A stretch of DNA of 64,000 bases from Planctomycetota bacterium (GTDB lineage: Bacteria > Planctomycetota > UBA8108 > UBA1146 > JAJFFE01): positions 617 to 64,616 of the forward strand of contig JAJFFE010000316.1 of assembly GCA_021776775.1 (NCBI GenBank). The letters are read 5' to 3'. The notes under the pieces are model-generated. The model searched no databases. It had not been told where the DNA came from and was given only the letters and a program-made list of their open reading frames with translations. Of the stretch, positions 1-64,000 are shown piece after piece (positions within the stretch are counted from its first letter, which is position 1; each line of letters opens with the position of its first letter). Made by a program: the position numbers and the translations under genes.

Positions 1-20
1 CGCGAGCATCTCTCTGATTC

Positions 21-443
21 TCAGTCCGCCCAGCGCGCAGTGATCTCCTTTTCGCCTTCGATGGTTCGGTGTACCGGGCACTTGTTCGCGATTTCGAGGA
101 GCCGTGCGCGTTGGTCGTCGTCGAGGTCTCCCTCGACGGTGATGATCCGCTCAATGCGGTCCACGCGCCCTTGTTCACTCTCACATGACTCGCAGTCTTT
201 GGCGTGGATCTTCGAGTGTTCCAGCCGGACCGAGATCTTCTCGACCGGCCACTTCTTCCGATCGGCGTACATGCGAAGCGTCATCGAGGTACACGTGCCG
301 AGCGCCGCCAGCAGAAGATCGTACGGGGTGGGGCCGGTGTCGAGCCCGCCGACGTCGGCGGGTTCATCGGCGAAGAAGGTGTGGTTTCCGGTGAGGACCT
401 CCTGCTGAAATCCCTTGCCCGTCTCGTTGACTGTGACGCTCAT
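21..443 (-). CDS. OsmC/Ohr-family peroxiredoxin-like protein
   Basis: Translation contains the OsmC-family core 'DTGPTPYDLLLAALGTCTSMTL' and is about 140 aa from the internal Met (MSVTVNETGKG). That Met is preceded by GGAACGGAACCACC-ATG. The ORF track extends to 533 (MESGG...), so the start is ambiguous. Confidence 0.8.
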   Translation of the reverse strand: MSVTVNETGKGFQQEVLTGNHTFFADEPADVGGLDTGPTPYDLLLAALGTCTSMTLRMYADRKKWPVEKISVRLEHSKIHAKDCESCESEQGRVDRIERIITVEGDLDDDQRARLLEIANKCPVHRTIEGEKEITARWAD

Positions 444-587
444 GGTGGTTCCGTTCCTGAGGAATCTGGCCGCTCGATTTCGTAGCAGCATAGGACGAGC
501 GAGATCTTCGCGCTCGGCTCCTCCAGATTCCACTCCTCGTCACAGAGTTACGGTCAGGCGCGGGCGGATAAGCACGGCAGGATGAGA

Positions 588-611
588 GGAAGGCCCCGTG
601 AAGGGCCTTCC
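588..611 (-). terminator. GC-rich hairpin downstream of the dockerin-module operon (putative terminator)
   Basis: Perfect inverted repeat ggaaggccc-cgtgaa-gggccttcc sits 38 nt past the stop of the 649..2508 gene. There is no clean U-tract, which is common in high-GC genomes. Confidence 0.35.
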
Positions 612-648
612 TAAGTGTCACATGATCGGCTGGGTCTGAATCACCCGA

Positions 649-2508
649 TCACGGGCAGTTGTCGAACTCGTCGCATGGTAATCGATCGGGGTTGGGCTCG
701 ACGCCGCAGGCGGCGAATGGCGCGGAGGGATCAGCGCCGCCATCGAACAGGCCGGTGAGCGCGAAAATCGGATCTCCGATATCGAGTCCGCCGTCAGCGT
801 TGATGTCCGCGGCGGCCGCGCATGGTGGTTCCGCCCCGGATTCGAAAAGGTGAGAGAGTAGGTAGATCGTGTCTGCGATGTCGTAGAGGCCGTCGTTGTT
901 CGCGTCGCCGCGCCGGAAGGGGACTTGGCTCGCAGCGACGGGTGCCACCGGGTTCAGCTCAACGTTGCCGTCGATCTCGGCCGGGTCGAGTGCCACTCCC
1001 GCGGAAATGAAGATGTTGGTGACGAGAGGTGTTCCGAGCGTCTCGGTCCAGGTAAGCGCAGCGTCGACGCTGTCGGAGAACCCGATCAGTTCGGCGGCGT
1101 TGGTCTGGTAAGCGACGGATACCAAACTCGCGGGGGCGTCGATCGTGATGGTCTCCGCGCCGAGGAAGCTGTAGACGGTGCCGAGCGTGACGCCGTCGGC
1201 GAACAGCGTCGCTTCGAAGTAGTCTGGACCGACCCCGCCGGCAAGTGCGGCGAGCGCGTTGACCGCAACGACGTTGGTCGCCTGAAGCGCGGTCTCCGGG
1301 TGCGCGAGTCCGAAGGAGAATCCTTGGGTGATCGTCGCGCCGGAGGCGTCGGAGAACAGGAGGTCGACCGAGAAGTTCGCGGCACCGGTGGCCGGGTCGA
1401 CGTCGATCGAGTGGTTTCCGGCGTCCATCACGAGGTCGCTACTCGTGGGTGGGTCAATCGGGCCACCACCACCCCCGGAGCCGCTATGCGGCGGCACGCC
1501 GGGCGGATTCGAGTCTTGGCTGTTGATGGTGATGAGTCCGTTGACCAACTCCGGCACGATCGGCTCGAGATCTTCCACCAACAACGTGTCGGTTTCCGGT
1601 ATGCCGACCGTGTCGCAGAACGCAATCTCGACGGCGGATCCGACCGGACCGACCAGGGAATACTCGACATCGAGAATTTCGAGGTCGTCTCCGACGGGAA
1701 GCACCACGCCGGCGAGGAAGCTGACCAAACAAAGGTTGAGCACGCCGTCGGAGTACGCCTCGGCGATCCAGAAGTCTGGATTGAGCGCCACGGTGTCGGC
1801 ACCCATGTTGGCCGAGATCGGATACAGGTCGTTTTCGTCGCTACAAATCGACATCGACCAGCCTCGAACCAACGACCCGCCATTATCGAACAGGACGGTG
1901 ACGTCGGCGCGTTCGTCGGCGGCGAACGTCGGAAGTTCGAAGCTGTAGTCACCGCTCCCCGTCGGCGGTGGGTCAATCGGTGGGTGCGGGTTGGGGTCAG
2001 TCGCGACGATCGTGATCGAGCCTGCGGTCGTCGTGGGTGTGATGGACACCATCTCGACGACCACCCACGGCAGTACGACCGGGGTGCCGAGCGTGCAAAT
2101 GGTCAACGGGCTGACTTCACCGGGAGCTCCGAGCATCGAGTACTCGATGTCGAGAACCTCCAAGCCGAAACCGACCGGGAAGACCTCGACGCTCATGAAG
2201 TCGACGATCATGCCGTACGTGACTCCGCCGCCTTCGAGATCGATCACGACAAAGTCCGGGTTCACCGCGACGACGTCGCTTCCCGGTTCCGCGGTTACGG
2301 GAAGCACCAGGGATGGCGTGCTGCACACGCCCATGGAGAATCCCCCTACGTTGCCACCCAGATTATCGAACTGTATGGTCGCGACGACTCGTTCGTCGCC
2401 GTCGACGTTCGGTGCGTTGAACGTGTAGTCACTGCTCTGGCAAAAGACAGTATCTGCGACAAAGAGCGTGCACAGAAGCACCGCTATCGCACGGGTTGTT
2501 CTCAGCAT
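649..2508 (-). CDS. Secreted protein with three ~170-aa cohesin-like tandem repeats and a C-terminal Cys-rich dockerin-like module
   Basis: N-terminal signal peptide MLRTTRAIAVLLCTLFVADTVFC. Three internal repeats start DYTFNAPNVDGDERVV.., DYSFELPTFAADERADV.. and DLVMDAGNHSIDVDPATG... Each carries AVNPDF / ALNPDF motifs reminiscent of the cohesin VYPD core. The protein ends RRGDANNDGLYDIADTIYLL...CAAAADINADGGLDIGDPIFAL...CDEFDNCP. Confidence 0.8.
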   Translation of the reverse strand: MLRTTRAIAVLLCTLFVADTVFCQSSDYTFNAPNVDGDERVVATIQFDNLGGNVGGFSMGVCSTPSLVLPVTAEPGSDVVAVNPDFVVIDLEGGGVTYGMIVDFMSVEVFPVGFGLEVLDIEYSMLGAPGEVSPLTICTLGTPVVLPWVVVEMVSITPTTTAGSITIVATDPNPHPPIDPPPTGSGDYSFELPTFAADERADVTVLFDNGGSLVRGWSMSICSDENDLYPISANMGADTVALNPDFWIAEAYSDGVLNLCLVSFLAGVVLPVGDDLEILDVEYSLVGPVGSAVEIAFCDTVGIPETDTLLVEDLEPIVPELVNGLITINSQDSNPPGVPPHSGSGGGGGPIDPPTSSDLVMDAGNHSIDVDPATGAANFSVDLLFSDASGATITQGFSFGLAHPETALQATNVVAVNALAALAGGVGPDYFEATLFADGVTLGTVYSFLGAETITIDAPASLVSVAYQTNAAELIGFSDSVDAALTWTETLGTPLVTNIFISAGVALDPAEIDGNVELNPVAPVAASQVPFRRGDANNDGLYDIADTIYLLSHLFESGAEPPCAAAADINADGGLDIGDPIFALTGLFDGGADPSAPFAACGVEPNPDRLPCDEFDNCP

Positions 2509-2521
2509 TCGGTGCTCCTTT

Positions 2522-2884
2522 CTACGGGCAAGCTACATAGGAATCGCAGGAGGTGAGGTCGGCGGTCGGATCGTCACCGCAGCTACTCGGCGGCGGAATC
2601 GGCGGAGATCCGGCGGTGAACAGGTCGGCCAGGAGCACGATGGGGTCGGCGATGTTGACTTCGCCATCGTCATTGATATCGGCGGCGTCGAGGCAGGGGA
2701 GGTCTGACTGACCCGATAGGAAGACCAAGCACTCTATGACGTCTGCGATGTTGATCGCGCCATCGCCTCCGATGTCACCCCGGACGAAGTCGTCCGCTAG
2801 CGCTTGATTCGGAGCGATCGAGACGACGACCGCCAGAGCAAGAGTCGCAAGCGCGCCCCCTAGGCTCTTGGAGAATTTCGACAT
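2522..2884 (-). CDS. Small secreted protein consisting only of signal peptide plus Cys-rich dockerin-like module
   Basis: Internal start MSKFSKSLGGALATLALAVVVSIAPNQALA (signal peptide) is preceded by GAGAGGAAACTCG-ATG. The remainder is VRGDIGGDGAINIADVIECL...CLDAADINDDGEVNIADPIVLL...CDSYVACP. The ORF track runs further upstream to 3034, but that N-terminal extension lacks a signal peptide. Confidence 0.7.
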   Translation of the reverse strand: MSKFSKSLGGALATLALAVVVSIAPNQALADDFVRGDIGGDGAINIADVIECLVFLSGQSDLPCLDAADINDDGEVNIADPIVLLADLFTAGSPPIPPPSSCGDDPTADLTSCDSYVACP

Positions 2885-3000
2885 CGAGTTTCCTCTCACG
2901 AGCAAAATTTTCGTTCTGCGTCCCTGCAGAGCGTTCACACAGATGATCCCGTGCTCCGCCTCCCGGTGACGAAGAAGTGGAGATAGATTTACGTTTCGCA

Positions 3001-4401
3001 TCATGGCGCGCACGACGTTGCCGGGTAGTAGCAATAGGGGAGAGTGTCGTCGGTCGAGTCAGCCGTGCACGGGCCGAAGGGGCTGCCCGTCGAGAAGAGT
3101 CCGTCCAAGATTTGAATGACGTCTCCGATCCCCATCGTGCCGTCGTCGTCGAAGTCGGCGGCGTCTTGACAGGTGGGAGTAGCGTCGTCGCCGAAGAGTG
3201 CCCCGAGTAGCAGAATCGGATCGGCGAGGTCAATCACGCCGTCGCCCGTGGCATCTCCGCGCCGGAAGTTGGTGATCGACGGAGTCGAGGCGTTGACGAA
3301 CACTTGCAGACTATTGGCGACCGAGTTCGCGACCACGACATCCAGGGCTCCGTCGCTGTTGACGTCGATCGATGTGAGAGAGACGCAGTTCGATTCGGTC
3401 GAAAAGACGACGGCGGCATCGAACCCACCAGAAAGGTCCCCTTCGTTGAACGACAACTCGTCACTGCCCGCGTTGACTGCCGCGACATCGATAGCGCCGT
3501 TCAAAGTGAAATCCGCGAGCAGGGTCGCTCGGGGTTGTTGACCCGCGGTCAGCGATACCGATGGAGCGAACCCTCCACCGGGCGTGGCGAGCATGAACGT
3601 AATGATGTCTTGGTTCGGGCAGGGAATGACCAGGTCCAAGAGGCCGTCTTGATTCAGGTCGTGCGTCGAGATGAACCAGATTGAATCGTCGATGCCGAGG
3701 TTGAACGGAACGATGGTCGGGAAGCCGCCGGTGCCGTCGCCGTGAAGCAAGCCGAAGGTGCTGTCCGTCGAGTTGCTGACCACGAGGTCGAGGTGGCTAT
3801 CGCCAGTGAACTCTCCGGACACCACGAACACCGGCGTCGTCAGGAACGCCAAGCCGAGGCTCGCCGAAAACGTGCCGTCCCCGTTTCCGTAGAACACTCG
3901 GAGCAAGTCGTCGCCGTGCGCCGTCACCGCGAGGTCGACCGAGCCGTCTTCGTTCAGGTCAGCGGTTGCCAAAGACGTTGGCGCGTTCCCGCATGGTATC
4001 GGTGTCTGTGGGATGAACGTCCCGTCGCCAACCCCGAGCAGCACCGTGAAGGACGCGTCGAAGATGTTGGCTGCGATCAGGTCGAGTACGGCGTCGTTGT
4101 TGACATCGTCGACGACCAAGAAGAACGGCGAGCCCGTGGCATACTCGACCATCGGCCCGAATCCACCGGTCCCGTCTCCCAGCGTGATCACTACGGAGGA
4201 GCCGAGGGTGCTCGCGATGGCAAGGTCCACGTGGCCGTCTCCGTCGAAGTCTCCCGAGACGACGCTTTGCGGAGTCTCCACACTTAGTGCTGCCGATTCC
4301 GCGAACTCGACGTCTCCGTGGCTCACGCCCGTCAAGCTTGCGAGTAACAGCGCCACGACCAGCACACGGCGACAGCTGTCGCGTATGGCTTTCGTTCTCA
4401 T
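3001..4401 (-). CDS. Secreted FG-GAP/VCBS-repeat beta-propeller protein with C-terminal Cys-rich dockerin-like module
   Basis: Signal peptide present. Repeated FG-GAP signatures: GDFDGDGHVDL, ADLNEDGSVDLAV, GEFTGDSHLDLVV, HDLNQDGLLDLV, IDVNSDGALDVVV. C-terminus RRGDATGDGVIDLADPILLL...CQDAADFDDDGTMGIGDVIQIL...CYYPATSCAP. The start overlaps the upstream gene stop by 4 nt (ATGA). Confidence 0.85.
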   Translation of the reverse strand: MRTKAIRDSCRRVLVVALLLASLTGVSHGDVEFAESAALSVETPQSVVSGDFDGDGHVDLAIASTLGSSVVITLGDGTGGFGPMVEYATGSPFFLVVDDVNNDAVLDLIAANIFDASFTVLLGVGDGTFIPQTPIPCGNAPTSLATADLNEDGSVDLAVTAHGDDLLRVFYGNGDGTFSASLGLAFLTTPVFVVSGEFTGDSHLDLVVSNSTDSTFGLLHGDGTGGFPTIVPFNLGIDDSIWFISTHDLNQDGLLDLVIPCPNQDIITFMLATPGGGFAPSVSLTAGQQPRATLLADFTLNGAIDVAAVNAGSDELSFNEGDLSGGFDAAVVFSTESNCVSLTSIDVNSDGALDVVVANSVANSLQVFVNASTPSITNFRRGDATGDGVIDLADPILLLGALFGDDATPTCQDAADFDDDGTMGIGDVIQILDGLFSTGSPFGPCTADSTDDTLPYCYYPATSCAP

Positions 4402-7289
4402 CGTTTCTCCTCCTCGTTCCCCGTTGTTGTCAGATTCAAAGAACGGTCGTCATAGTTGACCTGCAGGGTTGCGATAACACTGAGTTGGTTGGCCGGAGCG
4501 ACACTGACTTGTGCCCGTTCGCCACGCGGCCCGTCTCGCAGCGATACGGAGTAGTTGCCCGTTCCGAGGAAGTCGAATGTGACCTCTCCTTGGTCATCCG
4601 TTCGACCCAGATACACCGCGTCTGCGATATCCCACACTTCGGGGGTGATCCAGAGGTCGCGATGACCCAACGGCACTCCCGTCGTGTTGCTGATCCGGAG
4701 GGTGCGAGCGACGCGGGGTTCGAGCACGATTGGAATCGTGTCCGAGGCCGTCCACACGTAGAACGCGGCGGCATACTCTCGTGTGTAGACCATTCCGCGC
4801 GCGCCGAGGATCGCGGATCCGTCGTGAATCTTGCGCGGCCATCCGTCGAGGCCACCGAAGACAATGACCTCTTCGGTCGTCGGGTAGTCGCGGGGCAGCA
4901 GCACCAAGTTGCTGAGCGTGCGAATCGGTTGTCCGGTCGTGGATCGGAAATCCAACCGTCCGATGCGGTGAGTCGACGTGCGATCGACCACGAGGTCGAG
5001 GGTGTCGCCGACTTTGGCTCGGCACGTGTTTCTGGAGCCGAGGAACCCGAACCGGGGAACGTCGGCGTTGTTTGAGCGGATGAGATCGAACGGTCGCTCG
5101 ACCGCGAGCAGCAGTCCATGCGTGGCGCGCGTGCTTTCGTCACCGCGACTGGAAGTCTCGGCCAGGGCGCCCCAGCGTAGATCGTTGCGAGTCGCACGGA
5201 CCGGGGGGAGTTGACCGAACCCACCGAGTTCGAACCGCCCCTCGGCGTCGGTCGTGATGGACGGCCCCCAAAGTTCATCACCGAGAATGGACCCGATTTG
5301 CAGCGCCACGTCGGCGACCGGGGCGCCCGATCGATCGCGGACCGTGCCTCGGATGAACTCGCCGGCTCGCATTTCAACATCCGCGCGACGCGTTTCGTGG
5401 GCGACGAGATCCGAGATCGCGAACTCATCGCAGCGGTACTCGGCGTGCCAACCGGTGAGGAGGTAGTCGCCTTCCGCCACGCCCGTGAAGCGGTAGAGAC
5501 CGTCGTTATCGCTGGTCGCTTCGGGGAGGTCTCGCGCGAAGAACGTCCCCGTCTGTGGAATCAGGCGCATGCGAAGTCCCGCGAGCGCGGCGCCGTCCGG
5601 CGAAGTCGCGCGCCCTTCGACCACCGCGCCGTCGTCGAGCACGATGAGCGTTTGGTCCGTTGCCTTCAGCGCGCTCTGTGTCGTCGGGTGGTGGGGGTGG
5701 CGTACCGTGACTGCTACCGGCTCGTTTTCGGTGACGGCCAACAGGGTAACGATCCCTTCTTCGTCGCTGTGCGTCGTGAGGGGTGTTCCACGCCACTGCT
5801 TCGTTCGCATTTCGACGACGGCGCCGACCACCGGGACGCCGCGTTCGTCGACCACCGTGCAGTCCCAGGACTCTCCGCGTCGTAGTCGAACCGTGGACGA
5901 CGGTGCTCTTGCGACATCGCTTGCGGCCGCGCACCCATCCGTCTGAATGGAGTAGAAGACGGCGTTCGACTCCCACGAGAATTGCACCCGGCCGTCACGA
6001 TCTGAAACGAGAGTCTCGTACGTTCCCGACGCCGACGGTCCAACCGTGACGGGGACGCGAGCGAGTGGCCGGTCTTGCTCGTCGAGCACTTCGATCGAGC
6101 ACGTCATCGCTGGGTCGAGAACGATCACATACGGAGACGCGTCGGTCGTCCGCGATCGGCACGGCTCGCGATACTCTTGGAATCCCGTCGCTCTCACCGC
6201 AAGTCGCGCCGATGCAAACTCGGTCACGTCGACGGCGATGTATCCGTCCTCGTCGGTGACGCCGACGACTGCCGAAGCGAACGGCTGAGACAGAATGGAA
6301 GGAGCGTCGCGACCTCCGGAGGTGAGCGCGGAGACCATTCGCAGTTGTCCCGTCGAGACCGTGGCTCCGCGAATCGGCGTGCCCCCGATCGCGTTGAGCA
6401 CGCGGACTTGCTGTGTGCTTGCGGACGGCACCAGGGAGTTTGTCGCGACACCTTGTTCGGTCAGGTCGCGGGTAGACCTCGAGGCGTGATCACTGCCGCG
6501 AGTCGCGGTCGCACCCAAACCGTTGCCGGTAGACGTCGGCTGATTCGCAGCCGTCGGGTCCATCACGGTCGGTGAACCGCCGGGCGTGCCGTCCCAGAAA
6601 AGCCACACCAGAACGGCCAACGTCAACAGCGTGAGCGCGATCACTTTGCCTCGGCTGCGCATGGCTCGGTGATCCGTCGCGCGCGCCGTCGATGAACTTC
6701 CAGAGTCCCACGGAGCCGACTCGCGAAGCTGGTCGAGTAGTACCGGTTCTATCCCCGGCCCGACGCCGCCGAGCAGAATCAAGAACGCGAGTCGACGATC
6801 TCCATCTTCGCTCGTGAACTTCTCGCGCAATAGCGCGAGGCCACGCTTGATCTGCACCCGAACCGTGTTCGTCGCAACGCCGCGAATCTCGCCGATCTCC
6901 GCGGCGGTGTGCCCCCCGTAGAAGTGGAGCGTCACGACGCTTCGATACGGCTCGCGCAGGCTTAGTACATCTTGCGTCAGCGTCTTGCGCAGTTCGCGCG
7001 CTTCACACGGATCGTCGCCAGGGTCGATGGCTTCCGGGCGCGCGGTCGCTTGTTCGCGGTTTCGGCGACGCCCGCTCTCCCGAAACGATCGTCGCGCAAA
7101 GTTGCGCAGTACCGTGGACAGCCACGATGTCAGTTTTTCGCGCTGTTCGGGGGGCTTGCCGAGGGCGGCGACGTAGGTCATCTGCACAATGTCGTCGGCG
7201 GCACTCTCGTCGCGAACCAAGCTGCGGGCCAGTTTCTGCAGCCAGTCGGAGTGAGAGATCAGCTCTTGTTCGAGCATGTCCGGTGGCAT
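4398..7289 (-). CDS. ECF sigma factor fused to a transmembrane helix and a large extracytoplasmic CarboxypepD_reg-like repeat domain
   Basis: N-terminal ~180 aa has sigma-70 region 2 (DDIVQMTYVAAL) and region 4 HTH (LREPYRSVVTLHFYGGHTAAEIGEIRGVATNTVRVQIKRGLALLREKF). The frame then continues with no stop into MRSRGKVIALTLLTLAVLVWLFW (TM helix) and ~750 aa holding at least 5 Ig-like units of CarboxypepD_reg type (e.g. IRGTVRDRSGAPVADVALQIGS...TTDAEGRFEL). Confidence 0.8.
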   Translation of the reverse strand: MPPDMLEQELISHSDWLQKLARSLVRDESAADDIVQMTYVAALGKPPEQREKLTSWLSTVLRNFARRSFRESGRRRNREQATARPEAIDPGDDPCEARELRKTLTQDVLSLREPYRSVVTLHFYGGHTAAEIGEIRGVATNTVRVQIKRGLALLREKFTSEDGDRRLAFLILLGGVGPGIEPVLLDQLRESAPWDSGSSSTARATDHRAMRSRGKVIALTLLTLAVLVWLFWDGTPGGSPTVMDPTAANQPTSTGNGLGATATRGSDHASRSTRDLTEQGVATNSLVPSASTQQVRVLNAIGGTPIRGATVSTGQLRMVSALTSGGRDAPSILSQPFASAVVGVTDEDGYIAVDVTEFASARLAVRATGFQEYREPCRSRTTDASPYVIVLDPAMTCSIEVLDEQDRPLARVPVTVGPSASGTYETLVSDRDGRVQFSWESNAVFYSIQTDGCAAASDVARAPSSTVRLRRGESWDCTVVDERGVPVVGAVVEMRTKQWRGTPLTTHSDEEGIVTLLAVTENEPVAVTVRHPHHPTTQSALKATDQTLIVLDDGAVVEGRATSPDGAALAGLRMRLIPQTGTFFARDLPEATSDNDGLYRFTGVAEGDYLLTGWHAEYRCDEFAISDLVAHETRRADVEMRAGEFIRGTVRDRSGAPVADVALQIGSILGDELWGPSITTDAEGRFELGGFGQLPPVRATRNDLRWGALAETSSRGDESTRATHGLLLAVERPFDLIRSNNADVPRFGFLGSRNTCRAKVGDTLDLVVDRTSTHRIGRLDFRSTTGQPIRTLSNLVLLPRDYPTTEEVIVFGGLDGWPRKIHDGSAILGARGMVYTREYAAAFYVWTASDTIPIVLEPRVARTLRISNTTGVPLGHRDLWITPEVWDIADAVYLGRTDDQGEVTFDFLGTGNYSVSLRDGPRGERAQVSVAPANQLSVIATLQVNYDDRSLNLTTTGNEEEKR

Positions 7290-7671
7290 TGAAGAAGCCC
7301 CTCACCCATGGCCAGTCCCACGCGAGACCGGCAGAGAACTCGCCTGCACAACGCGTCGGTACGACGTTGTGAAGACGCAGGTTACGACAGTCCGAATGTA
7401 GCCCCAAAACGACGCTGCGCAATCGACTTGGCGGGACCTCGCCGCCGAAGCCCTCGGGGCGCGATCCGTTGGGCTCACCCGACTTGCGACTCCCATCGCC
7501 CGTCAACGTACCACGCGGCGAGAGGAACCCGAGTCGGCCAGGCCTATTGAGCGACATCCCGTGACTGAGAGAGGCGTGACAATAAACTGGGAAAACTTTC
7601 CCCGGCCAGTGATTCTCGCCTCGGTAGGATCCACGCCTGGCAGACCTTTCAACTTTCACTGAGGAGCCCCC

Positions 7672-7839
7672 ATGTCCCCGACTGAAACGGCCATCCCGCA
7701 AAAAGAGTTCGACCGTATCGCCGCGATGATCCACAGCGACGCGAGTCCGGTCGGCATCGACGCCAAGACCACCCACGTGATCATCATCCACAAGCTCGAG
7801 TCCATCGAGCGCCGTCTCACCGAACTCGAAGCTCGTTGA
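7672..7839 (+). CDS. Small hypothetical protein (55 aa) upstream of ECF sigma gene
   Basis: Not in the ORF track (below its length cutoff). ATG is preceded by a strong SD ACTGAGGAGCCCCC-ATG. Translation MSPTETAIPQKEFDRIAAMIHSDASPVGIDAKTTHVIIIHKLESIERRLTELEAR. Lies 66 nt upstream of the sigma gene on the same strand. Confidence 0.4.
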   Translation: MSPTETAIPQKEFDRIAAMIHSDASPVGIDAKTTHVIIIHKLESIERRLTELEAR

Positions 7840-7905
7840 ACTCCGTCAAGTCCCCCGTGAGCGGACTCGTCCGGGCGGGCGTCTTGGCAGTATCCTGAGT
7901 GTCCC

Positions 7906-8496
7906 ATGACTGAGCACGACGATAGTGACGAACGAGTGCGAACCGTAACTCGCCTTCTCGGCGCCTTGGACGACATCCCCGGGGAACCGTCGGAGGCGTT
8001 GCTGCCCATCGTGTACGAAGAGCTTCGCGCTATCGCACGCCGTCGCATGGTGGAAGAGCCGGCCGGGCACACCCTGCAAGGGACCGCACTGGTCCACGAA
8101 GCGTTTCTTCGTCTCGTCAAAGACGAAGGAGCCCGCTGGCAGAATCGTCGCCACTTCTTCGCCGCGGCCGCAGAGGCGATGCGCCGCATCCTGATCGAGC
8201 GCGCGCGCCGCGTTTCGCGGGTGAAGCGCGGAGTTGACCGACGCCGCGTGGACATCGATGAGATCGAGGTCACGGCCGAACCGCAGAGCCACAGCCTTCT
8301 CGATCTAGATGAAGCGCTGATCGAGTTCGAGTCACGCTTCCCCGACAAGGCGAAGATCGTCAAACTGCGCTACTTCGCAGGGCTGACCGCCGCGGAAACA
8401 GCAGACGTCATCGGTGTTGCGGAGATCACCGTGCACAAGCAGTGGCGCTTCGCGCGCGCGTGGTTGCTGCGCTTCCTCGGCGGCGCTGCTCAATAG
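7906..8496 (+). CDS. ECF-type RNA polymerase sigma factor (planctomycete Sigma70_ECF / PF07638-like)
   Basis: 196 aa. Region-2-like LPIVYEELRAIARRRM...ALVHEAFLRL. C-terminal HTH KIVKLRYFAGLTAAETADVIGVAEITVHKQWRFARAWL. This architecture is typical of the kinase-associated ECF group. Confidence 0.85.
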   Translation: MTEHDDSDERVRTVTRLLGALDDIPGEPSEALLPIVYEELRAIARRRMVEEPAGHTLQGTALVHEAFLRLVKDEGARWQNRRHFFAAAAEAMRRILIERARRVSRVKRGVDRRRVDIDEIEVTAEPQSHSLLDLDEALIEFESRFPDKAKIVKLRYFAGLTAAETADVIGVAEITVHKQWRFARAWLLRFLGGAAQ

Positions 8497-9388
8497 CGCG
8501 ATCCCGGCGATGCTGAATCTCGGTTTCACGCTACCAACTCTGGCGGGCTTCCACGCCGGTCAGCTCCGGGTCGTTGCCCGCGTAGAACGTTCGCGGACCA
8601 CGTGCCAATTCCAGCCAGCGTGCAATGGCGTGACCCGGACTATCGGGTGAACCCGTGGGGGGCGCGGAGAACGTGGGTCGGGTAACGCAACGATCCGAGA
8701 TCGCGGGCCAGGGCGGACCGCTGATCCCGCTTCGATTGCCTTCGGCTCAGCGGGGCGGTCCTTAGGGCTTGTCGCACCCGCCACCGCTGAGATCGGGTCA
8801 GAGTTCGACCTTCGAGTCGTAATGGACAACGACGCGTACCCGGCAGGAACGGGGACCGTCGATCACAACGTCCGCGCGCTCACGTTCGGATTGAGCGCGG
8901 ATTGTGACTACGACACGCTGCTTGGGACCCTACCGGAGAATCCTGGCGAGATAGGGTCCGGAGTTGCGTTCTCGGACGGGGCGGGGGCCCATCTCGCAGT
9001 GTTTTGGTACGGTCGATACTCACGGCCCGGAAGGGATACCGAGCCCGAGCAGAGGAGTATCGCGACCGCCAAACCTCGTCCGGATCCGGACGAGGTGGCC
9101 CATCCGCATCTCCGACAGGGATCACATAGCCCCCAGCAACATCCACATATCCCAACCAACCCGCAACGGAGTCGGGCCCACGCGCTGCCCTTCGCCCGGA
9201 ACAGACTCGTTTACGCCCCGATGCACCGTCACTCGTTCTTCCCCGAGCTTGTTCGCCAATCCGCTCCCCGGCGTCCGACCTCACTCGCGTGCCTCATAGT
9301 CGGTGGCGAGCCATCGACTCGACTATCGCCAACCCACTGGTGTTCGAGCCACGCCACGATGCGCTCGTCTTCTTCGTAGTTGCTCGCG

Positions 9389-11884
9389 CTAGGATCCGGT
9401 CCCGAGTTTGGGAGTCGGCCGCTCGGGCGGGGGTTCGCCGTACAAGATCGCCTCGTACGTGGCCACTTCGAATGGCTTCTCGAGCCGCTTGAACAGCGTG
9501 ATGAGATGCTCGAGCGTGCTTTGAGATCGGGGGTGGTGGGGCCCGATTTCACGGAGCTGAATGCTCCACGCGTGGAGCAGCGCTTGTTTGGCTCCGTCCA
9601 GATCGCCCGCACCTATGAGACATGCGCCCTGCAGCGAATAGGATGCTGCCGCAGAGACTGAGTCCTTGCCGTGTAGTGTTTCGATGAGCTCGGTCGATTC
9701 TTGGTAGTACGTCGCCGCTTCGGCGTGCTCGCCGCGATAGACCAAGCAGTCGGCGAGGCCGCGAATCGGCATGATCATGTTCACCGTCGGGCGATCGAAG
9801 TCGAGGCGCGCGCGTTGGTCGCGAAACAGCGCCTCCGCGCGAGCGATCTCGCCACTTCGCATGAGCGCGTGCGCGTAACCGCTCTCGGCTCGCATGCGCA
9901 ACGGGTGGCTATCGCGATACTCTTTCTTCAATGATTCGATCGCTGAAACGTAGAGCTGCTCCGACTCGTCACTGTCGTTCGTGAACGGTGCGAAGTCGAG
10001 CATTGCAATGATGACGCGCCGTTCGGAGGGATCGCCGCTTCGAATGATCTTGTAGGTGACCTCGCGGAGTTGTTGGATCCCATCCAGACTCTTCTTCGGA
10101 TCGATCGAATAGGCGAGCAGTCTGGCGAGGGACCGCTCTGTGGACAATCGGCGCGGGTGTAGTTCAGGAAGAATGCGTTCACCAATAGCACGGCTTCGGC
10201 GCAGGATCTCCTTGGCGCGGTCGTAGTCGTGTTCTCCGCTGTATATGTCGGCGAGCGCGTTCAGCATGTCGACCGTATCGGTGTGCTCTTCTCCGTTCAG
10301 GTCGATGGTGTCGGCCAAGCACTCCTCGGCGAATGGGATCGCCTTGCCGGGCATGCCGTTGTGATTGAGGGCGCGGGCGATGGCAGAGAGGAGGTCGAGA
10401 CGGAGTTGCTTGCGGTGCGCGAATTCGACGCGTACCTGCTCGCCCATCGATACCAGCAGGTCGACGAGTTTGACGTCGGGACCTTCGAGGTCAGGAGAGG
10501 GCGCGGTGAACACCCTCATCAAGAACTGGTTTATCTCGTTGGCTCGCGTCGCCTCGTTCTGGGCTTGAATCGCCGCAAGCTCTGCTTTGCCTTTTTCTCG
10601 AAGGGCGAGCACGGTTCCGATCGACAGCGCGATGATCGCGACCGCCATTGCGCCGAGGATGGCGCGGTGGCGTTTGGTGTACTTGGTCAGTAGATAGATC
10701 GTGCTTGCGGGTCGTGCCGAGATCGGTTCGTTGTGGCGGTAGCGGCGAAGATCGGCCGAGAACTCCGAGACCGTCTGGTACCGGCGATCCCGTTCCTTGG
10801 CCAGAGCCTTGGCGACAATGGTCGCCAAGTCGCCGCGGTACGCTCGATCGACAGAATGCAGCGACAGGGCGTCTACTTCCTTGATGATGCTGATCGCTTC
10901 GTGAAGCGTCTTGCCCTTCACGTCGTTGGGCAGGCTCCCCGCGAGCAGCTCGAACAGCACGACGCCGAGGGAATAGACGTCCGATCGTGTGTCGAGAAGA
11001 TCCGGATCCCCGCTTGCCTGCTCTGGGCTCATGTACTGAACCGTACCGAGGATTTGACCGGCGTAGGTATGCGGGGCGGCTTCGTCGTCACTGTCGGACG
11101 AGAAGACGCGCGCGACGCCGAAGTCGAGCACCTTTACCCGGCCGGACTCGTCGACCAAGATGTTGGCCGGCTTCAGGTCTCGGTGGATGACTCCCTTTTG
11201 GTGGGCGTGTTGAACCGCTTCGCAGATTTGCTGGAAGAGTTCGAGTTTAGCGTCGGTATCGAGACTGTGGATCGTAACGAACTTCGTAATGGAGACGCCT
11301 TGCACGAACTCCATGGCGAAGAACGGGATGCGCTGGCCGTTCCCGGTAGCGGTCCCCGCCTCGAAAACACGGGCAATGTTCGGGTGCTCGAGCAGTCCGA
11401 GCACTTGGGATTCGTGCTCGAAGCGACGCTCGGCGCTCTGCGACGGAAACGCGCTGCGCATCACTTTCAGCGCGACCGTGCGCTTGGGGCTGTCCTGCTC
11501 GGCGCGATAGACCACGCCCATTCCGCCTTCGCCGATCGGTTCGATCAAGCGGTAGTGACCGACCCGCTGTCCCGGTTCGAGTTCGTTCTCTTGGAGCAGT
11601 GCGTGGATGGCGATCGGGTCGGGATCGAGCAGAGGTGTTTCGGACGCGTCACATTCCAGGAGCGCGTGCAGCTCGGCGCGAACGGTCGAGTCTTCCAGCG
11701 CTTCGAGGAACTGCTCCCGAGCTTCACCGACCAACTCCACGGCACGATCGAAGAGCGACTCGAGTTCGCGATCGCTGGGTAAGGTCGGTTTTCGTGACAC
11801 AGTTCGTTCCCCCCAGCCCGGATTCACCGCCGTTGAATGGTCGCCCGATCGCTCAATGATACGGGTGGCGACGACGACTTCCAC
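9389..11884 (-). CDS. Serine/threonine protein kinase with transmembrane segment and C-terminal TPR-like domain
   Basis: Hanks kinase motifs GHYRLIEPIGEGGMGVVYRA, VALKV, HRDLKPANILV, DFGVA, GTVQYMSPE. TM ILGAMAVAIIALSIGTVLAL. The long C-terminal helical repeat region is TPR-like. An alternative GTG start at 11800 has a GGGGGGAA SD. Confidence 0.9.
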   Translation of the reverse strand: MEVVVATRIIERSGDHSTAVNPGWGERTVSRKPTLPSDRELESLFDRAVELVGEAREQFLEALEDSTVRAELHALLECDASETPLLDPDPIAIHALLQENELEPGQRVGHYRLIEPIGEGGMGVVYRAEQDSPKRTVALKVMRSAFPSQSAERRFEHESQVLGLLEHPNIARVFEAGTATGNGQRIPFFAMEFVQGVSITKFVTIHSLDTDAKLELFQQICEAVQHAHQKGVIHRDLKPANILVDESGRVKVLDFGVARVFSSDSDDEAAPHTYAGQILGTVQYMSPEQASGDPDLLDTRSDVYSLGVVLFELLAGSLPNDVKGKTLHEAISIIKEVDALSLHSVDRAYRGDLATIVAKALAKERDRRYQTVSEFSADLRRYRHNEPISARPASTIYLLTKYTKRHRAILGAMAVAIIALSIGTVLALREKGKAELAAIQAQNEATRANEINQFLMRVFTAPSPDLEGPDVKLVDLLVSMGEQVRVEFAHRKQLRLDLLSAIARALNHNGMPGKAIPFAEECLADTIDLNGEEHTDTVDMLNALADIYSGEHDYDRAKEILRRSRAIGERILPELHPRRLSTERSLARLLAYSIDPKKSLDGIQQLREVTYKIIRSGDPSERRVIIAMLDFAPFTNDSDESEQLYVSAIESLKKEYRDSHPLRMRAESGYAHALMRSGEIARAEALFRDQRARLDFDRPTVNMIMPIRGLADCLVYRGEHAEAATYYQESTELIETLHGKDSVSAAASYSLQGACLIGAGDLDGAKQALLHAWSIQLREIGPHHPRSQSTLEHLITLFKRLEKPFEVATYEAILYGEPPPERPTPKLGTGS

Positions 11885-11983
11885 CGCGCGGTTCGTGCTC
11901 GGTCTGCGTCATGGATTTCCGAAAGTGACGATCCGGCGAAGCGTTGGAGTGTCCAGCCGCGCAATGACCGCGACTTCGAGCGC

Positions 11984-12823
11984 TCAGCGACTCAGGCTCG
12001 GAAGCATCCAGGTGGGCGAGTGTTCGTGATGAGTCACTCCCGCGACTCCGGTGCTGACAAGGGCAGAGTCGATCCCGGCCGCGTTGGCGCCCGCGATGTC
12101 GGTACCGAGCTGATCACCGATCATGATGACGTTGCGCGTACCGACACGCGACAGAGCGGACTCGAAGATTGGCGCTCCCGGTTTGCCGAGGTGCGTGAAA
12201 CGCCACTCGGCTTTGGGATAGCGTGTCTCGAGCGCCGCTTCCAAGAGCAGCGCGATTCCACCCGCCGTGAACCCGAACGAGCCTTCGGCTCGCGGATAGA
12301 TGACGTCTGGGTTCGGGAGCAGCAGGTGCACCGTGTCGCCGCGATCGAGCCTTCGGTATAGCGCGCTCAACGTGTCATCGAGGCTGTCGATGAACGAGTA
12401 GCCCTTCGCGCCGCACGGGATCACCACGTCGAACTCGGCTTGCGGTGACGGGGCGACGATCGTGGCGCCGAGTGACTCGACGAACGAAACCGCGCTCGGG
12501 CCGCCGAGCACCAGTGCACGGGGATTCGTCAAGCCGTGGTCGCTAAAGTGCTCGCCGATCAACGATCCCGAGCTGATGACGCGTTCGACAGGGATGGGAA
12601 TGCCGTACCCGGCGTATCGTTCTGAGCACTCTTGCGGAGAACGTGACGCGTCGTTGGTCAGGATGTAGTACGGCCGATCGTACGACTCCAAATGCTCGAT
12701 GAGAGCGTCGGCTCCCGGGATGGGGCCGTCGTCGTGGACTAGTACGCCGTATGCGTCGAAGAAGATCGCTTCGTAGCGATCGAGGATCTCACTCATCGAA
12801 ATGGTCGGAGTGTCGTGCGTCAT
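11984..12823 (-). CDS. HAD-superfamily hydrolase, subfamily IIA (NagD/sugar-phosphate phosphatase-like)
   Basis: N-terminal FFDAYGVL (DxDG-type motif I), ILTNDAS (motif II) and C-terminal IGDQLGTDIAGANAAG (motif IV). Confidence 0.8.
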   Translation of the reverse strand: MTHDTPTISMSEILDRYEAIFFDAYGVLVHDDGPIPGADALIEHLESYDRPYYILTNDASRSPQECSERYAGYGIPIPVERVISSGSLIGEHFSDHGLTNPRALVLGGPSAVSFVESLGATIVAPSPQAEFDVVIPCGAKGYSFIDSLDDTLSALYRRLDRGDTVHLLLPNPDVIYPRAEGSFGFTAGGIALLLEAALETRYPKAEWRFTHLGKPGAPIFESALSRVGTRNVIMIGDQLGTDIAGANAAGIDSALVSTGVAGVTHHEHSPTWMLPSLSR

Positions 12824-13923
12824 AGTTCACTTTCGATGAGTTTGGCCAACAGCGCCGCGCTTCGCGGCCAGCGGTAACGGTCGATTCGATCCTGGCGCCG
12901 CAGATCCAACGCTGCGCGTTGATCTTCGTCGGTCAACAGCGTCTCCAGCCCGCGCGCGATCGACGCGGGTTGTAGTGGATCGCAGTACAGAACGCTATCG
13001 CCCAACACCTCGGGCAGGCTCGACCCGTCTGAAACCAGGCAGACCGTTCCGCACGCCAACGCTTCCAACGGCGGGAGCCCGAACCCTTCGTAGAGCGAAG
13101 GGTAGAGGAACGCGCGCGCCGACGTGTACAGCGCGGCTAGTGTCTCGTCATCGACGTCTTGCAGTTCGACGATGTCTTCTGAGCCGCGAACGCCGTCATG
13201 AGCGAAGATCGCTCCGCCGCCTCCGACGACGACGAGCTTGTGTCGCGACCGGAGGTCGTGACCGAGCAGTCGCCACGCTTGCACGCTACCGGCCACGTTC
13301 TTCCGAGGATTGCCGCCCCCCATTGTCAGCACGTACTCGCCGAGTTCGGTGACGGCCGGGGTGGGGGCACGCGGACTCCAGAACGGATCGACTCCGCACG
13401 GCACGACCGAGACGGTCTCTCGGTCGGCGATGCCGAATCGGTCGAGTTCTTCTCGGCTGAACTCGCTGTCCGTGATGACTCGACGGACGCGCCGCGCGAG
13501 GCGCGGCCACGTCAGGCGGGTGTAAGTCCGAAACGGCCACGAGAACCAGTCGTTGCTCGCGAACGGTGAAGCGTCGTGCAGGGTTAACAGTTGGTTGGCG
13601 AGGACCAGCGGTCCCATGTTGCACGGCGACCAGAGTAGATCGATCGAGTGCCGGCGACAGAGGACCGGCAGTTTCATCTGTACCCAAGCCGGCAGCGGCA
13701 GCGAGGAGTTGTCGCGCACGACGTGGTCGGCGATCGACTCCGACGGCGCCACGCCCGGGGCGAGGATCACCGTTTCGAAGGAGCGATCATCGAGGTCGGT
13801 CAAGGCGCGAGTCAGTTCGCGGGCGTAGCGCTGCACTCCGGTTTGTCGCTGCGCGAGGAAGCTACCGTTGATCCCGAGGCGGCGCGCTCGGCGAGCCTTT
13901 GGCTGTGTCACGAACGAACCCAT
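12820..13923 (-). CDS. Glycosyltransferase family 4 (GT-B, group 1)
   Basis: C-terminal EGFGLPPLEALACGTVCLVSDGSSLPEV motif. 4-nt overlap with the HAD gene. Confidence 0.85.
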   Translation of the reverse strand: MGSFVTQPKARRARRLGINGSFLAQRQTGVQRYARELTRALTDLDDRSFETVILAPGVAPSESIADHVVRDNSSLPLPAWVQMKLPVLCRRHSIDLLWSPCNMGPLVLANQLLTLHDASPFASNDWFSWPFRTYTRLTWPRLARRVRRVITDSEFSREELDRFGIADRETVSVVPCGVDPFWSPRAPTPAVTELGEYVLTMGGGNPRKNVAGSVQAWRLLGHDLRSRHKLVVVGGGGAIFAHDGVRGSEDIVELQDVDDETLAALYTSARAFLYPSLYEGFGLPPLEALACGTVCLVSDGSSLPEVLGDSVLYCDPLQPASIARGLETLLTDEDQRAALDLRRQDRIDRYRWPRSAALLAKLIESEL

Positions 13924-15638
13924 CCGAGTTCCTCGGCGGGGTAGCAGAACGAGGTACCGGTCAGTATTCCGTCGCAGACGACGTCGAGTCCCCGGCTCGA
14001 TCCCGGCTCGAGTTCGGCGAGTGATCCCACCGCCGGTCGGTAAGGCGGGTCGCCCGCGGTCGCTTCCATGAACTCGATCGGAATCATCCGGCGGAAGAAG
14101 ATGTGGTACGCGTAGCGCCGTGCCCGTTCGAGCCGCTCCTCGTCGAGCGGGTCGAGCGGAAGCTGCGTCAGAAGTTCGGCGTACTCTTCACGGCTGGCGG
14201 CGTCGTACGTAAACCCTTTGCCTCGAACCCACGCTTCGCCGGCGACGATGACCGGTTTGCCGGTGGCCGCCAACTCGACACCGGTCTTGGTTCCGTAGAT
14301 GAGCGCGGCGTTGCATTGATCGAGTAGCGCGTAGGTGCTGACTTCGCTCTCCGGCGGAACAATGCTCACGTTCGCGGGCAGGACTGGGAATGCGCGTTCG
14401 ACTTCGTCGACCACTCGTTGTCGTGACGGCAGCGTGCCACGGATCTCGGCGGGGTGGACGCGAATGACCAGGTGCAAGTCGGGGCGTGACGCGAAGTGAT
14501 CAATCGTTTCGAGGACCCAGTGCATCATGGACTCGAACGCGTTGGCCGCGTAGTGCAGCTGCGCATCCCAGATGACGTTTGTGAGCAGACCGATCACCGG
14601 TTTGTCGAGCGGGATCTTCGCTTCGCGGGTGATCGACTCGAGCGCTTCGCGCGGGCGATTGTGAAACCAGATCCAATCCTCGGTGCCCCGGCGTCGGCTG
14701 TCGAGGTAGGTGAGCAGCGCGTCACGTTCTTCGTCGCCGAACGGGATCGACTCCCACTCCGACGTCGGCTCGTCGAGGAGCGTGTGGTGATACGTATCGT
14801 CGTGGCTGAAGATGAAGCACTGCTTGCGATAGGCCGGCGTCCAATTCACGACGCGCAACCCGACGGCTCGGGCGACCGCTCCGATGATTCCCTGCGGCAC
14901 GTAGATCCCGTGGTGGAACGCGGTCGCCGTGTAGTCGTGTTCGGCGAAGAGTCGGCGGCTCACGGTGGCGGTGGTGAGCGCCGCGCGAAAGTAGCGTCGC
15001 AGGACCGCGTCGCCGGTCGGCTCCGATTCCAGATCTCCGCGGGCGAAGAACCGTAACGCGCCAGCGAGTGCGTGCTCTCCGGTGGGAACGCCGTCGAGTT
15101 GGTGGGCGCGGATTTGTTCCACTGTGAGGTCTCGAGCGAGCGCGGTGTGCTGGCCGAGTTCTTCCGGCGTGATCCAATCGCTGTAACGGTGGACGCGGAA
15201 TCCGAGTTCTTCGAAGTAGCGTTGGCCGGGTTTGAAGCAGCCGCCGCAAAGGTCGGCTTGCGGCCCGTGCTGGGCGAACGACGCCGGGTCGGCATGGGCT
15301 CTTACTTCGCACCGTTGGCACGCGTCGAGGATTCCGTCGCAAAGGAGCACGTCGACGTCCGCGCCGCGCAGCGTGAGCGCCATCCCGAGCACGCTTTCGA
15401 GCGTCGTCCCCGCCCAGTATCCACCGAGGCTGGTGGCGAGGAGTATGCGAGGACTGGGCGGGTTGGATGGTCCGGGAGCGCGCTGCGCGCACGATTGCCA
15501 CTTATCCCAATCGGGGCCGAGCAGCGCCGACCACCGGGGGTAGGCCGAGGTCCGGCCGCGGTACCAGCGAACCAGCCGGCGCAGTGTGCGAAACCGTCGT
15601 AACGTCTCGCGCACGTTCACGCTCCGTTCGGGGGGCAA
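13908..15638 (-). CDS. GT-B fold glycosyltransferase-like protein, possibly KpsS/KpsC (Capsule_synth) family ulosonic-acid transferase
   Basis: 576 aa. Rossmann-like halves: RILLATSLGGYWAGTTLESVLGMALTLRGADVDVLL and KPVIGLLTNVIWDAQLHY...HLVIRVHP...ALIYGTKTGVELAATGKPVIVAG. The family call is tentative. Confidence 0.55.
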   Translation of the reverse strand: MPPERSVNVRETLRRFRTLRRLVRWYRGRTSAYPRWSALLGPDWDKWQSCAQRAPGPSNPPSPRILLATSLGGYWAGTTLESVLGMALTLRGADVDVLLCDGILDACQRCEVRAHADPASFAQHGPQADLCGGCFKPGQRYFEELGFRVHRYSDWITPEELGQHTALARDLTVEQIRAHQLDGVPTGEHALAGALRFFARGDLESEPTGDAVLRRYFRAALTTATVSRRLFAEHDYTATAFHHGIYVPQGIIGAVARAVGLRVVNWTPAYRKQCFIFSHDDTYHHTLLDEPTSEWESIPFGDEERDALLTYLDSRRRGTEDWIWFHNRPREALESITREAKIPLDKPVIGLLTNVIWDAQLHYAANAFESMMHWVLETIDHFASRPDLHLVIRVHPAEIRGTLPSRQRVVDEVERAFPVLPANVSIVPPESEVSTYALLDQCNAALIYGTKTGVELAATGKPVIVAGEAWVRGKGFTYDAASREEYAELLTQLPLDPLDEERLERARRYAYHIFFRRMIPIEFMEATAGDPPYRPAVGSLAELEPGSSRGLDVVCDGILTGTSFCYPAEELGWVRS

Positions 15639-15901
15639 CGAGGTTTCTCGAGCGGAGTTGCGTGCGGTTCACGTGCTCGAGTTGGGGACCGCATTCTCGG
15701 AATCGATGCGGAGGGTTGCAAGGCAAACAACGGTTCGTGAGAGAGCTCTGTTTTCTGGCGCAACCGTCCACTATCCCTTGCACATCCGTTCCCTCGATGT
15801 AGAGTGAAACTGCGCGTGGCATGCGTTCTAGCAAGTACTGATCTTGTTGAGACTTCAGTCGTGTTCCGCGAGCCTGCACTCACCAAATCCATTGCCATAA
15901 C

Positions 15902-16798
15902 TTGGGGTCGATCAAGCGCATGACGAGCAATCAGGGAGACTCTCCCACCACGGGCGAGGCTCGCACTCGCAGTGTGTCCGCGGACAAAGCCACCGGTCGT
16001 TGGGCCCTCGACGAACGCGTCGCGATGGTCACCGGGGCGTGCGGCAAGCTGGGTCCGATTTGGGTGCGCGCGCTTCTCGAGACCGGTGCCCGCGTCGCGG
16101 CGCTCGATCTCGCGTCGGCCGAAGCTTCCGGGCCGTACTCCGAACTCGCCGCTCACTATCCTGATCAGTTGCAACGTTTCGACGTCGACGTAACGTCACG
16201 CGATTCGTTGACCGAGGCTCGGGACGCAGTGGAAGAACGGTTCGGGCCGGTCTCGGTCGTGGTTAACAACGCGGGTATCGATCAACCGCCCGGAGCGCCG
16301 TCGCAGTCGTTTACCGTGGAAGACATTCCCGAGGACGTTTGCCGGCAAGTGCTCGAAGTGAACCTGATCGGGCTGTTTCTCACTACTCAGGTTTTTCTTC
16401 CGTCGATCAAACGGGCTGGCGGCGGATCGATCATCAACATCGGGTCGATCTACGGTCATGTCTCTCCCGACGTGCGGCTCTATTCTCACATCGACGTCGA
16501 CCCCCCGTTCTTGAAGCCGCCGATGTACGGCGCCTCGAAGGCGGGCGTCGACAGCTTGACGCGCTATCTGTCGACGCATCTCGCCGCGGACGGAATCCGG
16601 GTCAATTCGTTGGTTCCCGGTGGTGTTCTCGGTGGGCAAGACGACGAGTTCAAACGTAAGTTCTGCGATCGCGTCCCACTGCAGCGAATGGCGACCGCTG
16701 ACGATCTGGTCGGCCCGCTGCTGTTTCTGGCGTCGGACGCCTCTTCCTACGTGACTGGGCAATCGCTCCTGGTCGACGGAGGATTGTCCGTCTGGTGA
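15902..16798 (+). CDS. Short-chain dehydrogenase/reductase (SDR)
   Basis: TGxxxGxG (VTGACGKLG), NNAG and YGASK catalytic motifs. The start may be an internal Met. Confidence 0.85.
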   Translation: MGSIKRMTSNQGDSPTTGEARTRSVSADKATGRWALDERVAMVTGACGKLGPIWVRALLETGARVAALDLASAEASGPYSELAAHYPDQLQRFDVDVTSRDSLTEARDAVEERFGPVSVVVNNAGIDQPPGAPSQSFTVEDIPEDVCRQVLEVNLIGLFLTTQVFLPSIKRAGGGSIINIGSIYGHVSPDVRLYSHIDVDPPFLKPPMYGASKAGVDSLTRYLSTHLAADGIRVNSLVPGGVLGGQDDEFKRKFCDRVPLQRMATADDLVGPLLFLASDASSYVTGQSLLVDGGLSVW

Positions 16799-16886
16799 CA
16801 GTAGCTAGCTTTGAGTGACCGGCTGACTTTAGTTATCCTGAGGTACGCGTGCGCTGTTCGAGCGCCGTCGTGAAAGTAGCGAGGCG

Positions 16887-18359
16887 ATGAAAACGATCCC
16901 CAATTGGATCCGGAACCGTGAAGTGCCGGCCCGCGACGGCCGCACCATCGAGAAGCACGACCCCGCCACCGGCGAGGTGTTGAGCCTCGTGGCACGTAGT
17001 TCCGCCGACGATACCAAGGACGCCATCCAGGCGGCGCGAGATGCGTTTCCCGACTGGAGCACACGCACGCCCGTCGAGCGCGGTGAGATCCTCCGCCGAG
17101 TGGCGCAGATCATGGAAGAGCGTCGCGAAGAGATCGCCAGCATCGTCGCCAAGGAAACTGGCAAGTCGTTCAACGAAGGCTTCGGCGAAACCGGCGCGGC
17201 TATCGAGCAAGGCTACTTCGTCGCGGGCGAGGGTCGCCGGTTCTACGGTAAGACCACGACTAGCGCGGTGCCCGGCAAGATGGCCATGGTGTGGCGGCAG
17301 CCGGTCGGCATCGCTGGTTTGATCATCGCTGCGAACACGCCCATCGCCAACGTCGCGTGGAAAGCGTTCCCCGCCATGTTGTGCGGGAACGGCGTGATCA
17401 TGAAAGCGTCCGAGGACACTCCCGAGACCGCGTTCATCTTTGCTCAAATTTGCAAAGAAGCCGGCGTGCCCGACGGAGTCTTCAACGTGATCCAAGGACT
17501 CGGCGTGGAAGCGGGCGCTCCGCTGGTCGAGTCGCCACACGTCGACCTGGTGAGCTTCACCGGCTCGTGCGGGGTCGGCAAGTGGATCGCCGAGACGGCC
17601 GGAAAGCGACTGGCCAAGGTGTGCCTCGAATTGGGCGGCAAGAACCCGCTCGTGGTCGCGGACGACGCCGACCTCGACAAGGCGGTCGACGGCGCGTGCT
17701 CGGCGGCGTTCTCGAACGCTGGCCAACGGTGCGCGTCGGGTAGCCGGGTCATCGTGTTCGACGCCATCTATGACGCCTTCATGGAGAAGTTCACGGCGGC
17801 GACGGCCAAGCTCAAGGTCGGGACGTCGAACGACAGCTACCTCGGCGGGGTGATCAACGAGCGTCAGCTCATGAACATGATCGCTGCGGTACAGAAATCG
17901 GTGGCCGAAGGCGCCACGCTCGTCGTGGGCGGGGGACGCGTTACCGATCCCGAACTCGCCGGCGGCTACTTCATGCAGCCGACGATCTTGGCCGACGTCG
18001 ATCCCGAAGATGAGATTTCCCGAAGCGAGATCTTTGGCCCGATCACGTGTGTGTATCGGGTGAAGGGCTTCGACGAAGCGGTGGCCATGGCCAACGACAG
18101 TCCATTCGGGTTGACGTCGGCGATCTACACCCAAGACTTGGACCGCGCTATGGTCTTCGTGCAGCGCAGCAGTGCTGGCGTAGCCGCGGTCAACCACCCG
18201 ACGCACGGCAGTGAACCGCACATGCCGTTCGGCGGATTGCGAAACTCCGGCAACGGCACCCGCGAAGCGGGGGCCGAAGCACTCGATGTTTACTCAGAAC
18301 TCAAGACAGTGTACGTGAACACCGACCCCGCTCGCGCCGCGAGTGGCGGGTCCAACTAA
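16887..18359 (+). CDS. NAD(P)+-dependent aldehyde dehydrogenase
   Basis: ALDH signatures ELGGKNP and FSNAGQRCASGSRVIV. 490 aa. Confidence 0.9.
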   Translation: MKTIPNWIRNREVPARDGRTIEKHDPATGEVLSLVARSSADDTKDAIQAARDAFPDWSTRTPVERGEILRRVAQIMEERREEIASIVAKETGKSFNEGFGETGAAIEQGYFVAGEGRRFYGKTTTSAVPGKMAMVWRQPVGIAGLIIAANTPIANVAWKAFPAMLCGNGVIMKASEDTPETAFIFAQICKEAGVPDGVFNVIQGLGVEAGAPLVESPHVDLVSFTGSCGVGKWIAETAGKRLAKVCLELGGKNPLVVADDADLDKAVDGACSAAFSNAGQRCASGSRVIVFDAIYDAFMEKFTAATAKLKVGTSNDSYLGGVINERQLMNMIAAVQKSVAEGATLVVGGGRVTDPELAGGYFMQPTILADVDPEDEISRSEIFGPITCVYRVKGFDEAVAMANDSPFGLTSAIYTQDLDRAMVFVQRSSAGVAAVNHPTHGSEPHMPFGGLRNSGNGTREAGAEALDVYSELKTVYVNTDPARAASGGSN

Positions 18360-18411
18360 CGTGTGATCAATTTCGGCCGCCAAGGCGAGACAGCCAAGGA
18401 GAACCACAGGC

Positions 18412-19467
18412 ATGGCACGATCCCTTACGATCAACGGCAAGACGATCGACGACGACTCCCCGTGTTACGTCATCGCCGAAGTGGGTCACAACCACGGCGG
18501 CAAGCTCGAGACGTGCAAGGACCTCTTCCGTAAAGCGAAGGAGTCCGGGGCCAGCGCGGTGAAGCTGCAGAAGCGTCACAACAAGACGCTGTTCAGTCGC
18601 GAGGCGTACAACAGGCCGTATGACAACCCGAACAGTTACGGTGGCTCGTACGGCGAGCACCGCGAGTTCTTGGAGTTCGAACGCGCCGAGTACGAAGAGC
18701 TGATCCCGTTCTGCAAAGAACTGGGAATCGACTTCTTCTCGACCGCCTTCGACATCCGGAGCGCCGACTTCTTGGCCGAGCTCGACATGCCGGCGTACAA
18801 GATGGCGTCGGGGGACATTCGCAACACACCGCTCATTCGTCACGTGGCGAAGATCGGTAAGCCGATGATCATCTCGACCGGCGCCGCGACCCTCGACGAC
18901 GCGCGACGCGCGTTCGAAACGGCGGCCGAGCACAATACCCAGATTGCGCTGCTGCAGTGCACGGCAGGTTACCCGGCCGCGTTCGAAGAGCTCGATCTCG
19001 ACGTGATTCGCACGTACCGCGAACAGTTCCCGAACACCGTTTGCGGCTTGTCCGCGCACGACAACGGCATCGCCATGTCGCTGATCGCGTACGTCTTGGG
19101 TGCTCGCATTGTCGAGAAGCACTTCACGCTCAACCGAGCGATGAAGGGGACCGACCACGCGTTCAGTCTCGAACCGCTCGGTTTGCAGAAGATGGTGCGC
19201 GACCTCACGCGAGCGCGCGCGGCGATCGGCGACGGCGTGAAGAAGATCTACCCGTCGGAAGAGCCCGCGTTGGTGAAGATGGGCAAGCAGATCGTCGCGT
19301 CGACTGACCTTCGTGAAGGCGACGTCTTGAGCGCAGAGAACATCACCGTCCGTAGTCCGGGCGGCGAAGGTTTGATGCCATTCGAGTACGACAAGGTCCT
19401 CGGTATGAAGGCTCGTCGGGCGCTCGCGCAAGACACGCCGATTCGTCGTGAGGACTTGACGGGATGA
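18412..19467 (+). CDS. neuB: NeuB-family nonulosonic/ulosonic acid synthase (sialic acid synthase-like) with SAF domain
   Basis: YVIAEVGHNHGGKLETCKDLFRKAKESGASAVKLQKR N-terminal TIM-barrel motif. C-terminal SAF-like ITVRSPGGEGL. Confidence 0.85.
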   Translation: MARSLTINGKTIDDDSPCYVIAEVGHNHGGKLETCKDLFRKAKESGASAVKLQKRHNKTLFSREAYNRPYDNPNSYGGSYGEHREFLEFERAEYEELIPFCKELGIDFFSTAFDIRSADFLAELDMPAYKMASGDIRNTPLIRHVAKIGKPMIISTGAATLDDARRAFETAAEHNTQIALLQCTAGYPAAFEELDLDVIRTYREQFPNTVCGLSAHDNGIAMSLIAYVLGARIVEKHFTLNRAMKGTDHAFSLEPLGLQKMVRDLTRARAAIGDGVKKIYPSEEPALVKMGKQIVASTDLREGDVLSAENITVRSPGGEGLMPFEYDKVLGMKARRALAQDTPIRREDLTG

Positions 19468-20243
19468 TCGCCGGGGACGCGGACGCGAACCGCATGCGCG
19501 TGATCGGATTGATTCCGGCTCGGAGCGGATCGAAACGTGTCCCCAACAAGAACGTCCGCCGACTGGGCGAGCACCCGTTGCTCGCCTACACGATCGCGGC
19601 GGCGCAAGCGTCGGAGGTTTTCGACCGTGTGGTCGTCTCGACCGAAGACGAAGCGACCGCCGAGATCGCACGGCACTACGGGGCCGAGGTCCCGTTCCTT
19701 CGCCCGGCTGAGTTGGCCGCGGACTCCTCGACCGACATCGACTGGATCGAGCAGTTCCTGGCCGTGTTGGTCAAGCAGGGAGAGTGTCCCGAGGCGTACT
19801 CCATTCTGCGGCCGACCAGCCCGTTTCGCCTGCCGTCCACCATACACCGAGCGTGGAATGCGTTTCGCGCGGCCGACGGTGTCGACTCGTTGCGCGCGGT
19901 CGAACCGGTCAAGCAGCACCCCGGCAAGATGTGGGTGGTGCGCGGTCAGCGACTGTTGCCGCTGCTCCCCTTCGGCCCCCCTGAGCAACCGTGGCACTCG
20001 AGTCCGACGCAATCGCTGCCGCAGGTGTACGTGCAGAACGCCAGTCTCGAGATTTCGTGGACTCGCCTCGCGCTCGAGCAGCGATCCATCGCCGGAGAAA
20101 CCATCCTTCCCTTCGTGACTGACGAGTGGGAGGGATTCGATATCAACGACCCCGAAGACTTCGAGCGGGCGGAGCGCATCGTCGCGGCCGGTACCGTCGA
20201 GATCCCCGAGATCAACGTCAACGCGTACGATCTCGCGAACTGA
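19464..20243 (+). CDS. neuA: Acylneuraminate (CMP-nonulosonate) cytidylyltransferase
   Basis: IPARSGSKRVPNKN motif of the CTP_transf_3 family. 4-nt overlap with neuB. Confidence 0.85.
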   Translation: MIAGDADANRMRVIGLIPARSGSKRVPNKNVRRLGEHPLLAYTIAAAQASEVFDRVVVSTEDEATAEIARHYGAEVPFLRPAELAADSSTDIDWIEQFLAVLVKQGECPEAYSILRPTSPFRLPSTIHRAWNAFRAADGVDSLRAVEPVKQHPGKMWVVRGQRLLPLLPFGPPEQPWHSSPTQSLPQVYVQNASLEISWTRLALEQRSIAGETILPFVTDEWEGFDINDPEDFERAERIVAAGTVEIPEINVNAYDLAN

Positions 20244-20261
20244 AAACCCAGGAGCGTTCCG

Positions 20262-22157
20262 ATGGCTGAGTTACTGTTTGCCCCGAAGTCCGAGTTCGAT
20301 CGCGTCCTTGCCTCTACTGACAAGCTCGGTCGCGTGCGCGCGTTCTCCGCGCTCGCTCGACTCAATACCATGAGCATGATCAAGCAAGCCGGCTCGGGTC
20401 ACATCGGCACGAGCTTCAGCTGTCTCGAGCTGGTCTCCTGGATTCACCTCGAAGGAATGCGTCGCTGCGACAACCCCGCCGACGGCTTCCGCGACATCGC
20501 GTTCTCGTCGAAGGGGCACGACGCTCCCGCGCTCTACGCCGTCTTGACCGGTCTTGGGTTGCTCGACTTCGATCTCGTGCACAAGCTGCGTCGGATCGAC
20601 GGACTGCCGGGTCACCCGGACGTGTCGACGCCGCACGTCTTGACCAACACCGGATCGCTGGGCATGGGCATTTCGAAAGCGCGCGGCATGTTGCACGCGG
20701 CGCGTCTCGACGGTCGCGACGACCACGCGTTCGTGGTCACCGGTGACGGCGAACTTCAAGAGGGACAGTTCTGGGAGTCACTGCAGCCGACGGTCAACCT
20801 CGGGGTGTCGGACATCACCGTGGTCATCGACCACAACAAGATTCAGTCGGACACCTGGGTCGAGCGGGTGAGCGATCTCGGCGATCTCGAGCGCAAACTC
20901 GAGAGCTACGGTTGGCGGGTCAGCCGCATCGACGGGCACGACGTGACGGCCATCGACGCGGCGCTCTCGGTGCGAGACGATCGGCCCCACATTGTGATCG
21001 CCGACACCATCAAGGGGCATGGCGTTTCGTTCATGCAGTCGACCGAGTTCCCGGACGACGGCAAGTTCTACGGTTATCACTCGGGGGCGCCGTCCGATGA
21101 AGACTACGCCGCCGGTCTCGAAGAGCTACTGGCGACCGCCAACGACGCGTTGTCCGCGATCGGGCTCGATGAGTTGTCGGTCAAGCGCGTGCCGATGCCG
21201 AGCAAGGTCGCGCCGCCGCCCACTGCGCAGAAGCTCGTCGGTGCGTACGGACGCGCACTCGTCGAACAGGCGACCAAGAACAAAGACATTGTCGCCCTCG
21301 ACGCTGACTTGGTGCTCGACACCGGACTCACCGAATTCGTCGAGCGTTTCCCGGACCGCTTCATCGAGTGCGGTATCGCGGAAATGGACATGGTCTCGCA
21401 AGCGGGCGGACTCGCACTTCGCGGCAAGCTGCCGGTGGTGCACTCATTCGCGTGTTTCCTGAGCACCCGTCCCAACGAACAGATCTACAACAACGCGACC
21501 GAACGGACCAAGATCGTCTACGCCGGATCGCTCGCCGGCGTCGTGCCCGGCGGACCGGGCCACTCGCACCAGTGCGTGCGGGACATCGCAGCACTGTCGG
21601 GAACGCCCGGCTTCTTCCTGGTAGAGCCGGCCACGGAAGCGGAGGTCACCAAGGTGGTCGACTTCTGTCTGAACCGCACCGAGGAGAGCTCTTACATTCG
21701 CCTCGTCAGCATCCCGTGCGACGTCCCGTTCTCAGTGCAGGACGTTCCTCTGGTGGAAGGGCAAGGCAGCGCCATTCGTGACGGCGCCGACGCGATCCTC
21801 TTTTCATACGGACCGGTGGCATTGAGCGAAGCGTGGCGTGCCGCGGAGAAGCTCGACGCAATGGGGGTCGCGCTGCGCATCGTCAACCAGCCGTGGCTCG
21901 ACCGCGTCGACAACGAGTGGCTGGCCAAAGAAGTCGGCGGGTACTCGAAGATCGTCACCGTCGATAACCACTACATCGAAGGCGGCCAAGGCAACATGCT
22001 AGCCGCGGCGATCGCTAGCTTCGGTGAGAAGAAGCAAGTGCACCGCATCGGCCTGACCGAGATCCCGGCCTGCGGAACCAACGACGAAGTGTTGAAGCAT
22101 CACCGACTCGATGCAGAGAGCCTGGTCGAAGACATCTTCGCGTTCGTGCGCAGCTAG
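20262..22157 (+). CDS. Transketolase-family TPP enzyme
   Basis: The region SGHIGTSFS...SSKGHDAPALYAVLTGLG...LPGHPDV...TGSLGMGISKARGM...VVTGDGELQEG aligns with the TktA TPP-binding region. 631 aa, single polypeptide. Confidence 0.8.
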   Translation: MAELLFAPKSEFDRVLASTDKLGRVRAFSALARLNTMSMIKQAGSGHIGTSFSCLELVSWIHLEGMRRCDNPADGFRDIAFSSKGHDAPALYAVLTGLGLLDFDLVHKLRRIDGLPGHPDVSTPHVLTNTGSLGMGISKARGMLHAARLDGRDDHAFVVTGDGELQEGQFWESLQPTVNLGVSDITVVIDHNKIQSDTWVERVSDLGDLERKLESYGWRVSRIDGHDVTAIDAALSVRDDRPHIVIADTIKGHGVSFMQSTEFPDDGKFYGYHSGAPSDEDYAAGLEELLATANDALSAIGLDELSVKRVPMPSKVAPPPTAQKLVGAYGRALVEQATKNKDIVALDADLVLDTGLTEFVERFPDRFIECGIAEMDMVSQAGGLALRGKLPVVHSFACFLSTRPNEQIYNNATERTKIVYAGSLAGVVPGGPGHSHQCVRDIAALSGTPGFFLVEPATEAEVTKVVDFCLNRTEESSYIRLVSIPCDVPFSVQDVPLVEGQGSAIRDGADAILFSYGPVALSEAWRAAEKLDAMGVALRIVNQPWLDRVDNEWLAKEVGGYSKIVTVDNHYIEGGQGNMLAAAIASFGEKKQVHRIGLTEIPACGTNDEVLKHHRLDAESLVEDIFAFVRS

Positions 22158-22571
22158 TGTGAACGGCGGGCGTCGCGCGACTGGTGGTCGAACCACTGGC
22201 CAGCCCACCCGGCAGTGAGTCGATCTACTATCCCCCGGTGTCAGGGATTGTTGTCGTCATGAATCAAAAGGCCGAAACGCTTCCGACGAGTGCACGCGTA
22301 GCCTAACTCTTTCCCGTGAGGCGGGTCCGGCCCCGGCGGGAGTTGGGTCTCCTGCCTCCGGGGGGATCGATTCGAACAACATTCAGCGGGCGATGGAGTT
22401 GCCGCAGAGTCCTTGAAGAGCTTGAAATGCAAGCCTACGGGCCCCCTACGCAGGGAAGAACACGTCGCGGGAGATCCACGCCTAGCGTCATTTCACAGGA
22501 TTGCCCGTACCAAACCTGTGCGGCTCCGTAGGCTCACCCGATAGTCAAGCTCGGCCGCCAAAGGAGGAGTA

Positions 22572-23348
22572 ATGAAATTCGCTGTTCTTGCAATCGTGAT
22601 CCTTGGTCGAGTCGGTCATGTCACGGGCGCGACACTGTCGGTTCCGACGGACTTCCCGACGATACAATCCGCGATATCTGTCGCAGTGTCAGGCGATACG
22701 ATCGAAGTCGCGTCGGGGACCTATAACGAGACAATCGAACTCGAAGGCAAGGATCTCACGCTCGTCGGCTTGTCCGGGCCCCAAGATACGTGGATTGTTG
22801 GCGACCTAACTTCAACGGTCGTCGCTGCAACTCTCGGAGAGAACTTCGAACTGCGCGGGCTCACAATTGCATACGGAGGCAGTCCCCCCCCCGGTCCAGG
22901 GGGTGGGATTCATATCGTCAGCGGTACCGGCGTTATCGTGGACTGCATCTTCCGAGACAATGTTGCCTGGGAGGGCGGCGCCATCTTCGCGGACGACTCC
23001 GAACTCTATGTCTCTCAAACGGTCTTCGCAAACAACTCGTCTCTTCGAGGTGGTGGGATCTACAGTCTCGGCGGTTCGTTGAATTTAACCCAGTGTGAAT
23101 TCGACAGCAACACGGGCTGGAGCTTTGGCGGGGGCTTGTTCTCGTCTGGAAACGCGGTGGTCGCGGAATGCGTGTTTCGCAACAACGGCTCTGAGTCGGG
23201 AGCTGGTATCAACCTTTGCTGTGGGAGCCCCGGCCCTGTGATTCTTGAACTCTCCAACACAATTTTCGACTCGAACATCGCCGGAATCGGCGGTGCGGTC
23301 TCCCTCGACCAAGCGCAGAGGTCCTGCCCCGGGGTCGTTTTGAGATGA
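22572..23348 (+). CDS. Secreted right-handed parallel beta-helix repeat protein
   Basis: Signal peptide MKFAVLAIVILGRVGHVTGA. Repeated G-rich beta-helix rungs (IHIVSGTGVIVDCIFRDN, GGGIYSLGGSLNLTQCEFDSN, NAVVAECVFRNN). RBS AAAGGAGGAG. Confidence 0.75.
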   Translation: MKFAVLAIVILGRVGHVTGATLSVPTDFPTIQSAISVAVSGDTIEVASGTYNETIELEGKDLTLVGLSGPQDTWIVGDLTSTVVAATLGENFELRGLTIAYGGSPPPGPGGGIHIVSGTGVIVDCIFRDNVAWEGGAIFADDSELYVSQTVFANNSSLRGGGIYSLGGSLNLTQCEFDSNTGWSFGGGLFSSGNAVVAECVFRNNGSESGAGINLCCGSPGPVILELSNTIFDSNIAGIGGAVSLDQAQRSCPGVVLR

Positions 23349-23573
23349 TCGACTCGGACGTTCCTATTCTTCGAGTACCGGCAGTGTGTGAGTTGAGGAT
23401 GCCACCCGTGAGGCGGATGAACGAGTCCAAAACTCGAACTCGAGTCCGCTCTGGGCCCCATCTTGTGTCCACGAGGCGCAGATGGCCACGAGGCTCCCAG
23501 GCGGTGCTCTGTCGAGCACCACTTGGGAGCCTCTAGGCTGGCTGAGGCGAAGATTGTCGTCGACATTCGCAGA

Positions 23574-24548
23574 TTACGGGTCGTCGGTCAGTAGCTCACT
23601 CCAGATGCACTCGCCCCAGGGAGTTCGATCGAAGCCGATCCGGAAGTGCATGACCCAAGTACCGACCGGAAAGGTGACGTCCTTCGTGCCAGCACGCACC
23701 TGGTTGAGGACGGAACGGTACCGTTGGTTGCGACGTCGACGCCACTCGAGCATCGAGATGCGCAGTTGCGTATTCTTGCAGGCTACGTGAGGTACTCGCT
23801 CGAAGAGCGGAGGGTCCTGCGTCGGGCTCGCCGTCAGGGATTGACGGAGGATCTTCTTTCGACCAGCGAAACTTTTTCCGGCCGTAGCCATCTCTTCGCA
23901 TTTGTCCTGTTCGCGACGGTTGTGCTCCTCCGACATGCGCTGTCGAAGCTCTTCTTGCGAGCAATCCATTACCTTCGGAATGGCGAAGGTGACGATGACG
24001 TACTCAGGAAGGCCTTCGAAGCTGTAGAAGAGCTGAGGGCGTTTGATCCGCAGCGTCAAGCGTCCCATCTGGCTCGGGAGGATACAGACGCCCGGCCACT
24101 TCTTCGCATGAGAGACGAGTTCGGCCTGCACCGCTTGAAGTGAGATATAGCAGCCGTGGTCAATGACGTCCTCGGCGAACGGGGCGACGAGGACACAGTT
24201 GACTCCTTCAGGGTCGAGGAGGTTGCCTCGTCGACCTCGAATACAGTTCGTCGATCGACTCAAGAGGCTGAAGAAGCGAGTGTTGTACTCCTGAAGTCGA
24301 TCACCTTCGACATCGGTCAGCAAACTGTGACCATGGTTCGACAGAAGAGACGCGAGATGGTGAACGACGCCCGTGGTGCCTTCGGCATAGCCGAGTAGGT
24401 AGAGAAAGTTCTCGTTGATGTCCTCGTCGGGACGAAACCAGTACTGCCCCGTGGTCGTACGGAACGTGAGTTTGTGGATCGAGCCGGGCGGACTGATGAC
24501 GGGTGGGGTAACCACGAGAGACGCCTCCTTGTGAAGGCGCCATTGCAT
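23574..24548 (-). CDS. Hypothetical protein (lower-GC islet)
   Basis: 324-aa ORF with no recognisable motif. Local GC is roughly 57% against ~65% elsewhere, with AT-rich codons used. Confidence 0.5.
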   Translation of the reverse strand: MQWRLHKEASLVVTPPVISPPGSIHKLTFRTTTGQYWFRPDEDINENFLYLLGYAEGTTGVVHHLASLLSNHGHSLLTDVEGDRLQEYNTRFFSLLSRSTNCIRGRRGNLLDPEGVNCVLVAPFAEDVIDHGCYISLQAVQAELVSHAKKWPGVCILPSQMGRLTLRIKRPQLFYSFEGLPEYVIVTFAIPKVMDCSQEELRQRMSEEHNRREQDKCEEMATAGKSFAGRKKILRQSLTASPTQDPPLFERVPHVACKNTQLRISMLEWRRRRNQRYRSVLNQVRAGTKDVTFPVGTWVMHFRIGFDRTPWGECIWSELLTDDP

Positions 24549-24821
24549 GCGGCGCGCCAGGACCCTCGGAGGCGTTGAGATCTAGCGCAACGCGCGGCGA
24601 TTGGAATGAACGCAGGTGGGAAGAGCGCATGATTCGAGTCTGGACTTCGGTTTAGGCGACTCGATACGGTTCGATCGTCCAATTGCGGACGGGTCAGGTC
24701 GGTGGGACATCGCGCGTACCGGCCACGTGACCTGAGAAGACCCGGGGGCGGGGCTGGCGTAGCCACACCCGCGCAACGAACCGAGTCTCCCCGTTACCGA
24801 GGCTTCGCACGCAGACGGGAC

Positions 24822-25319
24822 CTATAACCACATTCGGTGTAAGCCAGCCGCACGGCGCGCGTCGGCCATTTGACCACGATGCATATACCAGTGGTCGGCA
24901 ACAAACTGTAGGCAGAGGCGATACGTGCCGAACGTATCCTCGAAGCCTTCGGGTGTATTGGCGCTAGCTTCGTCGAGGTCATCCTCGGACAATGAGTCGA
25001 GGCGTGCCGTGGTCCACTCGCGCATCTCGCGACACGCCGAAAGGACTTCGTCGAACGGCGGGTAGTCGGTCGCTTCCCCAGTCGTGTCGGATCCGTCGAA
25101 GACGCTCTTCCACTCCGCTAGCGGATTCGACTCGCCCAGCATGAACTCCCGAATGACGAGCGCTTCGATGTACGCCAAATGTCCGAGCACCCAGATCGTA
25201 TGGCCGCCGCCGTTCGGAGTCGGAAACACCACGCCGTGGTCACGCATGTCCTCGACTTTGGCGAGCACTCGCTCGGTGCTCTTCTTCAAGTTGTCACGTA
25301 TGAGATCAATCGACTGCAT
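24822..25319 (-). CDS. DinB/YfiT-like (DinB_2) four-helix-bundle metal-binding protein
   Basis: VLGHLAYIEALV and HWYMHRGQ histidine motifs. Confidence 0.8.
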   Translation of the reverse strand: MQSIDLIRDNLKKSTERVLAKVEDMRDHGVVFPTPNGGGHTIWVLGHLAYIEALVIREFMLGESNPLAEWKSVFDGSDTTGEATDYPPFDEVLSACREMREWTTARLDSLSEDDLDEASANTPEGFEDTFGTYRLCLQFVADHWYMHRGQMADARRAAGLHRMWL

Positions 25320-25331
25320 GGTTCCTCGGAT

Positions 25332-25958
25332 CTATCCCTCGTCACGTGCGAGTAACTCAGCGATCTTCCGCTTCAGGTTGGTGCGCGCTCGCTCTTCGCA
25401 TCGTTCGCCGAGCAGCTCCGTGTTGTAGATTCGCGTTCGTTCCAAGAAGCTCGTCAGTATTCGTGCGCGCCCGGCCCGGTACTCCGACTCGGGAACCCAA
25501 TGGTACTCGCGCCGGATGGCCGCGTCGTACGTCTCGAACACGTCGGCCGGCGTGCCCAGAATTGCGAGATCGATATCGAGCATGATCTGCGCATCGATAT
25601 CAAGGGCTCGGTGCGCCTTCGTCGCGAGAATCAACGTCGCGACTCGGTCCACGACCTCTGCGGGGGCGCCTACCGACTCGAGGAATCGACGGGCCCAATC
25701 CGCACTACACTCCTCGCTGTCGGACCGTCGGGTGTCGTACACGGCGTCGTGAAACCAGAACGCGACTTCTATCTCGGCTGGCCGCACGGCTGACGCTCGA
25801 AGGGTATCGAGCCGGGACAAGCATTCAGACACGTGCATGTCGGTGTGGTAGTGCCGTTCGGGTGATGTGTACGCGGTCTTCAGGTCGTCGAAGATCTTCG
25901 ACGTCGGCGGCGCACCAATCGTGAGCAGGCTGCGTTCTAGGTTTTCGCGAGTGAACAT
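25332..25958 (-). CDS. HD-superfamily metal-dependent phosphohydrolase-like protein (COG4339-like)
   Basis: HYHTDMHVSECL ... FWFHDAVYD (H...HD). Likely start at MFTRENLERS. The ORF track extends to 26006. Confidence 0.7.
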   Translation of the reverse strand: MFTRENLERSLLTIGAPPTSKIFDDLKTAYTSPERHYHTDMHVSECLSRLDTLRASAVRPAEIEVAFWFHDAVYDTRRSDSEECSADWARRFLESVGAPAEVVDRVATLILATKAHRALDIDAQIMLDIDLAILGTPADVFETYDAAIRREYHWVPESEYRAGRARILTSFLERTRIYNTELLGERCEERARTNLKRKIAELLARDEG

Positions 25959-26060
25959 TACTGTCCTCGGTTGAGGTCGGCGATCCGGTCGTCGCCGTTC
26001 TTGCAAGCGTAGACGGCATAGTGCGGGATCACTTATCGAGGGCGCCCGCGAAGGGCCGGG

Positions 26061-26306
26061 TCACGTCAGCGTCCAAACCAGCGCTCGGCCGGGCCCTTTG
26101 ACTCGCGCCAGCCCGATGTCGTTCTCGAGTCGCTTGGTCCACGTCGGGCAAGGTCGCTCGTACGGAAGGTCCGCGCGCTCACGGAGTTCGGACCAGGTTA
26201 GCCCGTTTCCGCTGCGTCGAAGCTCGCTTTGGATCGTCGCCTTGAACTCTTCGTATCGCACCAGTCTTCTCTCGGTGGATTCGTCAGGGCGTCCGCCCTG
26301 GTTCAT
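26061..26306 (-). CDS. Small hypothetical protein (81 aa)
   Basis: Intact ORF in an otherwise gene-dense stretch. No motif recognised. Confidence 0.35.
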   Translation of the reverse strand: MNQGGRPDESTERRLVRYEEFKATIQSELRRSGNGLTWSELRERADLPYERPCPTWTKRLENDIGLARVKGPGRALVWTLT

Positions 26307-26578
26307 CCCGGGGCAGAGTCGCGTGTTACAGACGACAGATGGTAACCGCGTACGCCGTTCGGAGACAGATTCGAGGGTCGGGTGCGCGCCCCTCGCGGGC
26401 TATCGATTCAGAATCTTGGGAATTTGTGTGGGGTGTGGGGTCGCTGGTGCCACTACGGCGTGAAGGTCGCGGAGACCGGTGACGACGCCCATGCGGCTGC
26501 GACGCCCGTGCGGCCAAGACAATCATGCGGCGACTCCCGCTTCGGCGGCTGGCCGCACCCCGCCATTGGAGGCTGACC

Positions 26579-26866
26579 ATGTCCGATACCAAGATCGTTT
26601 CTGCTACTGCTTCGCCCGTCGCGGCCGCCGTGTTCCTGGCGCTCGCTGCTTTGACCGCGAGCACCATCGACTTTTCCGCCACGACGACGGTCCTAACTCT
26701 CGGCGTGGTCCAGTTCGCGATCTACCTCGGCCTTGCGATCGCAGCGTTCACGCTTCGTCACCGACCCATTGCTACCAAGGGTCATCCGCGTTGGCAACTC
26801 ATCGCCGCGTCCGCGGTAGTCCTCGCGATCACCGCGATTGGAGTCGTCGCCACGTTCAACATGTAG
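26579..26866 (+). CDS. Small hypothetical membrane protein (3 predicted TM helices)
   Basis: MSDTKIVSATASPVAAAVFLALAALTAS...VVQFAIYLGLAIAAFTL...IAASAVVLAITAIGVVATF. Confidence 0.45.
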   Translation: MSDTKIVSATASPVAAAVFLALAALTASTIDFSATTTVLTLGVVQFAIYLGLAIAAFTLRHRPIATKGHPRWQLIAASAVVLAITAIGVVATFNM

Positions 26867-26964
26867 CCGTGATGACGAAGAACGAGACGGGCCACATATG
26901 CCCGTCTTCTTCGTCTTGACCTCTGCTACGCGACCGACCGTCCACTAGCCCCGGAGCGGCAACC

Positions 26965-27720
26965 CTAATTTGCGTCACTCGCACTGATTCGAACGCGGCC
27001 GATTAGATCGCCGCGGAAGTCGCGGAACTCGCCGATGAACTCGATGCCGAAGAGCTTCGCCCATCCTACGTTTGGTTGAGTTTTGAGGCGTCGCACCATG
27101 TTCTCGCGAATGGTTGCCTCGATGCGGGTGCGATCGGTTTCGGAGGCGACGATGTTGGCGAGCTCGTAGCGGACGGTGAGCACGCTGCCAGGTCCCGCGG
27201 TCGCTCCGGTCAGGGTTACGTTCTCGTCTATCTTCGTGGGGGCGTTCTCGGTGATCTTCTCTGCCGTACTTTCGAGTCCCCGCACGACGAGAACGTTCAT
27301 CGCTCCGAACGCAAGGAGGCCGAGGACGAGCAAGCTGACGATGGACCACACGACGATCTTGCCGCCTTTGCCTTTCCTCTGGAGCTGTCCCCGCGCCGGA
27401 GCGCGTCGCCCGTGTCCCTGCTGACTTCCGCGCGGTACTGTGCCGCGAGGTGCAGTGCCGCGAGGTGCAGTGCCGCGGCGGGGCAGCTCTCGCCGCGGCC
27501 GAGTCCCAGCCCCCGACTCTGTCGCTGGTTCCGGTAGCGGAGCGGCTTCCGCCGGCGGCGCCCCCGAGATGGCGTGCAGGATGTCGATCGGATCTCCGGT
27601 CTCCGCGTCGTAAACACGCAACGTCTCGGGCAACTTGCCGTTCTCTACAAGTTCTTCGAGCTGTTGCGGAGAGTAGGGGCCGCGGTTGCCAGATTTTGTA
27701 CGAACGACATAGCCGTTCAT
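26965..27720 (-). CDS. Membrane-anchored protein with N-terminal DUF4339 (GYF-like) domain and conserved C-terminal domain
   Basis: N-terminal MNGYVVRTKSGNRGPYSPQQLEELVENGKLPETLRVYDAETGDPI. Pro/Arg/Gly-rich linker. TM IVVWSIVSLLVLGLLAFGAM. C-terminal ...IEFIGEFRDFRGDLIGRVRI, shared with the neighbouring gene. Confidence 0.7.
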   Translation of the reverse strand: MNGYVVRTKSGNRGPYSPQQLEELVENGKLPETLRVYDAETGDPIDILHAISGAPPAEAAPLPEPATESGAGTRPRRELPRRGTAPRGTAPRGTVPRGSQQGHGRRAPARGQLQRKGKGGKIVVWSIVSLLVLGLLAFGAMNVLVVRGLESTAEKITENAPTKIDENVTLTGATAGPGSVLTVRYELANIVASETDRTRIEATIRENMVRRLKTQPNVGWAKLFGIEFIGEFRDFRGDLIGRVRISASDAN

Positions 27721-27806
27721 GGTGATCTCCTTGATGCGTCTGTCGGTTGTATGGACTCGTCACTGCGAGCCACTCGTGCAATAAAGTCGATTGGCGTCGT
27801 CGGCGA

Positions 27807-28244
27807 TCACTTCGAAGGTGGTTCGACCTCCTCCAGCGGGAGGCGGACGATGCCGATCACGTCTCCCTCCTTGTCGCGAAACTCACCGACGTACGTGATA
27901 CGCAGTTTCTGTTGTCGTTCGAGTTCAGACATCGTGCTGAAGTATCTCACCATCCTCTCCCTCTCGCGCGCTTCGTATACGTCGCGGTCGATTTCGGACG
28001 CGAGGGGATTGGACTCGAGGAATTCGTACACGATGGTTCGGGTCCCGTCCAACCGTGCTCTCATCAGCGTCGGCCCCGCAAAGTTCCGAATCGGCGTTCG
28101 CTCGTTGATCTCGTCGATTCCGGTCTGGAGCCGACTCTTGAACTTTGCGTTGCTCCACCAAAGGAGCCCGCCGCCGACGGCGACCAGTATGAGCACGATT
28201 GCAAGAACAGCGGTCGTCGCCTTGCCCATGGTGCGCTGGTTCAT
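27807..28244 (-). CDS. Membrane-anchored paralog of the preceding protein (C-terminal domain only)
   Basis: Start MNQRTMGKATTAVLAIVLILVAVGG is preceded by AGGAGCCTCCAA-ATG. C-terminal ITYVGEFRDKEGDVIGIVRLPLEE matches the neighbour. Confidence 0.65.
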   Translation of the reverse strand: MNQRTMGKATTAVLAIVLILVAVGGGLLWWSNAKFKSRLQTGIDEINERTPIRNFAGPTLMRARLDGTRTIVYEFLESNPLASEIDRDVYEARERERMVRYFSTMSELERQQKLRITYVGEFRDKEGDVIGIVRLPLEEVEPPSK

Positions 28245-28276
28245 TTGGAGGCTCCTAGTCTTCGTCGCTCGACGAC

Positions 28277-30910
28277 TCATAGTTCGATCACCCGCGAAAG
28301 GTTCGGCGCGCCCCCGGTTCTCGCGCGCAGGTCTTCGATGACTTTCCACCGTTCAGTTCCAGGTTCGCCAACTCCGACGGAATAGACTCCCGCGTCGTAC
28401 ACGCCGACGTCGAACTCGGGGTACTGTTCTCGGATCGTGTAGATGATCTTCCCTTCGGCGTTCTTGATCTGAACGACAGGGTTCTCCATTCCGCGGACCA
28501 CGAAGCGCGTCAACCAGTGCGTCGGTTTGGGACCGTTGTCGCGCTGCTGGATGGTGATGGGCCAACCGTCGTACGGCTTGGCGTCGTCGCCGGTGACGTC
28601 GACCCAGCGGGGCCAATTGGTGAACGTGACCGCGCGTTTGCTCTTGTCGAACTCTGCAATTCCGAAACCTGGGGCTCGGTCGTTGATGGCGTGCGGAGGC
28701 TTCGGGGCAATGTGCGGGTTCGATACCGCGTGAACAGTCATGCGATTGCCGAATCCGTCGAGGTAGTCACCGCTGTAACGCGGGGAGCCTTCCGCGCGAT
28801 TGCCGCCCGGTTGCGACGGAAACCAGCGACGCGGCCACACGTTGGCGACCGACGGGACGCAGAGGGCGAAGCCTGCGTCGCGAAAGCTGTCGACGCCGTA
28901 TTGAATGGTGCTACCGAGGTGCTGATCGCCAGCGATGTGCACGGCGAACCCGCGACGCATGCGATCGACGGCGGCGTTGCGTTTACTCTGCGGCCAGCTA
29001 TTCGAATCGAAGTCGGTCACCGGGACTTCATGGTCTGGATAGCCGCCGAGCGGCCACACCTTGAGTCGCGGGGTGACAGCGTCGTTGTCCGCCGGCGGGG
29101 GGAGCGTCGCGACGTTGGCAAAGATCGTCTGTGAGCAGACGCACTTCATCTCAGCGCCGCCCGACCAGTCATTGGCCCACGACTCCAAGAAGTCGAGCTG
29201 CCGTTGCCCGAGGAGGACCGCTTCCTTGGCGTCCGCCTTGGCGCGGATTTCCGCTTGGGTCATGTCGAACTCAGGGTTCTTGATCCAACCGTTCACGATC
29301 CTCGCCTCGGGAAGCACGACTGAGGGCGCCGACTTCCACTTGCGATCTTCGAGCACCGCGAAGCTGATTCCGCCGTACAGCACGTCACAGTAGTAGACGC
29401 CGATGCCTTGAGCGACCGGGGTCGGGTCAGGGGAGTCGGGCATGTGGCTGGTCTGAGTCCGTTGAACGACGTTGACCCAGGTGGCCGGCATGCGGTATCC
29501 ACCGTTGTCGGTCGCGTACCCTTCGGCGATACGCTTCTCGATACTGATACCACCGGCGCCCCAAATGTTTCCGTGGTAGACGTCGTGGTCATCGGTCATA
29601 GCCAGGCTTGGCGTGTTGCGAAGGAGCTCGCCGTATTCCCAGCCGTAGATCATCCACTTTCGCAAGTAGTCGAGCGTGGCCGTCGCGAGTGGCTTGCGCT
29701 GGATTCCGTACTCTCCGACACGTTCGTACAGTTGGTCCCCGGTGAACACGAGCATGTCGGGCCGAAAGTGCTGAACGTTACGAACAATGTCGGCGTGCGG
29801 GAAGCCGAGATCGTTGTTCCCGGTGAACGCGGCGACGACGATCTTCGCTTGGTCCTTGGGGTCGGGTCGTATCGTGCCTTCGTATGTGAACGTTTTCGGA
29901 CTCTTGCGACCGGCACTCAGTTCGAAGCGAACGCGATAGCGGGTTGGCTTCGTTCGCGCGTAGCCTTCGACGCGGAACGTTGCCGTGCACGCAAGCGGGT
30001 CTCGCTGGGCGGTTGCGACCGGCGACCACGACTCTCCGTCGAAGAGGTCGAGGTGCGCCACCACACCGTCGGCGCCGACCGGCGGCAGTTGTGCCGTGAG
30101 CTTGAGCGAGCCTCGACTCAGGGTGTGTTGGGTGAAGAAGATCGGCCCGAACGTTCGCTCGGCGTGCTCCAAGATGCCGAGCCCGCTGACACGGAAGTCG
30201 CGAAACCAGAATCGCATAGCCCCGCCGCGTTTCGTACGCGGCTTGCCGCCCCATTGCGGATCGACGACGTTGCCCAGGGCGATCGGCGTCTCTACCAGTT
30301 TCGCCGATGAGCAGACCAGGGCTATGCCGCCGTCGAGCGCGCCGCCATCGAGGTCGCGACGGTCGACCGTGACCGGTGCGCCATCTTCGTTCTGCGCGAT
30401 CAACGTCAGTAGGCAGCGGTCGCCTTCGATCGGCATGGCGGTGAGCTTCAAGCTAAACGGAGAGCTCGTGTCGATGCGCAGAGGGTTTTCCGAAGGGGCG
30501 TCACTCGGAGGCTTTCCGAGGAAGGCTACGCCAGTCGGAGTGACGCCGCAGTTGAGCCCGAACCCTCGCACTGCGCTGTCGCGATAGTCGTCGAAGTATC
30601 CACGGACGCCGATGCGAAAGCCGACCCAGCCGAGCGGCTTCTCCTTCGCGTCGAGCGGACCGCAGTCCACCGACAATTCGAACCCGGCCGCACTGTTCTC
30701 GATCGAATGCGTGAGCAGGTAGACGTTGCGGTCTCCTCCCGCCACGTGGCATTCGATTCGTCCGCCGTTCAACTGCCAGTCTTGGAGGGGGTTCGCCCAG
30801 AACTCGGGGCCGATCCAAGGACGTTGCGTCTCGGGGAGCTCGCTTTGATAGTCGTCGGCCACGGCGGGGGTGGCCGCGAGGACGGCGAGCATGATCCAAG
30901 TCGATCTCAT
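28277..30910 (-). CDS. Secreted PhoD-like metallophosphatase (alkaline phosphatase D family)
   Basis: Signal peptide MRSTWIMLAVLAATPAVADD. Calcineurin-like motifs VVAAFTGNNDLG, MLVFTGDQLYE, MTDDHDVYHGNIWG, AVHIAGDQH. The ORF track starts upstream at 30976. Confidence 0.85.
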   Translation of the reverse strand: MRSTWIMLAVLAATPAVADDYQSELPETQRPWIGPEFWANPLQDWQLNGGRIECHVAGGDRNVYLLTHSIENSAAGFELSVDCGPLDAKEKPLGWVGFRIGVRGYFDDYRDSAVRGFGLNCGVTPTGVAFLGKPPSDAPSENPLRIDTSSPFSLKLTAMPIEGDRCLLTLIAQNEDGAPVTVDRRDLDGGALDGGIALVCSSAKLVETPIALGNVVDPQWGGKPRTKRGGAMRFWFRDFRVSGLGILEHAERTFGPIFFTQHTLSRGSLKLTAQLPPVGADGVVAHLDLFDGESWSPVATAQRDPLACTATFRVEGYARTKPTRYRVRFELSAGRKSPKTFTYEGTIRPDPKDQAKIVVAAFTGNNDLGFPHADIVRNVQHFRPDMLVFTGDQLYERVGEYGIQRKPLATATLDYLRKWMIYGWEYGELLRNTPSLAMTDDHDVYHGNIWGAGGISIEKRIAEGYATDNGGYRMPATWVNVVQRTQTSHMPDSPDPTPVAQGIGVYYCDVLYGGISFAVLEDRKWKSAPSVVLPEARIVNGWIKNPEFDMTQAEIRAKADAKEAVLLGQRQLDFLESWANDWSGGAEMKCVCSQTIFANVATLPPPADNDAVTPRLKVWPLGGYPDHEVPVTDFDSNSWPQSKRNAAVDRMRRGFAVHIAGDQHLGSTIQYGVDSFRDAGFALCVPSVANVWPRRWFPSQPGGNRAEGSPRYSGDYLDGFGNRMTVHAVSNPHIAPKPPHAINDRAPGFGIAEFDKSKRAVTFTNWPRWVDVTGDDAKPYDGWPITIQQRDNGPKPTHWLTRFVVRGMENPVVQIKNAEGKIIYTIREQYPEFDVGVYDAGVYSVGVGEPGTERWKVIEDLRARTGGAPNLSRVIEL

Positions 30911-31052
30911 GCGAAGTCCTGATTCATCTCGTGAATGGGTGTCAAGAGTAGGCACAGTTTGACCGAGTTCGCGCATCCGCGACAGGGATCATCACGGAGG
31001 TCGGGCTGCTCTCGCTCTGGCTTACATCGCGTGGGTCGGCTATACGTCAGGC

Positions 31053-31634
31053 GTGTCTCGGAGTCTGGCCCTCGAAGGAGCGATCATGATTTGGGTTTGG
31101 ATCGTCATTGGCGCCCTGGCGGCGTTGATCATCGTGCCGGTCGTGATCGGCCTTTTTCTTCCCGAAGTCTACGTCGGCCAAGCAGACCGCCGATTTGAGT
31201 GGACGCCCGAAGAAGTGTGGGCGGCAATCCATGACGCGGCGAAGAACCCGGTGAGTGGACGCCAGTGTCGAGGTGTGGAATCCGCGGGTGACAGCGTCGA
31301 ACTTCCGTCCGGGCCAAACGATCGCGATGAGTCGAGCCTACCGAACTGGATCGAAGACATGGGCTCCACCAAGATCACCGTGACGACCATCGAGAGCGAT
31401 CGTCCCAAACGGGTGGTGCGACACTTCAAGGACTCCGTCGTCCCTATGACGGCCGAGTCGATCATCACGATCGAAGCCGACGGTGGGGCGACCAAGGTCA
31501 CGGTTGAGAACACGATAACCATCAAGCGCGGCACCTGGCACGTACCGATCTTTCGATTCATGATGACGATCATGAACGGTGCCCGTCGAGGCTGCAGTGA
31601 CTACCTGAAGAATCTCAAACGCCCGAGCGACTGA
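31053..31634 (+). CDS. Membrane protein with SRPBCC (polyketide cyclase/START-like) domain
   Basis: N-terminal TM MIWVWIVIGALAALIIVPVVIGLF followed by ~150 aa with a SRPBCC-like pattern. Low certainty on family. Confidence 0.55.
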   Translation: MSRSLALEGAIMIWVWIVIGALAALIIVPVVIGLFLPEVYVGQADRRFEWTPEEVWAAIHDAAKNPVSGRQCRGVESAGDSVELPSGPNDRDESSLPNWIEDMGSTKITVTTIESDRPKRVVRHFKDSVVPMTAESIITIEADGGATKVTVENTITIKRGTWHVPIFRFMMTIMNGARRGCSDYLKNLKRPSD

Positions 31635-31676
31635 CGCCGATCCGAGTCGTGGGAACGCCGCCCAAGGTTGGCGGGA

Positions 31677-31724
31677 AACAAAAGCGGGCGCGCGAACCGA
31701 GGTCCGCGCGCCCGCTTTTGTTTC
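31677..31724. terminator. Bidirectional rho-independent terminator
   Basis: aaacaaaagcgggcgcgcg-aaccgaggtc-cgcgcgcccgcttttgttt is a perfect 15-bp GC stem flanked by an A-tract and a T-tract. It sits between convergent genes. Confidence 0.8.
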
Positions 31725-31739
31725 AGTCATCGACGAGTC

Positions 31740-34700
31740 TTAGGGACAGGTGTACTCGAGACACGTCTCGCCACTCGGAGTGGGATCTGGCAGACACTCC
31801 CCGAACGGCGACGGTGGAGCCGCTCCGTCGAGGAAAATGTACTGCAGCATGTAGATCACGTCCCCGAGGTCGACCATGCCGTCATCGTTGTGGTCGCACG
31901 CGGAGAGGCAGCTGCTCACCGGGAAACCCTGGAACGTGAACCGCATGATCTTGATGGCGTCGGCCATGTTGACGATGCCATCCGAGTTGCAGTCACCGCG
32001 AATGAACGCCGGATCCGGATCGGGGTCGACCATGACCGTAGCGATCTGGCTCGTCACCGAACCGCACGCGTTCGTGATCACGACTTCGTAGACTCCGGAG
32101 TCCGTCGGCTGCGCGTCGGTGATGGTCAGCGTGGATCCGGTTTCACCCAGGATCTCTAAGCCGTCCAAGAGCCACTGGTACGAGAACGGCCCAGTGCCGT
32201 CGACCGCAACAGTGAGCGTTACCGTTGCGCCGACAGCGAACATGCCACCGACCGGCTGCGCCGTGATCGTCGGCGCTTCGCCGACGGTGACGTTTGCCGA
32301 TCCGCTCGTCACGCTGCCGCAGTCGTTAGAGACGACGACGTCGTAGCTGCCGGCGTCGCTCGCGACTGGACTCGGGATATCGAACGACGACATCGTCGCG
32401 CCCGGAATATCCACGCCGTCGCGGCGCCACTGGTACGTGAACGGACTCGAGCCCGACGCGGTCACCGACATGCTGATCGGATCGCCTTCGCAGACATCCG
32501 CGTCGGCCGGGTCGGTCACGCTCGGAGGAGTGAGAACCGAGAGGTTCCCGCCGCCGCTGGTGACGGTTCCACATGCATTCGACACTTCGACCGTGTAGTT
32601 GCCGGCGTCGGCCGTGGCGGCCGCGGCCACGTCGAACGACGCGCTCGTGGCGCCCGCGATCGGTGAGCCGTCGACGAACCACTGGTACGACAGCGGAGCA
32701 CTGCCGGCGGCCGCGACCGAGAACGACGCCGACATGCCTTCGCACGTCGTCTCGTCCTGCGGATCGGCGGTGATCGTCGGTGCGGTTTGCACGACGAGCG
32801 ACGCGGGGTCACTGGTCGCCGAACCACAATCGTTGCTCACCGTCACCGAGAAGTCCCCAGCGTCCGCGGTCGAGACCGAGGCGATGGTATAGGAGCTACT
32901 CGTGGCGCCCGGGATCGCGGTGCCGTTCATCAACCATTGGAAGGTGAGAGGCGCGTCTCCCGAAGCGGTCGCGGTGAACGTTGCCGAGTCGCCTTCGCAG
33001 GCGGTGACGTCGTCCGGGCTCGCCACGATTTCGGCCCGAGCTTGCACCACGAGAGTGGCGCCCATGCTCGTCGCCGTTCCACAGACATTCGTGACTTCGA
33101 CGGTGTAGGTACCAGCGTCGCCAACTGTCGTGGCGGGGATCATGTACGAGTCGCCGGTCGCACCGGGGATCATGGCGCCGTTCATGAACCACTGATACGT
33201 CAGGGGAGCGGTGCCGGTCGCGGTGACCGAAAAGCTCGCGCTATCACCGGAACATGCGGTTGCCGAACTCGGCTGCGACGTGATTGCCGCCGCCGTGTCG
33301 ACCGTCAACGTCGCGGCGCCGCTGGTCGCGGTACCGCAGTCGTTGGTGACCGTGACCGTGTAGCTTCCCGCGTCGCCTGCCGCCATGGCAGCGATGAGGT
33401 AGGAGTCGCTCGTGGCACCAGGAATCGCGGCTCCGTCGAGGAACCACTGGTACGTCAGCGGCGCGTCGCCACTGGCCGTGACCATGAACGTCGCCGAGTC
33501 GCCTTCGCAACCCGTGACGCTCGCCGGTCCCGTGACGATCGCCGCCGCCACCCCGACCGTCAGAGTTGCGCCGACGCTAGTGGCGCTACCGCACGCGTTG
33601 GTGACTTCGACGGAGTAGTTGCCGGCGTCACCGACAGCCGCAGCCGCGATCATGTAGGTCGCCGACGTGGCACCGGGGATCGCGGTTCCGTCCTTCGACC
33701 ATTGGTACGACAGCGGTGCGGTCCCGGTCGCGGTGACCGAGAAGGTGACGCTGTCACCCTCGCACGAGGTCGAGCCTAAGGGTTGGGAGGTGATTTCCGG
33801 GGCGGTGTCGACCGTCAACGTGGCGGCGTCGCTGATTGCGGTTCCGCAATCGTTCTCGACCGACACGGAGTAACTTCCGGCGTCACCGAGCGCGGCGGAT
33901 GCGATCGAGTACGTGCTACCCGTCGCACCCGGAACGGCGATTCCGTCCTTGAACCACTGAAAGAGTAGTGGAGCGTCGCCCGTGGCGGTCACGGCGAAGC
34001 TTGCCATGTCGCCTTCGCAGACCGAGGTAGAGCTGGGCTGAGCGGTGATCGCCGGTGCGATTTCGACCGTCAGCACGGCGCCCGAGCTGGTCGCTGTGCC
34101 GCAGTTGTTCGACACTTCTACCGAGTAGGTACCCGCGTCGGAAACGGCGGCGCCGGCCAGCGTGAACGCGCTGCCGGTCGCACCAGGAATCGCAGTGCCG
34201 TCCTTGAACCATTGGTACATGAGCGGTGCGCTGCCGGTCGCGGTGATCGAGAAGGAAGCCGAGTCGCCTTCGCACACCGTGCTCGACAGTGGGTCGCTCG
34301 TGATGGCCGGCGCAGTTTCGACAACGAGCACCGCGGCGGTCGACGTGGCCGACCCGCAGTCGTTGGTCGCAGTGACCGAGTAGCTACCCGCGTCACCGGT
34401 CGCCGCCGATGCGATCGTGAACGAATTCATGGTGGCGCCCGGAATGGTGCTGCCGTCCTTCGACCACTGGTACGAGATCGGATCGCTGCCGGACGCCGTC
34501 ACACTGAACGTCACCGAGTCGCCGGCGCAGACGGTGCCGCCGGCTGGGTTCGCGGTGATCTCCGCGGCGGTGCGCACGGTGAGCAACGCGCCCGCGCTGG
34601 TCGCGGAGCCACAGTCGTTCGTGACCGTCGCCGAGTAGACGCCTGCGTCTGACGGCGAGCTGCTCATGACCGTCAAGCTGCTCGAGGTTGCGCCAGGGAT

Positions 34701-36992
34701 AGCCGTGCCGTCTTTCGACCACTGGTATGACAGCGGGCCGCTGCCGCTCGCCGTGATCGAGAAGGTGGCGGCGTCGCCTTCGCACACCGTCATGTCCGAC
34801 GGATCGACGTCGATCACGGGAGGCGTGCGAACGGTGAGGTCGGCGGCGCTACTCGTCACCGAGCCGCACTCGTTGGCGACAGTGACGGTGTAGGAGCCGG
34901 CATCCGCGACGGAGGCCGTCGCGATGCTGAACGACGTGTTCGTCGCTCCGGGAATCGCGCTACCGTTGAAGTTCCATTGGTAGGTCAGCGGTGTGCTGCC
35001 GGTCGCGGTGACGGTGACCGTGACCGAATCGTCTTCGCACACCGTTTGAGATTGCGGTTGGGCGGTGATAGCCGCCGGAGTCCGAACGGTGATCGCCACG
35101 CCGGACGACGTCGCGCTGCCGCAGCTGTTGGTTGCCACGATGTCGTAGGTGCCGGAATCGCCGACGCCGACCGACGCGATGGTGAACGAGCTGCCGGTCG
35201 CGCCGGGAATTGCGGAGCCGTTGCGTCGCCACTGCAGGGTGATCGGTGCCGATCCGTCGACCGTAGCCATGAACGTGACCGAGCTGCCTTGGCAAGGCGT
35301 CATCGAGTCGACGGACACTTGCACGATGGTCGGCGCGACTTCGACCGTGAGTACGGCCGCTTCGCTGGTGTCGCTACCGCAGCCGTTCGTCACGACGGCG
35401 TCGTAGCTGCCGGCGTTCGCTTCGGTCACTCCAGTCAAGCTCAGCGTGGTGCCGGTTTCGCCGGAGATCGGACTGCCGTTCTTGCGCCACTGAATGGTCG
35501 GTGCCGGGTCACCCGTCACCGAGACGGTGAAACTGACGTCACTGCCAACACACACGGTCTGATCGTCAGGGTCACTGACCGTTGGCGTGGTTTGCACGGT
35601 CAACGCGGCCGGCGCGCTGGTGAGCGTGACGCACGGGTTGGTGACCACGACGTCGTAGGTTCCTCCGTTGGAACTCGTCGCGGCACCGATAGTGAAGGTG
35701 GAGCTCGTCGCGCCCGGGATCGCCACGCCATCTTTGCGCCACTGATACGTGATCGTGGCGGTGCCGCTGGCATCGACGGAGAACGACACGGAATCGCCTT
35801 CGCAGACCGTCTGGTCGTTCGGCTGGGTATCGATCTGGCCCGAGCAGACGACGTGAATGATCGGGTCGCAGACGGTGTCGCCACCGAACTCGTCAGTAAC
35901 GTGGTACCAGAACGGGTGCGTTCCGATATCGGCCGCGGTCGGCGTCCACGTGAAGACGCTCGAGGTGCTAGTGCCGGGGCTGGAGTCGAGCGGCAGCGCC
36001 GGAGTGTGAACCGCGCCGGCCGGGAGACCGATCTCGGTGATGACCACGGACGCGTCGTAAGTGGTCGACTCTCCGTAGACGGTGAAGGTCAGGGTCTGAC
36101 CGACCTCGACGGTGTATTCCTCGCCGCCCGCGACCGGCACGCCGGCGGGGGTGAGTTCACAGATGGGCGGGGTGACGGGAGGTGTTGCCTCGAAGACGAT
36201 TCCGTCGATACCACCGGAGCCGTCGAGTTCGACTTCCATGCGGTGAACGCCGGAGACGCCCACGCCAGCTGCGCCGATGGTATGAATTCGGACGCCATTG
36301 CAACCCGTCGCTCCGAGTGAGAACGCTGCGATCAGGCTACCGGAGGAATCGTAGAGACGCGCCGTGCCGGGCGCTTCGGATGCTTCACCATCGATCGTCG
36401 TGATTTCGAAGATGGTGATGTCTGTCGGGACGAACGGCGCGGTGATCGTCGAAAAGTCGAAGTCGAAGATCATGTCCGATTGGGCGGCGTCGTCCGGGTC
36501 GTCGACGAAGCCGTCGGCGGGCGACGTGTCGACCAAGTCTTCCGCGAAGATCAGGATCTTACCGAGGGGGAAACTGTTCTCGAACGGCTGGCCCATCTCA
36601 CCCGCGGGACCCATGCCCGGTCCGCCGAACGTGTTGTTCGGTGAGCCGAGGTCGAAGTCTCCGCCGGTGGGGTTGGAGCTGTCGAAGATCAAAGCTCGGT
36701 TGGTGCCGGGATCACTTGGGATCGAGCCGTCGAGCCCGATCGGACCGACCGCAGTGCCGGCCGCGTCGCCGTCCACGGACGAAACCACTTCACCGGTGCT
36801 ATGGCTCTCGAAGTCGATGACCGCGGTCACGCCTTGTGCGCTAGCGGTCCGTGTCCCAAACGCCATCGATAGTGCCACGGCAGCGATGGAAAGCCATCGC
36901 AGACCGGTGGCAACGGGTGCGTTCTGCACTGTAATCCCCCTCGATTTTTTCAGCGGTTTTGAGCCCGAGGCAGCGCCCGCCCACACGAACAA
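31740..36992 (-). CDS. Giant secreted protein with 15 tandem Ig-like (I-set type) repeats and C-terminal Cys-rich dockerin-like module
   Basis: 15 repeats of ~85 aa with core QxxTVCEGDSxTFSVTATGxxPLxYQWxKDGxAIPGATxSxxTIxxAxxxDAGxYxVxVxNxCGxxTSxxAxLTV. C-terminus IRGDCNSDGIVNMADAIKIM...CLSACDHNDDGMVDLGDVIYML...CLEYTCP. The likely true start is GTG at 36929 (SD GAGGGGGA) giving a signal peptide. The ORF track starts at the ATG at 36992. Confidence 0.9.
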   Translation of the reverse strand: MFVWAGAASGSKPLKKSRGITVQNAPVATGLRWLSIAAVALSMAFGTRTASAQGVTAVIDFESHSTGEVVSSVDGDAAGTAVGPIGLDGSIPSDPGTNRALIFDSSNPTGGDFDLGSPNNTFGGPGMGPAGEMGQPFENSFPLGKILIFAEDLVDTSPADGFVDDPDDAAQSDMIFDFDFSTITAPFVPTDITIFEITTIDGEASEAPGTARLYDSSGSLIAAFSLGATGCNGVRIHTIGAAGVGVSGVHRMEVELDGSGGIDGIVFEATPPVTPPICELTPAGVPVAGGEEYTVEVGQTLTFTVYGESTTYDASVVITEIGLPAGAVHTPALPLDSSPGTSTSSVFTWTPTAADIGTHPFWYHVTDEFGGDTVCDPIIHVVCSGQIDTQPNDQTVCEGDSVSFSVDASGTATITYQWRKDGVAIPGATSSTFTIGAATSSNGGTYDVVVTNPCVTLTSAPAALTVQTTPTVSDPDDQTVCVGSDVSFTVSVTGDPAPTIQWRKNGSPISGETGTTLSLTGVTEANAGSYDAVVTNGCGSDTSEAAVLTVEVAPTIVQVSVDSMTPCQGSSVTFMATVDGSAPITLQWRRNGSAIPGATGSSFTIASVGVGDSGTYDIVATNSCGSATSSGVAITVRTPAAITAQPQSQTVCEDDSVTVTVTATGSTPLTYQWNFNGSAIPGATNTSFSIATASVADAGSYTVTVANECGSVTSSAADLTVRTPPVIDVDPSDMTVCEGDAATFSITASGSGPLSYQWSKDGTAIPGATSSSLTVMSSSPSDAGVYSATVTNDCGSATSAGALLTVRTAAEITANPAGGTVCAGDSVTFSVTASGSDPISYQWSKDGSTIPGATMNSFTIASAATGDAGSYSVTATNDCGSATSTAAVLVVETAPAITSDPLSSTVCEGDSASFSITATGSAPLMYQWFKDGTAIPGATGSAFTLAGAAVSDAGTYSVEVSNNCGTATSSGAVLTVEIAPAITAQPSSTSVCEGDMASFAVTATGDAPLLFQWFKDGIAVPGATGSTYSIASAALGDAGSYSVSVENDCGTAISDAATLTVDTAPEITSQPLGSTSCEGDSVTFSVTATGTAPLSYQWSKDGTAIPGATSATYMIAAAAVGDAGNYSVEVTNACGSATSVGATLTVGVAAAIVTGPASVTGCEGDSATFMVTASGDAPLTYQWFLDGAAIPGATSDSYLIAAMAAGDAGSYTVTVTNDCGTATSGAATLTVDTAAAITSQPSSATACSGDSASFSVTATGTAPLTYQWFMNGAMIPGATGDSYMIPATTVGDAGTYTVEVTNVCGTATSMGATLVVQARAEIVASPDDVTACEGDSATFTATASGDAPLTFQWLMNGTAIPGATSSSYTIASVSTADAGDFSVTVSNDCGSATSDPASLVVQTAPTITADPQDETTCEGMSASFSVAAAGSAPLSYQWFVDGSPIAGATSASFDVAAAATADAGNYTVEVSNACGTVTSGGGNLSVLTPPSVTDPADADVCEGDPISMSVTASGSSPFTYQWRRDGVDIPGATMSSFDIPSPVASDAGSYDVVVSNDCGSVTSGSANVTVGEAPTITAQPVGGMFAVGATVTLTVAVDGTGPFSYQWLLDGLEILGETGSTLTITDAQPTDSGVYEVVITNACGSVTSQIATVMVDPDPDPAFIRGDCNSDGIVNMADAIKIMRFTFQGFPVSSCLSACDHNDDGMVDLGDVIYMLQYIFLDGAAPPSPFGECLPDPTPSGETCLEYTCP
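32100..35850 (-). repeat. Tandem ~255-bp coding repeats (Ig-like domain array)
   Basis: Visible as the periodic recurrence of the ...YQW[FSRL]KDG... and ...CG[ST]ATS... codon blocks inside the giant gene. Confidence 0.8.
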
Positions 36993-37564
36993 AGCGAAAA
37001 GTAGGGCGCTGACTCTATTTCTGTTTCTCTGCGCCCACCTTCCGGAATTCCGCCACTCTCATCAATGGGTTACTTCCGTTGGCTCGCGATTCGGAGACGC
37101 GCGCTTGGCCTTAAGTGTTGAAAGAGTTGTGTTTTGTGGACGAGTTTCACGGTCGTAGCCGAAACCGGTGTGCGTAGGAAAACCCATCCGTACGGAGCCG
37201 CGGTAGCGGTCGTTTCGCAAGAATAGAAAAGCGTAAAAAGAAGAAGCGCGCCGTGCCGGGACGTGAGCCCCCGCTCGGACGCGCTTCGAGCCTACTGCGA
37301 GCCGGAGCCTCCCTGCCTGGAGAACTCCGGCGGACTACGCTGCGACCGTTTTCCCGGACCCGGGAGGTCGAAGCGCATCGACGTTGATCGAGACTGATAC
37401 CGGCTGGGCGGTCCAGCGGGTGGGCTCTCGCAACGACACTTCCTTGACGAAACCGAGAGACGCTCGGAGTCGATTCCTTAGCCGTCGCCGAACACGACCG
37501 CGCGAATCTCGACGACGCCTCAACCACGAATCCGACGGAGGGTCCGCGTGCAAGGTTCTTCGCC

Positions 37565-38611
37565 GTGCCACAGCCGCCGCGGTTGTGCTGCCGCGAGCCA
37601 GCGATTCGTTCGAATTTCCGGAGTGGCATGCCCAAGCGCCACTTGGAACCTATTCTACCGTTCGACAAATCACGGGCTACCGCGCTCTTCGCAGGTTGCC
37701 GAATCTCTTGTAGATACGACGGGAACGCGAAAGAATCCCGCCCTCGGATAGGGGAGGAATCGCCTTTGGCGAATTCGCGCGAACCGCTCACAGTGATCGC
37801 GGCGACATGTAACGAACTCGACCAAGTAGAGCAGTGGTTAGATTTCGTAGGGTTTGCCGATCGAGTCGTGGTGGTCGACACCGGATCCCGCGACGGGACG
37901 GTCGAGCGACTCCGTGCGCATGGAGTCGAGGTCACGACCGTCGACGCTGGCGATACTGAGTCGGTCGGCGCGGTGGTGCATCGCGCGAAGAACCGGGCCA
38001 TCGCCCAGGTCACGCAAGGCTGGATTCTCGATCTCGATCTCGACGAACGGTTACCCGACCGAACCATCGAAGAGATCCAACGAGTCACCACGGCTGACTC
38101 GCCAGTGAACGCCTACGCGATTCCGTTTAGGCACTACGTCTTTGGCCGCTGGTTGAAGTACGGCGGATGGCAAGGTGCCCACCGCAGGCTGTATCGCGCC
38201 GGTCAAGCAACCTACCCAGAAGATCGAGCCCACTCCACGCTCGAGGTCGCGGGAACCATCGGACTCCTCGAGAACGAGGTCGTTCACTTTGCTCACCCGA
38301 CGATCCACGAGTTTTGGGTGAAGATGAATCGCTACACATCTCAAGACGCCCCGCTGTTTGTCGAGCACGGTCGTGGTGGACTGAGGAACCGACCGCGACT
38401 TCCGGTGTCGCGACTTCGTTGGCTTCGAGCGTCCGCTTCGGTATTTTGGAACCGTTACATCAAGGCGGCGGGGTTTCGGGACGGCGTGCCGGGGCTGGTC
38501 GTCGCGGTGATGCTCTCTATGTATACGTTCGTAGAGCAGGTCAAGGCGTGGGAGTACGAAACCCAAGTGTCTGATTCTGACCGAGACGTTTCCTCAGGGG
38601 TGATCGTATGA
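37565..38611 (+). CDS. Glycosyltransferase family 2
   Basis: PLTVIAATCNELDQVEQWLDFVGFADRVVVVDTGSRDGT (GT2 DxD region). The true start is probably the internal ATG at 37628 or the TTG at 37766 (SD GGGGAGGAA). 4-nt overlap with the ABC exporter gene. Confidence 0.8.
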   Translation: MPQPPRLCCREPAIRSNFRSGMPKRHLEPILPFDKSRATALFAGCRISCRYDGNAKESRPRIGEESPLANSREPLTVIAATCNELDQVEQWLDFVGFADRVVVVDTGSRDGTVERLRAHGVEVTTVDAGDTESVGAVVHRAKNRAIAQVTQGWILDLDLDERLPDRTIEEIQRVTTADSPVNAYAIPFRHYVFGRWLKYGGWQGAHRRLYRAGQATYPEDRAHSTLEVAGTIGLLENEVVHFAHPTIHEFWVKMNRYTSQDAPLFVEHGRGGLRNRPRLPVSRLRWLRASASVFWNRYIKAAGFRDGVPGLVVAVMLSMYTFVEQVKAWEYETQVSDSDRDVSSGVIV

Positions 38612-40818
38612 CTGACGGTCGCGACAGCGCGAGTTCCCAACCCGACCGACGAAGTCGATACGAGCCGCCGGAGGTTATCGCAACTCCGGAGTCGGCCACC
38701 ATTCGCTCGCTCTTCGGCTGGCTGTTTGTCTTCGCTCGGCCGTATTGGCGTTTGTTCCTGTGCGTTCTGCTCTTGATGGCCGTCTACGCGAGCGGCAACA
38801 GTGTCCGCGTCGTGATGATGGGCGTGATCTTCGACAGTCTGTTGGTGCCCTCCGAGGACGCCACGCAAAAGAGCAAGATCGTCGAAGCGTACGAGAGCGT
38901 CACGCCGAAGCAGTGGCACTTGCCGCGCGTGGAGCGGCACTCGATCTCGGCCACTGAGCTCGAATTCAGTGGCGTGGTGCTCAACGAAGACGCGACCATC
39001 GACGATCCCAGCCGCCAGCGGTACAAAGCCGTGTTCGTTCCCGTCAAGGGTGAGGACATTGCACTGCGCGGCGCGTCCGACGGTGGGACCTTCAGCTACT
39101 CCAAGCTGACCCGGCTCGAAGTGACGACGAGGGCTCCGCTCGTGGCGGTCGAGGGTCGCTATCAGTACTCCGGGCCCTCGGTTCGAGTGAACATCGAACG
39201 CGGTGGGGGAGACGACAAAGGGTTGATCCCGTTCCTGATCGGCTTCGCGGTCCTCGGCGCGTTTCTCGCGGTCACCATTGCAACGTCTAACTATGGGCGA
39301 CTCTATCTTTCGCAGGTCTTGGTCATTCGGGTGATCGCTTCGATCCGGGGTCGGATCTTTCGTCACCTTTCACACCTGTCCGTCGACTTTTTTCAAGCGA
39401 GACGATCGGGAGATCTGATCTCGCGGTTGACCAACGACGTCGGCGCAATTCAGCTCTCGCTGCGGTACCTATTCGGGGAGATTTTTCAGCATCCGCTCAA
39501 CATCGTGATTTCTCTCGGAGTCGCGTTCTACGCCTCGCCTCAGTTGACGATCATGTTGTTGCCCCTGTTCCTCCTGCTGGTGATACCGATTGTTCGGCAG
39601 GGGAAGAAGGTCAAGAAGCACGGCCGAGGATCTTTGGCCAAGCTCGGCGAGGTGACCGAGGCCATGAGTCAGCTGTTGTCGGGGATTCGGGTGATCAAAG
39701 CGTTCGGGATGCAGCAGGGACAGAACCGCGAGTTTGAACAGCGCAACACCGAGTTCATTCGCAGCAACCTGCGCATGGTCAAGGCGAAGGTCAAGGGGCG
39801 GAGCCTCGCCGAGGGGCTCTACAACCTGCTGGCCGCCCTCGCCATGCTGTTCGCCGCATGGCTACTGATCTCCGAGTTCATCCCGTTGACGTTCGGTGAG
39901 TTCACCGTGTTCTTCGGCGCAATTTCCGCCATGTACCAGCCGTTGAAGTCGCTCTCTCGGGCGTACAACACCATGCAAGAGTCGGTCGCCGCGAGTGACC
40001 GCGTGTTCGAGATATTGCGTAGTCGATCGAGCGTCGTCGACCGAGAGGGTGCACCAGCGTTGGCGCCGTTCGCTCGGGAGATCACGTTCGATGGCGTTAG
40101 TTTTCGCTATGACGAGAACGCGGCTTGGGCGGTTCGGGACATCACATTCAAGGTTCCTCGCGGTAACACGCTGGCGCTAGTTGGCCGTAGTGGCGCGGGG
40201 AAATCGACCATGCTCGACTTGCTCGCGCGGTTCTACGATCCGACCGAAGGGCAGATTTTCATCGACGGCGTGAAGCTCACCGACGCGACGCAGGGGTCGC
40301 TGCTCGAGCAGATCTCGATCGTTGGCCAGGACGCGTTTCTCTTCAACACCAGTATTGAAGAGAACATCCGCTACGGTCGACCCGATGCGACGCTCGACGA
40401 CATTCGCCAGGCCGCCGAGGCTGCCGCAATCGATGACGAAATCATGGCGATGCCCCAGCAGTATCAATCGGTGATCGGCGATCGCGGCGCGAAGCTGTCC
40501 GGGGGGCAACGGCAGCGAGTGACGATCGCGCGCGCCATCCTCAAGAACGCCGAGATCCTGATCCTCGACGAAGCGACCTCGGCGCTCGACTCCGAGAGTG
40601 AGCGCCAGGTTCAGCAAGCCCTCGAGAACCTCATGCGCGGGCGAACCACGTTCGTCATCGCTCACCGACTATCGACGATCAAGCATGCGGACACCATCCT
40701 CGTCATGGATGCCGGCCGCATCGTCGAAGTCGGCAATCACGAGCAGTTGGCTGCCACCGACGGTCACTACGCGCGACTGCTTCGCATGCAGGACGAGGGA
40801 TTCCAGCGTGCCGAGTAG
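38608..40818 (+). CDS. ABC exporter, fused permease/ATPase (MsbA-like type I exporter) with a ~130-aa periplasmic insertion after TM1
   Basis: Walker A GRSGAGKST, signature LSGGQRQR, Walker B ILILDEATSALD, H-loop. Six TM segments, with a long loop between TM1 and TM2. Confidence 0.9.
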   Translation: MTDGRDSASSQPDRRSRYEPPEVIATPESATIRSLFGWLFVFARPYWRLFLCVLLLMAVYASGNSVRVVMMGVIFDSLLVPSEDATQKSKIVEAYESVTPKQWHLPRVERHSISATELEFSGVVLNEDATIDDPSRQRYKAVFVPVKGEDIALRGASDGGTFSYSKLTRLEVTTRAPLVAVEGRYQYSGPSVRVNIERGGGDDKGLIPFLIGFAVLGAFLAVTIATSNYGRLYLSQVLVIRVIASIRGRIFRHLSHLSVDFFQARRSGDLISRLTNDVGAIQLSLRYLFGEIFQHPLNIVISLGVAFYASPQLTIMLLPLFLLLVIPIVRQGKKVKKHGRGSLAKLGEVTEAMSQLLSGIRVIKAFGMQQGQNREFEQRNTEFIRSNLRMVKAKVKGRSLAEGLYNLLAALAMLFAAWLLISEFIPLTFGEFTVFFGAISAMYQPLKSLSRAYNTMQESVAASDRVFEILRSRSSVVDREGAPALAPFAREITFDGVSFRYDENAAWAVRDITFKVPRGNTLALVGRSGAGKSTMLDLLARFYDPTEGQIFIDGVKLTDATQGSLLEQISIVGQDAFLFNTSIEENIRYGRPDATLDDIRQAAEAAAIDDEIMAMPQQYQSVIGDRGAKLSGGQRQRVTIARAILKNAEILILDEATSALDSESERQVQQALENLMRGRTTFVIAHRLSTIKHADTILVMDAGRIVEVGNHEQLAATDGHYARLLRMQDEGFQRAE

Positions 40819-41602
40819 CAGCGCTTTTGAGTGTGTTCCGGTCGGGCACTTTCGCAGCGCTGCGCAAGCGAAAGTCGAGGCGCCTCGCCAACCGGGCCTG
40901 CTGCCGGACAACGTGGGACGAGTCGAGTTTCTTCCCGAGTACGCCGGAGCGATCTCTGATCTCGAGGGATTCGAGTTCGTCTGGCTCATCACGTGGCTCG
41001 ATCGGGCCGAAGGGTGGAGTCCGACTCTTCGTCCACCACGTTCGCGAACAAAGAAAACTCTGTTCGCGACCCGATCACCGCACCGGCCGAATCCTATCGG
41101 GCTGTCCGCGGTTCGAGTGCTGCGCCTCGACGGTTCCGTCTTGCACGTGAGAGGGCACGACCTTCTCGACGGCACTCCCATCCTCGACGTCAAACCGTAC
41201 CTAGCGTACGCCGATGCGCATCCCGACGCGCGGGCCGGTTGGGTCGAGGACGCGGACGGTGAGGTTTACGATGTAGAGTGGTCGGCCGACGCCCGCGAGC
41301 AGCTCGAGTGGCTTCGTGATCGAAGCGTGGATCTCGGTTCGGCGGAAGGGGTGCTCACGCTCCGGCCCCGACCGGCCCCGAGTCATCGGGTGCGAGAGCG
41401 GTCCGTCCTTGGCGAAACGGTCCTTTGCGAGTTCGCACTGCGCACGTGGCGTCTCGACTTTGATCGCGACGATCGTGTCGCGCGGGTGGTGATCACCGCG
41501 ATCCGAACCGGCTACTCGGACGCGGTGCTTCGGGGGGACGAGGAGAGTCGGTGGGATGACGTGCCGCTCCACCGAGAGTTCGGCGCCCGATTTCATCGGT
41601 AG
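40808..41602 (+). CDS. tsaA: TsaA/TrmO (YaeB) family tRNA methyltransferase-like protein
   Basis: The region FECVPVGHFRSAAQAKVEAPRQPGLLP...EGFEFVWLITWL...RPNPIGLSAVRVLRLDGSVLHVRGHDLLDGTPILDVKPY aligns with E. coli YaeB. GTG start 10 nt before the ABC stop, SD GAGGGA. Confidence 0.8.
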   Translation: MPSSSAFECVPVGHFRSAAQAKVEAPRQPGLLPDNVGRVEFLPEYAGAISDLEGFEFVWLITWLDRAEGWSPTLRPPRSRTKKTLFATRSPHRPNPIGLSAVRVLRLDGSVLHVRGHDLLDGTPILDVKPYLAYADAHPDARAGWVEDADGEVYDVEWSADAREQLEWLRDRSVDLGSAEGVLTLRPRPAPSHRVRERSVLGETVLCEFALRTWRLDFDRDDRVARVVITAIRTGYSDAVLRGDEESRWDDVPLHREFGARFHR

Positions 41603-41813
41603 GAGCTGGCCAACACGTTGCTCCGAAATGGTTTGTGGCCATGGCGCTCCACAGTTCGGATCTGGCCAGCCGGGGGCTCGCCCGTTATAGTTCAGCCTCG
41701 AATTCTGGCGGATCACCGGCCGTGCCCGGGCGCTGTCGCCGTTGGCGTCTCCTCTGTCGCCAAGGGCCATCCCTCACCGTCATGAAATCGAAGAAACACT
41801 GGGAGGTACTCCG

Positions 41814-42461
41814 ATGCGTATCCCGTCCGTAATCATCGCCAGCGTCGTGCTGGTGCTCGTCTGTACCGGCGCGCTCGCCCCGATCGGGCTCGGCGTCGTC
41901 GGCAAGGTCAAATCCGTATCCGAAGACGGCAAGTCGTTCGAGATCAGCGCCAAGGGCGTCAAGAAGACGTTGGTCTTCGACGACAAAGAGACCGCCTTCA
42001 AGAAGGTCGACGTCAAGCCGTTCAGCACGTTCAAAGAGGGCGATCGTCTCTTTGTGCTCGGTAAAAAGACAGAAGGCAACGAACGCGTCGAAGCTGCGAT
42101 CAACGGGATCATCGCGATTGCCAGCGGCGAGTTCGACTCCCCGGATCTGCCGGAGAAGCAAAAAGGCATCAAAGGGCTCGAGTGGATCAGCGGCTCGCTC
42201 GAGATGGACGGCAAGCGACTCAAGCTCGGCGGCGCAACTCTGACCACAGGTGGTAAGCGCGGGGTTGCCGTGTTCTCCAAGTGCAAGCGGGACGAACTCA
42301 TGAAGGCGAAGACTTCTGTCTTCGTCCGCGGTCGATTCCACAAGAAGTCCAAGGAAGAGAAGTTTCACCGAATCATGGCGTCGGAACTCACTCTCATCAA
42401 CAAAGGTGTTTCGCCGAAAGAGTACAGCTTCCTGTTTGATTTGAGCCGAGAGAAGAAGTAG
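41814..42461 (+). CDS. Secreted Lys-rich hypothetical protein (lower GC)
   Basis: Signal peptide MRIPSVIIASVVLVLVCTGALA behind SD GGGAGG. Lysine-rich composition that is atypical for this genome. Confidence 0.55.
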   Translation: MRIPSVIIASVVLVLVCTGALAPIGLGVVGKVKSVSEDGKSFEISAKGVKKTLVFDDKETAFKKVDVKPFSTFKEGDRLFVLGKKTEGNERVEAAINGIIAIASGEFDSPDLPEKQKGIKGLEWISGSLEMDGKRLKLGGATLTTGGKRGVAVFSKCKRDELMKAKTSVFVRGRFHKKSKEEKFHRIMASELTLINKGVSPKEYSFLFDLSREKK

Positions 42462-42465
42462 TCAG

Positions 42466-43008
42466 ATGCCAAAAGAGCGAGCAATGGGCGCGACCGCGGT
42501 GAAAGACCTGGTCGCGTGGCTGCAAGGATTCGAAGAGAGAATCCCGATCGATGAGTTGAAAGCTCGACTCATCGAAACGCCGATCGCGATCGACGATGTC
42601 GCGGACAAGGTTCAGTTTGGAGAGAGAACCTATCAGCGCAACCTGCTCGCTCACGGACGCCAGTTCTACGCCATCGTGATGTGTTGGAAGCCGGGGCAGT
42701 CGAGTCCGGTGCACGACCATCGCGGAGCGTCCTGTGGGGTTCGAGTCCTGCAGGGCGTGGCGACCGAAACGACCTATCGCTGGGAGAACGAGAAGCTAGT
42801 CGTCGACTCAGTCCAAGAGCGTCCGCAGGGTGGGGTTTGTGGATCGTTCGACGCCGACGTTCACGACATCAGCAACAACGGTGACGTGGGACTCGTCACG
42901 TTGCACATTTACTCGCCGTATCTGACGAACGTGAACATCTACGATTTGGAGAGTGGTGAGGTCACGGTCTTCACCGACCCGCTTGTCGAAGAGATGCTGA
43001 AGGCGTAG
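42466..43008 (+). CDS. Cysteine dioxygenase type I-like cupin (thiol dioxygenase)
   Basis: Cupin metal site VHDHRGASCGVRVLQG ... LHIYSPYL (3-His CDO pattern). Confidence 0.8.
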   Translation: MPKERAMGATAVKDLVAWLQGFEERIPIDELKARLIETPIAIDDVADKVQFGERTYQRNLLAHGRQFYAIVMCWKPGQSSPVHDHRGASCGVRVLQGVATETTYRWENEKLVVDSVQERPQGGVCGSFDADVHDISNNGDVGLVTLHIYSPYLTNVNIYDLESGEVTVFTDPLVEEMLKA

Positions 43009-43034
43009 CCAACGCGACTCGGCCCGCCGCGCGA

Positions 43035-44045
43035 CTACGGTCGGTTCATGGCCTCCCAAATGCCAACGTCGAACCGGCCGTTCGAATCCGCGGCTCCGCG
43101 AAACATCCCCTGAGAGTTGAACGAGAAGACGATCGCTCCATCGGAGCCGACCGCGATCAATCCGCCGTCGCCGGGTGAGAGTACGTCGTGAATCACCTGG
43201 TCGGCGGCGGTTCGAAGAGACGCGCCCGCGTATTGCATTCGCGCCGCCACGTCCCGAGCCACGCCGTGGCGGATGAACAGCTCTCCCGTTCCGGTGCACG
43301 ACACGGCGCACGTGGTGTTGTCGGCGAAGGTTCCCGCGCCGACGATCGGCGAGTCCCCGACCCGACCGAAACGCTTGTTGGTCATTCCGCCGGTCGACGT
43401 GGCCGCCGCCAAGTTCCCGTGCCGATCGAGCGCGACCGCGCCTACCGTCCCGTAGGCGTCATTCGGCAGCATGGCGGCGTTGTTCGCCTCCCGCGCCTTC
43501 GCCCGCTTCAACGCTTCGCGACGACGCTCGGTCTGGAAGTACGTGTTGTCGACAAAGGTGAGACCTTGCTCACGGGCGAACTGCTCTGCGCCAGACCCGA
43601 TGAGGAAGACGTGCCGTGAATTCTCCATGACGCGCCGCGCGAGCGTGATCGGGCTACGCACAGTCGTGATTCCCGAGACCGCGCCGCAGTTGAGATCGGC
43701 GCCGTTCATGATGGAGGCGTCGAGTTCGCACGTCTCCGCGTTCGTGAACACCGCGCCCTTGCCAGCATTGAACAGCGGGTTCTCTTCCATGAGCCGGATC
43801 ACCGCCTCGACGGCATCGAGGCTGGTCCCACCATCGTCCAGGATCTCTCTTCCTGTTTCGAGCGCGGCGGTAAGAGACTCTCGGTACGCGACTCGCTCAG
43901 ACTCCGGGCGATCGTGTGAGATCACTCCCGCGCCGCCATGGATGGCGAGTGCCCACTCTGCCTTCGGTGCGGATTGGCAGCCGCATAGGGATGCGACCGC
44001 GAGCAGCAGAGCGATGGTGATCGAACTCGTGGAGAACTTCCGCAT
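43035..44045 (-). CDS. iaaA: Isoaspartyl peptidase/L-asparaginase (Ntn-hydrolase, plant-type asparaginase family), periplasmic
   Basis: LAIHGGAG, autoprocessing/nucleophile motif GTVGAVALD, GGMTNKRFGRVGDSPIVGAGTFAD. Signal peptide from internal start MRKFSTSSITIALLLAVASLCGC. Confidence 0.85.
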   Translation of the reverse strand: MRKFSTSSITIALLLAVASLCGCQSAPKAEWALAIHGGAGVISHDRPESERVAYRESLTAALETGREILDDGGTSLDAVEAVIRLMEENPLFNAGKGAVFTNAETCELDASIMNGADLNCGAVSGITTVRSPITLARRVMENSRHVFLIGSGAEQFAREQGLTFVDNTYFQTERRREALKRAKAREANNAAMLPNDAYGTVGAVALDRHGNLAAATSTGGMTNKRFGRVGDSPIVGAGTFADNTTCAVSCTGTGELFIRHGVARDVAARMQYAGASLRTAADQVIHDVLSPGDGGLIAVGSDGAIVFSFNSQGMFRGAADSNGRFDVGIWEAMNRP

Positions 44046-44440
44046 GACTGGCTCCTTGGTAGACAGGGAGCTGTAGTCCACCGAGGTTTGGATTGGCCGT
44101 CAAGGGGTTGGGTGCACCGGGCGATAGTCGGCGGGAGGTTTCGACTCAACGGCGCTTGCGGCAGACACGACTCGGCTAGATTCGCGCTTCGAACGATTCG
44201 GCGCGCCGCTCAGTACGGCTGTCCATCTTCAGCCTGGCGATGCGTCTAGGCGATTGGGAACGCTGTTCGTTGTGCTTTCGTCTCTTGGCCGCTTTCTCGC
44301 CAAGCCGCGAAGGACCGCCAAGGCCGCCAAGAACTTGACCCTCGTAGCCGTGCAATTGTTGGGCTGGACTCGCGTCGAGAGATTCAGCACGGCGGCTAAG
44401 TTCCAGGTATCCCATCATCAGCTTGGCTGATGCGAAGGGG

Positions 44441-44854
44441 CTAGCTAGCGTCGCGCTCGAGCGACTCTTGCCATGCGTCTTTCGTGTGCCACGCGTGATC
44501 GACGCAGTGTTCCGATGAGAAGGCGATCTCTTCGATCCAGCGTAACAGGCCGATCAGATGGGGCGTGTCGTCGGTGCCGAACAGCCGGCGAAGGCGAGAC
44601 AGCTTCGATGCGACCACGACGAGCCAGAGATCTCTCTCTTCGTCGACACAGCCGACCAAGACGGCGAAGCGGTGCTTTCCGAGGCGAACATTCACTGTCC
44701 ATGAATGCGCGTTTTGAGTGAGGGTCACGGCGTCGGCGCCGCGCTCCGTCAAGCCATCGACGAAGGTGCGGGCGACGATCTCTCGCGAGTCGTTGTTCTT
44801 CAGGTCGGTGTTGTGGCCGTGAGTCGGCCAGCGGAAGGTCAGGTGATCGTGCAT
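44441..44854 (-). CDS. Hypothetical protein (137 aa)
   Basis: Intact ORF ending 3 nt before the next gene's start. No motif recognised. Confidence 0.4.
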   Translation of the reverse strand: MHDHLTFRWPTHGHNTDLKNNDSREIVARTFVDGLTERGADAVTLTQNAHSWTVNVRLGKHRFAVLVGCVDEERDLWLVVVASKLSRLRRLFGTDDTPHLIGLLRWIEEIAFSSEHCVDHAWHTKDAWQESLERDAS

Positions 44855-44856
44855 CG

Positions 44857-45795
44857 TTACCGTTCGAGCGAATCGAAGTCGATCGACGCGAAGAGTGTCT
44901 CCAGAGTGGAGAGGTGCGTCATCGTTCCGACGAGATATACGTGGAACCGTCCGCGCACGACGACTTCCGCCGAGGCCGTGGAGGCTAGACCGTTGTAACG
45001 CACGAATCCCGGGTGGTTGCCGAACATCCTTGCTCGTTCGAACTCCAGGCCGTCGGACGCCCGCTCACGGGTGGCTGCTTGTTGCCACAGCAACGCTCGC
45101 CGGGTGAGTTCGGCGCACTCGCGACCGAGGTCGGCGATGTGCAGTTGGACGCGACCCGCTTTGCGGTGCTTATAGTTCGCGGACGCCGTCGTGGCGGCCG
45201 TGCCGAAGATCGACCCTCGCCAGTGATCCGTGGTGATTCGTTTCAGCCCTTTGCTGGAATCGTCCGCCGGCAGTGTCGATTCGAGTGTTGCCGATGCGAC
45301 GAGTCTGTCGTACAGATCGCCGGGAACGTGCACATCGCGCGAGACCACGGGCTCGTTCGATTTGACCGTCCGTGGCTTCGCGGACTCAGACGTGGACGGT
45401 GGAGCGTCGCCGAGAAGTGCGCCCAAACCATCCGGGTCCTTGCCGAGCTCATCCGTCGATTTCAGTAACTCTTCGAGCGCCGCGTCGCGTTCGGGGCTGC
45501 TCTCCGGCTCCGCGCCACCGCCGAGCATCTCCAAGAGTTCCTCCGCACTCATCTTCTTGGTCGTGTTAGGCCCGTTGTTTGTGTGGGGCGCGGCGTTGCC
45601 CCCCGGATCCGTCGCCCCGGCGTTTCCCTGGGCGGTGTTGATAGAAGTGGGCTGGTCTGGGTCGGGGTCGACATCGCGCGGCACCGTTTGCCCACACGCG
45701 GTCAGGACGACCGCGGCCAGGAGCGCGGAAGCTAGATGCCGGTTGCGATTTCGGGCGTCGGGTAGCCGCTCTAGGATCACGGTCGTGTGGATCAT
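44857..45795 (-). CDS. Putative lipoprotein, unknown function
   Basis: Internal start MIHTTVILER...LASALLAAVVLTACGQ (lipobox LTAC). Low-complexity Pro/Asp/Gly/Asn linker, then a globular C-terminal region. Confidence 0.55.
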   Translation of the reverse strand: MIHTTVILERLPDARNRNRHLASALLAAVVLTACGQTVPRDVDPDPDQPTSINTAQGNAGATDPGGNAAPHTNNGPNTTKKMSAEELLEMLGGGAEPESSPERDAALEELLKSTDELGKDPDGLGALLGDAPPSTSESAKPRTVKSNEPVVSRDVHVPGDLYDRLVASATLESTLPADDSSKGLKRITTDHWRGSIFGTAATTASANYKHRKAGRVQLHIADLGRECAELTRRALLWQQAATRERASDGLEFERARMFGNHPGFVRYNGLASTASAEVVVRGRFHVYLVGTMTHLSTLETLFASIDFDSLER

Positions 45796-45946
45796 GCGCT
45801 CTCTTTCGCGTCGCTCGCCTGGATGGACTTGGGGTGTGGAGGCGGCGTGGCTGAAGTGTCTCACGACGAGTGTCACCTAATCGTGTCACCGAGTCGTGTC
45901 GATCGCTCTACTGTGCCCTACTGTGCCGCCTCGGAACTCCCGGCAC

Positions 45947-46843
45947 TTACTTCTTCTTCTGCTGCTTCGCTTTCAACGCTTCCGCTTCGGCCCGGGTCTT
46001 GGTCGCTGCGTCGCTCTTACCTTCGAGCTCTTCCAGGTCAGCGCGCAACTCCAAGAACTTGAGCTTGGATCGGGCGTCATTGTAGCGATCTGCGTTCATC
46101 AAGCCACGTTCGATGGTGACGGTCGCGCGGGGGAGACGGCCGAGTTGCATCAGGATCGGTGCCATTTGTAGGTCGAGCCCATTGGCGCTTCGGTGAAGCG
46201 CTAACCCGTGGTACAGGATTCGTGCCGTCGAGATCGATTTCAACGCTTCCTCGTGCTTGCCGAGTCCGCCGTGCGCCCGACCCAGCGCGGACATCGCCAT
46301 CGCCGTTCCCCACCAGTCGCCGAGAGGCCACGCTGCGTCGAGTCCCGCCTGAGCGTGCGTGACGGCTTCGTCGTACTTCTTCTCTTTGAATGCGTTCGAC
46401 GAAGCGCGGCACTCCCGCTGACCCACTCGGAACTGCTTCTTCTGATCGTCGCTCCAACCCACGAAGCTCGAAGTGTAGTCGTAGATGTCCGGTGACATGA
46501 ACGCTTGCGACGCCGCCTTCGCTCCCCGGAGCGCGCGCTCGTGCATCGCTTTGATGTCCGCCGCCTTGGCGTTACCCTCCTTCTCGAACAATCCGAGGCT
46601 TCCCTCGAGGTAGCTGTCGATGAGAAACATCACCCCGTTGGGGTTGTCGCGGAACAGTTTGACGACGTCGTCGTGCTTGTCAGCGCTGTCGAGTGTTTCG
46701 AACCGCGCTTTGAGTTCTTTGCCCGACAGCGGCGCCTGTAAGGCGGCGGGGGATGGATTAGGCAGGAGGTTGGCATTCGCGGGCGCAGACGGTGCGATCA
46801 CGTGCAGCAACGTCGACGTCACCATGAAGAAAGTCGCGAGCAT
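45947..46843 (-). CDS. Secreted helical-repeat (TPR-like) protein with Lys-rich C-terminus
   Basis: Signal peptide MLATFFMVTSTLLHVIAPSAPANA, helical repeats, C-terminal KAKQQKKK. Confidence 0.55.
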   Translation of the reverse strand: MLATFFMVTSTLLHVIAPSAPANANLLPNPSPAALQAPLSGKELKARFETLDSADKHDDVVKLFRDNPNGVMFLIDSYLEGSLGLFEKEGNAKAADIKAMHERALRGAKAASQAFMSPDIYDYTSSFVGWSDDQKKQFRVGQRECRASSNAFKEKKYDEAVTHAQAGLDAAWPLGDWWGTAMAMSALGRAHGGLGKHEEALKSISTARILYHGLALHRSANGLDLQMAPILMQLGRLPRATVTIERGLMNADRYNDARSKLKFLELRADLEELEGKSDAATKTRAEAEALKAKQQKKK

Positions 46844-47199
46844 GGTTTTCCCTCTCGTGGGTTCAGTGGCTCACGCGGACACGGGTCGACGCGGAGCACT
46901 CGATGTCGCCGGACGGCGATCTAACAGCGTAGCAACCTACTCGGAGGGAAGGAAGGCCGCCTCGGAGGACTTCCGCTCGGAAGAGCCGCGGATGGAAGTG
47001 TGGGCCGCTCCGTGCGTCAGCAGCTGCAGGGTATGGCTAGCCCGGCCGAAAAGTCAGAGGCACGGAAAGCCGTAACCAGGTCGTTCGCATCCGGGCGCGG
47101 GTGATCGGGACGGTGATTCGATAGAGCGAGGGGGGGGGTGTTGGACCGGAACGTCCCCAAGCGCGTATGGGCCGATCCCTGAGACCGTTGATCGGTCCC

Positions 47200-47246
47200 C
47201 AAAAAAGAACGCGGCGCAACTCAGCGATAGGCTGAACTGCGCCGCC
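47200..47246 (-). terminator. Rho-independent terminator of the oxidoreductase gene
   Basis: On the minus strand the stem gcggcgca/tgcgccgc is followed by TTTTTTGGGG. Confidence 0.6.
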
Positions 47247-47267
47247 TCCTAGTTTGGTTCTCGGAGC

Positions 47268-48590
47268 TTAGACGAGTGGCGTTTGGCCGGGGATCGCTAC
47301 CGGATCCGTCTGCAGCGCGCCGAACTCCCACGTACTCGGAACAATGTTGAGCTCCGAACTCATGGCGAAGTCCCAAGTCACAACCTTGCCCGTGTAGGCG
47401 CTCATTCGGCCCATGATCGCGGTCAAGGTGGACTCGGCGATTCGCTGGCCTTCGTTCAACGGTTCGCCGGATCGGATGCTCGCGATCAGATCGGTGTGCT
47501 CTTGAACGTATGGGTTTCGATCTTGGCGGCCGTTGTGGCGATAGGGCGTGGCGCCTTCGAGGCGTCCACCGGGGTTGGACCACCCCTTGGTCCCGACGAT
47601 CTTCTCCGCCACTCGGCTATCGGAGCCCGGAGCTTGTCGGCACATGCTTTGAAAGCGAACGCCGTTGGCGAACTCGTACTCGATCGCGAAGTGATCGAAG
47701 ATGTTGCCGTACTCTTCGGCCGTTCGCGATTGTCGGCCACCCATTCCGTACGCTTTGACCGGCGGTCCACCCATCGACCAGTTCATCACGTCGAGGTTGT
47801 GTACGTGTTGCTCGACGATGTGATCTCCTGAAGCCCACGCGAAGTAGAGCCAGTTGCGCAGCTGGTACTCCATGTCCGTGTAGTCGGGCTTTCGCTTGTG
47901 AACCCAGAGTCCGCCTTGGTTCCAGTAGACCTGTCCGCCGACGACGTCGCCGATGTCTCCGTTTTGGATTCGCTTCATGCACTCGAGGTACGAAGTCTGA
48001 TGTCGACGTTGAGTTCCCGCGACGATCGCCAGCTTCTTCTCTTTGGCGAGCTTCGAGGACTCGATCACCGATCGGATGCCCGCCGGATCGGTCGCGACTG
48101 GTTTCTCCATGAAGACGTTGACGCCACCCTTGATCGCCGCGTCGAGGTGTATGGGGCGAAACGCCGGCGGGGTCGCGAGGATGACAAGGTCGACTCCGGA
48201 ATCGATCACTTGTTGGTAGGCGTCGAAGCCGGTGAAGCACCGCTCGTCGGTAACCGCGTAACCGTCCCCGAGGTTCTTTAGGTTGTTGCGCGATCCCTGC
48301 AGGCGGTCGCCGAACAGATCACCCATGGCCCAAATTTGAATCCCGTCGGACGATTCGACGCAGTTGGAGGCAGCGCCTGTCCCGCGCCCGCCGCAACCGA
48401 TCAATCCGACCTTCAACGTGTCTTGCCCAGCGGCGAAGAGTTGCACGGGAGAAACCGCCACGGCAGCGGCCGCCGCGCCGAGCGCCGACACTTTGATGAA
48501 CTCACGTCGGCTCGTTTCGCCGGTTGGCCGCGGTGTGTGGCCATCCTTCTCGGTGCTCATGGTCGGACCCTTTCTGTAGGTGATCATCAT
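47268..48590 (-). CDS. Gfo/Idh/MocA-family NAD-binding oxidoreductase with Tat signal
   Basis: Twin-arginine motif SRREFIKVSALGAAAAAVAV. Rossmann VGLIGCGGRGTGAASN. GFO_IDH_MocA C-terminal domain. Confidence 0.85.
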   Translation of the reverse strand: MMITYRKGPTMSTEKDGHTPRPTGETSRREFIKVSALGAAAAAVAVSPVQLFAAGQDTLKVGLIGCGGRGTGAASNCVESSDGIQIWAMGDLFGDRLQGSRNNLKNLGDGYAVTDERCFTGFDAYQQVIDSGVDLVILATPPAFRPIHLDAAIKGGVNVFMEKPVATDPAGIRSVIESSKLAKEKKLAIVAGTQRRHQTSYLECMKRIQNGDIGDVVGGQVYWNQGGLWVHKRKPDYTDMEYQLRNWLYFAWASGDHIVEQHVHNLDVMNWSMGGPPVKAYGMGGRQSRTAEEYGNIFDHFAIEYEFANGVRFQSMCRQAPGSDSRVAEKIVGTKGWSNPGGRLEGATPYRHNGRQDRNPYVQEHTDLIASIRSGEPLNEGQRIAESTLTAIMGRMSAYTGKVVTWDFAMSSELNIVPSTWEFGALQTDPVAIPGQTPLV

Positions 48591-48733
48591 GGGGTTGGGA
48601 ATCGGCCTGTCAGAAGTAGCCTACGAGTGTTGCAAACCGGCGCGGCCGTGTCGAGGCAAGCGGCCGACTCTACCGAGAGAGAGCGAAAATCGGTAGGCTG
48701 ACACCCTTCGACGACAGCGATGAAAGAGACCGT

Positions 48734-49129
48734 TTGAACGACCGAAGGCCAGCCGAACCCAAGCTCTACGAGTACGAACTGCCCGGGGGGTGGCGCGTGC
48801 TCGCCGGACGCACCGAGTCGGACAACGACCGCCTGTCGACCCGGCTCGCGAACGCGAACGACTTCTGGTTCCACGTGCGAGGGATGCCGGGAAGTCACGT
48901 CGTCCTCCGCGTCGACGACGTCGAACCGGACCGCGAGGTGGTGCGCGGTGCAGCGGCGATCGCGGCGTACCACTCCAAGGCTCGCGGGGGCGGCAAGGTG
49001 CCGGTCTCGTGCACGCGGGCTAAGTACGTTACGAAGCCCAAGGGGGCGAAGCCCGGCACCGTGCAGATTCGTCGCGAGAAGGTGCTGACCGTAGCGCCGG
49101 CGCTGCCTAAGGACGCCGATAGTTCGTAG
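48734..49129 (+). CDS. NFACT-R_1 (DUF814) domain protein
   Basis: Characteristic WFHVRGMPGSHVVLR motif. Confidence 0.7.
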   Translation: MNDRRPAEPKLYEYELPGGWRVLAGRTESDNDRLSTRLANANDFWFHVRGMPGSHVVLRVDDVEPDREVVRGAAAIAAYHSKARGGGKVPVSCTRAKYVTKPKGAKPGTVQIRREKVLTVAPALPKDADSS

Positions 49130-49199
49130 GTGATCGTCTGAGGCCTGTCGCGCCAGCGCGAAACAAAATGACTCGAAGAAAATCCCGCTAAGGAGTGAC

Positions 49200-50711
49200 G
49201 TGAGCGATCTGTTTGTCGGACTCGATATCAGCACTACCGCTAGCACGGCGATCGTGATCAACGCCGAAGGTGAGGTTATCGCCCGCGCCTCGGGAGAGCA
49301 CACGTTGTCGACGCCGCGCCCGCTTTGGTCCGAGCAAGATCCTCGAGAGTGGTGGACGGCATCGTGCCTCGCCTTGCGAGAGGTGCTCGACCATGCAGAC
49401 GTGGATGCGGACGCGGTGCGGGCGGTCGGGCTGACGGGGCAGATGCATGGCTCTGTGTTTCTCGATCACGCCGGTGACGTGCTGCGACCGTGCATCCTCT
49501 GGAACGATCAGCGCACCGCCGCCGAGTGTCGCGAGATCACCGATCGCGTCGGTGCGTCTCGCGTCATCGAGACGACCGGCAATCCGGTTCTCACCGGGTT
49601 CACGGCCGGAAAGATCCTGTGGGTCGAACGCAACGAGCCGGATGTCTACCAGCGCATCGCATCGGTGCTCTTGCCGAAAGACTACGTGCGCTATCGACTG
49701 AGCGGCGTTCGCGCCGGCGATGTCTCCGACTGTTCCGGGACCTCACTGTTCGACGTGGCGCGTCGACGCTGGTCCGATGTCATGATCGAGGCGGTTGGCG
49801 TCAAACGGTCCTGGCTACCGGAGGTTTTCGAATCGAGTGAAGTGTGCGCGGAAGTCTCGCAAGAGGCGTCGGGGGTGACGGGGCTTCGACCGGGAACTCC
49901 GATCGTCGCCGGCGCGGGCGATCAAGCAGCGCAAGCGGTCGGCACCGGAATCATCGACGAAGGAGTCGTTTCGTGCACGCTCGGAACTTCTGGTGTGGTG
50001 TTCGCCGCTTCCGATGAGTACCGGGTCGAGCCCGAAGGTCGCTTGCACGCGTTCTGTCACGCCGTTCCTGGCAAGTGGCACCTCATGGGAGTGATGTTGT
50101 CCGCCGGGGGCAGTCTTCGCTGGTATCGCGATGTCGTTGCCGATTCCGAGGTCGCCGCGGCGACCCGACAGCAGGTCGATCCGTACGACGCGCTGATGGA
50201 GCAAGCGGCTCTTGCTCCCGCCGGCTGCGAAGGGCTGCTCTTCCTCCCGTATCTCACCGGCGAGCGAACTCCGCACGCCGACCCCGACGCCCGCGGCGCC
50301 TTTGTCGGATTAACCGTACGGCATCAGCGCGCGCACTTGGTGCGTTCGGTCGTCGAGGGTATTAGCTGCGGTCTGCGGGACTCGCTCGAACTCATGCGAG
50401 GGTTGGGAATCGCGACGCGAGTCGTCCGGGCATCCGGCGGCGGTGCGGAGAGCTCGTTCTGGAGGCAGATGCTTGCCAACGTGTTCGGCACCGAGATCGC
50501 CACGGTCAGCAGTGCCGATGGCGCTGCCTTCGGCGCCGCGCTTCTCGCCACGGTGGGGGCGGGGGCGCACGATAGCGTCGAGGCGGCCGCTTCGAGCTGC
50601 GTGCGAGTCGTCGACTCCATCGCACCGCAGTCGGATCGCGCTGTTTACGATGCCGTGTATCAGCGATATTGCGAACTCTACCCGGCGCTTCGCGGGACCT
50701 GGGAGAAGTAG
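49200..50711 (+). CDS. xylB: Xylulokinase (FGGY carbohydrate kinase)
   Basis: N-terminal LFVGLDISTTASTAIV, FGGY N- and C-domains, 503 aa. Confidence 0.8.
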   Translation: MSDLFVGLDISTTASTAIVINAEGEVIARASGEHTLSTPRPLWSEQDPREWWTASCLALREVLDHADVDADAVRAVGLTGQMHGSVFLDHAGDVLRPCILWNDQRTAAECREITDRVGASRVIETTGNPVLTGFTAGKILWVERNEPDVYQRIASVLLPKDYVRYRLSGVRAGDVSDCSGTSLFDVARRRWSDVMIEAVGVKRSWLPEVFESSEVCAEVSQEASGVTGLRPGTPIVAGAGDQAAQAVGTGIIDEGVVSCTLGTSGVVFAASDEYRVEPEGRLHAFCHAVPGKWHLMGVMLSAGGSLRWYRDVVADSEVAAATRQQVDPYDALMEQAALAPAGCEGLLFLPYLTGERTPHADPDARGAFVGLTVRHQRAHLVRSVVEGISCGLRDSLELMRGLGIATRVVRASGGGAESSFWRQMLANVFGTEIATVSSADGAAFGAALLATVGAGAHDSVEAAASSCVRVVDSIAPQSDRAVYDAVYQRYCELYPALRGTWEK

Positions 50712-50720
50712 GCACCTGTC

Positions 50721-51167
50721 ATGGCACTACTCGACGTGGTTCGCCCGAGCCTTCGGCGGTCGATCGATCTCTACGCTGAGCTTGTCGCACTAGTCCCGGA
50801 GTCGGCACTCGAAGATTCGATCCCCGGAGTCCGTTGCAATACGATCGGTCAGCAGCTGTGGTGCGTGGTCGGTGCGCGAGAGAGCTACGCGGCGGCGATC
50901 GAGTCGGGGCAGTGGTCTGGGTTCACCTGTTCATTGGAGTGGGGCGACTGCGGTTCTCAGTCCGCGGTGAAGAGCCGACTCGAGAGTTCGGGGAACCGCC
51001 TTCTCCAAGCCGTCGCCGGCGACGAATTCTCAGACGCGCAGTATCAGCTCATCGTGGATGAGGTCGAGCACGAAGCGGCGCACCACGGTCAGCTCATTCG
51101 ATACTTGTACGCGCTGGATCTGCCCATCCCGCCTGGGTGGAAAGCTCGGTACTCATTGGATGGATGA
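50721..51167 (+). CDS. DinB-superfamily protein
   Basis: HEAAHHGQLIRYL C-terminal motif. Confidence 0.65.
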   Translation: MALLDVVRPSLRRSIDLYAELVALVPESALEDSIPGVRCNTIGQQLWCVVGARESYAAAIESGQWSGFTCSLEWGDCGSQSAVKSRLESSGNRLLQAVAGDEFSDAQYQLIVDEVEHEAAHHGQLIRYLYALDLPIPPGWKARYSLDG

Positions 51168-51198
51168 GCCGGGTCGAGCGTCTGCTCGGATTAGCCGT

Positions 51199-52347
51199 TC
51201 AGATGAGCCGTTCGTCTCGAAGTACGCCTTCGATGTTGCGCCGGAAGTTGGCGACGTCGAACTCCCACGCGCGCTCGCGCAGTACCTTGGGGTCGTAGCT
51301 GTTGTGGTCGCGTTCCATACGCAGCACGGCGTCGGCGAGAGAGTCGACTGTGGGCTCCCCGAAGAAGCTCCCGGTTCGACCCGCCACCACCGTCTCGCAT
51401 GCGCCACCGAGGCCGAGCGCGATGACCGGTCGGCCGCTCGCCATACTCTCGAGCGGAGTGATTCCAAAGTCTTCTTCGCAAGGGAGCAGGAAGGCGCGGG
51501 CGGTCGAGTAGGCGCGCGCCACCGCGTCGTCGGACTCCCAACCTCGAAACTCGATCGTGGGACCGGCGAGCGCTTTCAGCCGACGTTCGTGCTGCCCACG
51601 GCCGATGATCACGAGCGGTTTGCCGAGACGGTTGAAGGTCTCGATAGCGAGGTCGACGCCCTTGTACGGGGCGAGCGCGGTCACCATGAGGTAATGCGAC
51701 CCGACCGCTTCGCCCTTTGCGATAGTGAACCGTTCCGTGTCGACGGGCGGATAGATCACTTCGGAATCGCGGCCGTACAGTCGCCGGATACGCTCTGCGA
51801 CATAGTGCGAGATGGCGATGAATCGATCGACGTGCTTGGCCGCGGCGCGATCCCACGCGCGGAGTTCCGGGAGAAAGCTACGCGCCGCGAGCCGAACCGG
51901 CCACGACGCCCGGGTGGGGTCGAGGTAGGTATCGGCGTGATCCCACAGGTAGCGCGCGGGTGTGAAGCAGTAGCAAATGTGGCGAGCGCCGGGTCGCTTC
52001 TGAACCGCTTTGGCGGCGCAGTGAGAAAGCGACACGAGAGCGGCGTACTCGTCGCCCGGTAGTCCCGCGGTCACGTAGGGGAAGAACGGAAGCAGCTTGC
52101 GGTAGTGCCGACGCAACCAAGGCAGCCGAGAGAGCGCGCTGGTTCGAACGGAGTGACGTTCGATGCGTTCGGAGACCGACCCGGGTTCGTGAACGAGAGT
52201 CAGAATAGGAGCGTCGGGGAGCAGGTCCGCGAACACTTCGAGGCACCGTTCTCCACCGCGCATCCCCGTCAGCCAGTCGTGCACGAGGGCTACCGGCGGA
52301 GTCGCGGTACTCGCTACGTCGCCGTCCGGTAGCCGGTGCGGGCTCAC
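51199..52347 (-). CDS. Glycosyltransferase family 4
   Basis: EDFGITPLESMASGRPVIALGLGGACETV motif. Confidence 0.85.
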   Translation of the reverse strand: MSPHRLPDGDVASTATPPVALVHDWLTGMRGGERCLEVFADLLPDAPILTLVHEPGSVSERIERHSVRTSALSRLPWLRRHYRKLLPFFPYVTAGLPGDEYAALVSLSHCAAKAVQKRPGARHICYCFTPARYLWDHADTYLDPTRASWPVRLAARSFLPELRAWDRAAAKHVDRFIAISHYVAERIRRLYGRDSEVIYPPVDTERFTIAKGEAVGSHYLMVTALAPYKGVDLAIETFNRLGKPLVIIGRGQHERRLKALAGPTIEFRGWESDDAVARAYSTARAFLLPCEEDFGITPLESMASGRPVIALGLGGACETVVAGRTGSFFGEPTVDSLADAVLRMERDHNSYDPKVLRERAWEFDVANFRRNIEGVLRDERLI

Positions 52348-53456
52348 GCCAAGGTCTCGGCGATCGCGGCGATGACACGGTCCGGATCTTCATCCTTCAA
52401 GCGGTGGTGGATCGGCAGGCCGAGTACGTCTCGGCACCCGGCTTCGGCGACCGGGAAGTCACCGTCGCGGTGGCCGAGGTTTGCGAAGACCGGTTGGCTC
52501 GGCAGGGTCGAGGGGTAGTACACGGCGCAGCCAATTCCCTGATCGCGCAGCGACTGCATGACGTGGTCGCGATTCGGCACTCGCACAATGTACTGGTGCC
52601 AGACGTGGTCCGACCCGTCCGTGAGTCCGAGCGGACGTACGATGTCCGAAAGCCCACGCGCTTCGATCGCGGCGTGGTATCGCCCGGCGTTCTTCGCCCG
52701 CGCGGCGTGCACGGCGCGAAGCCGTTCGAGGCGAATCGACAGGATGGCTCCTTGGAATCCGTCCATACGCGCGTTCCAGCCCAAGTGCTCGTGCTGGTAA
52801 CCGCCGGCATCGCCGTGTACTCGCAGTGAACGCATGCGTTCGAACGTCGCTTCGTCGCGCGTCACGATCATTCCGGCGTCGCCAGCCGCGGCGAGGTTCT
52901 TGGTGACGTAGAACGAGAACGTGCCGCAGCGACCGAGACTGCCGAGCGCGCGTCCTTCGTACCGTGCGTCGAAACTCTGCGCGGCGTCTTCGATCACCTC
53001 GATACCGGTCTCTTCGGCGAGCGCCAGCAGCTCCCCCATGGGCGCGGCTTGGCCGTAGAGGTGCACCGGCATCATCGCTTTGGTGCGTTCGGTGATGTGG
53101 CGCTTGGCCTCGGCCGGATCGAGTTGAAGCGTCTCTGGCAGCACGTCTGCGAACACCGGCGTGGCGCCGAGGTGCGCGACCGACGACGCGCTGGCGAAGA
53201 ACGACGTCGCCGGAACGATCACTTCGTCGCCGGGCCCGACACCGAGCGCCTGCAGGCCGATGCGCAACGCGTCGGTACCGTTCGAAACGCCCAGTGCAAA
53301 GGGGACGTCGAGGAACTCACACGCTTGCGCTTCGAAGTTCGTCACTTCGTTGCCGAGGCAGAACGCAGTCGCGTCGACCGTGCGCTCGAGCGCCGTCAGC
53401 CACTCGGCGCGTTCTTCTAAGTCGTCGGGCCCCAAAGCCACCATCGAAATCGACAT
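52344..53456 (-). CDS. DegT/DnrJ/EryC1/StrS-family PLP-dependent sugar aminotransferase
   Basis: Region LGVSNGTDALRIGLQALGVGPGDEVIVPATSFFASASSV. PLP-lysine region FSFYVTKNLAAAGDAG. Confidence 0.9.
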   Translation of the reverse strand: MSISMVALGPDDLEERAEWLTALERTVDATAFCLGNEVTNFEAQACEFLDVPFALGVSNGTDALRIGLQALGVGPGDEVIVPATSFFASASSVAHLGATPVFADVLPETLQLDPAEAKRHITERTKAMMPVHLYGQAAPMGELLALAEETGIEVIEDAAQSFDARYEGRALGSLGRCGTFSFYVTKNLAAAGDAGMIVTRDEATFERMRSLRVHGDAGGYQHEHLGWNARMDGFQGAILSIRLERLRAVHAARAKNAGRYHAAIEARGLSDIVRPLGLTDGSDHVWHQYIVRVPNRDHVMQSLRDQGIGCAVYYPSTLPSQPVFANLGHRDGDFPVAEAGCRDVLGLPIHHRLKDEDPDRVIAAIAETLA

Positions 53457-53608
53457 GCTGTTCTTCCCCTTGAACGTCGTGATGGCGGAGTCCGCCGCGT
53501 TCAGTCTGTGACGTGTTGTGGTGAGGCGTCGGCGGTCGACCCGGTCGACACCGTGTGATCGTGACTCCGTGTGATCGTTATCCGAGCGCCGGGCAGTGCC
53601 GAATGTGA

Positions 53609-55045
53609 CTACGGTCCGGTGATTGCGCCCGACTCACCGTAAGGATTCTCCTTGGGCCGTCGCCACGCTCGAAGCAGCGTCAAGAACAGGATCTTGAGAT
53701 CGAGCCAGACGGACCAGTTGCGCAGGTAGTATAGATCGAACTCGACTCGCTTCGACAGGGAGGTCTTGCCGCGCCAGCCGTTGACTTGCGCCCAGCCGGT
53801 CAGGCCGGCCTTCATGCGGTGACGCAGCATGTATCGAGGGATCGTCTTGCGGAACTCCTCGATGAATACTGGTCGTTCGGGTCGCGGTCCGACCAACGAC
53901 ATTTGGCCTTTGAGAGCGTTCCATAGTTGCGGCAGTTCGTCCATCGACGTGCGTCGGAGGAACGCCCCCAGGGGCGTGCAACGATTGTCACTATCGTCGG
54001 CCCAGACCGGTCCGGTCTTGTTTTCGGCGTCATGCACCATGGTGCGAAACTTGAGCATTGGGAACGTCATGCCGTCGAGGCCGACGCGGTCTTGGACGTA
54101 GATGATCGGACGGCCCGACGTCAGCCAAATCGTCAGCGCGATGCCGAGCAGGACCGGCGATAGCAGCACGAGTAGCGTTGCGCTCAACGTGATATCGAGC
54201 GCCCGCTTGATGACCGCGTTGGCGCCGTCGGCGCGAACCCCGCGCAAGTTGATGACTTGTAGTCCGTCGAAGTCGGCGATCTCGCGCGAGAACGTGTTGA
54301 ACGCTTCGAGGTCGAGAACCGATCGGACCCCGACATTCGTTCGTGACAGCCGCTGATCGATTTCCGGGAGCACACCCAAGTCGCGAAACGGGAGAGCGAC
54401 GATGACTTCTTGAACGCCGTGCTCTTCGAGGACGCGTTCGAGGTCGTCGAGGTCACCGAGCACGTCGTTCTTCTGAGTCACACCGTCGGACTGCTCTCCG
54501 GCGTCCAGAAAGCCGCGAATCTCGAGGCCGGTCCAGGGGTGCTTGCGAATTCGTTTCGCGATGCTGCGGGCCATCGACCCGCGGCCGACGATCAGGCAGC
54601 GTCGGGTCCCGACGCCTTCCATGAACAGTCGGCGCTCACGAGCGAGCCAGATCAGATGGTGAAGAAAGATCACGATCGGGTTGATCACGAAGAAGGTGCT
54701 GATGATCACGCGCGAGTAGCTGTGCTGGCGGAAGTAGAACCCGACGAAGAATGCGATCAACCCCATCTGCACGTGGACCTTGGCCAAGTCGATCAGCAGG
54801 CTGCCGTACGAACCGGCGCGTCGCGGGCGGTACAGGTTGAACGAGTGCGCGGCCCAGACATAGGCGATCCACAAGATGGGCAGCACGTTGATGTAAACGC
54901 TTACTTCCGGCGTGCCTTTGGAGAGGGGACGAGGAAAGTCGAACTCTGCGGCGAGGTAGTACGCCGAGAGGATGGCCGCCGCGATGAGCGCTAGGTCGAG
55001 CGGCAGTTTGATCGAGAGCGCGGCATAGGCACGCAGGCTCTTCAT
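53609..55045 (-). CDS. Polyprenyl-phosphate sugar phosphotransferase (WbaP/EpsL-like priming glycosyltransferase)
   Basis: N-terminal TM helices. C-terminal bacterial sugar transferase domain ...RPIIYVQDRVGLDGMTFPMLKFRTM...DELPQLWNALKGQMSLVGPRPERP. Start taken at MKSLRAYAAL. The ORF track extends to 55177. Confidence 0.85.
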   Translation of the reverse strand: MKSLRAYAALSIKLPLDLALIAAAILSAYYLAAEFDFPRPLSKGTPEVSVYINVLPILWIAYVWAAHSFNLYRPRRAGSYGSLLIDLAKVHVQMGLIAFFVGFYFRQHSYSRVIISTFFVINPIVIFLHHLIWLARERRLFMEGVGTRRCLIVGRGSMARSIAKRIRKHPWTGLEIRGFLDAGEQSDGVTQKNDVLGDLDDLERVLEEHGVQEVIVALPFRDLGVLPEIDQRLSRTNVGVRSVLDLEAFNTFSREIADFDGLQVINLRGVRADGANAVIKRALDITLSATLLVLLSPVLLGIALTIWLTSGRPIIYVQDRVGLDGMTFPMLKFRTMVHDAENKTGPVWADDSDNRCTPLGAFLRRTSMDELPQLWNALKGQMSLVGPRPERPVFIEEFRKTIPRYMLRHRMKAGLTGWAQVNGWRGKTSLSKRVEFDLYYLRNWSVWLDLKILFLTLLRAWRRPKENPYGESGAITGP

Positions 55046-55278
55046 TACTCGGTTCACCCTACGAGTCTGGCTTACCAGAACCGACCCGCCAGACATGGAG
55101 AGCACGTCTGGCGAACACTTCTGGCAAGAAACGACAACGTGCGATACGTCGTCGCGGGCAGCCGACGATCGTCCCAACGATGGGTCCCGAGATATGAGTC
55201 GCGACGAGGGTTTGCAGCACCAAGTGGGTTTGCAGGTCGGCGCGGTCGAAGCTCAGGACCGTACGGCGTCGATCGGGA

Positions 55279-56252
55279 TCAAGCGGTGACGACTCCGCGG
55301 CTCGGCTGAATGGCCAGGCTGGCGATGTAGTTCGAGATGCCCGTCTCGATCGAAGTGGCGGGATTATAGCCGAGAGCCTCCCGCGTGTGCTCGATATCTG
55401 CGCAAGTTCTCGACACGTCGCCGGGCTGTTGGGGGAGGTATTCGATTTTGGGTTCGACGCCGAGCTCCGACGCGATGAGTTCCACGAGCTCGTTCAGGGC
55501 CACCATGCGATGGTTTCCCAGGTTGTAGATGTCGTAACCCCGGTTTCGATCGAGGGCGCGGAGCACTCCGTCGACGATGTCACCGACGTACGTGTAGTCG
55601 CGTTGCGACGAGCCGTCGCCGAACACGGGGATCGTCGCGCCCCGCGCGAGAGCGCGTGTGAATTTCGAAATCGCCATCTCGGGACGCTGCCCCGGACCGT
55701 ACACGGTGAAGAAGCGCAGGCAGGCCACATCCATCTCGTAGAGGTGGTGGTACGTGTGCGCGATGAGTTCGCCGGCTCGTTTCGTGGCCGCGTACGGCGA
55801 GACCGGGCGATCGACCGGATCGGTGGTGAGGAACGGTGTTTTGGTTCTCTCGCCGTAGACCGAGGACGACGACGCGAACACGAACGAGTGGATTTCGCGT
55901 TCGCGGGCGAGTTCGAGCACGTTCGACGTTCCACCGATGTTGACTTCCGCGTAGAGCGCCGGGTGAGCGATCGACGGGCGGACTCCCGCCCGAGCGGCGA
56001 GGTGAATGATGCCGTCGAAGGCGTGGCGGCACGCCACTTCGTCGAGTGTTTCGGCGTCGCGAATGTCGCCGCGATAGAACGCGAAGTTCGAGTGTTCGAG
56101 CAATGCCGCGAGGTTTTGCCGCTTGATATCGGGGTCGTAGTAGTCGTCCAAGTTGTCGTACGCGACCACGCGGTCTCCTCGTTCGAGAAGCGCTGCCGCG
56201 ACGTGACTGCCGATGAAGCCGGCTCCACCGGTGACTAGGATCGTCTTACTCA
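55279..56252 (-). CDS. NAD-dependent epimerase/dehydratase (UDP-sugar 4-epimerase-like SDR)
   Basis: MSKTILVTGGAGFIGSH start behind GGAGGGCGCAAGAC. YAATK catalytic motif. The ORF track N-terminal extension to 56514 is Arg-rich junk. Confidence 0.85.
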
Positions 56253-56399
56253 TGTCTTGCGCCCTCCTGCCGAGCGGTCGACGGGATTGGGTTGCTCGTA
56301 GGCCCCGTCCCCTCTTTCTTCGGCTGGAACGTTCCTGTCGTTCACCCGGTATTCCAGGGGTTTTACGCAGATCGACGTCGTGTTGGCGATGGCGGCGGG

Positions 56400-57104
56400 T
56401 CATGCCGAGTAGCGAGTCGGGTCCGGGACCCCTGCTTGTTCGAAACCGCGCCGCCGCAGGCCGCAGGCGTCGCAGCGGCCGCAAGCAAGGCCCGTTGGCG
56501 TTGCCCGATAGCACGAGACGGTCTGCGCGTAGTCGACTCCCAGCTCTGTCCCGCGCTGAATGATCTCCGCTTTCGTCATTTGGATCAGCGGTGCGTGCAG
56601 GCGAAACGCAGCGTCGGCGGTCGTCTCTGTGCCCGTCCGCGTCGCCAGGTGAGCGGTGCGTTCGAACGACTCGATGAACTCCGGACGGCAGTCGGGATAC
56701 CCGGAGTAGTCGAGCGCGTTGACGCCGAGGAAAATGTCACGAATGCCGCGTGCCTCGGCAGTTGCGACTGCCAGTGACAGGAATACCAGGTTTCGCGCGG
56801 GTACGTACGTCGACGGGATTGCCGGGGTGGACCCGGCCCCCGACGGACTCTCATCGGGGATTTCGCCCTCTCCGAGGAGCGACGAACCCCCTATGGCGGA
56901 AAACGGGACTTCGAGCACCAGGGCGTCAGCTGAGAGTCCGAGTTGGTCGACGATATGTTGCGCGTGTCGCACTTCCGCGTCGTGGCGTTGACCGTATCGA
57001 AACGTCAGCGGCACCGGTCGAAAGCCCTGATCGTGAGCGATGGCCAAGACCGTCGTGGAATCGAGCCCACCGCTGGTCAGGACGACAGCACGTGTTGTGT
57101 TCAC
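56400..57104 (-). CDS. queC: 7-cyano-7-deazaguanine synthase
   Basis: PP-loop VVLTSGGLDSTT. C-terminal Zn cluster CGRCDACGLRRRG. 234 aa. Confidence 0.8.
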   Translation of the reverse strand: MNTTRAVVLTSGGLDSTTVLAIAHDQGFRPVPLTFRYGQRHDAEVRHAQHIVDQLGLSADALVLEVPFSAIGGSSLLGEGEIPDESPSGAGSTPAIPSTYVPARNLVFLSLAVATAEARGIRDIFLGVNALDYSGYPDCRPEFIESFERTAHLATRTGTETTADAAFRLHAPLIQMTKAEIIQRGTELGVDYAQTVSCYRATPTGLACGRCDACGLRRRGFEQAGVPDPTRYSA

Positions 57105-57237
57105 CGTCTGCCTCCTCTCCGAGTCGTAGGAGGGTATCGCGAGTTAGGCACGATCGGTACCCAGCGCTTGACGGATCGTCGGTTCCCAGTGGAGGTTCTG
57201 GCTCGGTCCGCGTTAGTATGGCGGTCGAGGTGGACGC

Positions 57238-58269
57238 GTGAAGGTGCTCTTGGTAGCCGGTCAGCTTTCGTATTCGAACCCCGCGATCTACACGATCTCG
57301 GTGGCTCGCGGCCTCGCTGTGCGCGGCCACGAGGTTCAAGTCGTGGCCGACGCCGGCGCGCTCGGACGGCTCCTCGATCCGTTGGAAATCGAAGTTTACC
57401 GGATACAGCACGGGTACCTCCCGTTTCGCCGATTGACGCAATTCATCCGCGAATTCGGACCCGACGTCGTGCAATCGACGGGCGGCCGCGGCTCGTTGGA
57501 ACCCGCCGCGAAGTTTGCCCGAGCGTGTGAGGCGCCGCTTTACCACACGGTTCACTCCTGGCTGCGGGAGGATCAGGACGAGCGCTACCCGAAAGACCTC
57601 GCCGGGCTGGTCACGGTCAACCAGGCGCTTCGAGAACACCTGGTCAACGACCGCAACGTACCGAAGAGTCAGATCCGAGTGATCCCGTACGGCATCGAGC
57701 TGCCCGCGAGCCCTTCCAGCCGAATCGCCGGTTCTCTCGCACCGGTGGTCGGGACCGTGGGACGTCTCGCGGAAGGGCGCCGACACCACGAGTTCGTTCG
57801 CGCGGCCGCGCTGGTGCGCGAGCGGCTGCCCGAGGCCTTGTTCGTGGTCGCCGGCTCGGGTCCAGACGAGCGTAGGCTTCGTCGACTCTCCAAACAGCTC
57901 AAGCTCGAGGATGCGCTCACCTTCGTGCAACCAAACAGCTCCGCGGAGATCTTCTCGGTGCTCGATCTCGCGGTCGTGCTGCCCGACTGGGGCGGCGTCG
58001 GCTTGACGCTCTTGGAGGCGATGTCCCACGGCTGCCCGGTACTTGCAACCGGGGGTAGCGAGGTGTTCTCGGTTCTGACCGAGGAGGACACCTGCGCCGT
58101 GGTCGACAGCACGACCCCGGAGAAGCTCGCGGAGGGGAGCGTGGAGGTGCTCGAAGACCCGTCTCGTCGTCAGGAACTCGTCACGAACGCCCGTGAGCAC
58201 GTTCTCGCGCATTACCCTCTAGATGCGCATCTGCACAGCTTGGAAGAGTTGTATTCGATCACCGTGTGA
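57238..58269 (+). CDS. Glycosyltransferase family 4
   Basis: GLTLLEAMSHGCPVLATGGSEV motif. GT-B. Confidence 0.85.
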   Translation: MKVLLVAGQLSYSNPAIYTISVARGLAVRGHEVQVVADAGALGRLLDPLEIEVYRIQHGYLPFRRLTQFIREFGPDVVQSTGGRGSLEPAAKFARACEAPLYHTVHSWLREDQDERYPKDLAGLVTVNQALREHLVNDRNVPKSQIRVIPYGIELPASPSSRIAGSLAPVVGTVGRLAEGRRHHEFVRAAALVRERLPEALFVVAGSGPDERRLRRLSKQLKLEDALTFVQPNSSAEIFSVLDLAVVLPDWGGVGLTLLEAMSHGCPVLATGGSEVFSVLTEEDTCAVVDSTTPEKLAEGSVEVLEDPSRRQELVTNAREHVLAHYPLDAHLHSLEELYSITV

Positions 58270-58430
58270 CACCGAAGCGCTGCACGCGGGCTCGCCGACT
58301 TCCCGTCCCGCCAGCGCTCTGCCCTCCAGTGCTCGGCCGAATCTCCGGGGTGCGGCGAGCTCGGGCTTTCTCGTTCTCGCCGACAGGCACGTCTCGACGG
58401 ATCGTGCCTACCTCGCTATCCTCCCGATCC

Positions 58431-59219
58431 ATGAACCGCGTCATCGTCATCCCGGCCCGCCTCGCTTCCGAAAGACTGCCACGGAAGCTCCTCCTGCGCG
58501 AGACCGGCTCCCCCCTGATCCAGCACACAGTCGAGCGCTGCCGAGACGTGCCCGGAGTGCAGCGAGTTGTCGTCGCCGCCGACGGTGACGAGATTGCGAC
58601 CGCGGTCCGAGAATTCGGCGGGGAAGTGGTACTCACCGACCCCGAGCTTCCCTCCGGGACGGACCGAGTTGCGGCCGCCGTTGGCGCCCTCGGCTCAGAC
58701 CTGCCTGAGGGTGCGGTCATCGTCAACGTGCAGGGGGACGAACCAGAGATCGATCCCGCGCAGGTCGATCTTCTGTTCCGCATGCTCGAGGCGACGGGGT
58801 CGGGCGGGCGCGAAGCGTCGGTAGCGACTCTAGCTACCGTAAGAGACGACGCTGAGGGGTTCGCAAATCCAAACCGCGTCAAGGTGGTGGTGGATTCGCA
58901 CGGATTCGCGCTCTACTTTTCGCGCTCGGGCATTCCCTTTCCTCGGGGACAGGCCGTACCATGGCTCTGTCATGTGGGGATCTACGGATTTCGTCCCGGA
59001 GCCCTCCGGCAGTTTTCTAGTACCGCACCTTCGATCCTGGAGCGGACCGAAAAACTCGAGCAGTTGCGCTTTCTCGAGTTGGGTCTCGGCATTCGTGTGG
59101 AACGGATCGGGGCGGGACAAGAGACACCGAGCGGTTCCGGGGGGACCGGACCGGCGCCCGCCGGAATCGATACGCCAGAGGACTATGCGAAGTTCTGTGA
59201 GCGGTTCGGTTCGAGATGA
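58431..59219 (+). CDS. kdsB: 3-deoxy-manno-octulosonate cytidylyltransferase (CMP-Kdo synthetase)
   Basis: MNRVIVIPARLASERLPRKLL start. CTP_transf_3 fold. 262 aa from the internal Met. The ORF track starts at 58266. Confidence 0.85.
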   Translation: MNRVIVIPARLASERLPRKLLLRETGSPLIQHTVERCRDVPGVQRVVVAADGDEIATAVREFGGEVVLTDPELPSGTDRVAAAVGALGSDLPEGAVIVNVQGDEPEIDPAQVDLLFRMLEATGSGGREASVATLATVRDDAEGFANPNRVKVVVDSHGFALYFSRSGIPFPRGQAVPWLCHVGIYGFRPGALRQFSSTAPSILERTEKLEQLRFLELGLGIRVERIGAGQETPSGSGGTGPAPAGIDTPEDYAKFCERFGSR

Positions 59220-59426
59220 GTCTTGCGACGACGCAGCGATGGGGACGGGTAGTTCGTCAGTCGGATTCCCAGTGGCAATGCCCGCCAAGCGATGACCCTT
59301 GGAAGAACGACGTCCGACTTGATCGCGACCGTTTGGTCGGTCGAGTGGGGACGTACAATGGAGGCTGCCCGACCGAGTGCTTCGTGCACCGTCGGCGCGG
59401 TCAGTTCGTGCTTTGAGAGCGATGGA

Positions 59427-61040
59427 ATGACGCAGTACATCTTCGTCACGGGTGGTGTGGTATCGAGCCTCGGCAAGGGGCTTACTTGTGGTGCGGTGGG
59501 CGCGCTTCTCGAGAGTCACGGTCTTACGGTTGTGATCCAGAAGTTCGACCCCTACATCAACGTCGACCCGGGGACTATGAGCCCCTACCAACACGGAGAG
59601 GTGTACGTCACCGCCGACGGTGCCGAGACCGATCTGGATCTTGGCCACTACGAACGCTTCACCCACGCCAAGTTGACGAAGCACTGCAACATCACGACCG
59701 GCAAGGTCTATGACGCGGTGATTCGTCGCGAGCGTCGCGGCGACTACTTGGGGAGCACCGTGCAGGTGATTCCTCACATCACCGACGAGATCAAGGACGG
59801 CGTGAAGCGGTTGGCGACGAGCGACGTCGACGTCGTGATCACCGAGATCGGCGGGACGGTCGGCGACATCGAGAGCTTGCCGTTTCTCGAAGCGTTGCGT
59901 CAGTTCGGGCACGAGAACGGTCGCGAGAACTGTCTCTACATTCACCTGACACTGCTTCCGTATCTGCGCGCGTCGGGTGAGTTGAAGACCAAGCCGACGC
60001 AGCACTCGGTAGGTCGCCTGCGCGAGATCGGGATCATTCCGGACGTGTTGGTCTGCCGAACCGAGAAACCGATGCCGGAGGGGATGCGCGAGAAGATCTC
60101 CCTGTTCTGCAACGTCCCGGCGAAGGCCGTGCTCGAAGAGAAGGACGTCGACTTCACGATCTACGAGGTGCCATTGATCCTGCGTGCGCAGGGGCTCGAC
60201 CGGATTATTCTCGACCGCTTCGGTATCGAGACACCCGGTAGCAACATGGACGAGTGGATCGCCATGATCGAAAAGATGAAGAGCCCGACCGGTGACGTCG
60301 AGATCGCCGTGGTCGGAAAGTACGTCGAGCTCATGGACTCCTACAAGTCGATCTACGAATCACTAACTCACGCCGGTACGGCCAACTCGGCTCGTGTGCG
60401 CTTCCGTAGGATTCAAGCAGAAGACCTGAGCGACGGTGATCTCGATGCCGCGCTCTCTGGCGTTGACGGAGTGCTGGTTCCGGGCGGGTTCGGCGAGCGC
60501 GGGCTACTCGGGAAGATTCGTACAGCAGGGTACGCCCGCGAGAAGGGGCTGCCGTACTTCGGGATTTGTTACGGCATGCACGCCGCTGTGATCGAGTTTG
60601 CCCGTAACGTGCTGGGCCACGAAGACGCGAGTTCCACCGAAGTGGGAGACACGAGCCATCCGGTGATCACCTTGCTCGATGAGCAGATGAACGTGACGGA
60701 CATGGGCGGTACCATGCGGCTCGGCGCATACCCGTGCACGCTCGTCGACGGGAGCCGGGTACGCGAGGCGTACGGTGTCGAGCAGGTTGACGAGCGACAC
60801 CGCCACCGGTACGAGTTCAACAATGACTACCGTTCGGCGTTCGAAGAAGCGGGCATGACGCTGTCAGGGTTGTCTCCGTCGGGAAAACTCGTCGAAATCG
60901 TCGAGCTCCGCGATCACCCGTGGTTCGTGGCGGTACAGTTCCACCCGGAGTACCAGTCGCGTCCGATCAAACCTCACCCCTTGTTCCGCGACTTTGTCGC
61001 GGCAGCGAAAGCGCACAAGAAGAAGTCCGATGGAAATTAG
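59427..61040 (+). CDS. pyrG: CTP synthase
   Basis: [18 protein letters not shown] start and C-terminal glutamine amidotransferase domain ([14 protein letters not shown]). 537 aa. Confidence 0.9.
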
Positions 61041-61455
61041 GAAGAAGCGCGTCGACGAGGACTGGAAGGTTCAGGCCGAGCGGGAGAAAGAGAAGATCGC
61101 ACTCGAGGAGGAAGCTGCTCGTCGTCGTCGCGAGGGCATCGCCGACGACGTCGACGCCGCAGGCGGGCCTCCGCCGGGAGCGATCCCCCTCATTCCCATC
61201 TTCGAGCAGCTGGGCGCCCAGGCGATGATGGGGCTCGGTCAGGTTCCCGATCGAACCGGGATGCGAGGCTTGGATCTCGACATGGCCCAGTACGCGATCG
61301 ACATGTTGTCGTCGATCGAAGCGAAGACTGCCGGCCGCCTCGACGAGCAGGAAGACCGAGTGCTCACCGAGATGCTGACCGCGCTTCGCGACGCGTACTC
61401 TCAGATCGAGGCCTCCGCAGCTCAGGCTGCACCTCCACCCGACCCCGAAGCGTAG
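61030..61455 (+). CDS. Hypothetical protein, DUF1844-like
   Basis: Start ATG overlaps the pyrG stop (GATGGAAATTAG). Lys/Glu-rich N-terminus then ...[21 protein letters not shown]... Family assignment is from memory only. Confidence 0.5.
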
Positions 61456-61591
61456 TACGATCGATCGATCCCGCTCGACCGGTGCGCGCACTTGCGCACC
61501 GCTTTGGCTTCATCGCCAAGGTTGACCCTTCGCGGACACCTGGCGGTCGAGCTATTTCAAGACTTCCACGGCCCGAATAGTGAGCTTTACG

Positions 61592-63547
61592 ATGAACGCC
61601 CGCCGCGACCGTTTCTACGTCACGACACCGATCTACTACGTCAACGACGTTCCACACATCGGTCACGCGTACACGACGATCCTCGCGGACGTCCTGTCTC
61701 GCTACCACCGCTTGCTCGGGGTGCCAACGCACTTTCTCACCGGTAGCGACGAGCACGGGCAGAAGGTGTACGACGCTGCGGCCGCGGCCGGGATCTCTCC
61801 CCAAGAACAGACCGACCGCACGGTGGTGCGCTTCCAAGATCTGTGGAAACGCATCGACATATCCCACGATGATTTCCTTCGCACGACCGAGCCTCGACAT
61901 ACGGCGGTCGTACAAGAGATTCTGCAAGACTTGTTCGACCGCGACGAGATCTACGCCGGGGACTACGAAGGTTGGTACTCGGTCAGCGAAGAGCGGTTCT
62001 ACACTGAGAAAGAGCTGGTCGACGGGAAGAGTCCAGAGGGCAAGCCCGTCGAGAAGATCGTCGAGAAGAACTACTTCTTCCGGATGAGCAAGTATCAAGA
62101 GTGGCTGATCGACCACATCGAGAAACACCCTGAGTTCATTCAGCCGGCGACGCGTCGTAACGAAACACTTGGATACCTCAAGAAGCCGCTCGGTGATCTC
62201 TGCATTTCGCGACCGAAACAGCGTTTGCCGTGGGGCGTCGAGCTGCCGTTCGACGATGGGTACGTCTGCTACGTTTGGTTCGATGCGCTGGTCAACTATA
62301 TCAGTGCTGTCGGTTATCGACGCGACGACGCGCAGTTCGAGAAATGGTGGCCGGCGGACTACCACTTGGTTGGCAAAGACATTCTGACGACGCACACCGT
62401 CTACTGGCCGACGATGTTGCGAGCGATGGGCCTCGCAATGCCCAAGACCGTCTTCGCGCACGGTTGGTGGCTGGTGAGCGGGGCGAAGATCAGCAAGTCC
62501 GACGGCAATGCCGTCGACCCGATGGACATCATCGATCTCTACGGTGTGGACGCGCTGCGCTACTACCTCATGGCCGAAATGACGTTGGGCCAAGATTCGA
62601 CGTTCACCATCGATGAGGACGGGCAGCCGATCAGCTTCATCAAGCGTTATAACTCGGACTTGGCCAATGATCTCGGCAACATGGTCAGCCGCGTCGTCAC
62701 CATGATTCAGCGGAATTTTGACAGCGTCGTTCCGGCTCCTGGTGAACTCACCGATGACGATCGCGAACTCGAACGCGCGGCGCTGGCCGCTGTCGACGGC
62801 ATGGTTGAGCACCTCGGCGAGATGACTCTCGATCGTGGCTTGTCGAGTGTGCTCGAGGCGGTCCGGGCCGGTAATCGGTACTTCGATCGCACCAAGCCGT
62901 GGGGGCTGGTCAAGTCGGGAGACACCGAACGTCTCGGGACTGTGCTCTACACCGCGGCCGAGTGTCTGCGCATCGTGTCGGGCCTGTTGTTTCCGGTGAT
63001 GCCGACCAAGATGGCGGAGCTTCGCACTGCATTGGGGCTCGGCGACGCGGCGGCGAATCCAAGCTTTGAGCAGCTCGGCCAGTTGGGGACGTTGACCGCC
63101 GGTTCCAAGCTTCCGACGAGCCAGGCGTTGTTTCCGCGGATCGAGCTCAAGAAGGCAAAGAAGACGAAGGAACCCAAGAAGGCGAAGCCCAAAGCGCCCG
63201 CGAAGCCGGTCGAGCTTGCGCCGGGTGTCATCGACGTGCACCAATTCTTCGAGACGAAACTGCGCGTCGCCAAGGTGGTCGAGGCGGTGCCCGTTCCGAA
63301 AGCGGACCGCCTGCTTCAGCTCCAAGTCGATCTCGGTGACGAACGGCGACAGATCGTTGCCGGTATCGCTGAGCACTACTCGGCCGAGGAGATGGTAGGA
63401 AAGCTTGTCGTGGTGGTTTCGAACCTGATGCCAGCCAAGATACGTGGGCTCGAGTCCAACGGCATGTTGCTCGCAGCCAAGGCGGATGGCGTCGTCAAGG
63501 TCGTGACCGTCGATGGTGAGGTCCCGCCGGGGAGCGAGGTCGGCTGA
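61592..63547 (+). CDS. metG: Methionine--tRNA ligase with C-terminal tRNA-binding (EMAP/Trbp111-like) domain
   Basis: HIGH motif PHIGHAYTT, KMSKS motif KISKSDGN. C-terminal OB-fold ...KLRVAKVVEAVPVPKADRLLQLQVDLG... Confidence 0.9.
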   Translation: MNARRDRFYVTTPIYYVNDVPHIGHAYTTILADVLSRYHRLLGVPTHFLTGSDEHGQKVYDAAAAAGISPQEQTDRTVVRFQDLWKRIDISHDDFLRTTEPRHTAVVQEILQDLFDRDEIYAGDYEGWYSVSEERFYTEKELVDGKSPEGKPVEKIVEKNYFFRMSKYQEWLIDHIEKHPEFIQPATRRNETLGYLKKPLGDLCISRPKQRLPWGVELPFDDGYVCYVWFDALVNYISAVGYRRDDAQFEKWWPADYHLVGKDILTTHTVYWPTMLRAMGLAMPKTVFAHGWWLVSGAKISKSDGNAVDPMDIIDLYGVDALRYYLMAEMTLGQDSTFTIDEDGQPISFIKRYNSDLANDLGNMVSRVVTMIQRNFDSVVPAPGELTDDDRELERAALAAVDGMVEHLGEMTLDRGLSSVLEAVRAGNRYFDRTKPWGLVKSGDTERLGTVLYTAAECLRIVSGLLFPVMPTKMAELRTALGLGDAAANPSFEQLGQLGTLTAGSKLPTSQALFPRIELKKAKKTKEPKKAKPKAPAKPVELAPGVIDVHQFFETKLRVAKVVEAVPVPKADRLLQLQVDLGDERRQIVAGIAEHYSAEEMVGKLVVVVSNLMPAKIRGLESNGMLLAAKADGVVKVVTVDGEVPPGSEVG

Positions 63548-64000
63548 TGGAGCTTCACATCGACGACCATCCGCTTCTGGACGCTGTTGTCTTCGTCACG
63601 GAGTTTGCCCGACCGTTGGGCGAAATCGAAACGCCCACTCGCATTCTCGAGCTGTTCGCTCTCGATGCCGTCGCGCCCGTTCAGCGCAGCGACGACATTC
63701 GGGCGGCGTCGCGCAATATCCTGCGCCACGGCGGCTATAAGCCGACGGGACGGGGTAAGCCGGCCTCGGAGTATCTGGTCAAGGCGAGTGAGTCCGGCAC
63801 CCTCGAGTCGATCAATCCCGCGGTCGACGTTCTGAACGCGGTCTCCCTCCACAGTGGCATTCCCATCAGCGTCGTCGATCTGAACCTCGCCTCCGAACCG
63901 TTTCGCATCGGTATCGCTGGTGATGATGCGAGCTACGTGTTCAACCCCTCGGGTCAAGAGATCGGACTGAAGGGGCTGCTTTCTCTGCACGACGCGCAGG
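63547..64000 (+). CDS. B3/4-domain-like protein (PheT-related tRNA-binding fold), partial; runs off window
   Basis: ATG overlaps the metG stop. MELHIDDHPLLDAVVFVTEFARPLGE... Weak similarity to solo B3/4 domain proteins. Confidence 0.4.
   Translation, partial: MELHIDDHPLLDAVVFVTEFARPLGEIETPTRILELFALDAVAPVQRSDDIRAASRNILRHGGYKPTGRGKPASEYLVKASESGTLESINPAVDVLNAVSLHSGIPISVVDLNLASEPFRIGIAGDDASYVFNPSGQEIGLKGLLSLHDAQ

Follow-up and report, generated by a model that had tools for sequence, protein, structure and literature searches.

The window, a 64,000-nt (64-kb) stretch of planctomycete DNA, carries four minus-strand ORFs that share one C-terminal module of 88-89 aa, extending from F[RVI]RGD through the stop codon. 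Three of these genes are contiguous, as the first-pass annotation had noted, with intergenic gaps of 13 and 116 nt. One of them (649..2508, -) encodes a scaffoldin-like protein of 619 aa that comprises a signal peptide, three cohesins (cohesin 1, aa 25-170, 1999..2436; cohesin 2, aa 186-335, 1504..1953; cohesin 3, aa 362-530, 919..1425; all -) and a C-terminal Cys-bearing dockerin (aa 531-619, 652..918, -). No SLH domain, sortase signal, lipobox or transmembrane segment is visible on this protein. Beside it lie the genes for a dockerin-only secreted protein of 120 aa (2522..2884, -), in which a signal peptide (...ALA, then DD) precedes the module, and for an FG-GAP beta-propeller protein of 466 aa (3001..4401, -; FG-GAP_3 at 2e-32) with a C-terminal dockerin. 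The fourth gene (31740..36992, -) encodes a giant Ig-repeat protein of ~1750 aa with Ig_3 and I-set matches, ~15 Ig-like domains and a signal-peptide-like N-terminus, although its true start is uncertain.

Upstream of the FG-GAP gene lies an ECF sigma-factor gene (4398..7289, -), whose 963-aa product has ECF sigma regions 2 and 4, a transmembrane segment (~aa 214-235) and, outside the cytoplasm, a CarboxypepD_reg/Big_1 region. Its stop codon and the start of the FG-GAP gene overlap by 4 nt, and the two genes therefore probably belong to one operon. The encoded protein is a possible regulator of the system; because related loci show no conserved association of this kind, we regard its membership as tentative.

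Earlier annotation had described an ~88-aa module shared by four secreted proteins, each copy with two Ca-loop/helix units. Both observations held, at essentially the same coordinates (652-918, 2525-2788, 3004-3267 and 31743-32006, all -). Modules 2-4 are 38-47% identical to the first in pairwise comparison, with 23 invariant columns. An HMM built from the four modules scored its own members at E = 1e-38 to 6e-44 and, across all six translated frames of the window, found no fifth copy, the next match having E = 0.13. Sharing of the module by these proteins is thus far above chance. All four copies represent one subtype and contain two DxNxDGxxxxxD loop/helix units, the sole deviation being in loop 1 of the dockerin-only protein, where Gly occupies ligand position 3.

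Four cysteines occupy conserved positions in every copy, as had been claimed: aa 563/601/612/618 in the scaffoldin, 64/102/113/119 in the dockerin-only protein, 411/445/457/464 in the FG-GAP protein and 1695/1733/1744/1749 in the Ig-repeat protein. Additional cysteines had been overlooked. The Ig-repeat module has six in total, with an additional pair at aa 1668/1699, and the count for the dockerin-only protein is odd, with a fifth cysteine (aa 52) in helix 1. The stop codon comes directly after CP, or after CAP in the FG-GAP protein.

Dockerins and cohesins at one locus

The suggestion that the module is of the dockerin type (double EF-hand-like) was borne out by profile searches, structure prediction and ligand conservation. 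Against Pfam Dockerin_1 (PF00404; gathering threshold 22.9 bits), isolated modules scored 25.8 (Ig-repeat protein), 23.6 (dockerin-only protein), 15.0 and 14.6 bits (scaffoldin), two of the four above the cutoff and two below it. The full-length proteins scored 22.7, 20.0 and 13.1 bits, with one giving no score; the whole 619-aa scaffoldin had no Pfam match. Precomputed PF00404 matches were present in only 2 of the 23 closest homologues (P0002-P0024, the window's own protein left out). An AlphaFold model of the module from the 120-aa protein had a pLDDT of 81 overall, above 90 in the core and 62-67 in the tail. Its PDB matches by Foldseek at ranks 1-33 were all dockerins (target TM 0.42-0.87; rmsd 1.2-2 Å for most), and the first 28 single-dockerin chains all reached a target TM of 0.73 or more. 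Across 635 instances of the module, Ca-loop positions 1, 3, 5 and 12 were D, N/D, D and D in 80-99% (loop 1: D11 0.97, N/D13 0.96, D15 0.90, D22 0.99; loop 2: D44 0.98, N/D46 0.95, D48 0.80, D55 0.99). We conclude that the core of the module is a type-I-like dockerin, in its fold as well as in its Ca-ligand positions.

The module resembles the type I dockerins of clostridial cellulosomes (PF00404; 1OHZ, 2CCL, 2VN5, 4UYP chain B) in its two tandem ~22-residue Ca-loop/helix segments, the D/N ligands at loop positions 1, 3, 5, 9 and 12, a near-perfect internal two-fold symmetry, the overall fold (target TM 0.73-0.87) and its usual C-terminal placement on secreted proteins. It differs in carrying ~30 extra residues beyond the Pfam model, a Pro-rich linker and Cys tail that read PxxPFxxCGxDPTxDxLxCxxxxxC(P), and in having an invariant inter-segment Cys and two or three Cys pairs that covary. 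At helix positions 10-11 the module has [ILM][AG], whereas Clostridium thermocellum has Ser-Thr, and the hosts are Planctomycetota rather than anaerobic Firmicutes, with mostly non-cellulolytic cargo.

The carriers had been called unrelated, a description that failed for the '3-repeat protein': its repeats are three divergent cohesins, the presumed binding partners of the module, and the first-pass annotation overlooked that this protein is a scaffoldin. An AlphaFold2 model of cohesin 2 is all-beta (pLDDT 94.7), and its top 50 Foldseek PDB matches were all cohesins (query TM 0.53-0.80, target TM up to 0.84, E down to 4.5e-8). A family profile of 32 members and 152 positions, searched against PDB sequences at E<=1, gave 33 matches, all 33 of them cohesin chains; the best were 3l8q_A (1.1e-6) and 1g1k_A (1.9e-6), of which 1g1k_A spanned positions 6-134 of 152. 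Cohesin 1 (iE 4e-40) and cohesin 3 also matched the cohesin-family HMM. Pfam Cohesin (PF00963; gathering threshold 24.1 bits) found none of the three window repeats even at E<=10, and reached 2 of 17 family members at E<=1; the homologue P0033 exceeded its cutoff (27.7 bits). A subset of the family's cohesins has a covarying Cys pair (columns 39/119), which cohesin 1 contains (GVCS / TIC-TLG) and of which cohesin 3 has neither residue. With type I cohesins (PF00963; 1G1K, 2VN5 chain A, 5NRM chain A) these domains share an ~145-aa nine-stranded beta-sandwich, a near-full-length profile match and a tandem arrangement on a scaffoldin-like protein. In contrast, the window cohesins are only 10-19% identical to the matched chains, are unseen by Pfam Cohesin, belong to a family of which a subset has the Cys pair, and sit on a scaffoldin that lacks a CBM, SLH or X-module; cohesin proteins of this kind nearly always carry a dockerin of their cargo's own subtype. 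With the cohesins, what had looked like a tail common to unrelated proteins becomes a candidate cohesin-dockerin assembly locus.

Cysteine pairs and domain linkage in relatives

We surveyed the cysteines of ~620 homologous modules, 279 C-terminal and 339 internal, in a biased sample whose counts ignore phylogeny. Cysteines were gained and lost pairwise, as C1+C3, as C2+C4 and as a third, loop-to-loop pair. Without correction for phylogeny, an even total was found in 248 of the 279 C-terminal modules and in 272 of the 339 internal ones, and C2 occurred with C4 in 159 instances but without it only once. Modules with two cysteines retained C1 and C3 (103 C-terminal and 141 internal instances). 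The dockerin model assigns a beta-bridge state to C1 (residue 36) and to C3 (residue 85), and it marks residues 5-6 and 74-75 as strand or bridge too. The pairwise pattern supports disulfides and, without proving it, a putative C1-C3 and C2-C4 pairing; the disulfide-locked variant proposed earlier is thus supported by strong co-occurrence of the cysteines, from which the bonds themselves are predicted.

Two further elements of that proposal did not survive the wider sample. CP, described as a fixed C-terminal tail, is simply the most frequent ending (73 of 279 C-terminal modules), with C, CR, CE, CL and others also found, and the module is not strictly C-terminal, as about half of the instances in this biased sample were N-terminal or internal. 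The view that the variant was not described as such fared better: we found neither an NCBIfam model covering the Cys-bearing extension nor a published description of it in the literature.

The family is very large, comprising 27,663 clusters at 50% identity (E<=1e-10), mostly from Planctomycetota. We compared two samples of loci. The first comprised 79 genome loci retrieved solely through the dockerin, with 171 module-bearing ORFs; cohesins occurred in 39 of these loci, and each of the 60 cohesin ORFs there also carried the dockerin. The second consisted of loci retrieved solely through a cohesin motif, where the dockerin formed the C-terminus of 46 of the 49 cohesin ORFs whose 3' end was intact. 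The cohesin and dockerin proteins of related loci form Coh(1-3)-Doc gene arrays. Their cargo is diverse, extracellular and mostly non-cellulolytic (sulfatase, alpha-2-macroglobulin, LamG, LTD+CotH, FG-GAP, PKD/BACON). Cohesins and dockerins therefore co-occur both in genomes and within proteins. Standard domain models mostly miss this family; a 2024 Pfam-based survey reported a single PVC 'scaffoldin-containing' species.

A candidate extracellular assembly and its alternatives

We consider it probable that the locus encodes a non-cellulosomal, self-assembling extracellular cohesin-dockerin system. In this system, each dockerin comprises two copies of a Ca2+-loop/helix segment, followed by a Pro-rich linker and a tail of ~25 residues, which two disulfides would fasten onto the domain, one between C1, in the inter-segment linker, and C3, the other between C2 and C4, the penultimate residue. 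The outcome would be a covalent 'clasp' fit for an oxidizing extracellular milieu. The 619-aa protein would offer three cohesin sockets and a dockerin of its own, and the FG-GAP propeller, the giant Ig-repeat protein and the dockerin-only protein would act as plugs. After Sec export, Ca2+-dependent binding of dockerins to cohesins would yield a multi-protein complex at the surface or outside the cell, with a putative role in adhesion or substrate capture. Because nearly every cohesin protein also bears a dockerin, such complexes are likely chains or branched networks rather than a single anchored hub. A cellulosome in the strict sense was rejected, as the cargo in the window is an FG-GAP propeller, an Ig-repeat protein and a bare dockerin, and no CBM or SLH is detectable by Pfam on the scaffoldin.

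Many 'orphan' non-cellulosomal dockerins are suspected of acting as autonomous Ca2+-binding modules that stabilize proteins or bind a ligand such as a glycan or the cell envelope. The module could likewise have a dockerin fold without binding cohesins, the cohesin-like repeats serving some unrelated role, and the locus would then simply add to the orphan dockerin-like modules that bind Ca. Consistent with this, 109 of the 171 module-bearing ORFs encode proteins without a cohesin, 40 of the 79 loci have none nearby, and the window itself has four dockerins to only three cohesins, all on one protein. The reverse coupling is nevertheless near-obligate (60/60 and 46/49 cohesin ORFs bear the module), dockerin and cohesin genes adjoin in the window, and both folds resemble partners crystallized as complexes; we therefore judge a non-binding module to be unlikely.

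Two explanations of the cysteine-rich end itself appear less probable still. By analogy with PEP-CTERM, LPXTG and T9SS signals, the C-(A)-P end might be read by a machinery for export, processing or covalent anchoring, which would suit its extreme C-terminal position in all four window proteins and the occurrence of the last Cys within 0-1 residue of the end in ~140 of 279 C-terminal modules (CP 73, C 26, CR 12, CE 7, others). We find such a sorting signal quite improbable, since the intact module and tail also occur directly after signal peptides or internally, with hundreds of residues behind them (for example in L044, L011, L028 and L006), the tail lacks hydrophobic and basic segments, the last Cys is followed by varying residues, and cysteines come and go in pairs as disulfides predict. 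NCBIfam sorting-signal models gave no match to the module. A Zn or Fe knuckle formed by the four cysteines is, marginally, the least credible alternative: their number and short spacings (most commonly C2-11-C3-6-C4) do recall small metal-binding knuckles, but the form with C1 and C3 alone could not build a tetrahedral site, the third, independent pair and the cohesin pair behave in the same manner, and the carrier proteins are secreted.

The clasps of the Ruminococcus flavefaciens ScaA and Clostridium thermocellum Clo1313_0689 dockerins are non-covalent packing contacts, and fungal (Neocallimastigomycota) dockerins adopt a fold that is unrelated and has no EF-hand loops. The concept of an intramolecular clasp was described for ScaA (PMC3821032); in that dockerin and in the first dockerin of Clo1313_0689 (8X39, among the Foldseek matches of our model), terminal segments fold back and stabilize the domain, as proposed here, whereas the putative clasp of the planctomycete module would be covalent, formed by disulfides from a dedicated conserved tail. 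Fungal dockerins and thrombospondin type-3 (TSP3) repeats are also disulfide-stabilized small extracellular modules for interaction or Ca binding, and a disulfide-dependent Ca-binding structure is on record for TSP3. TSP3 repeats, unlike the module, lack helices and the dockerin fold; a precomputed TSP_3 match occurred in only one homologue (P0010), upstream of the module.

Significance for Planctomycetota

A non-cellulosomal extracellular complex of Planctomycetes cohesin and dockerin modules has been hypothesized as the 'planctosome' (Andrei et al. 2019, ISME J, PMC6461901), and the general kind of system is therefore not new. That model was based on a few Nemodlikiaceae proteins (LTD anchor, peptidases, HYR adaptor) found with standard domain models, and its cargo was peptidases, in contrast to the FG-GAP propeller and Ig-repeat protein of the window. 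The dockerin and cohesin passages of that paper mention neither the Cys extension nor the Coh(1-3)-Doc arrays, nor the abundance across the phylum that we observed. Within this kind of system, the locus represents a little-described Cys-bearing dockerin variant that is common in Planctomycetota.

More tentatively, Planctomycetota as a phylum may possess a largely unannotated, disulfide-stapled system, although we hold this wider reading to be doubtful at present. Tandem arrays of signal peptide-(cohesin)1-3-dockerin proteins would polymerize, since each socket-bearing protein is also a plug, into branched networks capped and decorated by dockerin-only cargo such as propellers, Ig adhesins, sulfatases and macroglobulins, with bare dockerins as chain terminators.

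Few known protein-protein interactions are as strong as those of cohesin-dockerin pairs, which are a workhorse of synthetic biology. To our knowledge, they have been studied almost only in anaerobic cellulolytic Firmicutes. If the proposed assembly exists, its natural dockerins and cohesins, covalently stabilized for oxidizing conditions, would provide useful parts for designer assemblies. It would also give a testable basis to the planctosome idea and to how planctomycetes organize enzymes and adhesins at their surface, and the presence of a dockerin on nearly every cohesin protein would suggest a polymer-like assembly logic. If the network reading is also correct, the supramolecular architecture would be of a new type, unlike the hub-and-spoke cellulosome, and could be a main organizer of the planctomycete cell surface.

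A dockerin core shared by four proteins

Four ORFs on the minus strand of the window end in the same 88-89-aa module, which runs from F[RVI]RGD up to the stop codon. They encode a 619-aa protein (649-2508; module at 652-918), a 120-aa protein read from the ATG preceding a typical signal peptide (2522-2884; module at 2525-2788), a 466-aa FG-GAP protein (3001-4401; module at 3004-3267) and an Ig-repeat protein of ~1750 aa (31740-36992; module at 31743-32006). All four N-termini look like signal peptides when judged by eye. The other three share 38-47% identity with the first module, 23 columns are invariant across all four, and an HMM built from the four scored its own members at E = 1e-38 to 6e-44 while recovering no fifth copy from a six-frame translation of the 64-kb window. 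The ORFs, their coordinates and the HMM thus confirm the sharing of one C-terminal module that the first-pass annotation had described.

Scans of the whole proteins with Pfam and NCBIfam gave only sub-threshold dockerin matches: none of the four modules rose above the Pfam Dockerin_1 threshold, and NCBIfam returned weak matches to the dockerin end of CelK. The modules were therefore scored singly, and two passed Dockerin_1 (25.8 and 23.6 bits, against a threshold of 22.9) and two failed (15.0 and 14.6 bits). An AlphaFold2 model of the dockerin of the 120-aa protein, made from an alignment of 26 homologues, had a mean pLDDT of 81, with values above 90 over residues 10-60 and of 62-67 in the tail. 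When this model was compared with the PDB by Foldseek, the 33 best matches were all dockerins, and the first 28 single-dockerin chains gave target TM scores of at least 0.73 with rmsd mostly of 1.2-2 Å. The window modules show the canonical EF-hand ligand positions, which are 80-99% conserved over 635 homologous instances. We therefore regard the core as established, by sequence and predicted fold, to be a dockerin, and the original dockerin-type reading holds.

Cysteines and ending of the module

The Pfam Dockerin_1 model stops at the second helix. Beyond it, the module continues as LFxxGxxPxxPFxxC(2)GxDPTxDxLxC(3)xxxxxC(4)(P), which supplies three of its four conserved cysteines; the other, C1, is nearly invariant and lies between the two segments, three residues ahead of the second Ca loop. 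Cysteines were counted in ~620 non-redundant module instances drawn from 79 genome loci and 150 cluster representatives. C1 was accompanied by three tail cysteines in 141 C-terminal and 52 internal modules and by a single one in 103 and 141, respectively; two C-terminal and 59 internal modules were free of cysteine. Odd totals were rare (31/279 C-terminal and 67/339 internal modules). The two-cysteine forms retain C1 and the cysteine after DPTxDxL, which is C3, and C2 occurred with C4 in 159 instances and without it in one. The dockerin model assigns the beta-bridge state to residue 36 (C1) and to residue 85 (C3), and strand or bridge to residues 5-6 and 74-75 as well. From these co-occurrences, counted without correction for phylogeny, and from the model, whose confidence over the tail is modest, we infer two disulfides, C1-C3 and C2-C4, that would hold the tail like a clasp against the linker between the segments and the strand at the N-terminus. 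The disulfide-locked character proposed at first pass is upheld as probable by this pairwise gain and loss.

A third pair, with one cysteine at the second position of loop 1 and the other on the residue that precedes loop 2, was complete in 66 of the 635 instances, single in 29 and absent from 540. The module of the Ig-repeat protein, with six cysteines, holds this pair (RGDC... / ...ACD), at aa 1668 (31989-31991, minus strand) and aa 1699 (31896-31898, minus strand). It is likely, from sequence, that a third disulfide links the two Ca loops in a subset of modules. The 120-aa protein has a fifth, unpaired cysteine at aa 52, in helix 1 of its dockerin (2729-2731, minus strand), and in loop 1 of this dockerin a glycine takes Ca-ligand position 3. 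Possible readings are a degenerate first Ca site or an intermolecular bond made by the fifth cysteine.

The fixed C-terminal CP once seen as a mark of the module is not a feature of the family. From the last cysteine to the end, C-terminal modules finish in CP (73 cases), C (26), CR (12), CE (7) or many further variants. Complete modules also occur internally or right behind a signal peptide, with hundreds of residues following. N-terminal copies were found in a sulfatase+YHYH protein (L044:124-2481, a related locus) and in proteins of ~1,450 aa with a cohesin at their C-terminus (L011:5812-10176, and minus-strand ORFs of L028 and L054). Such placements are evidence against the tail acting as a sorting signal, and that role was rejected; a metal-knuckle role of the cysteine tail was also considered and rejected.

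Presumed cohesin partners and their distribution

The 619-aa protein contains three ~150-aa repeats (aa 25-170, 186-335 and 362-530). Pfam gave no match to them, in the whole protein or in isolation, and an NCBIfam scan of the whole protein gave none. When an HMM of the repeats was run on loci fetched through the dockerin alone, many of them proved to hold homologues, and a family was assembled from the fetched loci and a search of cluster representatives. With a profile of 17 of its domains, the two best PDB sequence matches were cohesin chains; with 32 domains, all 33 PDB sequences at E<=1 were cohesins, the best (1.1e-6 and 1.9e-6) covering nearly the full domain. One homologous protein, P0033, exceeds the Pfam Cohesin threshold (27.7 vs 24.1 bits). 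The AlphaFold2 model of repeat 2 is all-beta with a pLDDT of 94.7, and each of its 50 best PDB matches is a cohesin (E down to 4.5e-8, target TM up to 0.84). On these profile matches and this predicted fold, the three repeats are cohesins, the only ones within the window. The first-pass interpretation, right about the dockerin and the probable disulfides and wrong about a fixed CP tail, had overlooked them as the presumed dockerin partner.

Cohesin 1 (1999-2436, minus strand) and cohesin 2 (1504-1953, minus strand) carry a covarying cysteine pair at family columns 39 and 119, of which both members were present in 44 domains, one in two and neither in 167. Cohesin 3 (919-1425, minus strand) has neither cysteine. 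Of the three repeats it diverges furthest, sharing 20-27% identity with cohesin 1 according to the alignment used, and its loops are longer. A word-indexed protein search returned no matches for the three repeats and one protein for a wider profile. The collection searched contains the 619-aa protein as a cluster representative, which was missed, so negatives from that search do not indicate absence for low-complexity or divergent beta-sandwich domains.

At least 420 copies of the module were confirmed in a genome scan, and 66 of the 79 best loci are labelled Planctomycetota, often with several loci per genome. The module was also seen on contigs labelled as Nanoarchaeota, Bacillota or Acidobacteriota MAGs (L031, JAUSIK010000008.1; L033, L043 and L078, QNYK01; L044; L055); these labels may reflect mis-binning, mislabelling or real occurrence outside Planctomycetota. 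An exhaustive search of 1.84 billion cluster representatives returned 1,057 proteins at E<=1e-30, 27,663 at E<=1e-10 and 56,870 at E<=1e-3, the last set surely including ordinary dockerins.

Of the 79 best loci, 39 held cohesins (C), with 60 cohesin ORFs in total, each of which also carried a dockerin (D); the architectures were D (109), CD (29), CCD (14), DCD (11), CCCD (3), DC (3) and DD (2). Because these loci had been selected by dockerin, a second, cohesin-selected sample was drawn from metagenomes with a degenerate DNA pattern for the cohesin motif GWSFGxCHD. It gave 46 matches, with true cohesins in 30 loci; the 16 matches without a cohesin, human-gut contigs among them, are probably chance matches. 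Among the cohesin ORFs with an intact 3' end, 46/49 finish in a dockerin. Genes encoding a signal peptide, one to three cohesins and a C-terminal Cys-dockerin often stand in tandem in this sample, two to five in succession (metagenome loci L081, L084, L093, L096, L107 and L118), whereas the window has only one. Since cohesin ORFs almost always carried a dockerin in both samples, the CCCD protein of the window is a typical subunit.

Putative assembly and genomic setting

We propose that the proteins would first be exported by Sec, and that their dockerins would then fold around two Ca2+ ions, locked by disulfides, and plug into the cohesins that the 619-aa protein carries. In this way the FG-GAP propeller and the Ig-repeat protein, both probable binding or adhesion modules, would be recruited, with the bare 120-aa dockerin as a possible competitor or cap. 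In Clostridium thermocellum, the division into type I and type II pairs separates scaffoldin from enzymes. Here, by contrast, cohesin proteins bear a dockerin of the same subtype, which makes chains or branched networks of Coh-Doc proteins plausible. No anchor was seen on the 619-aa scaffoldin. Cargo in relatives includes sulfatase+YHYH, alpha-2-macroglobulin, LamG, LTD+CotH+beta-helix, FG-GAP and PKD/BACON proteins and a weak GH2-like match.

A gene for a 963-aa protein (4398-7289, minus strand) runs, at its stop, 4 nt into the start of the FG-GAP-dockerin gene. In its product, ECF sigma regions 2 and 4 and a hydrophobic segment (~aa 214-235) are combined with an extracytoplasmic region of ~730 aa that gave CarboxypepD_reg, Big_1 and MG4 matches; the sequence suggests a sigma factor joined to a transmembrane sensor of its own, and the protein may regulate the operon. 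An ECF sigma gene is not conserved beside the related loci, where one weak match was found. Other minus-strand genes encode a Ser/Thr kinase with TPR repeats (9389-11884), a HAD hydrolase, a GT4 glycosyltransferase and a capsule-synthesis-like protein (11984-15638), and, directly after the giant Ig gene on its downstream side, an 899-aa PhoD-like phosphatase (28277-30976). At 21-533 there is an OsmC-like gene.

The general kind, a non-cellulosomal cohesin/dockerin system, is already known; Peer et al. in 2009 are said to have surveyed such proteins. Some dockerins have non-covalent 'clasps'. In the papers and family models searched, no description turned up of a bacterial dockerin whose conserved extension bears disulfides, or of Coh-Doc subunit arrays. 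The hypothetical 'planctosome' of Planctomycetes in Andrei et al. 2019 (PMC6461901) is a further example of the known kind. A 2024 Pfam-based census (PMC11557425) lists one PVC species as scaffoldin-containing, consistent with divergent cohesins being overlooked. We see the locus as a clear and well-supported case of a system that is large and under-annotated, and whose binding, disulfides and function are predicted.

Follow-up and report, generated by a model that had tools for sequence, protein, structure and literature searches.

The genome of an uncultured planctomycete encodes, within the 64,000-nucleotide stretch analysed here (the window), a 619-amino-acid protein (positions 649..2508, minus strand, ATG start) that is supported as a divergent, non-cellulolytic relative of the scaffolds of cellulosomes. 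A predicted signal peptide, three repeats and a C-terminal module with two calcium-binding loops make up its layout, and the protein is probably a secreted, non-catalytic part of a cohesin-dockerin system that builds an extracellular or cell-surface assembly. Uncultured Planctomycetota evidently possess a dedicated scaffold system built on several cohesins, in which two classes of cohesin, putative disulfides and a cysteine-tailed dockerin occur along with Doc-Coh-Doc adaptors and free dockerins; a putative conserved operon connects this system, by synteny, with an integrin-like propeller and a sigma factor tethered to the membrane. Non-cellulosomal cohesin/dockerin systems of planctomycetes have already been described bioinformatically (PMC6461901); new here are the A and B classes of repeat, the four-cysteine, proline-rich dockerin tail, and the recurrent four-gene cassette, in a scaffold family that is large yet largely invisible to Pfam.

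The entire chain of the scaffold consists of the signal peptide, three cohesins, linkers and a dockerin, all encoded on the minus strand. The signal peptide (amino acids 1-23, MLRTTRAIAVLLCTLFVADTVFC, 2440..2508) is predicted from the sequence; the AF2 model of the scaffold has an N-terminal helix at amino acids 2-20 followed by a low-confidence break, and the relatives would begin their mature chains at the equivalent A-Q-(N/S)-P-D-(Y/F) position. Repeat 1 (amino acids 24-172, 1993..2439, HMM envelope) and repeat 2 (amino acids 184-333, 1510..1959, HMM envelope) are of type A, the former with the cysteine pair C63/C139, and repeat 3 (amino acids 362-523, 940..1425, HMM envelope) is of type B, without the pair. 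A proline-rich linker (amino acids 173-183, NPHPPIDPPPT, 1960..1992, pLDDT below 50 throughout) separates the first two repeats, and a proline- and glycine-rich linker (amino acids 334-361, 1426..1509, pLDDT below 50 at amino acids 341-352) the second and third. The dockerin core (amino acids 531-592, 733..918), recognised by its two calcium-binding loops, the model helix after each and the profile, is followed by a proline-rich, cysteine-bearing C-terminal tail (amino acids 593-619, 652..732, with C601, C612 and C618) that ends in C-P. The full-length model (pTM 0.41), a single-chain prediction, has no fixed inter-domain arrangement. Searches with the scaffold yielded no usable match in Pfam (at E <= 1) or NCBIfam, hence no Pfam domain of any kind and no CBM or SLH match in either database, and no SLH domain, sortase signal, lipobox or transmembrane segment was noticed. 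Thus, the protein has the multiple cohesins, the predicted secretion and the non-catalytic character of a scaffoldin (three cohesin domains, no catalytic domain, a predicted signal peptide), but not its CBM and/or cell-wall anchor (SLH, sortase motif).

Pairwise BLASTP relates the three repeats to one another (repeats 1 and 2, 39% identity over 157 amino acids, E 4e-37; repeats 1 and 3, 25% identity, E 1e-9; repeats 2 and 3, 22% identity, E 5e-9), and repeat 2 is, judging by its sequence, a duplicate of repeat 1. The first-pass annotation had described three cohesin-like repeats of about 170 amino acids: the repeats are real, but the domains span about 150-160 amino acids and approach 170 only when the proline/glycine-rich linkers are counted. 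The motifs that it quoted are present literally in repeat 1 (FDNLGGNVGGFSMGVCS and AVNPDF) and repeat 2 (FDNGGSLVRGWSMSICS and ALNPDF), but are divergent in repeat 3 (FSDASGATITQGFSFGLAH and VGPDYF). The first-pass annotation likened the NPDF motif to the AVYPDR core of cohesins, an equivalence that may be regarded as tentative. In the alignment of the family profile to 1qzn, the only residue-level alignment obtained for the repeat profile with a cohesin, the GPDF motif stands opposite D-F just ahead of strand 5.

The scaffold falls under the Pfam cut-offs for both Cohesin (PF00963, gathering cut-off 24.1 bits) and Dockerin_1 (PF00404, 22.9 bits), with no match to either at E <= 1, and its membership of the two families is therefore supported by transitive, profile and fold evidence. 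Pfam Cohesin is matched by 16 of the 33 relatives aligned over their full length (E <= 1, best 2.5e-11), and seven of ten scanned individually from this aligned set passed the cut-off, mostly by way of the third repeat (P0006, 44.4 bits, E 2.5e-11; P0009, 38 bits; also P0008, P0012, P0016, P0019 and P0020). A profile of 60 family repeats, with repeat 1 of the window as its first row, matched 15 PDB sequences at E <= 1, 14 of them cohesins (best 5lxv_A, 4.5e-4); a 10-repeat profile gave a non-significant cohesin match (E 0.78).

The AF2 model of repeat 1 (pLDDT 96.6, pTM 0.89) has the predicted form of a cohesin, a flattened beta-sandwich of about 140-150 amino acids, and the 50 top PDB matches listed by Foldseek are all cohesins (TMq 0.57-0.78), the best single-domain matches having a TMq of about 0.75 and an rmsd of about 2.5-3.4 Å over about 150 columns. 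Sequence identity to the solved cohesins in the Foldseek alignments is only about 10-19%. The best matches are type I cohesins (1g1k, 2vn5, 5nrm, 4uyp and 6kgc, TM 0.75-0.82; for 1g1k, TMq 0.77, TMt 0.82, rmsd 2.5 Å, 153 columns), and 2xdh, 2w1n and 2jh2 are also among the matches listed. The full-length scaffold model likewise matches single-domain cohesins (TMt 0.77-0.80) as well as the ScaA cohesin dyad 3l8q. Ig/adhesin and CBM domains were considered for the repeats and rejected: the top matches of the full-length model, PrgB and AgI/II, reach a TM of only 0.15 with an rmsd of 27 Å and are artefacts of the chaining of beta-sandwiches in a multi-domain model, and the single-domain search with repeat 1 listed cohesins only, with neither a CBM nor an Ig adhesin. 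The repeats were assigned to no non-cohesin family, an outcome that would have refuted the first-pass annotation by its own terms, and the initial reading of them as cohesins is borne out by the relatives in Pfam Cohesin, the profile matches in the PDB and the fold matches of repeat 1.

Two classes of repeat are found in the family, type A with a covarying cysteine pair and type B without it, in the order A-A-B in the target. The best outside match of repeat 2 is repeat 1 of P0056, from an orthologous cassette (40% identity, E 1.8e-28), and the nearest relatives of repeat 3 are the second repeats of two-repeat and three-repeat proteins. Across the family, 176 repeats have both cysteines of the cohesin pair, 4 have one and 253 have neither; for the dockerin pair the corresponding numbers of modules are 66, 3 and 70. 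Such nearly perfect covariation may be counted as an extracytoplasmic signature, and suggests that the type A pair forms a disulfide.

The C-terminal module (amino acids 531-619) possesses two canonical 12-residue calcium loops, loop 1 (DANNDGLYDIAD, D535-A-N-N-D-G-L-Y-D-I-A-D546) and loop 2 (DINADGGLDIGD, D568-I-N-A-D-G-G-L-D-I-G-D579), both of which fit D-x-N-x-D-G-x-x-D-x-x-D. With the helices of the model at amino acids 544-555, 564-567 and 578-588, it has the tandem calcium-loop segments of a dockerin, each an EF-hand-like loop followed by a helix. Its four cysteines (C563, C601, C612 and C618) vary little or not at all among 139 family modules. Dockerin_1 is matched by 18 of the 33 three-repeat relatives (E <= 1, best 1.2e-7), and a module family profile built with all four modules of the window found solved dockerins in the PDB (2y3n_B, 2.5e-7, profile positions 4-59; CelS, 1.5e-4), which account for 20 of its 24 matches; the target alone gave a marginal dockerin match (phmmer, 2y3n_B, E 0.064). 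The module had been called cysteine-rich and dockerin-like from the sequence, and the two loops, the four cysteines and the profile matches to solved dockerins agree with that description. In two residue-level alignments and the best stretches listed, the PDB dockerins end by profile position 61, so that the proline-rich cysteine tail (pLDDT 48-61) lies beyond their coverage.

An exhaustive HMMER search identified 1,973 cluster representatives of the family at E <= 1e-3 (about 2,000, clustered at 50% identity). Among 157 relatives retrieved, 107 have two repeats and 35 have three, the calcium-loop motif occurs inside the last 100 amino acids of 137, and a cysteine is among the final three residues of 139. 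A word-indexed homologue search returned four proteins with the target protein and five with the 33-sequence alignment, and a search of genome contigs with the target protein found no relative among GTDB species representatives. Other family members include a Coh-Coh-Doc arrangement on an M4 metallopeptidase and eight tandem scaffold paralogues on one contig; the named records seen for the scaffold family are all "hypothetical protein", except for the cluster of the M4 peptidase-borne member. At least one further dockerin-bearing gene is present in the locus on 7 of 11 distinct relative contigs examined (L002-L010, scanned with cohesin and dockerin HMMs, and L093 and L094, judged by gene calls only; L007 repeats the protein of L006, and L092 is the contig of L003). 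These additional genes include free dockerins and Doc-Coh-Doc adaptors, the latter with a dockerin also at the N-terminus and devoid of cysteine. The recurrent adjacency of cohesin and dockerin genes points to their functional coupling.

The scaffold gene is the last of a four-gene cassette on the minus strand that may be co-transcribed. The first gene (4398..7289) encodes a 963-amino-acid sigma fusion (matches to Sigma70_r2, Sigma70_r4 and CarboxypepD_reg), which consists of an ECF sigma factor, one transmembrane segment and about 720 amino acids of CarboxypepD_reg/Big_1 repeats; its stop codon overlaps the start of the second gene by 4 nt. The second gene product (3001..4401, 466 amino acids) is an FG-GAP beta-propeller (FG-GAP_3, E 2e-32) with a C-terminal dockerin (family HMM, E 7e-21), and the third (2522..2884, 120 amino acids) is a secreted free dockerin with nothing but a signal peptide and the module (Dockerin_1, 21.8 bits, E 2e-4; family module HMM, E 6e-28). 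The same four genes are found together in SRR23272280_11457 and in an SRR23004070 contig, making three contigs with the window, and the two-cohesin scaffolds of these cassettes (P0056 and P0035) are colinear with amino acids 187-619 or 201-619 of the target (36% identity). The sigma fusion shares 32% identity with its L003 orthologue over 935 amino acids, and the FG-GAP protein shares 42% with its own L003 orthologue over the full length; the fusion is a single called gene in L003/L092 and L010 also, and orthologues of the free dockerin (44-46% identity) immediately precede the cohesin gene in L002, L003/L092 and L010. A metagenome-contig search with the sigma-fusion alignment gave one irrelevant short match, and a genome-contig search with the FG-GAP alignment found 80 generic FG-GAP loci in many phyla but no cassette. 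The latter search also surfaced one planctomycete dockerin cluster (L083), with seven dockerin carriers and one cohesin.

When all six frames of the window were scanned with the module HMM, the module was located in exactly four ORFs: the scaffold, the free module, the FG-GAP protein and an Ig-repeat protein of 1750 amino acids (31740..36992, minus strand) with at least 15 Ig domains (Ig_3 and I-set, 15 stretches each) and a C-terminal dockerin (Dockerin_1, 20 bits, E 8e-4; family HMM, E 2e-31). The first-pass annotation had proposed a non-cellulolytic context with dockerin-bearing neighbours that are not glycoside hydrolases. This context stands, since Pfam finds no glycoside hydrolase domain in these carriers and none of the four is a plant-cell-wall-degrading enzyme such as a scaffoldin would recruit, but the Ig-repeat giant, at a distance of about 29 kb, does not adjoin the scaffold gene. 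The sigma fusion has neither cohesin nor dockerin in the family HMM scan of the window, and so it is synteny that ties it to the complex.

In C. thermocellum, cellulosome genes are regulated by SigI, an alternative sigma factor that RsgI couples across the membrane to a sensing domain outside the cell. The planctomycete cassette similarly links a sigma factor, a membrane segment and an extracellular domain genetically to cohesin-dockerin components, but it combines the sigma factor, transmembrane segment and extracytoplasmic domain in one 963-amino-acid polypeptide, the sigma factor is of the ECF type, and CarboxypepD_reg/Big_1 repeats take the place of CBMs. ECF sigma factors that carry a C-terminal extension are already recognised as a category (PMC7826278). 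A regulatory link between the sigma fusion and the cohesin-dockerin system may be supposed from the synteny. It is improbable, though worth stating, that the cassette is a surface-sensing device, in which the coupling of the cohesin-dockerin assembly to the membrane-spanning ECF sigma factor would be mechanical or chemical and an extracytoplasmic beta-sandwich array would report engagement of a ligand or surface to transcription. Such a device would be a fused, planctomycete-specific counterpart of RsgI/SigI control of the cellulosome, with the free dockerin as a competitor or cap in a minimal assembly that also comprises the two- or three-cohesin scaffold and the FG-GAP propeller-dockerin, and the two cohesin classes, one perhaps disulfide-locked, providing two orthogonal docking specificities.

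To our knowledge, almost all experimental knowledge of cohesins and dockerins comes from cellulolytic Firmicutes. The planctomycete scaffold resembles the adaptor scaffoldins of cellulosomes (e.g. ScaA of Acetivibrio cellulolyticus) in its tandem cohesins of about 150 amino acids, its proline-rich linkers and its single C-terminal dockerin with two calcium loops, and repeat 1 is comparable to the type I cohesins of C. cellulolyticum CipC, C. thermocellum CipA and C. acetobutylicum CipA. Unlike cellulosomal scaffoldins, which belong to anaerobic Firmicutes, it has no CBM, X-module or SLH domain, is so divergent from solved cohesins that Pfam does not detect it, and possesses a type A cysteine pair and a dockerin with four conserved cysteines and a proline-rich tail; its potential partner dockerins stand on a propeller and an Ig-repeat protein, or alone as a free module, instead of on glycoside hydrolases.

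Non-cellulosomal cohesin and dockerin modules, surveyed by Peer et al. 2009 (cited in PMC6461901), likewise come from organisms and proteins that have no part in breaking down cellulose; solved cohesins of this kind from Archaeoglobus fulgidus (2xdh) and Clostridium perfringens (2jh2 and 2w1n) are all fold matches of repeat 1. Those cases, however, are for the most part enzymes or toxins with a single module, whereas the scaffolds described here form a dedicated family with several cohesins per chain, in which two cohesin classes are conserved, and have a putative operon of their own. The "planctosome" of freshwater Nemodlikiaceae (Andrei et al. 2019, PMC6461901) is a bioinformatic proposal in which cohesin-dockerin pairs form a non-cellulolytic extracellular complex in Planctomycetes; its components are a lamin-tail/P-domain protein that serves as anchor and has one cohesin, an adaptor of the form Doc-HYR-Coh, and M12B/M14 peptidases. 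Both systems, each known from bioinformatics, are planctomycete and non-cellulolytic, and the target's family includes the M4 peptidase with Coh-Coh-Doc, but the cassette instead combines a scaffold of two to three cohesins with a sigma fusion, an FG-GAP propeller and a free dockerin, and no planctosome architecture was detected in the window by Pfam on eight ORFs or by the family cohesin and dockerin HMMs.

In the most probable reading, that of a scaffold for an extracellular or cell-surface assembly, Sec export would be followed by independent folding of the three cohesin beta-sandwiches on flexible proline-rich linkers. The cohesins would bind, in a calcium-dependent manner, the dockerins of the co-encoded proteins and also those of other carriers such as the Ig-repeat giant, yielding an adhesive or ligand-binding assembly, and the scaffold's own dockerin would plug it into a further cohesin. 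That this further cohesin is the scaffold's own, of type A or B, giving head-to-tail fibres or a surface lattice with the FG-GAP-dockerin protein as decoration, is unlikely. The chain does combine cohesins with a dockerin of the same general type, nearly every family member keeps the Coh(n)-Doc layout, the two dockerin segments agree in their I-A/G-D recognition positions, which is compatible with dual binding, and a role as chain terminator or competitor would explain why a secreted dockerin-only protein is kept immediately upstream on four contigs. However, the cohesins and the resident dockerin of characterised adaptor scaffoldins differ in specificity, which prevents self-binding, and distinct specificities are hinted at here by a weak grouping of dockerins by carrier across genomes (free-free 45-51%, scaffold-scaffold 49-53%, background about 32-49%).

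It is also conceivable, but doubtful, that cohesins and dockerins do not pair at all, the C-terminal module being a sorting, anchoring or glycan-binding tag, stabilised by calcium and disulfides and common to many planctomycete secreted proteins, and the cohesin-fold domains being generic beta-sandwich spacers or ligand-binding parts of an adhesin, for instance carbohydrate-binding ones. The position of the module at the extreme C-terminus, with a near-invariant C-P end (139/157) as in sorting tags, the existence of dockerin-rich, cohesin-poor clusters (L083, 7 versus 1) and the divergence of the target's cohesins from Pfam would suit a tag. The cysteine-free N-terminal dockerins of the Doc-Coh-Doc neighbours behave as modules instead, cohesin genes repeatedly adjoin dockerin genes, both dockerin segments retain the canonical calcium-loop residues, and the 50 matches listed for repeat 1 were cohesins without exception. 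A genuine cellulosome, with the target as a scaffoldin for degradation of plant polysaccharides, is highly improbable even though the multi-cohesin and dockerin architecture with proline-rich linkers recalls one, because three cohesins and one dockerin cover the chain with no CBM, the four dockerin carriers of the 64-kb window include no glycoside hydrolase, and the partners that are conserved beside it are a propeller, a free dockerin and a sigma fusion.

Few protein-protein interactions known are as strong as those of cohesin-dockerin pairs, which are widely used as building blocks in synthetic assemblies. If the binding proposed for the scaffold assembly is true, this family would supply new orthogonal and possibly oxidation-stabilised pairs and a testable way into the construction of the planctomycete cell surface or its attachment to particles, and the hypothetical planctosome would gain a small, tractable four-gene model.

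A consensus scan for promoters and terminators gave no signal over background. It missed a GC-rich hairpin on the minus strand (587..612), read from the sequence 37 nt past the stop codon of the scaffold gene, which has a 10-bp stem (AGGAAGGCCC / GGGCCTTCCT) and a 6-nt loop without a T-run, and which possibly marks the end of the operon.

The target gene (649..2508, minus strand), which has an ATG start and lies in a window of approximately 62% G+C throughout, encodes a 619-aa protein with a signal-like hydrophobic segment at the N-terminus, followed by three repeats (R1, aa 24-172; R2, aa 184-333; R3, aa 362-523; HMM envelopes) separated by Pro/Gly-rich linkers. BLASTP between segments of the protein relates R1 to R2 (E 4e-37, 39% identity over 157 aa), R1 to R3 (E 1e-9, 25% identity) and R2 to R3 (E 5e-9, 22% identity). 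Two Ca-binding loops of the canonical 12-residue form, DANNDGLYDIAD and DINADGGLDIGD, lie in the last 90 residues and are each followed by a helix; Cys 563 is between the loops, and C-terminal to both is a Pro-rich tail bearing Cys 601, 612 and 618. The segment comparisons, envelopes and loops bear out the three related repeats and dockerin-like module described in the first-pass annotation; the repeat motifs that it quoted occur literally in R1 and R2, whereas R3 has a divergent version.

The target itself has no Pfam match at E ≤ 1, no meaningful NCBIfam match, and only a marginal dockerin match in the PDB by phmmer (2y3n_B, E 0.064). A word-indexed homologue search retrieved four proteins, among them P0003, the third repeat of which matches Pfam Cohesin weakly (E 0.014). 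Pfam Cohesin matches, at E ≤ 1, 16 of 33 three-repeat relatives aligned with the target over their full length (23-37% identity); of ten relatives scanned individually, seven exceed its gathering score of 24.1 bits, the third repeat giving the match in most cases and the second in some. A profile of 60 aligned repeats, headed by R1, yielded 15 matches at E ≤ 1 among all PDB sequences, 14 of them cohesins, the best being Ruminococcus flavefaciens ScaC (4.5e-4). In the full-length target, AlphaFold2 predicts three confident beta-sandwiches (pLDDT by block mostly 87-98), linkers that are disordered and, at the C-terminus, a domain with three short helices; the pTM of 0.41 indicates beads on a string. 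Single-domain Foldseek matches of this model are type I cohesins (TMt 0.77-0.80). Its matches to multi-Ig adhesins, of low TM, were rejected as artefacts. R1, the repeat least like Pfam Cohesin, was modelled alone with a pTM of 0.89 and pLDDT of 96.6, and all 50 of its listed top PDB matches are cohesins (types I, II and III), including non-cellulosomal modules of Archaeoglobus fulgidus and Clostridium perfringens. Thus, the relatives' Pfam matches, the PDB profile search and the R1 model establish the cohesin fold and homology proposed for the repeats, although the target alone falls below the Pfam threshold.

The C-terminal module, previously called dockerin-like, has the defining D1, N3, D5, D9 and D12 positions in both Ca loops. 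A profile of 26 such modules, including all four of the window, matched solved dockerins in the PDB (2y3n_B, 2.5e-7; CelS, 2mte and 1daq, approximately 1.5e-4, over profile positions 4-59), which account for 20 of its 24 matches. Positions 60-90, which lie outside the alignments shown and the best stretches listed for the PDB dockerins, form a Pro-rich tail specific to the family. Cys 563, 601, 612 and 618 vary little or not at all among 139 family modules, whereas an optional pair at positions 536 and 567 (both present in 66 modules, neither in 70, mixed in three; Fisher p 4e-36) is missing from the target.

In an exhaustive search of 1.84 billion cluster representatives, a ten-repeat profile matched 1,973 proteins with E ≤ 1e-3; of these, 1,106 reach E ≤ 1e-10 and 173 reach E ≤ 1e-30. 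The 157 relatives retrieved have two (107 proteins), three (35), four (8) or five (4) repeats; 137 have a Ca-loop motif within the last 100 residues and 139 have a Cys among the final three residues, usually followed by Pro (C-P). Named members are 'hypothetical protein' entries of 'Planctomycetota bacterium' MAGs, apart from one cluster annotated as 'M4 family metallopeptidase' (P0050/P0175, 1602 aa, NCBI MBA4684707.1), in which cohesins at aa 1191-1341 and 1345-1509 precede a C-terminal dockerin, placing both module types on one enzyme. Another relative (P0005/P0153, 1676 aa, contigs L006/L007) has five cohesin repeats and a dockerin, N-terminal to which lie approximately 780 aa with a choice-of-anchor I domain (PF22494).

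The repeats fall into two classes. Of 433 repeats, 176 have a Cys both in strand 3 (motif GFSMGVC) and in strand 8 (motif LTIC or FC), four have one of the two and 253 have neither (p 1e-118), and such near-perfect covariation suggests a putative disulfide in type A, the class with the pair. Type A occupies the first position in 96 of 117 two-repeat and 42 of 47 three-repeat proteins; the positions after it are mostly held by type B, which lacks the pair. The target has the order A-A-B, its R1 and R2 both resembling first repeats of other family proteins and its R3 the second repeats of two- and three-repeat proteins, and its residues 187-619 or 201-619 are colinear with the entire length of P0035 and P0056, both two-cohesin proteins (36% identity). 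By these likenesses and this colinearity, the target is the common A-B-dockerin scaffold with its A domain duplicated.

Immediately upstream of the target (13 nt) is a 120-aa free dockerin, predicted to be secreted (2522..2884, minus strand), then a dockerin of the same kind on an FG-GAP propeller (3001..4401, minus strand) and a 963-aa sigma fusion (4398..7289, minus strand), the stop of which shares 4 nt with the FG-GAP start. In the sigma fusion, which has neither cohesin nor dockerin, a single transmembrane segment links ECF sigma regions 2 and 4 to approximately 720 aa of CarboxypepD_reg/Big_1/MG4-like repeats that are presumably extracytoplasmic. This set of four genes recurs, its order unchanged, on contig SRR23272280_11457 (sigma fusion 32% identical over 935 aa, FG-GAP protein 42%, free dockerin 44%; fourth gene P0056) and on an SRR23004070 contig (fourth gene P0035), so that the sigma fusion is kept as gene 1 on two other contigs; the four may be co-transcribed. 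Directly downstream, beyond a GC-rich hairpin 3' of the target stop codon, is an OsmC-like gene (PF02566; 21..533, minus strand) that is probably unrelated. An ECF sigma factor of planctomycete type (PF07638, E 4e-52) is encoded at 7906..8496 (plus strand), next to an 831-aa Ser/Thr kinase whose C-terminal part is a TPR array (9389..11884, minus strand). Judged by this factor and by the target's relatives, the host is probably a planctomycete.

Of the ORFs in the 64-kb window, the target is the only one with cohesins; the dockerin occurs in four. The most distant of these encodes a 1750-aa protein (31740..36992, minus strand) in which Ig/I-set domains number at least 15 and are accompanied by PKD-like and CHU_C-associated Ig domains; it ends in a Cys-tailed dockerin of the target type with the optional Cys pair. 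Across genomes, the dockerins group weakly by carrier type. The target is best explained as a secreted cohesin-dockerin scaffold, in support of the scaffoldin-like reading: we infer that its cohesins would bind dockerin proteins co-encoded with it, from the propeller and the free module to carriers further away, perhaps with some specificity, while its own dockerin would plug into another cohesin, giving an extracellular adhesive or ligand-binding assembly. A rival explanation for a chain bearing both module types is homotypic polymerisation of the scaffold, capped by the free dockerin; in another, the modules do not pair and the dockerin, present also on the propeller and Ig-repeat proteins, is a tag for sorting or anchoring. 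That the system is a true cellulosome is unlikely; none of the window's four dockerin carriers has a glycoside hydrolase, in line with the non-cellulolytic context noted in the first-pass annotation.

Non-cellulosomal cohesin and dockerin modules are already known. Together with the 'planctosome' hypothesised for freshwater Planctomycetes, the components of which differ from those of this cassette (PMC6461901), the dockerin expansions of kelp-associated planctomycetes (PMC5264255) and the recognised category of ECF sigma factors with C-terminal extensions (PMC7826278), they make this a system of a known kind. What seems new in the present variant is that it has diverged so extremely, that its cohesins fall into classes A and B, with a covarying Cys pair, and that its dockerin has a Cys-bearing tail. 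The conserved cassette of sigma fusion, propeller, free dockerin and scaffold also seems new, and a literature search of limited scope found no published description of it. The family is real, large and uncharacterised, and the cassette offers a tractable four-gene model but no new principle.

Elsewhere, the neighbours of relatives include free dockerins (contig L002) and further dockerin-bearing proteins. Proteins of 350-370 aa directly adjoining three-cohesin scaffolds (L003 8865..9935, L004 6189..7286, L005 2918..3973) consist of a signal peptide, a Cys-less N-terminal dockerin, one cohesin and a C-terminal Cys-tailed dockerin (Doc-Coh-Doc); they resemble adaptors that combine two kinds of dockerin. 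A marine metagenome contig (L008 1..21797, ENA ERZ908242) encodes eight tandem same-strand paralogues with one to three cohesins and a dockerin, a tandem scaffold expansion, followed by a 1682-aa Big_5/FG-GAP/TIG protein with a dockerin. In the Planctomycetota MAG XB_MAG50, a GTDB representative, seven consecutive ORFs have the family dockerin (L083 1..13932), one of them Doc-Coh-Doc. On SRR23272280_11457, in regions near the cassette and the three-cohesin P0006 (L003 12156..18505; L092 13023..21371), VgrG-like (Phage_GPD) and DUF2169/pentapeptide genes lie just downstream of P0006, and a giant FG-GAP/Laminin_G_3/fn3 protein (>5,272 aa) follows the cassette.

Follow-up and report, generated by a model that had tools for sequence, protein, structure and literature searches.

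A putative membrane-spanning ECF sigma factor with a transthyretin-like ectodomain at the head of a predicted operon of dockerin-type secreted proteins in Planctomycetota

ECF sigma factors with transmembrane C-terminal extensions have already been described as a class (PMC8999054, PMC7826278, PMC7671368). In IutY of Pseudomonas putida (ECF243), one polypeptide comprises an N-terminal ECF sigma domain, a single transmembrane (TM) helix and, on the periplasmic side, a C-terminal sensor, and regulated proteolysis via Prc and RseP frees the sigma part (PMC8999054, PMC5411451). Members of the actinobacterial groups ECF52, ECF53 and ECF48 (e.g., SCO4117 of Streptomyces coelicolor) consist of an ECF sigma domain and a C-terminal extension with TM helices, an outside domain and a zinc-finger (ZAS-like) segment, to which ECF52 adds a Pro-rich region and a carbohydrate-binding domain; for sigmas of this kind, proteolytic activation has been proposed (PMC8999054). 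ECF57, ECF01-Gob and the other planctomycetal sigmas with diverse C-terminal extensions occur as many paralogues per genome, and their extensions are long and variable (PMC7826278, PMC7671368), ECF57 being described by WD40-like repeats and two conserved cysteines that link sigma2 and sigma4 (PMC8999054). A functional parallel only is offered by SigI/RsgI of Clostridium thermocellum, in which many paralogous membrane sensors carry variable outside domains; this system controls genes of a dockerin/cohesin surface complex and signals by proteolysis, including RseP (PMC10328401, PMC12203970, PMC4711584).

We analyzed a fusion gene of this general kind in a 64-kb stretch of DNA (the window). A single open reading frame with an ATG start encodes 963 aa, and its product is divided as follows:

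4398..7289 (-), whole gene, ECF sigma-TM-ectodomain fusion (reading frame, domains, end-to-end orthologues, AlphaFold2 model with pLDDT 82)
7068..7256 (-), sigma region 2, aa 12-74
6822..6962 (-), sigma region 4 with helix-turn-helix, aa 110-156
6645..6806 (-), cytoplasmic linker, aa 162-215, predicted disordered, with the family motif GDRR..(W)..L..LxG
6591..6644 (-), single TM helix, aa 216-233 (hydrophobicity, AlphaFold2 helix, position in relatives)
6423..6590 (-), spacer of low complexity just outside the membrane, aa 234-289 (pLDDT and alignment)
4416..6422 (-), ectodomain of about seven beta-sandwich modules (transthyretin/CarboxypepD_reg type) and a family-specific insert, aa 290-958

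The Pfam families Sigma70_r2 (PF04542, aa 12-74) and Sigma70_r4_2 (PF08281, aa 110-154) were matched with 36.9 bits (cutoff 24) and 33.6 bits (cutoff 25.7), respectively, and the NCBIfam model TIGR02937 (sigma70-ECF) with 58.5 bits (cutoff 42.9); sigma regions 3 and 1.1 had no Pfam match in the fusion protein. By region content and thresholds, the predicted protein belongs to the ECF (group 4) sigma-70 family. The domain also matches sigmas with solved RNA polymerase holoenzymes, both in sequence (SigL, SigW, SigE) and in fold, and regions 2 and 4 are kept above ECF thresholds in 25 of 25 aligned orthologues. Given these thresholds, the likeness to holoenzyme sigmas and the retention among orthologues, the sigma domain looks competent.

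The hydrophobic helix VIALTLLTLAVLVWLFW (aa 216-233, Kyte-Doolittle 2.06) overlaps a helix modelled by AlphaFold2 at aa 214-230, and nearly all relatives have one TM segment at the same position. Five K/R residues precede the helix in this protein and none follows it; over 25 orthologues, the sigma side has 63 K/R residues in total and the opposite side 35. This bias, together with the lack of an N-terminal signal peptide on the fusion protein, places the repeat domain outside the cytoplasm, in agreement with the single-helix, extracytoplasmic topology proposed in the initial annotation. Another hydrophobic stretch (aa 167-185) was rejected as a second TM helix: it is as hydrophobic as a TM helix in no more than 4 of 25 orthologues and coincides with the linker motif, which is conserved in family alignments. 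The linker has about 55 aa here and varies from about 35 to 110 aa across the family; its pLDDT falls below 50 at aa 162-164 and 172-215, as does that of the spacer at aa 232-289, which varies in length and sequence in the alignment of relatives. The extension had also been interpreted as a sensor or anti-sigma-like module, and this holds only loosely, in the sense of a tether plus a sensor, because the linker is modelled as disordered and Pfam detects no anti-sigma domain in it, either in the fusion protein or in 25 orthologues. Inhibition would therefore rest on tethering alone.

The ectodomain matches CarboxypepD_reg (PF13620) in four stretches (E 5.8e-28, 97.5 bits, above the Pfam threshold), with further matches to Big_1, MG4 and CarbopepD_reg_2. 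AlphaFold2 models aa 290-958 (~670 aa) as all-beta, mostly with pLDDT >90 and with 51 strands, and the region belongs to the PF13620 transthyretin-like domains, including their TTR-like beta-sandwich fold. The strands amount to about seven sandwich modules plus the insert, so that the earlier count of at least five Ig-like domains was correct. The family-specific insert motifs are RDxRW (aa 703-706) and GSRNTC (aa 751-756). No binding or catalytic site was recognisable in the modules, which are generic beta-sandwiches. In the orthologue alignment the ectodomain is conserved end to end with 30-37% identity and invariant motifs; judged from this alignment, it is under selection.

The protein shares the polarity and the single helix of IutY; however, IutY has a FecR-type anti-sigma domain and a TonB-dependent receptor signal, whereas the ectodomain here is a TTR-like repeat array. 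Neither FecR nor any other anti-sigma Pfam family was found in the fusion protein or 25 orthologues, and no TonB-dependent receptor is encoded among the neighbour genes; with both elements missing, it is not an IutY-type (ECF243) hybrid. It differs from ECF52, ECF53 and ECF48 in phylum and ectodomain and in its cysteine-free linker: there is no cysteine between aa 96 and 376, zf-HC2 is matched neither here nor in 25 orthologues, and the relatives are Planctomycetota. The features described for ECF57 and ECF01-Gob, rather than group HMMs, set it apart from these groups, as no WD40 family is matched in the protein or in 25 orthologues, and the sole cysteine of the sigma part (C95, in the sigma2-sigma4 linker) is unconserved. 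A WD40-bearing relative, P0038, is a weak and remote match to the fusion protein. SigI/RsgI, a Firmicutes system, consists of separate sigma and anti-sigma proteins, with another sigma class and CBM/PA14-type sensors; we found no sequence relationship to it and no RsgI-type family match in the fusion protein or 25 orthologues, and the sigma here is of the ECF type. In the orthologous locus L158 (3069-6363), the same kind of ectodomain belongs to a membrane protein with a single pass whose gene follows that of an ECF sigma by 1 nt, but there as two genes, and the sigma is of another, PF07638-like ECF type (only 23.5% identity); no published description of or experiment on such split pairs of an ECF sigma and a TM-CarboxypepD_reg protein was found. 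The layout, in which a transmembrane C-terminal extension follows an ECF sigma and which is conserved among relatives, is of a known general kind presumed to be activated by regulated proteolysis, whereas the ectodomain type on such a sigma, the operon and the candidate promoter are not described in the literature searched and are apparently new.

Downstream of the fusion gene lie the following features:

4398..4415 (-), putative translational coupling junction, Shine-Dalgarno-like run GAGGAGGAG (4407-4415) and ATGA overlap (4398-4401), read from the sequence
3001..4401 (-), operon gene 2, FG-GAP repeat protein, secreted, whose Cys-rich C-terminal domain is dockerin-like (FG-GAP_3, E 2.1e-32)
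2522..2884 (-), operon gene 3, a dockerin-only protein that is small (120 aa, counted from an internal ATG) and secreted (Dockerin_1, E 1.1e-4)
649..2508 (-), operon gene 4, secreted protein of 619 aa that has three all-beta modules and whose C-terminus resembles a type I dockerin

The stop/start overlap with the first dockerin-module gene, claimed previously, is borne out at 4398-4401 in AAACGATGAGAACG; the Shine-Dalgarno-like run stands 5 nt ahead of the downstream ATG, and locus L158 has an equivalent 4-nt GTGA overlap. Gene 2 has a signal peptide visible in its translation, and its orthologues immediately follow the fusion gene in L087 (34% identity), L158 (39% identity) and L157. Gene 3 is 45% identical to its equivalent in L087, and gene 4, which has no Pfam match, has a dockerin match to PDB sequences (E 1.4e-4) and orthologues in L087 and L158. 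The order sigma, FG-GAP-dockerin protein, dockerin protein is found again in L087, L158/L159 and L157, three orthologous loci that are independent of one another. Neighbouring genes differ across the wider family; within the narrower orthologous subfamily, the fusion gene heads a conserved operon of secreted FG-GAP/dockerin-type proteins. Locus L160 holds homologues of the two dockerin genes, and both the fusion gene and the promoter-like motif described below are absent there within 4.8 kb.

Upstream regions contain three further elements:

7553..7582 (-), TTGTCACG-N19-GTC, a candidate for the cognate promoter, shared with orthologous loci and lying 292 nt 5' of the ATG
7589..7603 (-), GGGGAAAGTTTTCCC, an inverted repeat flagged as a hairpin, which adjoins the candidate -35 element on its 5' side
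2942..2971 (-), degenerate motif copy (CGTCAC...GGGATCATC) ahead of operon gene 3, from an anchored alignment and weaker than the other copies

The pattern TTGTCACG-N17-19-GTC precedes sigma genes and downstream operon genes here and in L087 and L158, loci whose proteins are only ~34% identical. Across eight short regions from three organisms, the 7-mer was present in five, and 5 of 2000 shuffles gave as high a count; for the 6-mer alone, only P~0.03 was obtained. TTGTCAC has only three copies in the whole window. The spacing is somewhat long for an ECF promoter, and the orthologous promoters have A/T-rich, partly similar sequence at the position of the inverted repeat. The motif shared by sigma and operon genes suggests autoregulation and operon control by the fusion sigma. 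Together with the conserved gene order, it supports the link between sigma gene and dockerin operon drawn in the initial annotation, and the operon is probably switched on by the fusion sigma.

We consider it fairly probable, by analogy with the systems above, that the protein is a one-polypeptide transmembrane signalling device, in which proteolytic release of the tethered sigma leads to transcription from its own promoter and of the dockerin operon. In this architecture, the sigma domain lies in the cytoplasm, tied by the flexible ~55-aa linker to the single membrane helix, and the flexible spacer is followed by the rigid ~670-aa array, located either in the periplasm or on the cell surface. 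At rest, the tether would prevent the sigma domain from working freely. The ectodomain would read an outside cue, for example, the assembly state of the dockerin proteins or a ligand such as a polysaccharide or an envelope component, and trigger regulated proteolysis through a site-1 cut and then an intramembrane site-2 protease. The freed domain would bind RNA polymerase and transcribe from TTGTCACG..GTC promoters, with positive feedback through its own promoter and with the dockerin operon promoters among the targets. Proteolytic activation of fused sigmas has precedent in IutY (Prc and RseP) and SCO4117 (PMC8999054), and the split pair in L158, in the classic sigma/anti-sigma layout, is a supporting arrangement. 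Activation by proteolysis or at the membrane is an inference by analogy; no gene for a site-2 or other protease lies within the window.

Membrane-bound one-component activators such as ToxR and CadC illustrate another mode, in which the sigma would never be released: it would work tethered and recruit RNA polymerase to membrane-proximal DNA, while the ectodomain controls conformation or clustering. The long, variable linker, modelled as disordered, could give the necessary reach, neither an anti-sigma domain nor a protease signal was found, and the target genes adjoin the sigma gene and encode exported proteins. However, a sigma has to accompany RNA polymerase through initiation, a 55-aa tether would limit it to DNA at the membrane, and those fused sigmas with experimental work that one review cites (IutY, SCO4117) are proposed to act via proteolytic processing (PMC8999054); we regard tethered action as unlikely. 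A more specific version of sensing is doubtful: the ectodomain would directly monitor the cohesin/dockerin-like assembly of its own operon, for instance by binding the dockerin-type C-terminal domains of co-expressed proteins, so that the locus forms a self-contained four-gene sense-and-respond cassette under a membrane-integral sigma with its own promoter code (TTGTCACG..GTC).

Among 171 representatives with E<=1e-30, about 24 distant orthologues align end to end at 30-37% identity; of the 149 top-scoring representative relatives, some 134 are long fusions that begin with the sigma domain, a further homologue search yielded 38 fused relatives, and species-representative genomes contain 58 long fusion ORFs, almost all from Planctomycetota and including the cultured Saltatorellus ferox. 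Judged by these sequences, the fusion gene is real and its architecture is conserved as a large planctomycete family. In Saltatorellus-like and other Planctomycetota lineages, fused sigmas form multi-copy arrays. It is very unlikely that the extension is a mere relic of gene duplication without a regulatory role, in which a second copy of a sigma core came to lie before an existing membrane protein gene and the product is regulated at the level of transcription only. Fortuitous insertions of this kind have been argued by Pinto et al. for Planctomycetes (PMC7671368), sigma-less TM-CarboxypepD_reg proteins adjoin family members in L001, L003 and L004, and short-tailed relatives occur (e.g., P0042, P0046). 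Conversely, invariant motifs and similarity over the whole ectodomain extend across at least 24 representative clusters, and gene order is also conserved in the subfamily; from the conservation of ectodomain and gene order we argue for selection on the fused form.

Still less probable is that the N-terminal domain is a PhyR-like sigma decoy or scaffold on a protein with mainly a structural or adhesive role in the envelope. PhyR_sigma2 is matched weakly (E 0.058 here, and in 3 of 25 members), and the ectodomain resembles pilin/adhesin-type Ig arrays; however, these matches are far under cutoff, the receiver domain is absent, all 25 orthologues pass the ECF thresholds for both regions, and the promoter-like motif is conserved alongside the gene. 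An assembly or sequencing artefact, in which a frameshift joined a sigma gene to a downstream anti-sigma or membrane protein gene, as the existence of split pairs elsewhere (L158) might suggest, is already effectively refuted by the same unbroken architecture in many independent assemblies and one complete genome, by the different ECF type of the split L158 sigma, and by codon-position GC (0.67/0.52/0.74) that stays steady across linker and TM helix, with GC3 continuous over the junction. With no stop codon between sigma and TM helix in ORF 4398..7289(-), the single frame postulated at the outset stands, and the end-to-end orthologues exclude the frameshift merger against which it was to be checked.

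Planctomycetota encode very many ECF sigmas, and for almost none of them is the signal, the regulon or the mode of activation known. The locus offers testable handles: a defined orthologous subfamily, a confident sensor model, a conserved four-gene operon as the likely regulon and a candidate promoter, and, in addition, a wider-family relative in a strain available in culture, Saltatorellus ferox Poly30. With these handles combined, how a membrane-protein sigma factor is activated can be tested directly. If the ectodomain did monitor the assembly of its own operon's products, fused sigmas would rank among the main routes of signalling in the Planctomycetota, Saltatorellus-like and other lineages alike. 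The locus connects ECF signalling with the poorly understood dockerin-type proteins of planctomycetes.

The gene at 4398..7289(-) is a single open reading frame without interruption, encoding 963 aa from its ATG. Pfam models place Sigma70_r2 at aa 12-74 and Sigma70_r4_2 at aa 110-154, and also detect CarboxypepD_reg (E 5.8e-28, four stretches) together with the related beta-sandwich families Big_1, MG4 and CarbopepD_reg_2. The protein scores 58.5 bits with TIGR02937, the NCBIfam model of the ECF superfamily, above its cutoff of 42.9. A single segment, VIALTLLTLAVLVWLFW (aa 216-233), is strongly hydrophobic; the basic cluster HRAMRSRGK precedes it and an acidic/neutral stretch follows. The codon-position GC content (0.67/0.52/0.74) keeps its register across the linker, the helix and the spacer. 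By reading frame, Pfam, TIGR02937 and codon-position GC, the fusion of sigma factor, TM helix and repeat array in one frame, as described in the initial annotation, was right in every checkable detail. The reported ATGA overlap between its stop codon and the start of the first dockerin-module gene is also seen in the sequence; the run GAGGAGGAG lies 5 nt upstream of the ATG of that gene.

The fusion is not confined to this contig. A word-indexed search returned 38 relatives (636-1562 aa); in nearly all of them, Sigma70_r2, Sigma70_r4_2 and CarboxypepD_reg are combined in a single protein, the named sources being Planctomycetota MAGs. When 1.84 billion representatives were searched exhaustively, 171 proteins matched at E<=1e-30. 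Some 24 of them (P0134-P0159, 957-1051 aa, 30-37% identity) form one unbroken alignment with the fusion protein, from approximately residue 8 to residue 915-954, and about 134 of the best 149 representatives start with the sigma domain and are 600 aa or longer. A scan of species-representative genomes, in which the best match was 27-44% identical to the fusion protein, yielded about 50 loci with 58 ORFs of 600-1550 aa that begin with the same sigma domain; almost all of these loci are from Planctomycetota, including the complete genome of the cultured Saltatorellus ferox Poly30. In nearly all relatives, a TM-like segment occurs once and only once, at residues ~175-290. Because fused relatives are many, align end to end and carry one TM-like segment at a similar place, a frameshift merging two genes, which the initial annotation had raised as a concern, is excluded for practical purposes: the frame is continuous, and the fusion is not an artefact.

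An AlphaFold2 model built with the alignment of 25 orthologues has a mean pLDDT of 82 and a pTM of 0.67. In this model, sigma2 and sigma4 are confident, aa 162-215 and 232-289 have pLDDT below 50, with the TM helix (aa 214-230) between them, and the ectodomain (aa 290-958) is all-beta, with 51 strands and pLDDT mostly above 90. This ectodomain comprises about seven sandwich modules, in line with the earlier estimate of at least five Ig-type domains; four of them have the canonical CarboxypepD_reg start signature. A family-specific insert contains motifs that are invariant among the orthologues, i.e., GD-EL.G at ~aa 670, RDxRW at aa 703-706 and GSRNTC at aa 751-756. Comparison of a profile of the C-terminal ectodomain to PDB sequences gave nothing informative, only a marginal CnaB match (E 0.022). 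From the lack of a signal peptide, the single TM helix, the cytoplasmic type of the N-terminal domain and the charge bias (over 25 orthologues, the 15 residues preceding the helix hold 63 K/R in total and the 15 following it hold 35), we infer that the sigma part is inside the cell and the repeat array outside. A second TM helix at aa 167-185, which would flip the topology, was rejected, as this stretch is the conserved linker motif, is TM-like in only 4 of the 25 orthologues, is followed by a strongly basic loop, and is modeled by AlphaFold2 as low-confidence short helices. The cytoplasmic linker has the short conserved motif GDRR..W..L..LxG. It has no cysteine and therefore no zinc-finger-type anti-sigma segment, and no anti-sigma domain was detectable in the linker of the fusion protein or of any of the 25 orthologues.

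ECF sigma factors with C-terminal extensions, including TM helices, are an established class, with extensions in 19 groups (PMC7826278); examples are ECF48, ECF52, ECF53, ECF57 and IutY (PMC8999054). Unlike IutY, the fusion protein has no FecR domain; unlike the zinc-finger-bearing ECF groups, it has no zinc finger; and unlike ECF57, it has neither WD40 repeats nor the conserved cysteine pair. Judged by these described features, it appears to fall outside each of the named groups. Nothing relevant on a sigma-fused CarboxypepD_reg-type ectodomain was found in the literature searched.

In the broad family of sigma/ectodomain fusions, the neighbors vary from locus to locus, and the dockerin operon is not conserved; the adjacent genes encode either paralogous fusions or CarboxypepD_reg membrane proteins that lack a sigma part. 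One metagenomic contig (L005, 1-12218) carries four adjacent paralogous fusion genes, and a MAG locus (L003, 8001-14322) carries two convergent ones, which shows strong local expansion of the family. Sigma-less single-pass proteins with the same repeats lie alongside fusion genes in three loci (L001, L003 and L004). In L158 (3069-6363), a stand-alone 176-aa ECF sigma, of another type than the fused one, is followed after 1 nt by a 920-aa protein, in which a short cytoplasmic head leads through one TM helix into CarboxypepD_reg repeats. This split pair is the classic sigma/anti-sigma gene layout, and it shares the locus with an orthologue of the fused gene. Given that the same repeats occur on fusions, on their sigma-less neighbors and in the split pair, the CarboxypepD_reg-type ectodomain appears to form the outward-facing portion of sigma-linked membrane proteins, whether the sigma is fused to it or encoded separately. 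In other relatives, the sigma-linker-TM core is kept but the tail is short or unrelated, which fits the variable C-terminal extensions of planctomycetal ECFs (PMC7671368).

The initial annotation had suggested, from the ATGA overlap, that the fusion gene controls the dockerin operon, and this operon link gains real support from the orthologous subfamily. In L087 (P0135), L158/L159 (P0139) and L157 (P0136), the gene directly after the fusion gene encodes a protein with FG-GAP repeats and a dockerin-like C-terminus; these proteins are 34% and 39% identical to that of the window over the full length, and the L157 gene runs off its contig. The genes that come next in L087 and L158 encode homologues of one or both of the other operon proteins, the small dockerin protein and the 619-aa protein, and the 4-nt stop/start overlap recurs in L158. 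The fusion proteins of these loci are only ~34% identical to that of the window, so that the shared gene order does not reflect recent common descent. L160 is a counter-example, with homologues of the small and 619-aa genes and no fusion gene within 4.8 kb. An alignment-based metagenome scan gave mostly sigma-only matches and no further orthologous operon. All operon proteins (window, 649-4401(-); L087, 10245-17251; L158, 9997-12929) share one C-terminal domain with two EF-hand-like Ca loops (dockerin-like), four conserved cysteines and a terminal Cys-Pro. This recurring planctomycete module is below every Pfam threshold (Dockerin_1, 21.8-22.7 bits vs a cutoff of 22.9). The secreted 619-aa protein (649-2508(-)) has three all-beta modules of ~150-190 aa and a type I dockerin-like C-terminus, with no Pfam match. 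By eye, its modules look cohesin-like; a search for support of this likeness gave no sequence match outside the dockerin part and an AlphaFold2 model too uncertain to use (pLDDT 33).

We aligned eight upstream regions, taken from the sigma genes and the downstream operon genes of four loci (the window, L087, L158 and L157). In six of the eight, GTC stands 18-20 nt after TTGTCAC(G), often as CGG.ATGTC; degenerate copies precede the small-dockerin gene of the window and the L157 sigma gene. The most widespread 6-mer, TGTCAC, is in 6/8 regions, a count reached in 30 of 1000 dinucleotide-preserving shuffles; the 7-mers TTGTCAC and TGTCACG are in 5/8 (5 of 2000 shuffles), and an 8-mer is in 4/8 (11 of 2000). 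In the whole 64-kb window, TTGTCAC has only three copies, counting both strands, compared to 6.5 expected. The features upstream of the fusion gene are:

7553-7603, minus strand: candidate promoter region TTGTCACG..GTC with the flanking inverted repeat
7576-7582, minus strand: TTGTCAC copy, 292 nt before the sigma ATG
7589-7603, minus strand: perfect small inverted repeat GGGGAAAGTTTTCCC, directly 5' of the candidate -35 element

A scan flagged the inverted repeat as terminator-like, but there is no end of a minus-strand gene upstream of it; the repeat could instead act as an operator or UP-like element. A bipartite motif search of 57 broad-family upstream regions gave nothing above shuffles, and none of 56 broad-family paralogues has TTGTCAC in its upstream region, only the region of the window having it. 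The motif is specific to the orthologous subfamily; its absence from the paralogues would follow if promoter specificity differs from one paralogue to the next. No motif was found in L160 within the 4.8 kb examined around the small/619-aa gene homologues. As judged from eight short regions, TTGTCAC..GTC is a candidate cognate promoter of the fusion sigma; its presence at both the sigma gene and the operon genes would imply autoregulation plus control of the dockerin genes. A PhoD-like phosphatase gene (28277-30976(-)) has a loose copy of the motif, TCGTCACGG...ATGTC at 31356-31386(-), ~410 nt before it, which may be due to chance.

Several other features of the window were recorded. A small ORF (~55 aa, MSPTETAIPQKEF...) divergent from the fusion gene is followed by a TIGR02999/PF07638-type ECF sigma (E 6e-58), with a Ser/Thr kinase with TPR repeats nearby (7672-8496(+), 9389-11884(-)); the set resembles a kinase-linked ECF module. 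These three genes also occur together near a fusion gene in L051, and in L160 an ECF of this type comes after the 619-like gene. A 1750-aa protein (31740-36992(-)) has ~15 Ig_3/I-set-type immunoglobulin domains (E 3e-159), which are more typical of eukaryotic proteins. Two surface-sugar gene clusters (12820-20243 and 52344-59219) encode NeuB, two CMP-sugar cytidylyltransferases, a DegT aminotransferase, an epimerase/dehydratase, a sugar transferase, a GT4 glycosyltransferase and a capsule synthesis protein, suggesting synthesis of a nonulosonic-acid-containing glycan.

By analogy with IutY (Prc and RseP) and SCO4117 (PMC8999054, PMC5411451), and with membrane anti-sigma factors generally, the fusion sigma would be switched on by regulated proteolysis; no protease genes were found within the 64-kb window. 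The main rival is a sigma that is active while still tethered to the membrane, for which the long disordered linker leaves room. The co-encoded dockerin-type proteins are the obvious candidates for the signal read by the ectodomain. No evidence of their direct binding to the ectodomain was found; functionally, the control of cellulosome genes by SigI/RsgI offers a parallel (PMC10328401, PMC12203970, PMC4711584). The concept of a TM-extended ECF sigma is known and will not surprise specialists; the conserved operon and the candidate promoter make this fusion sigma an unusually tractable example.
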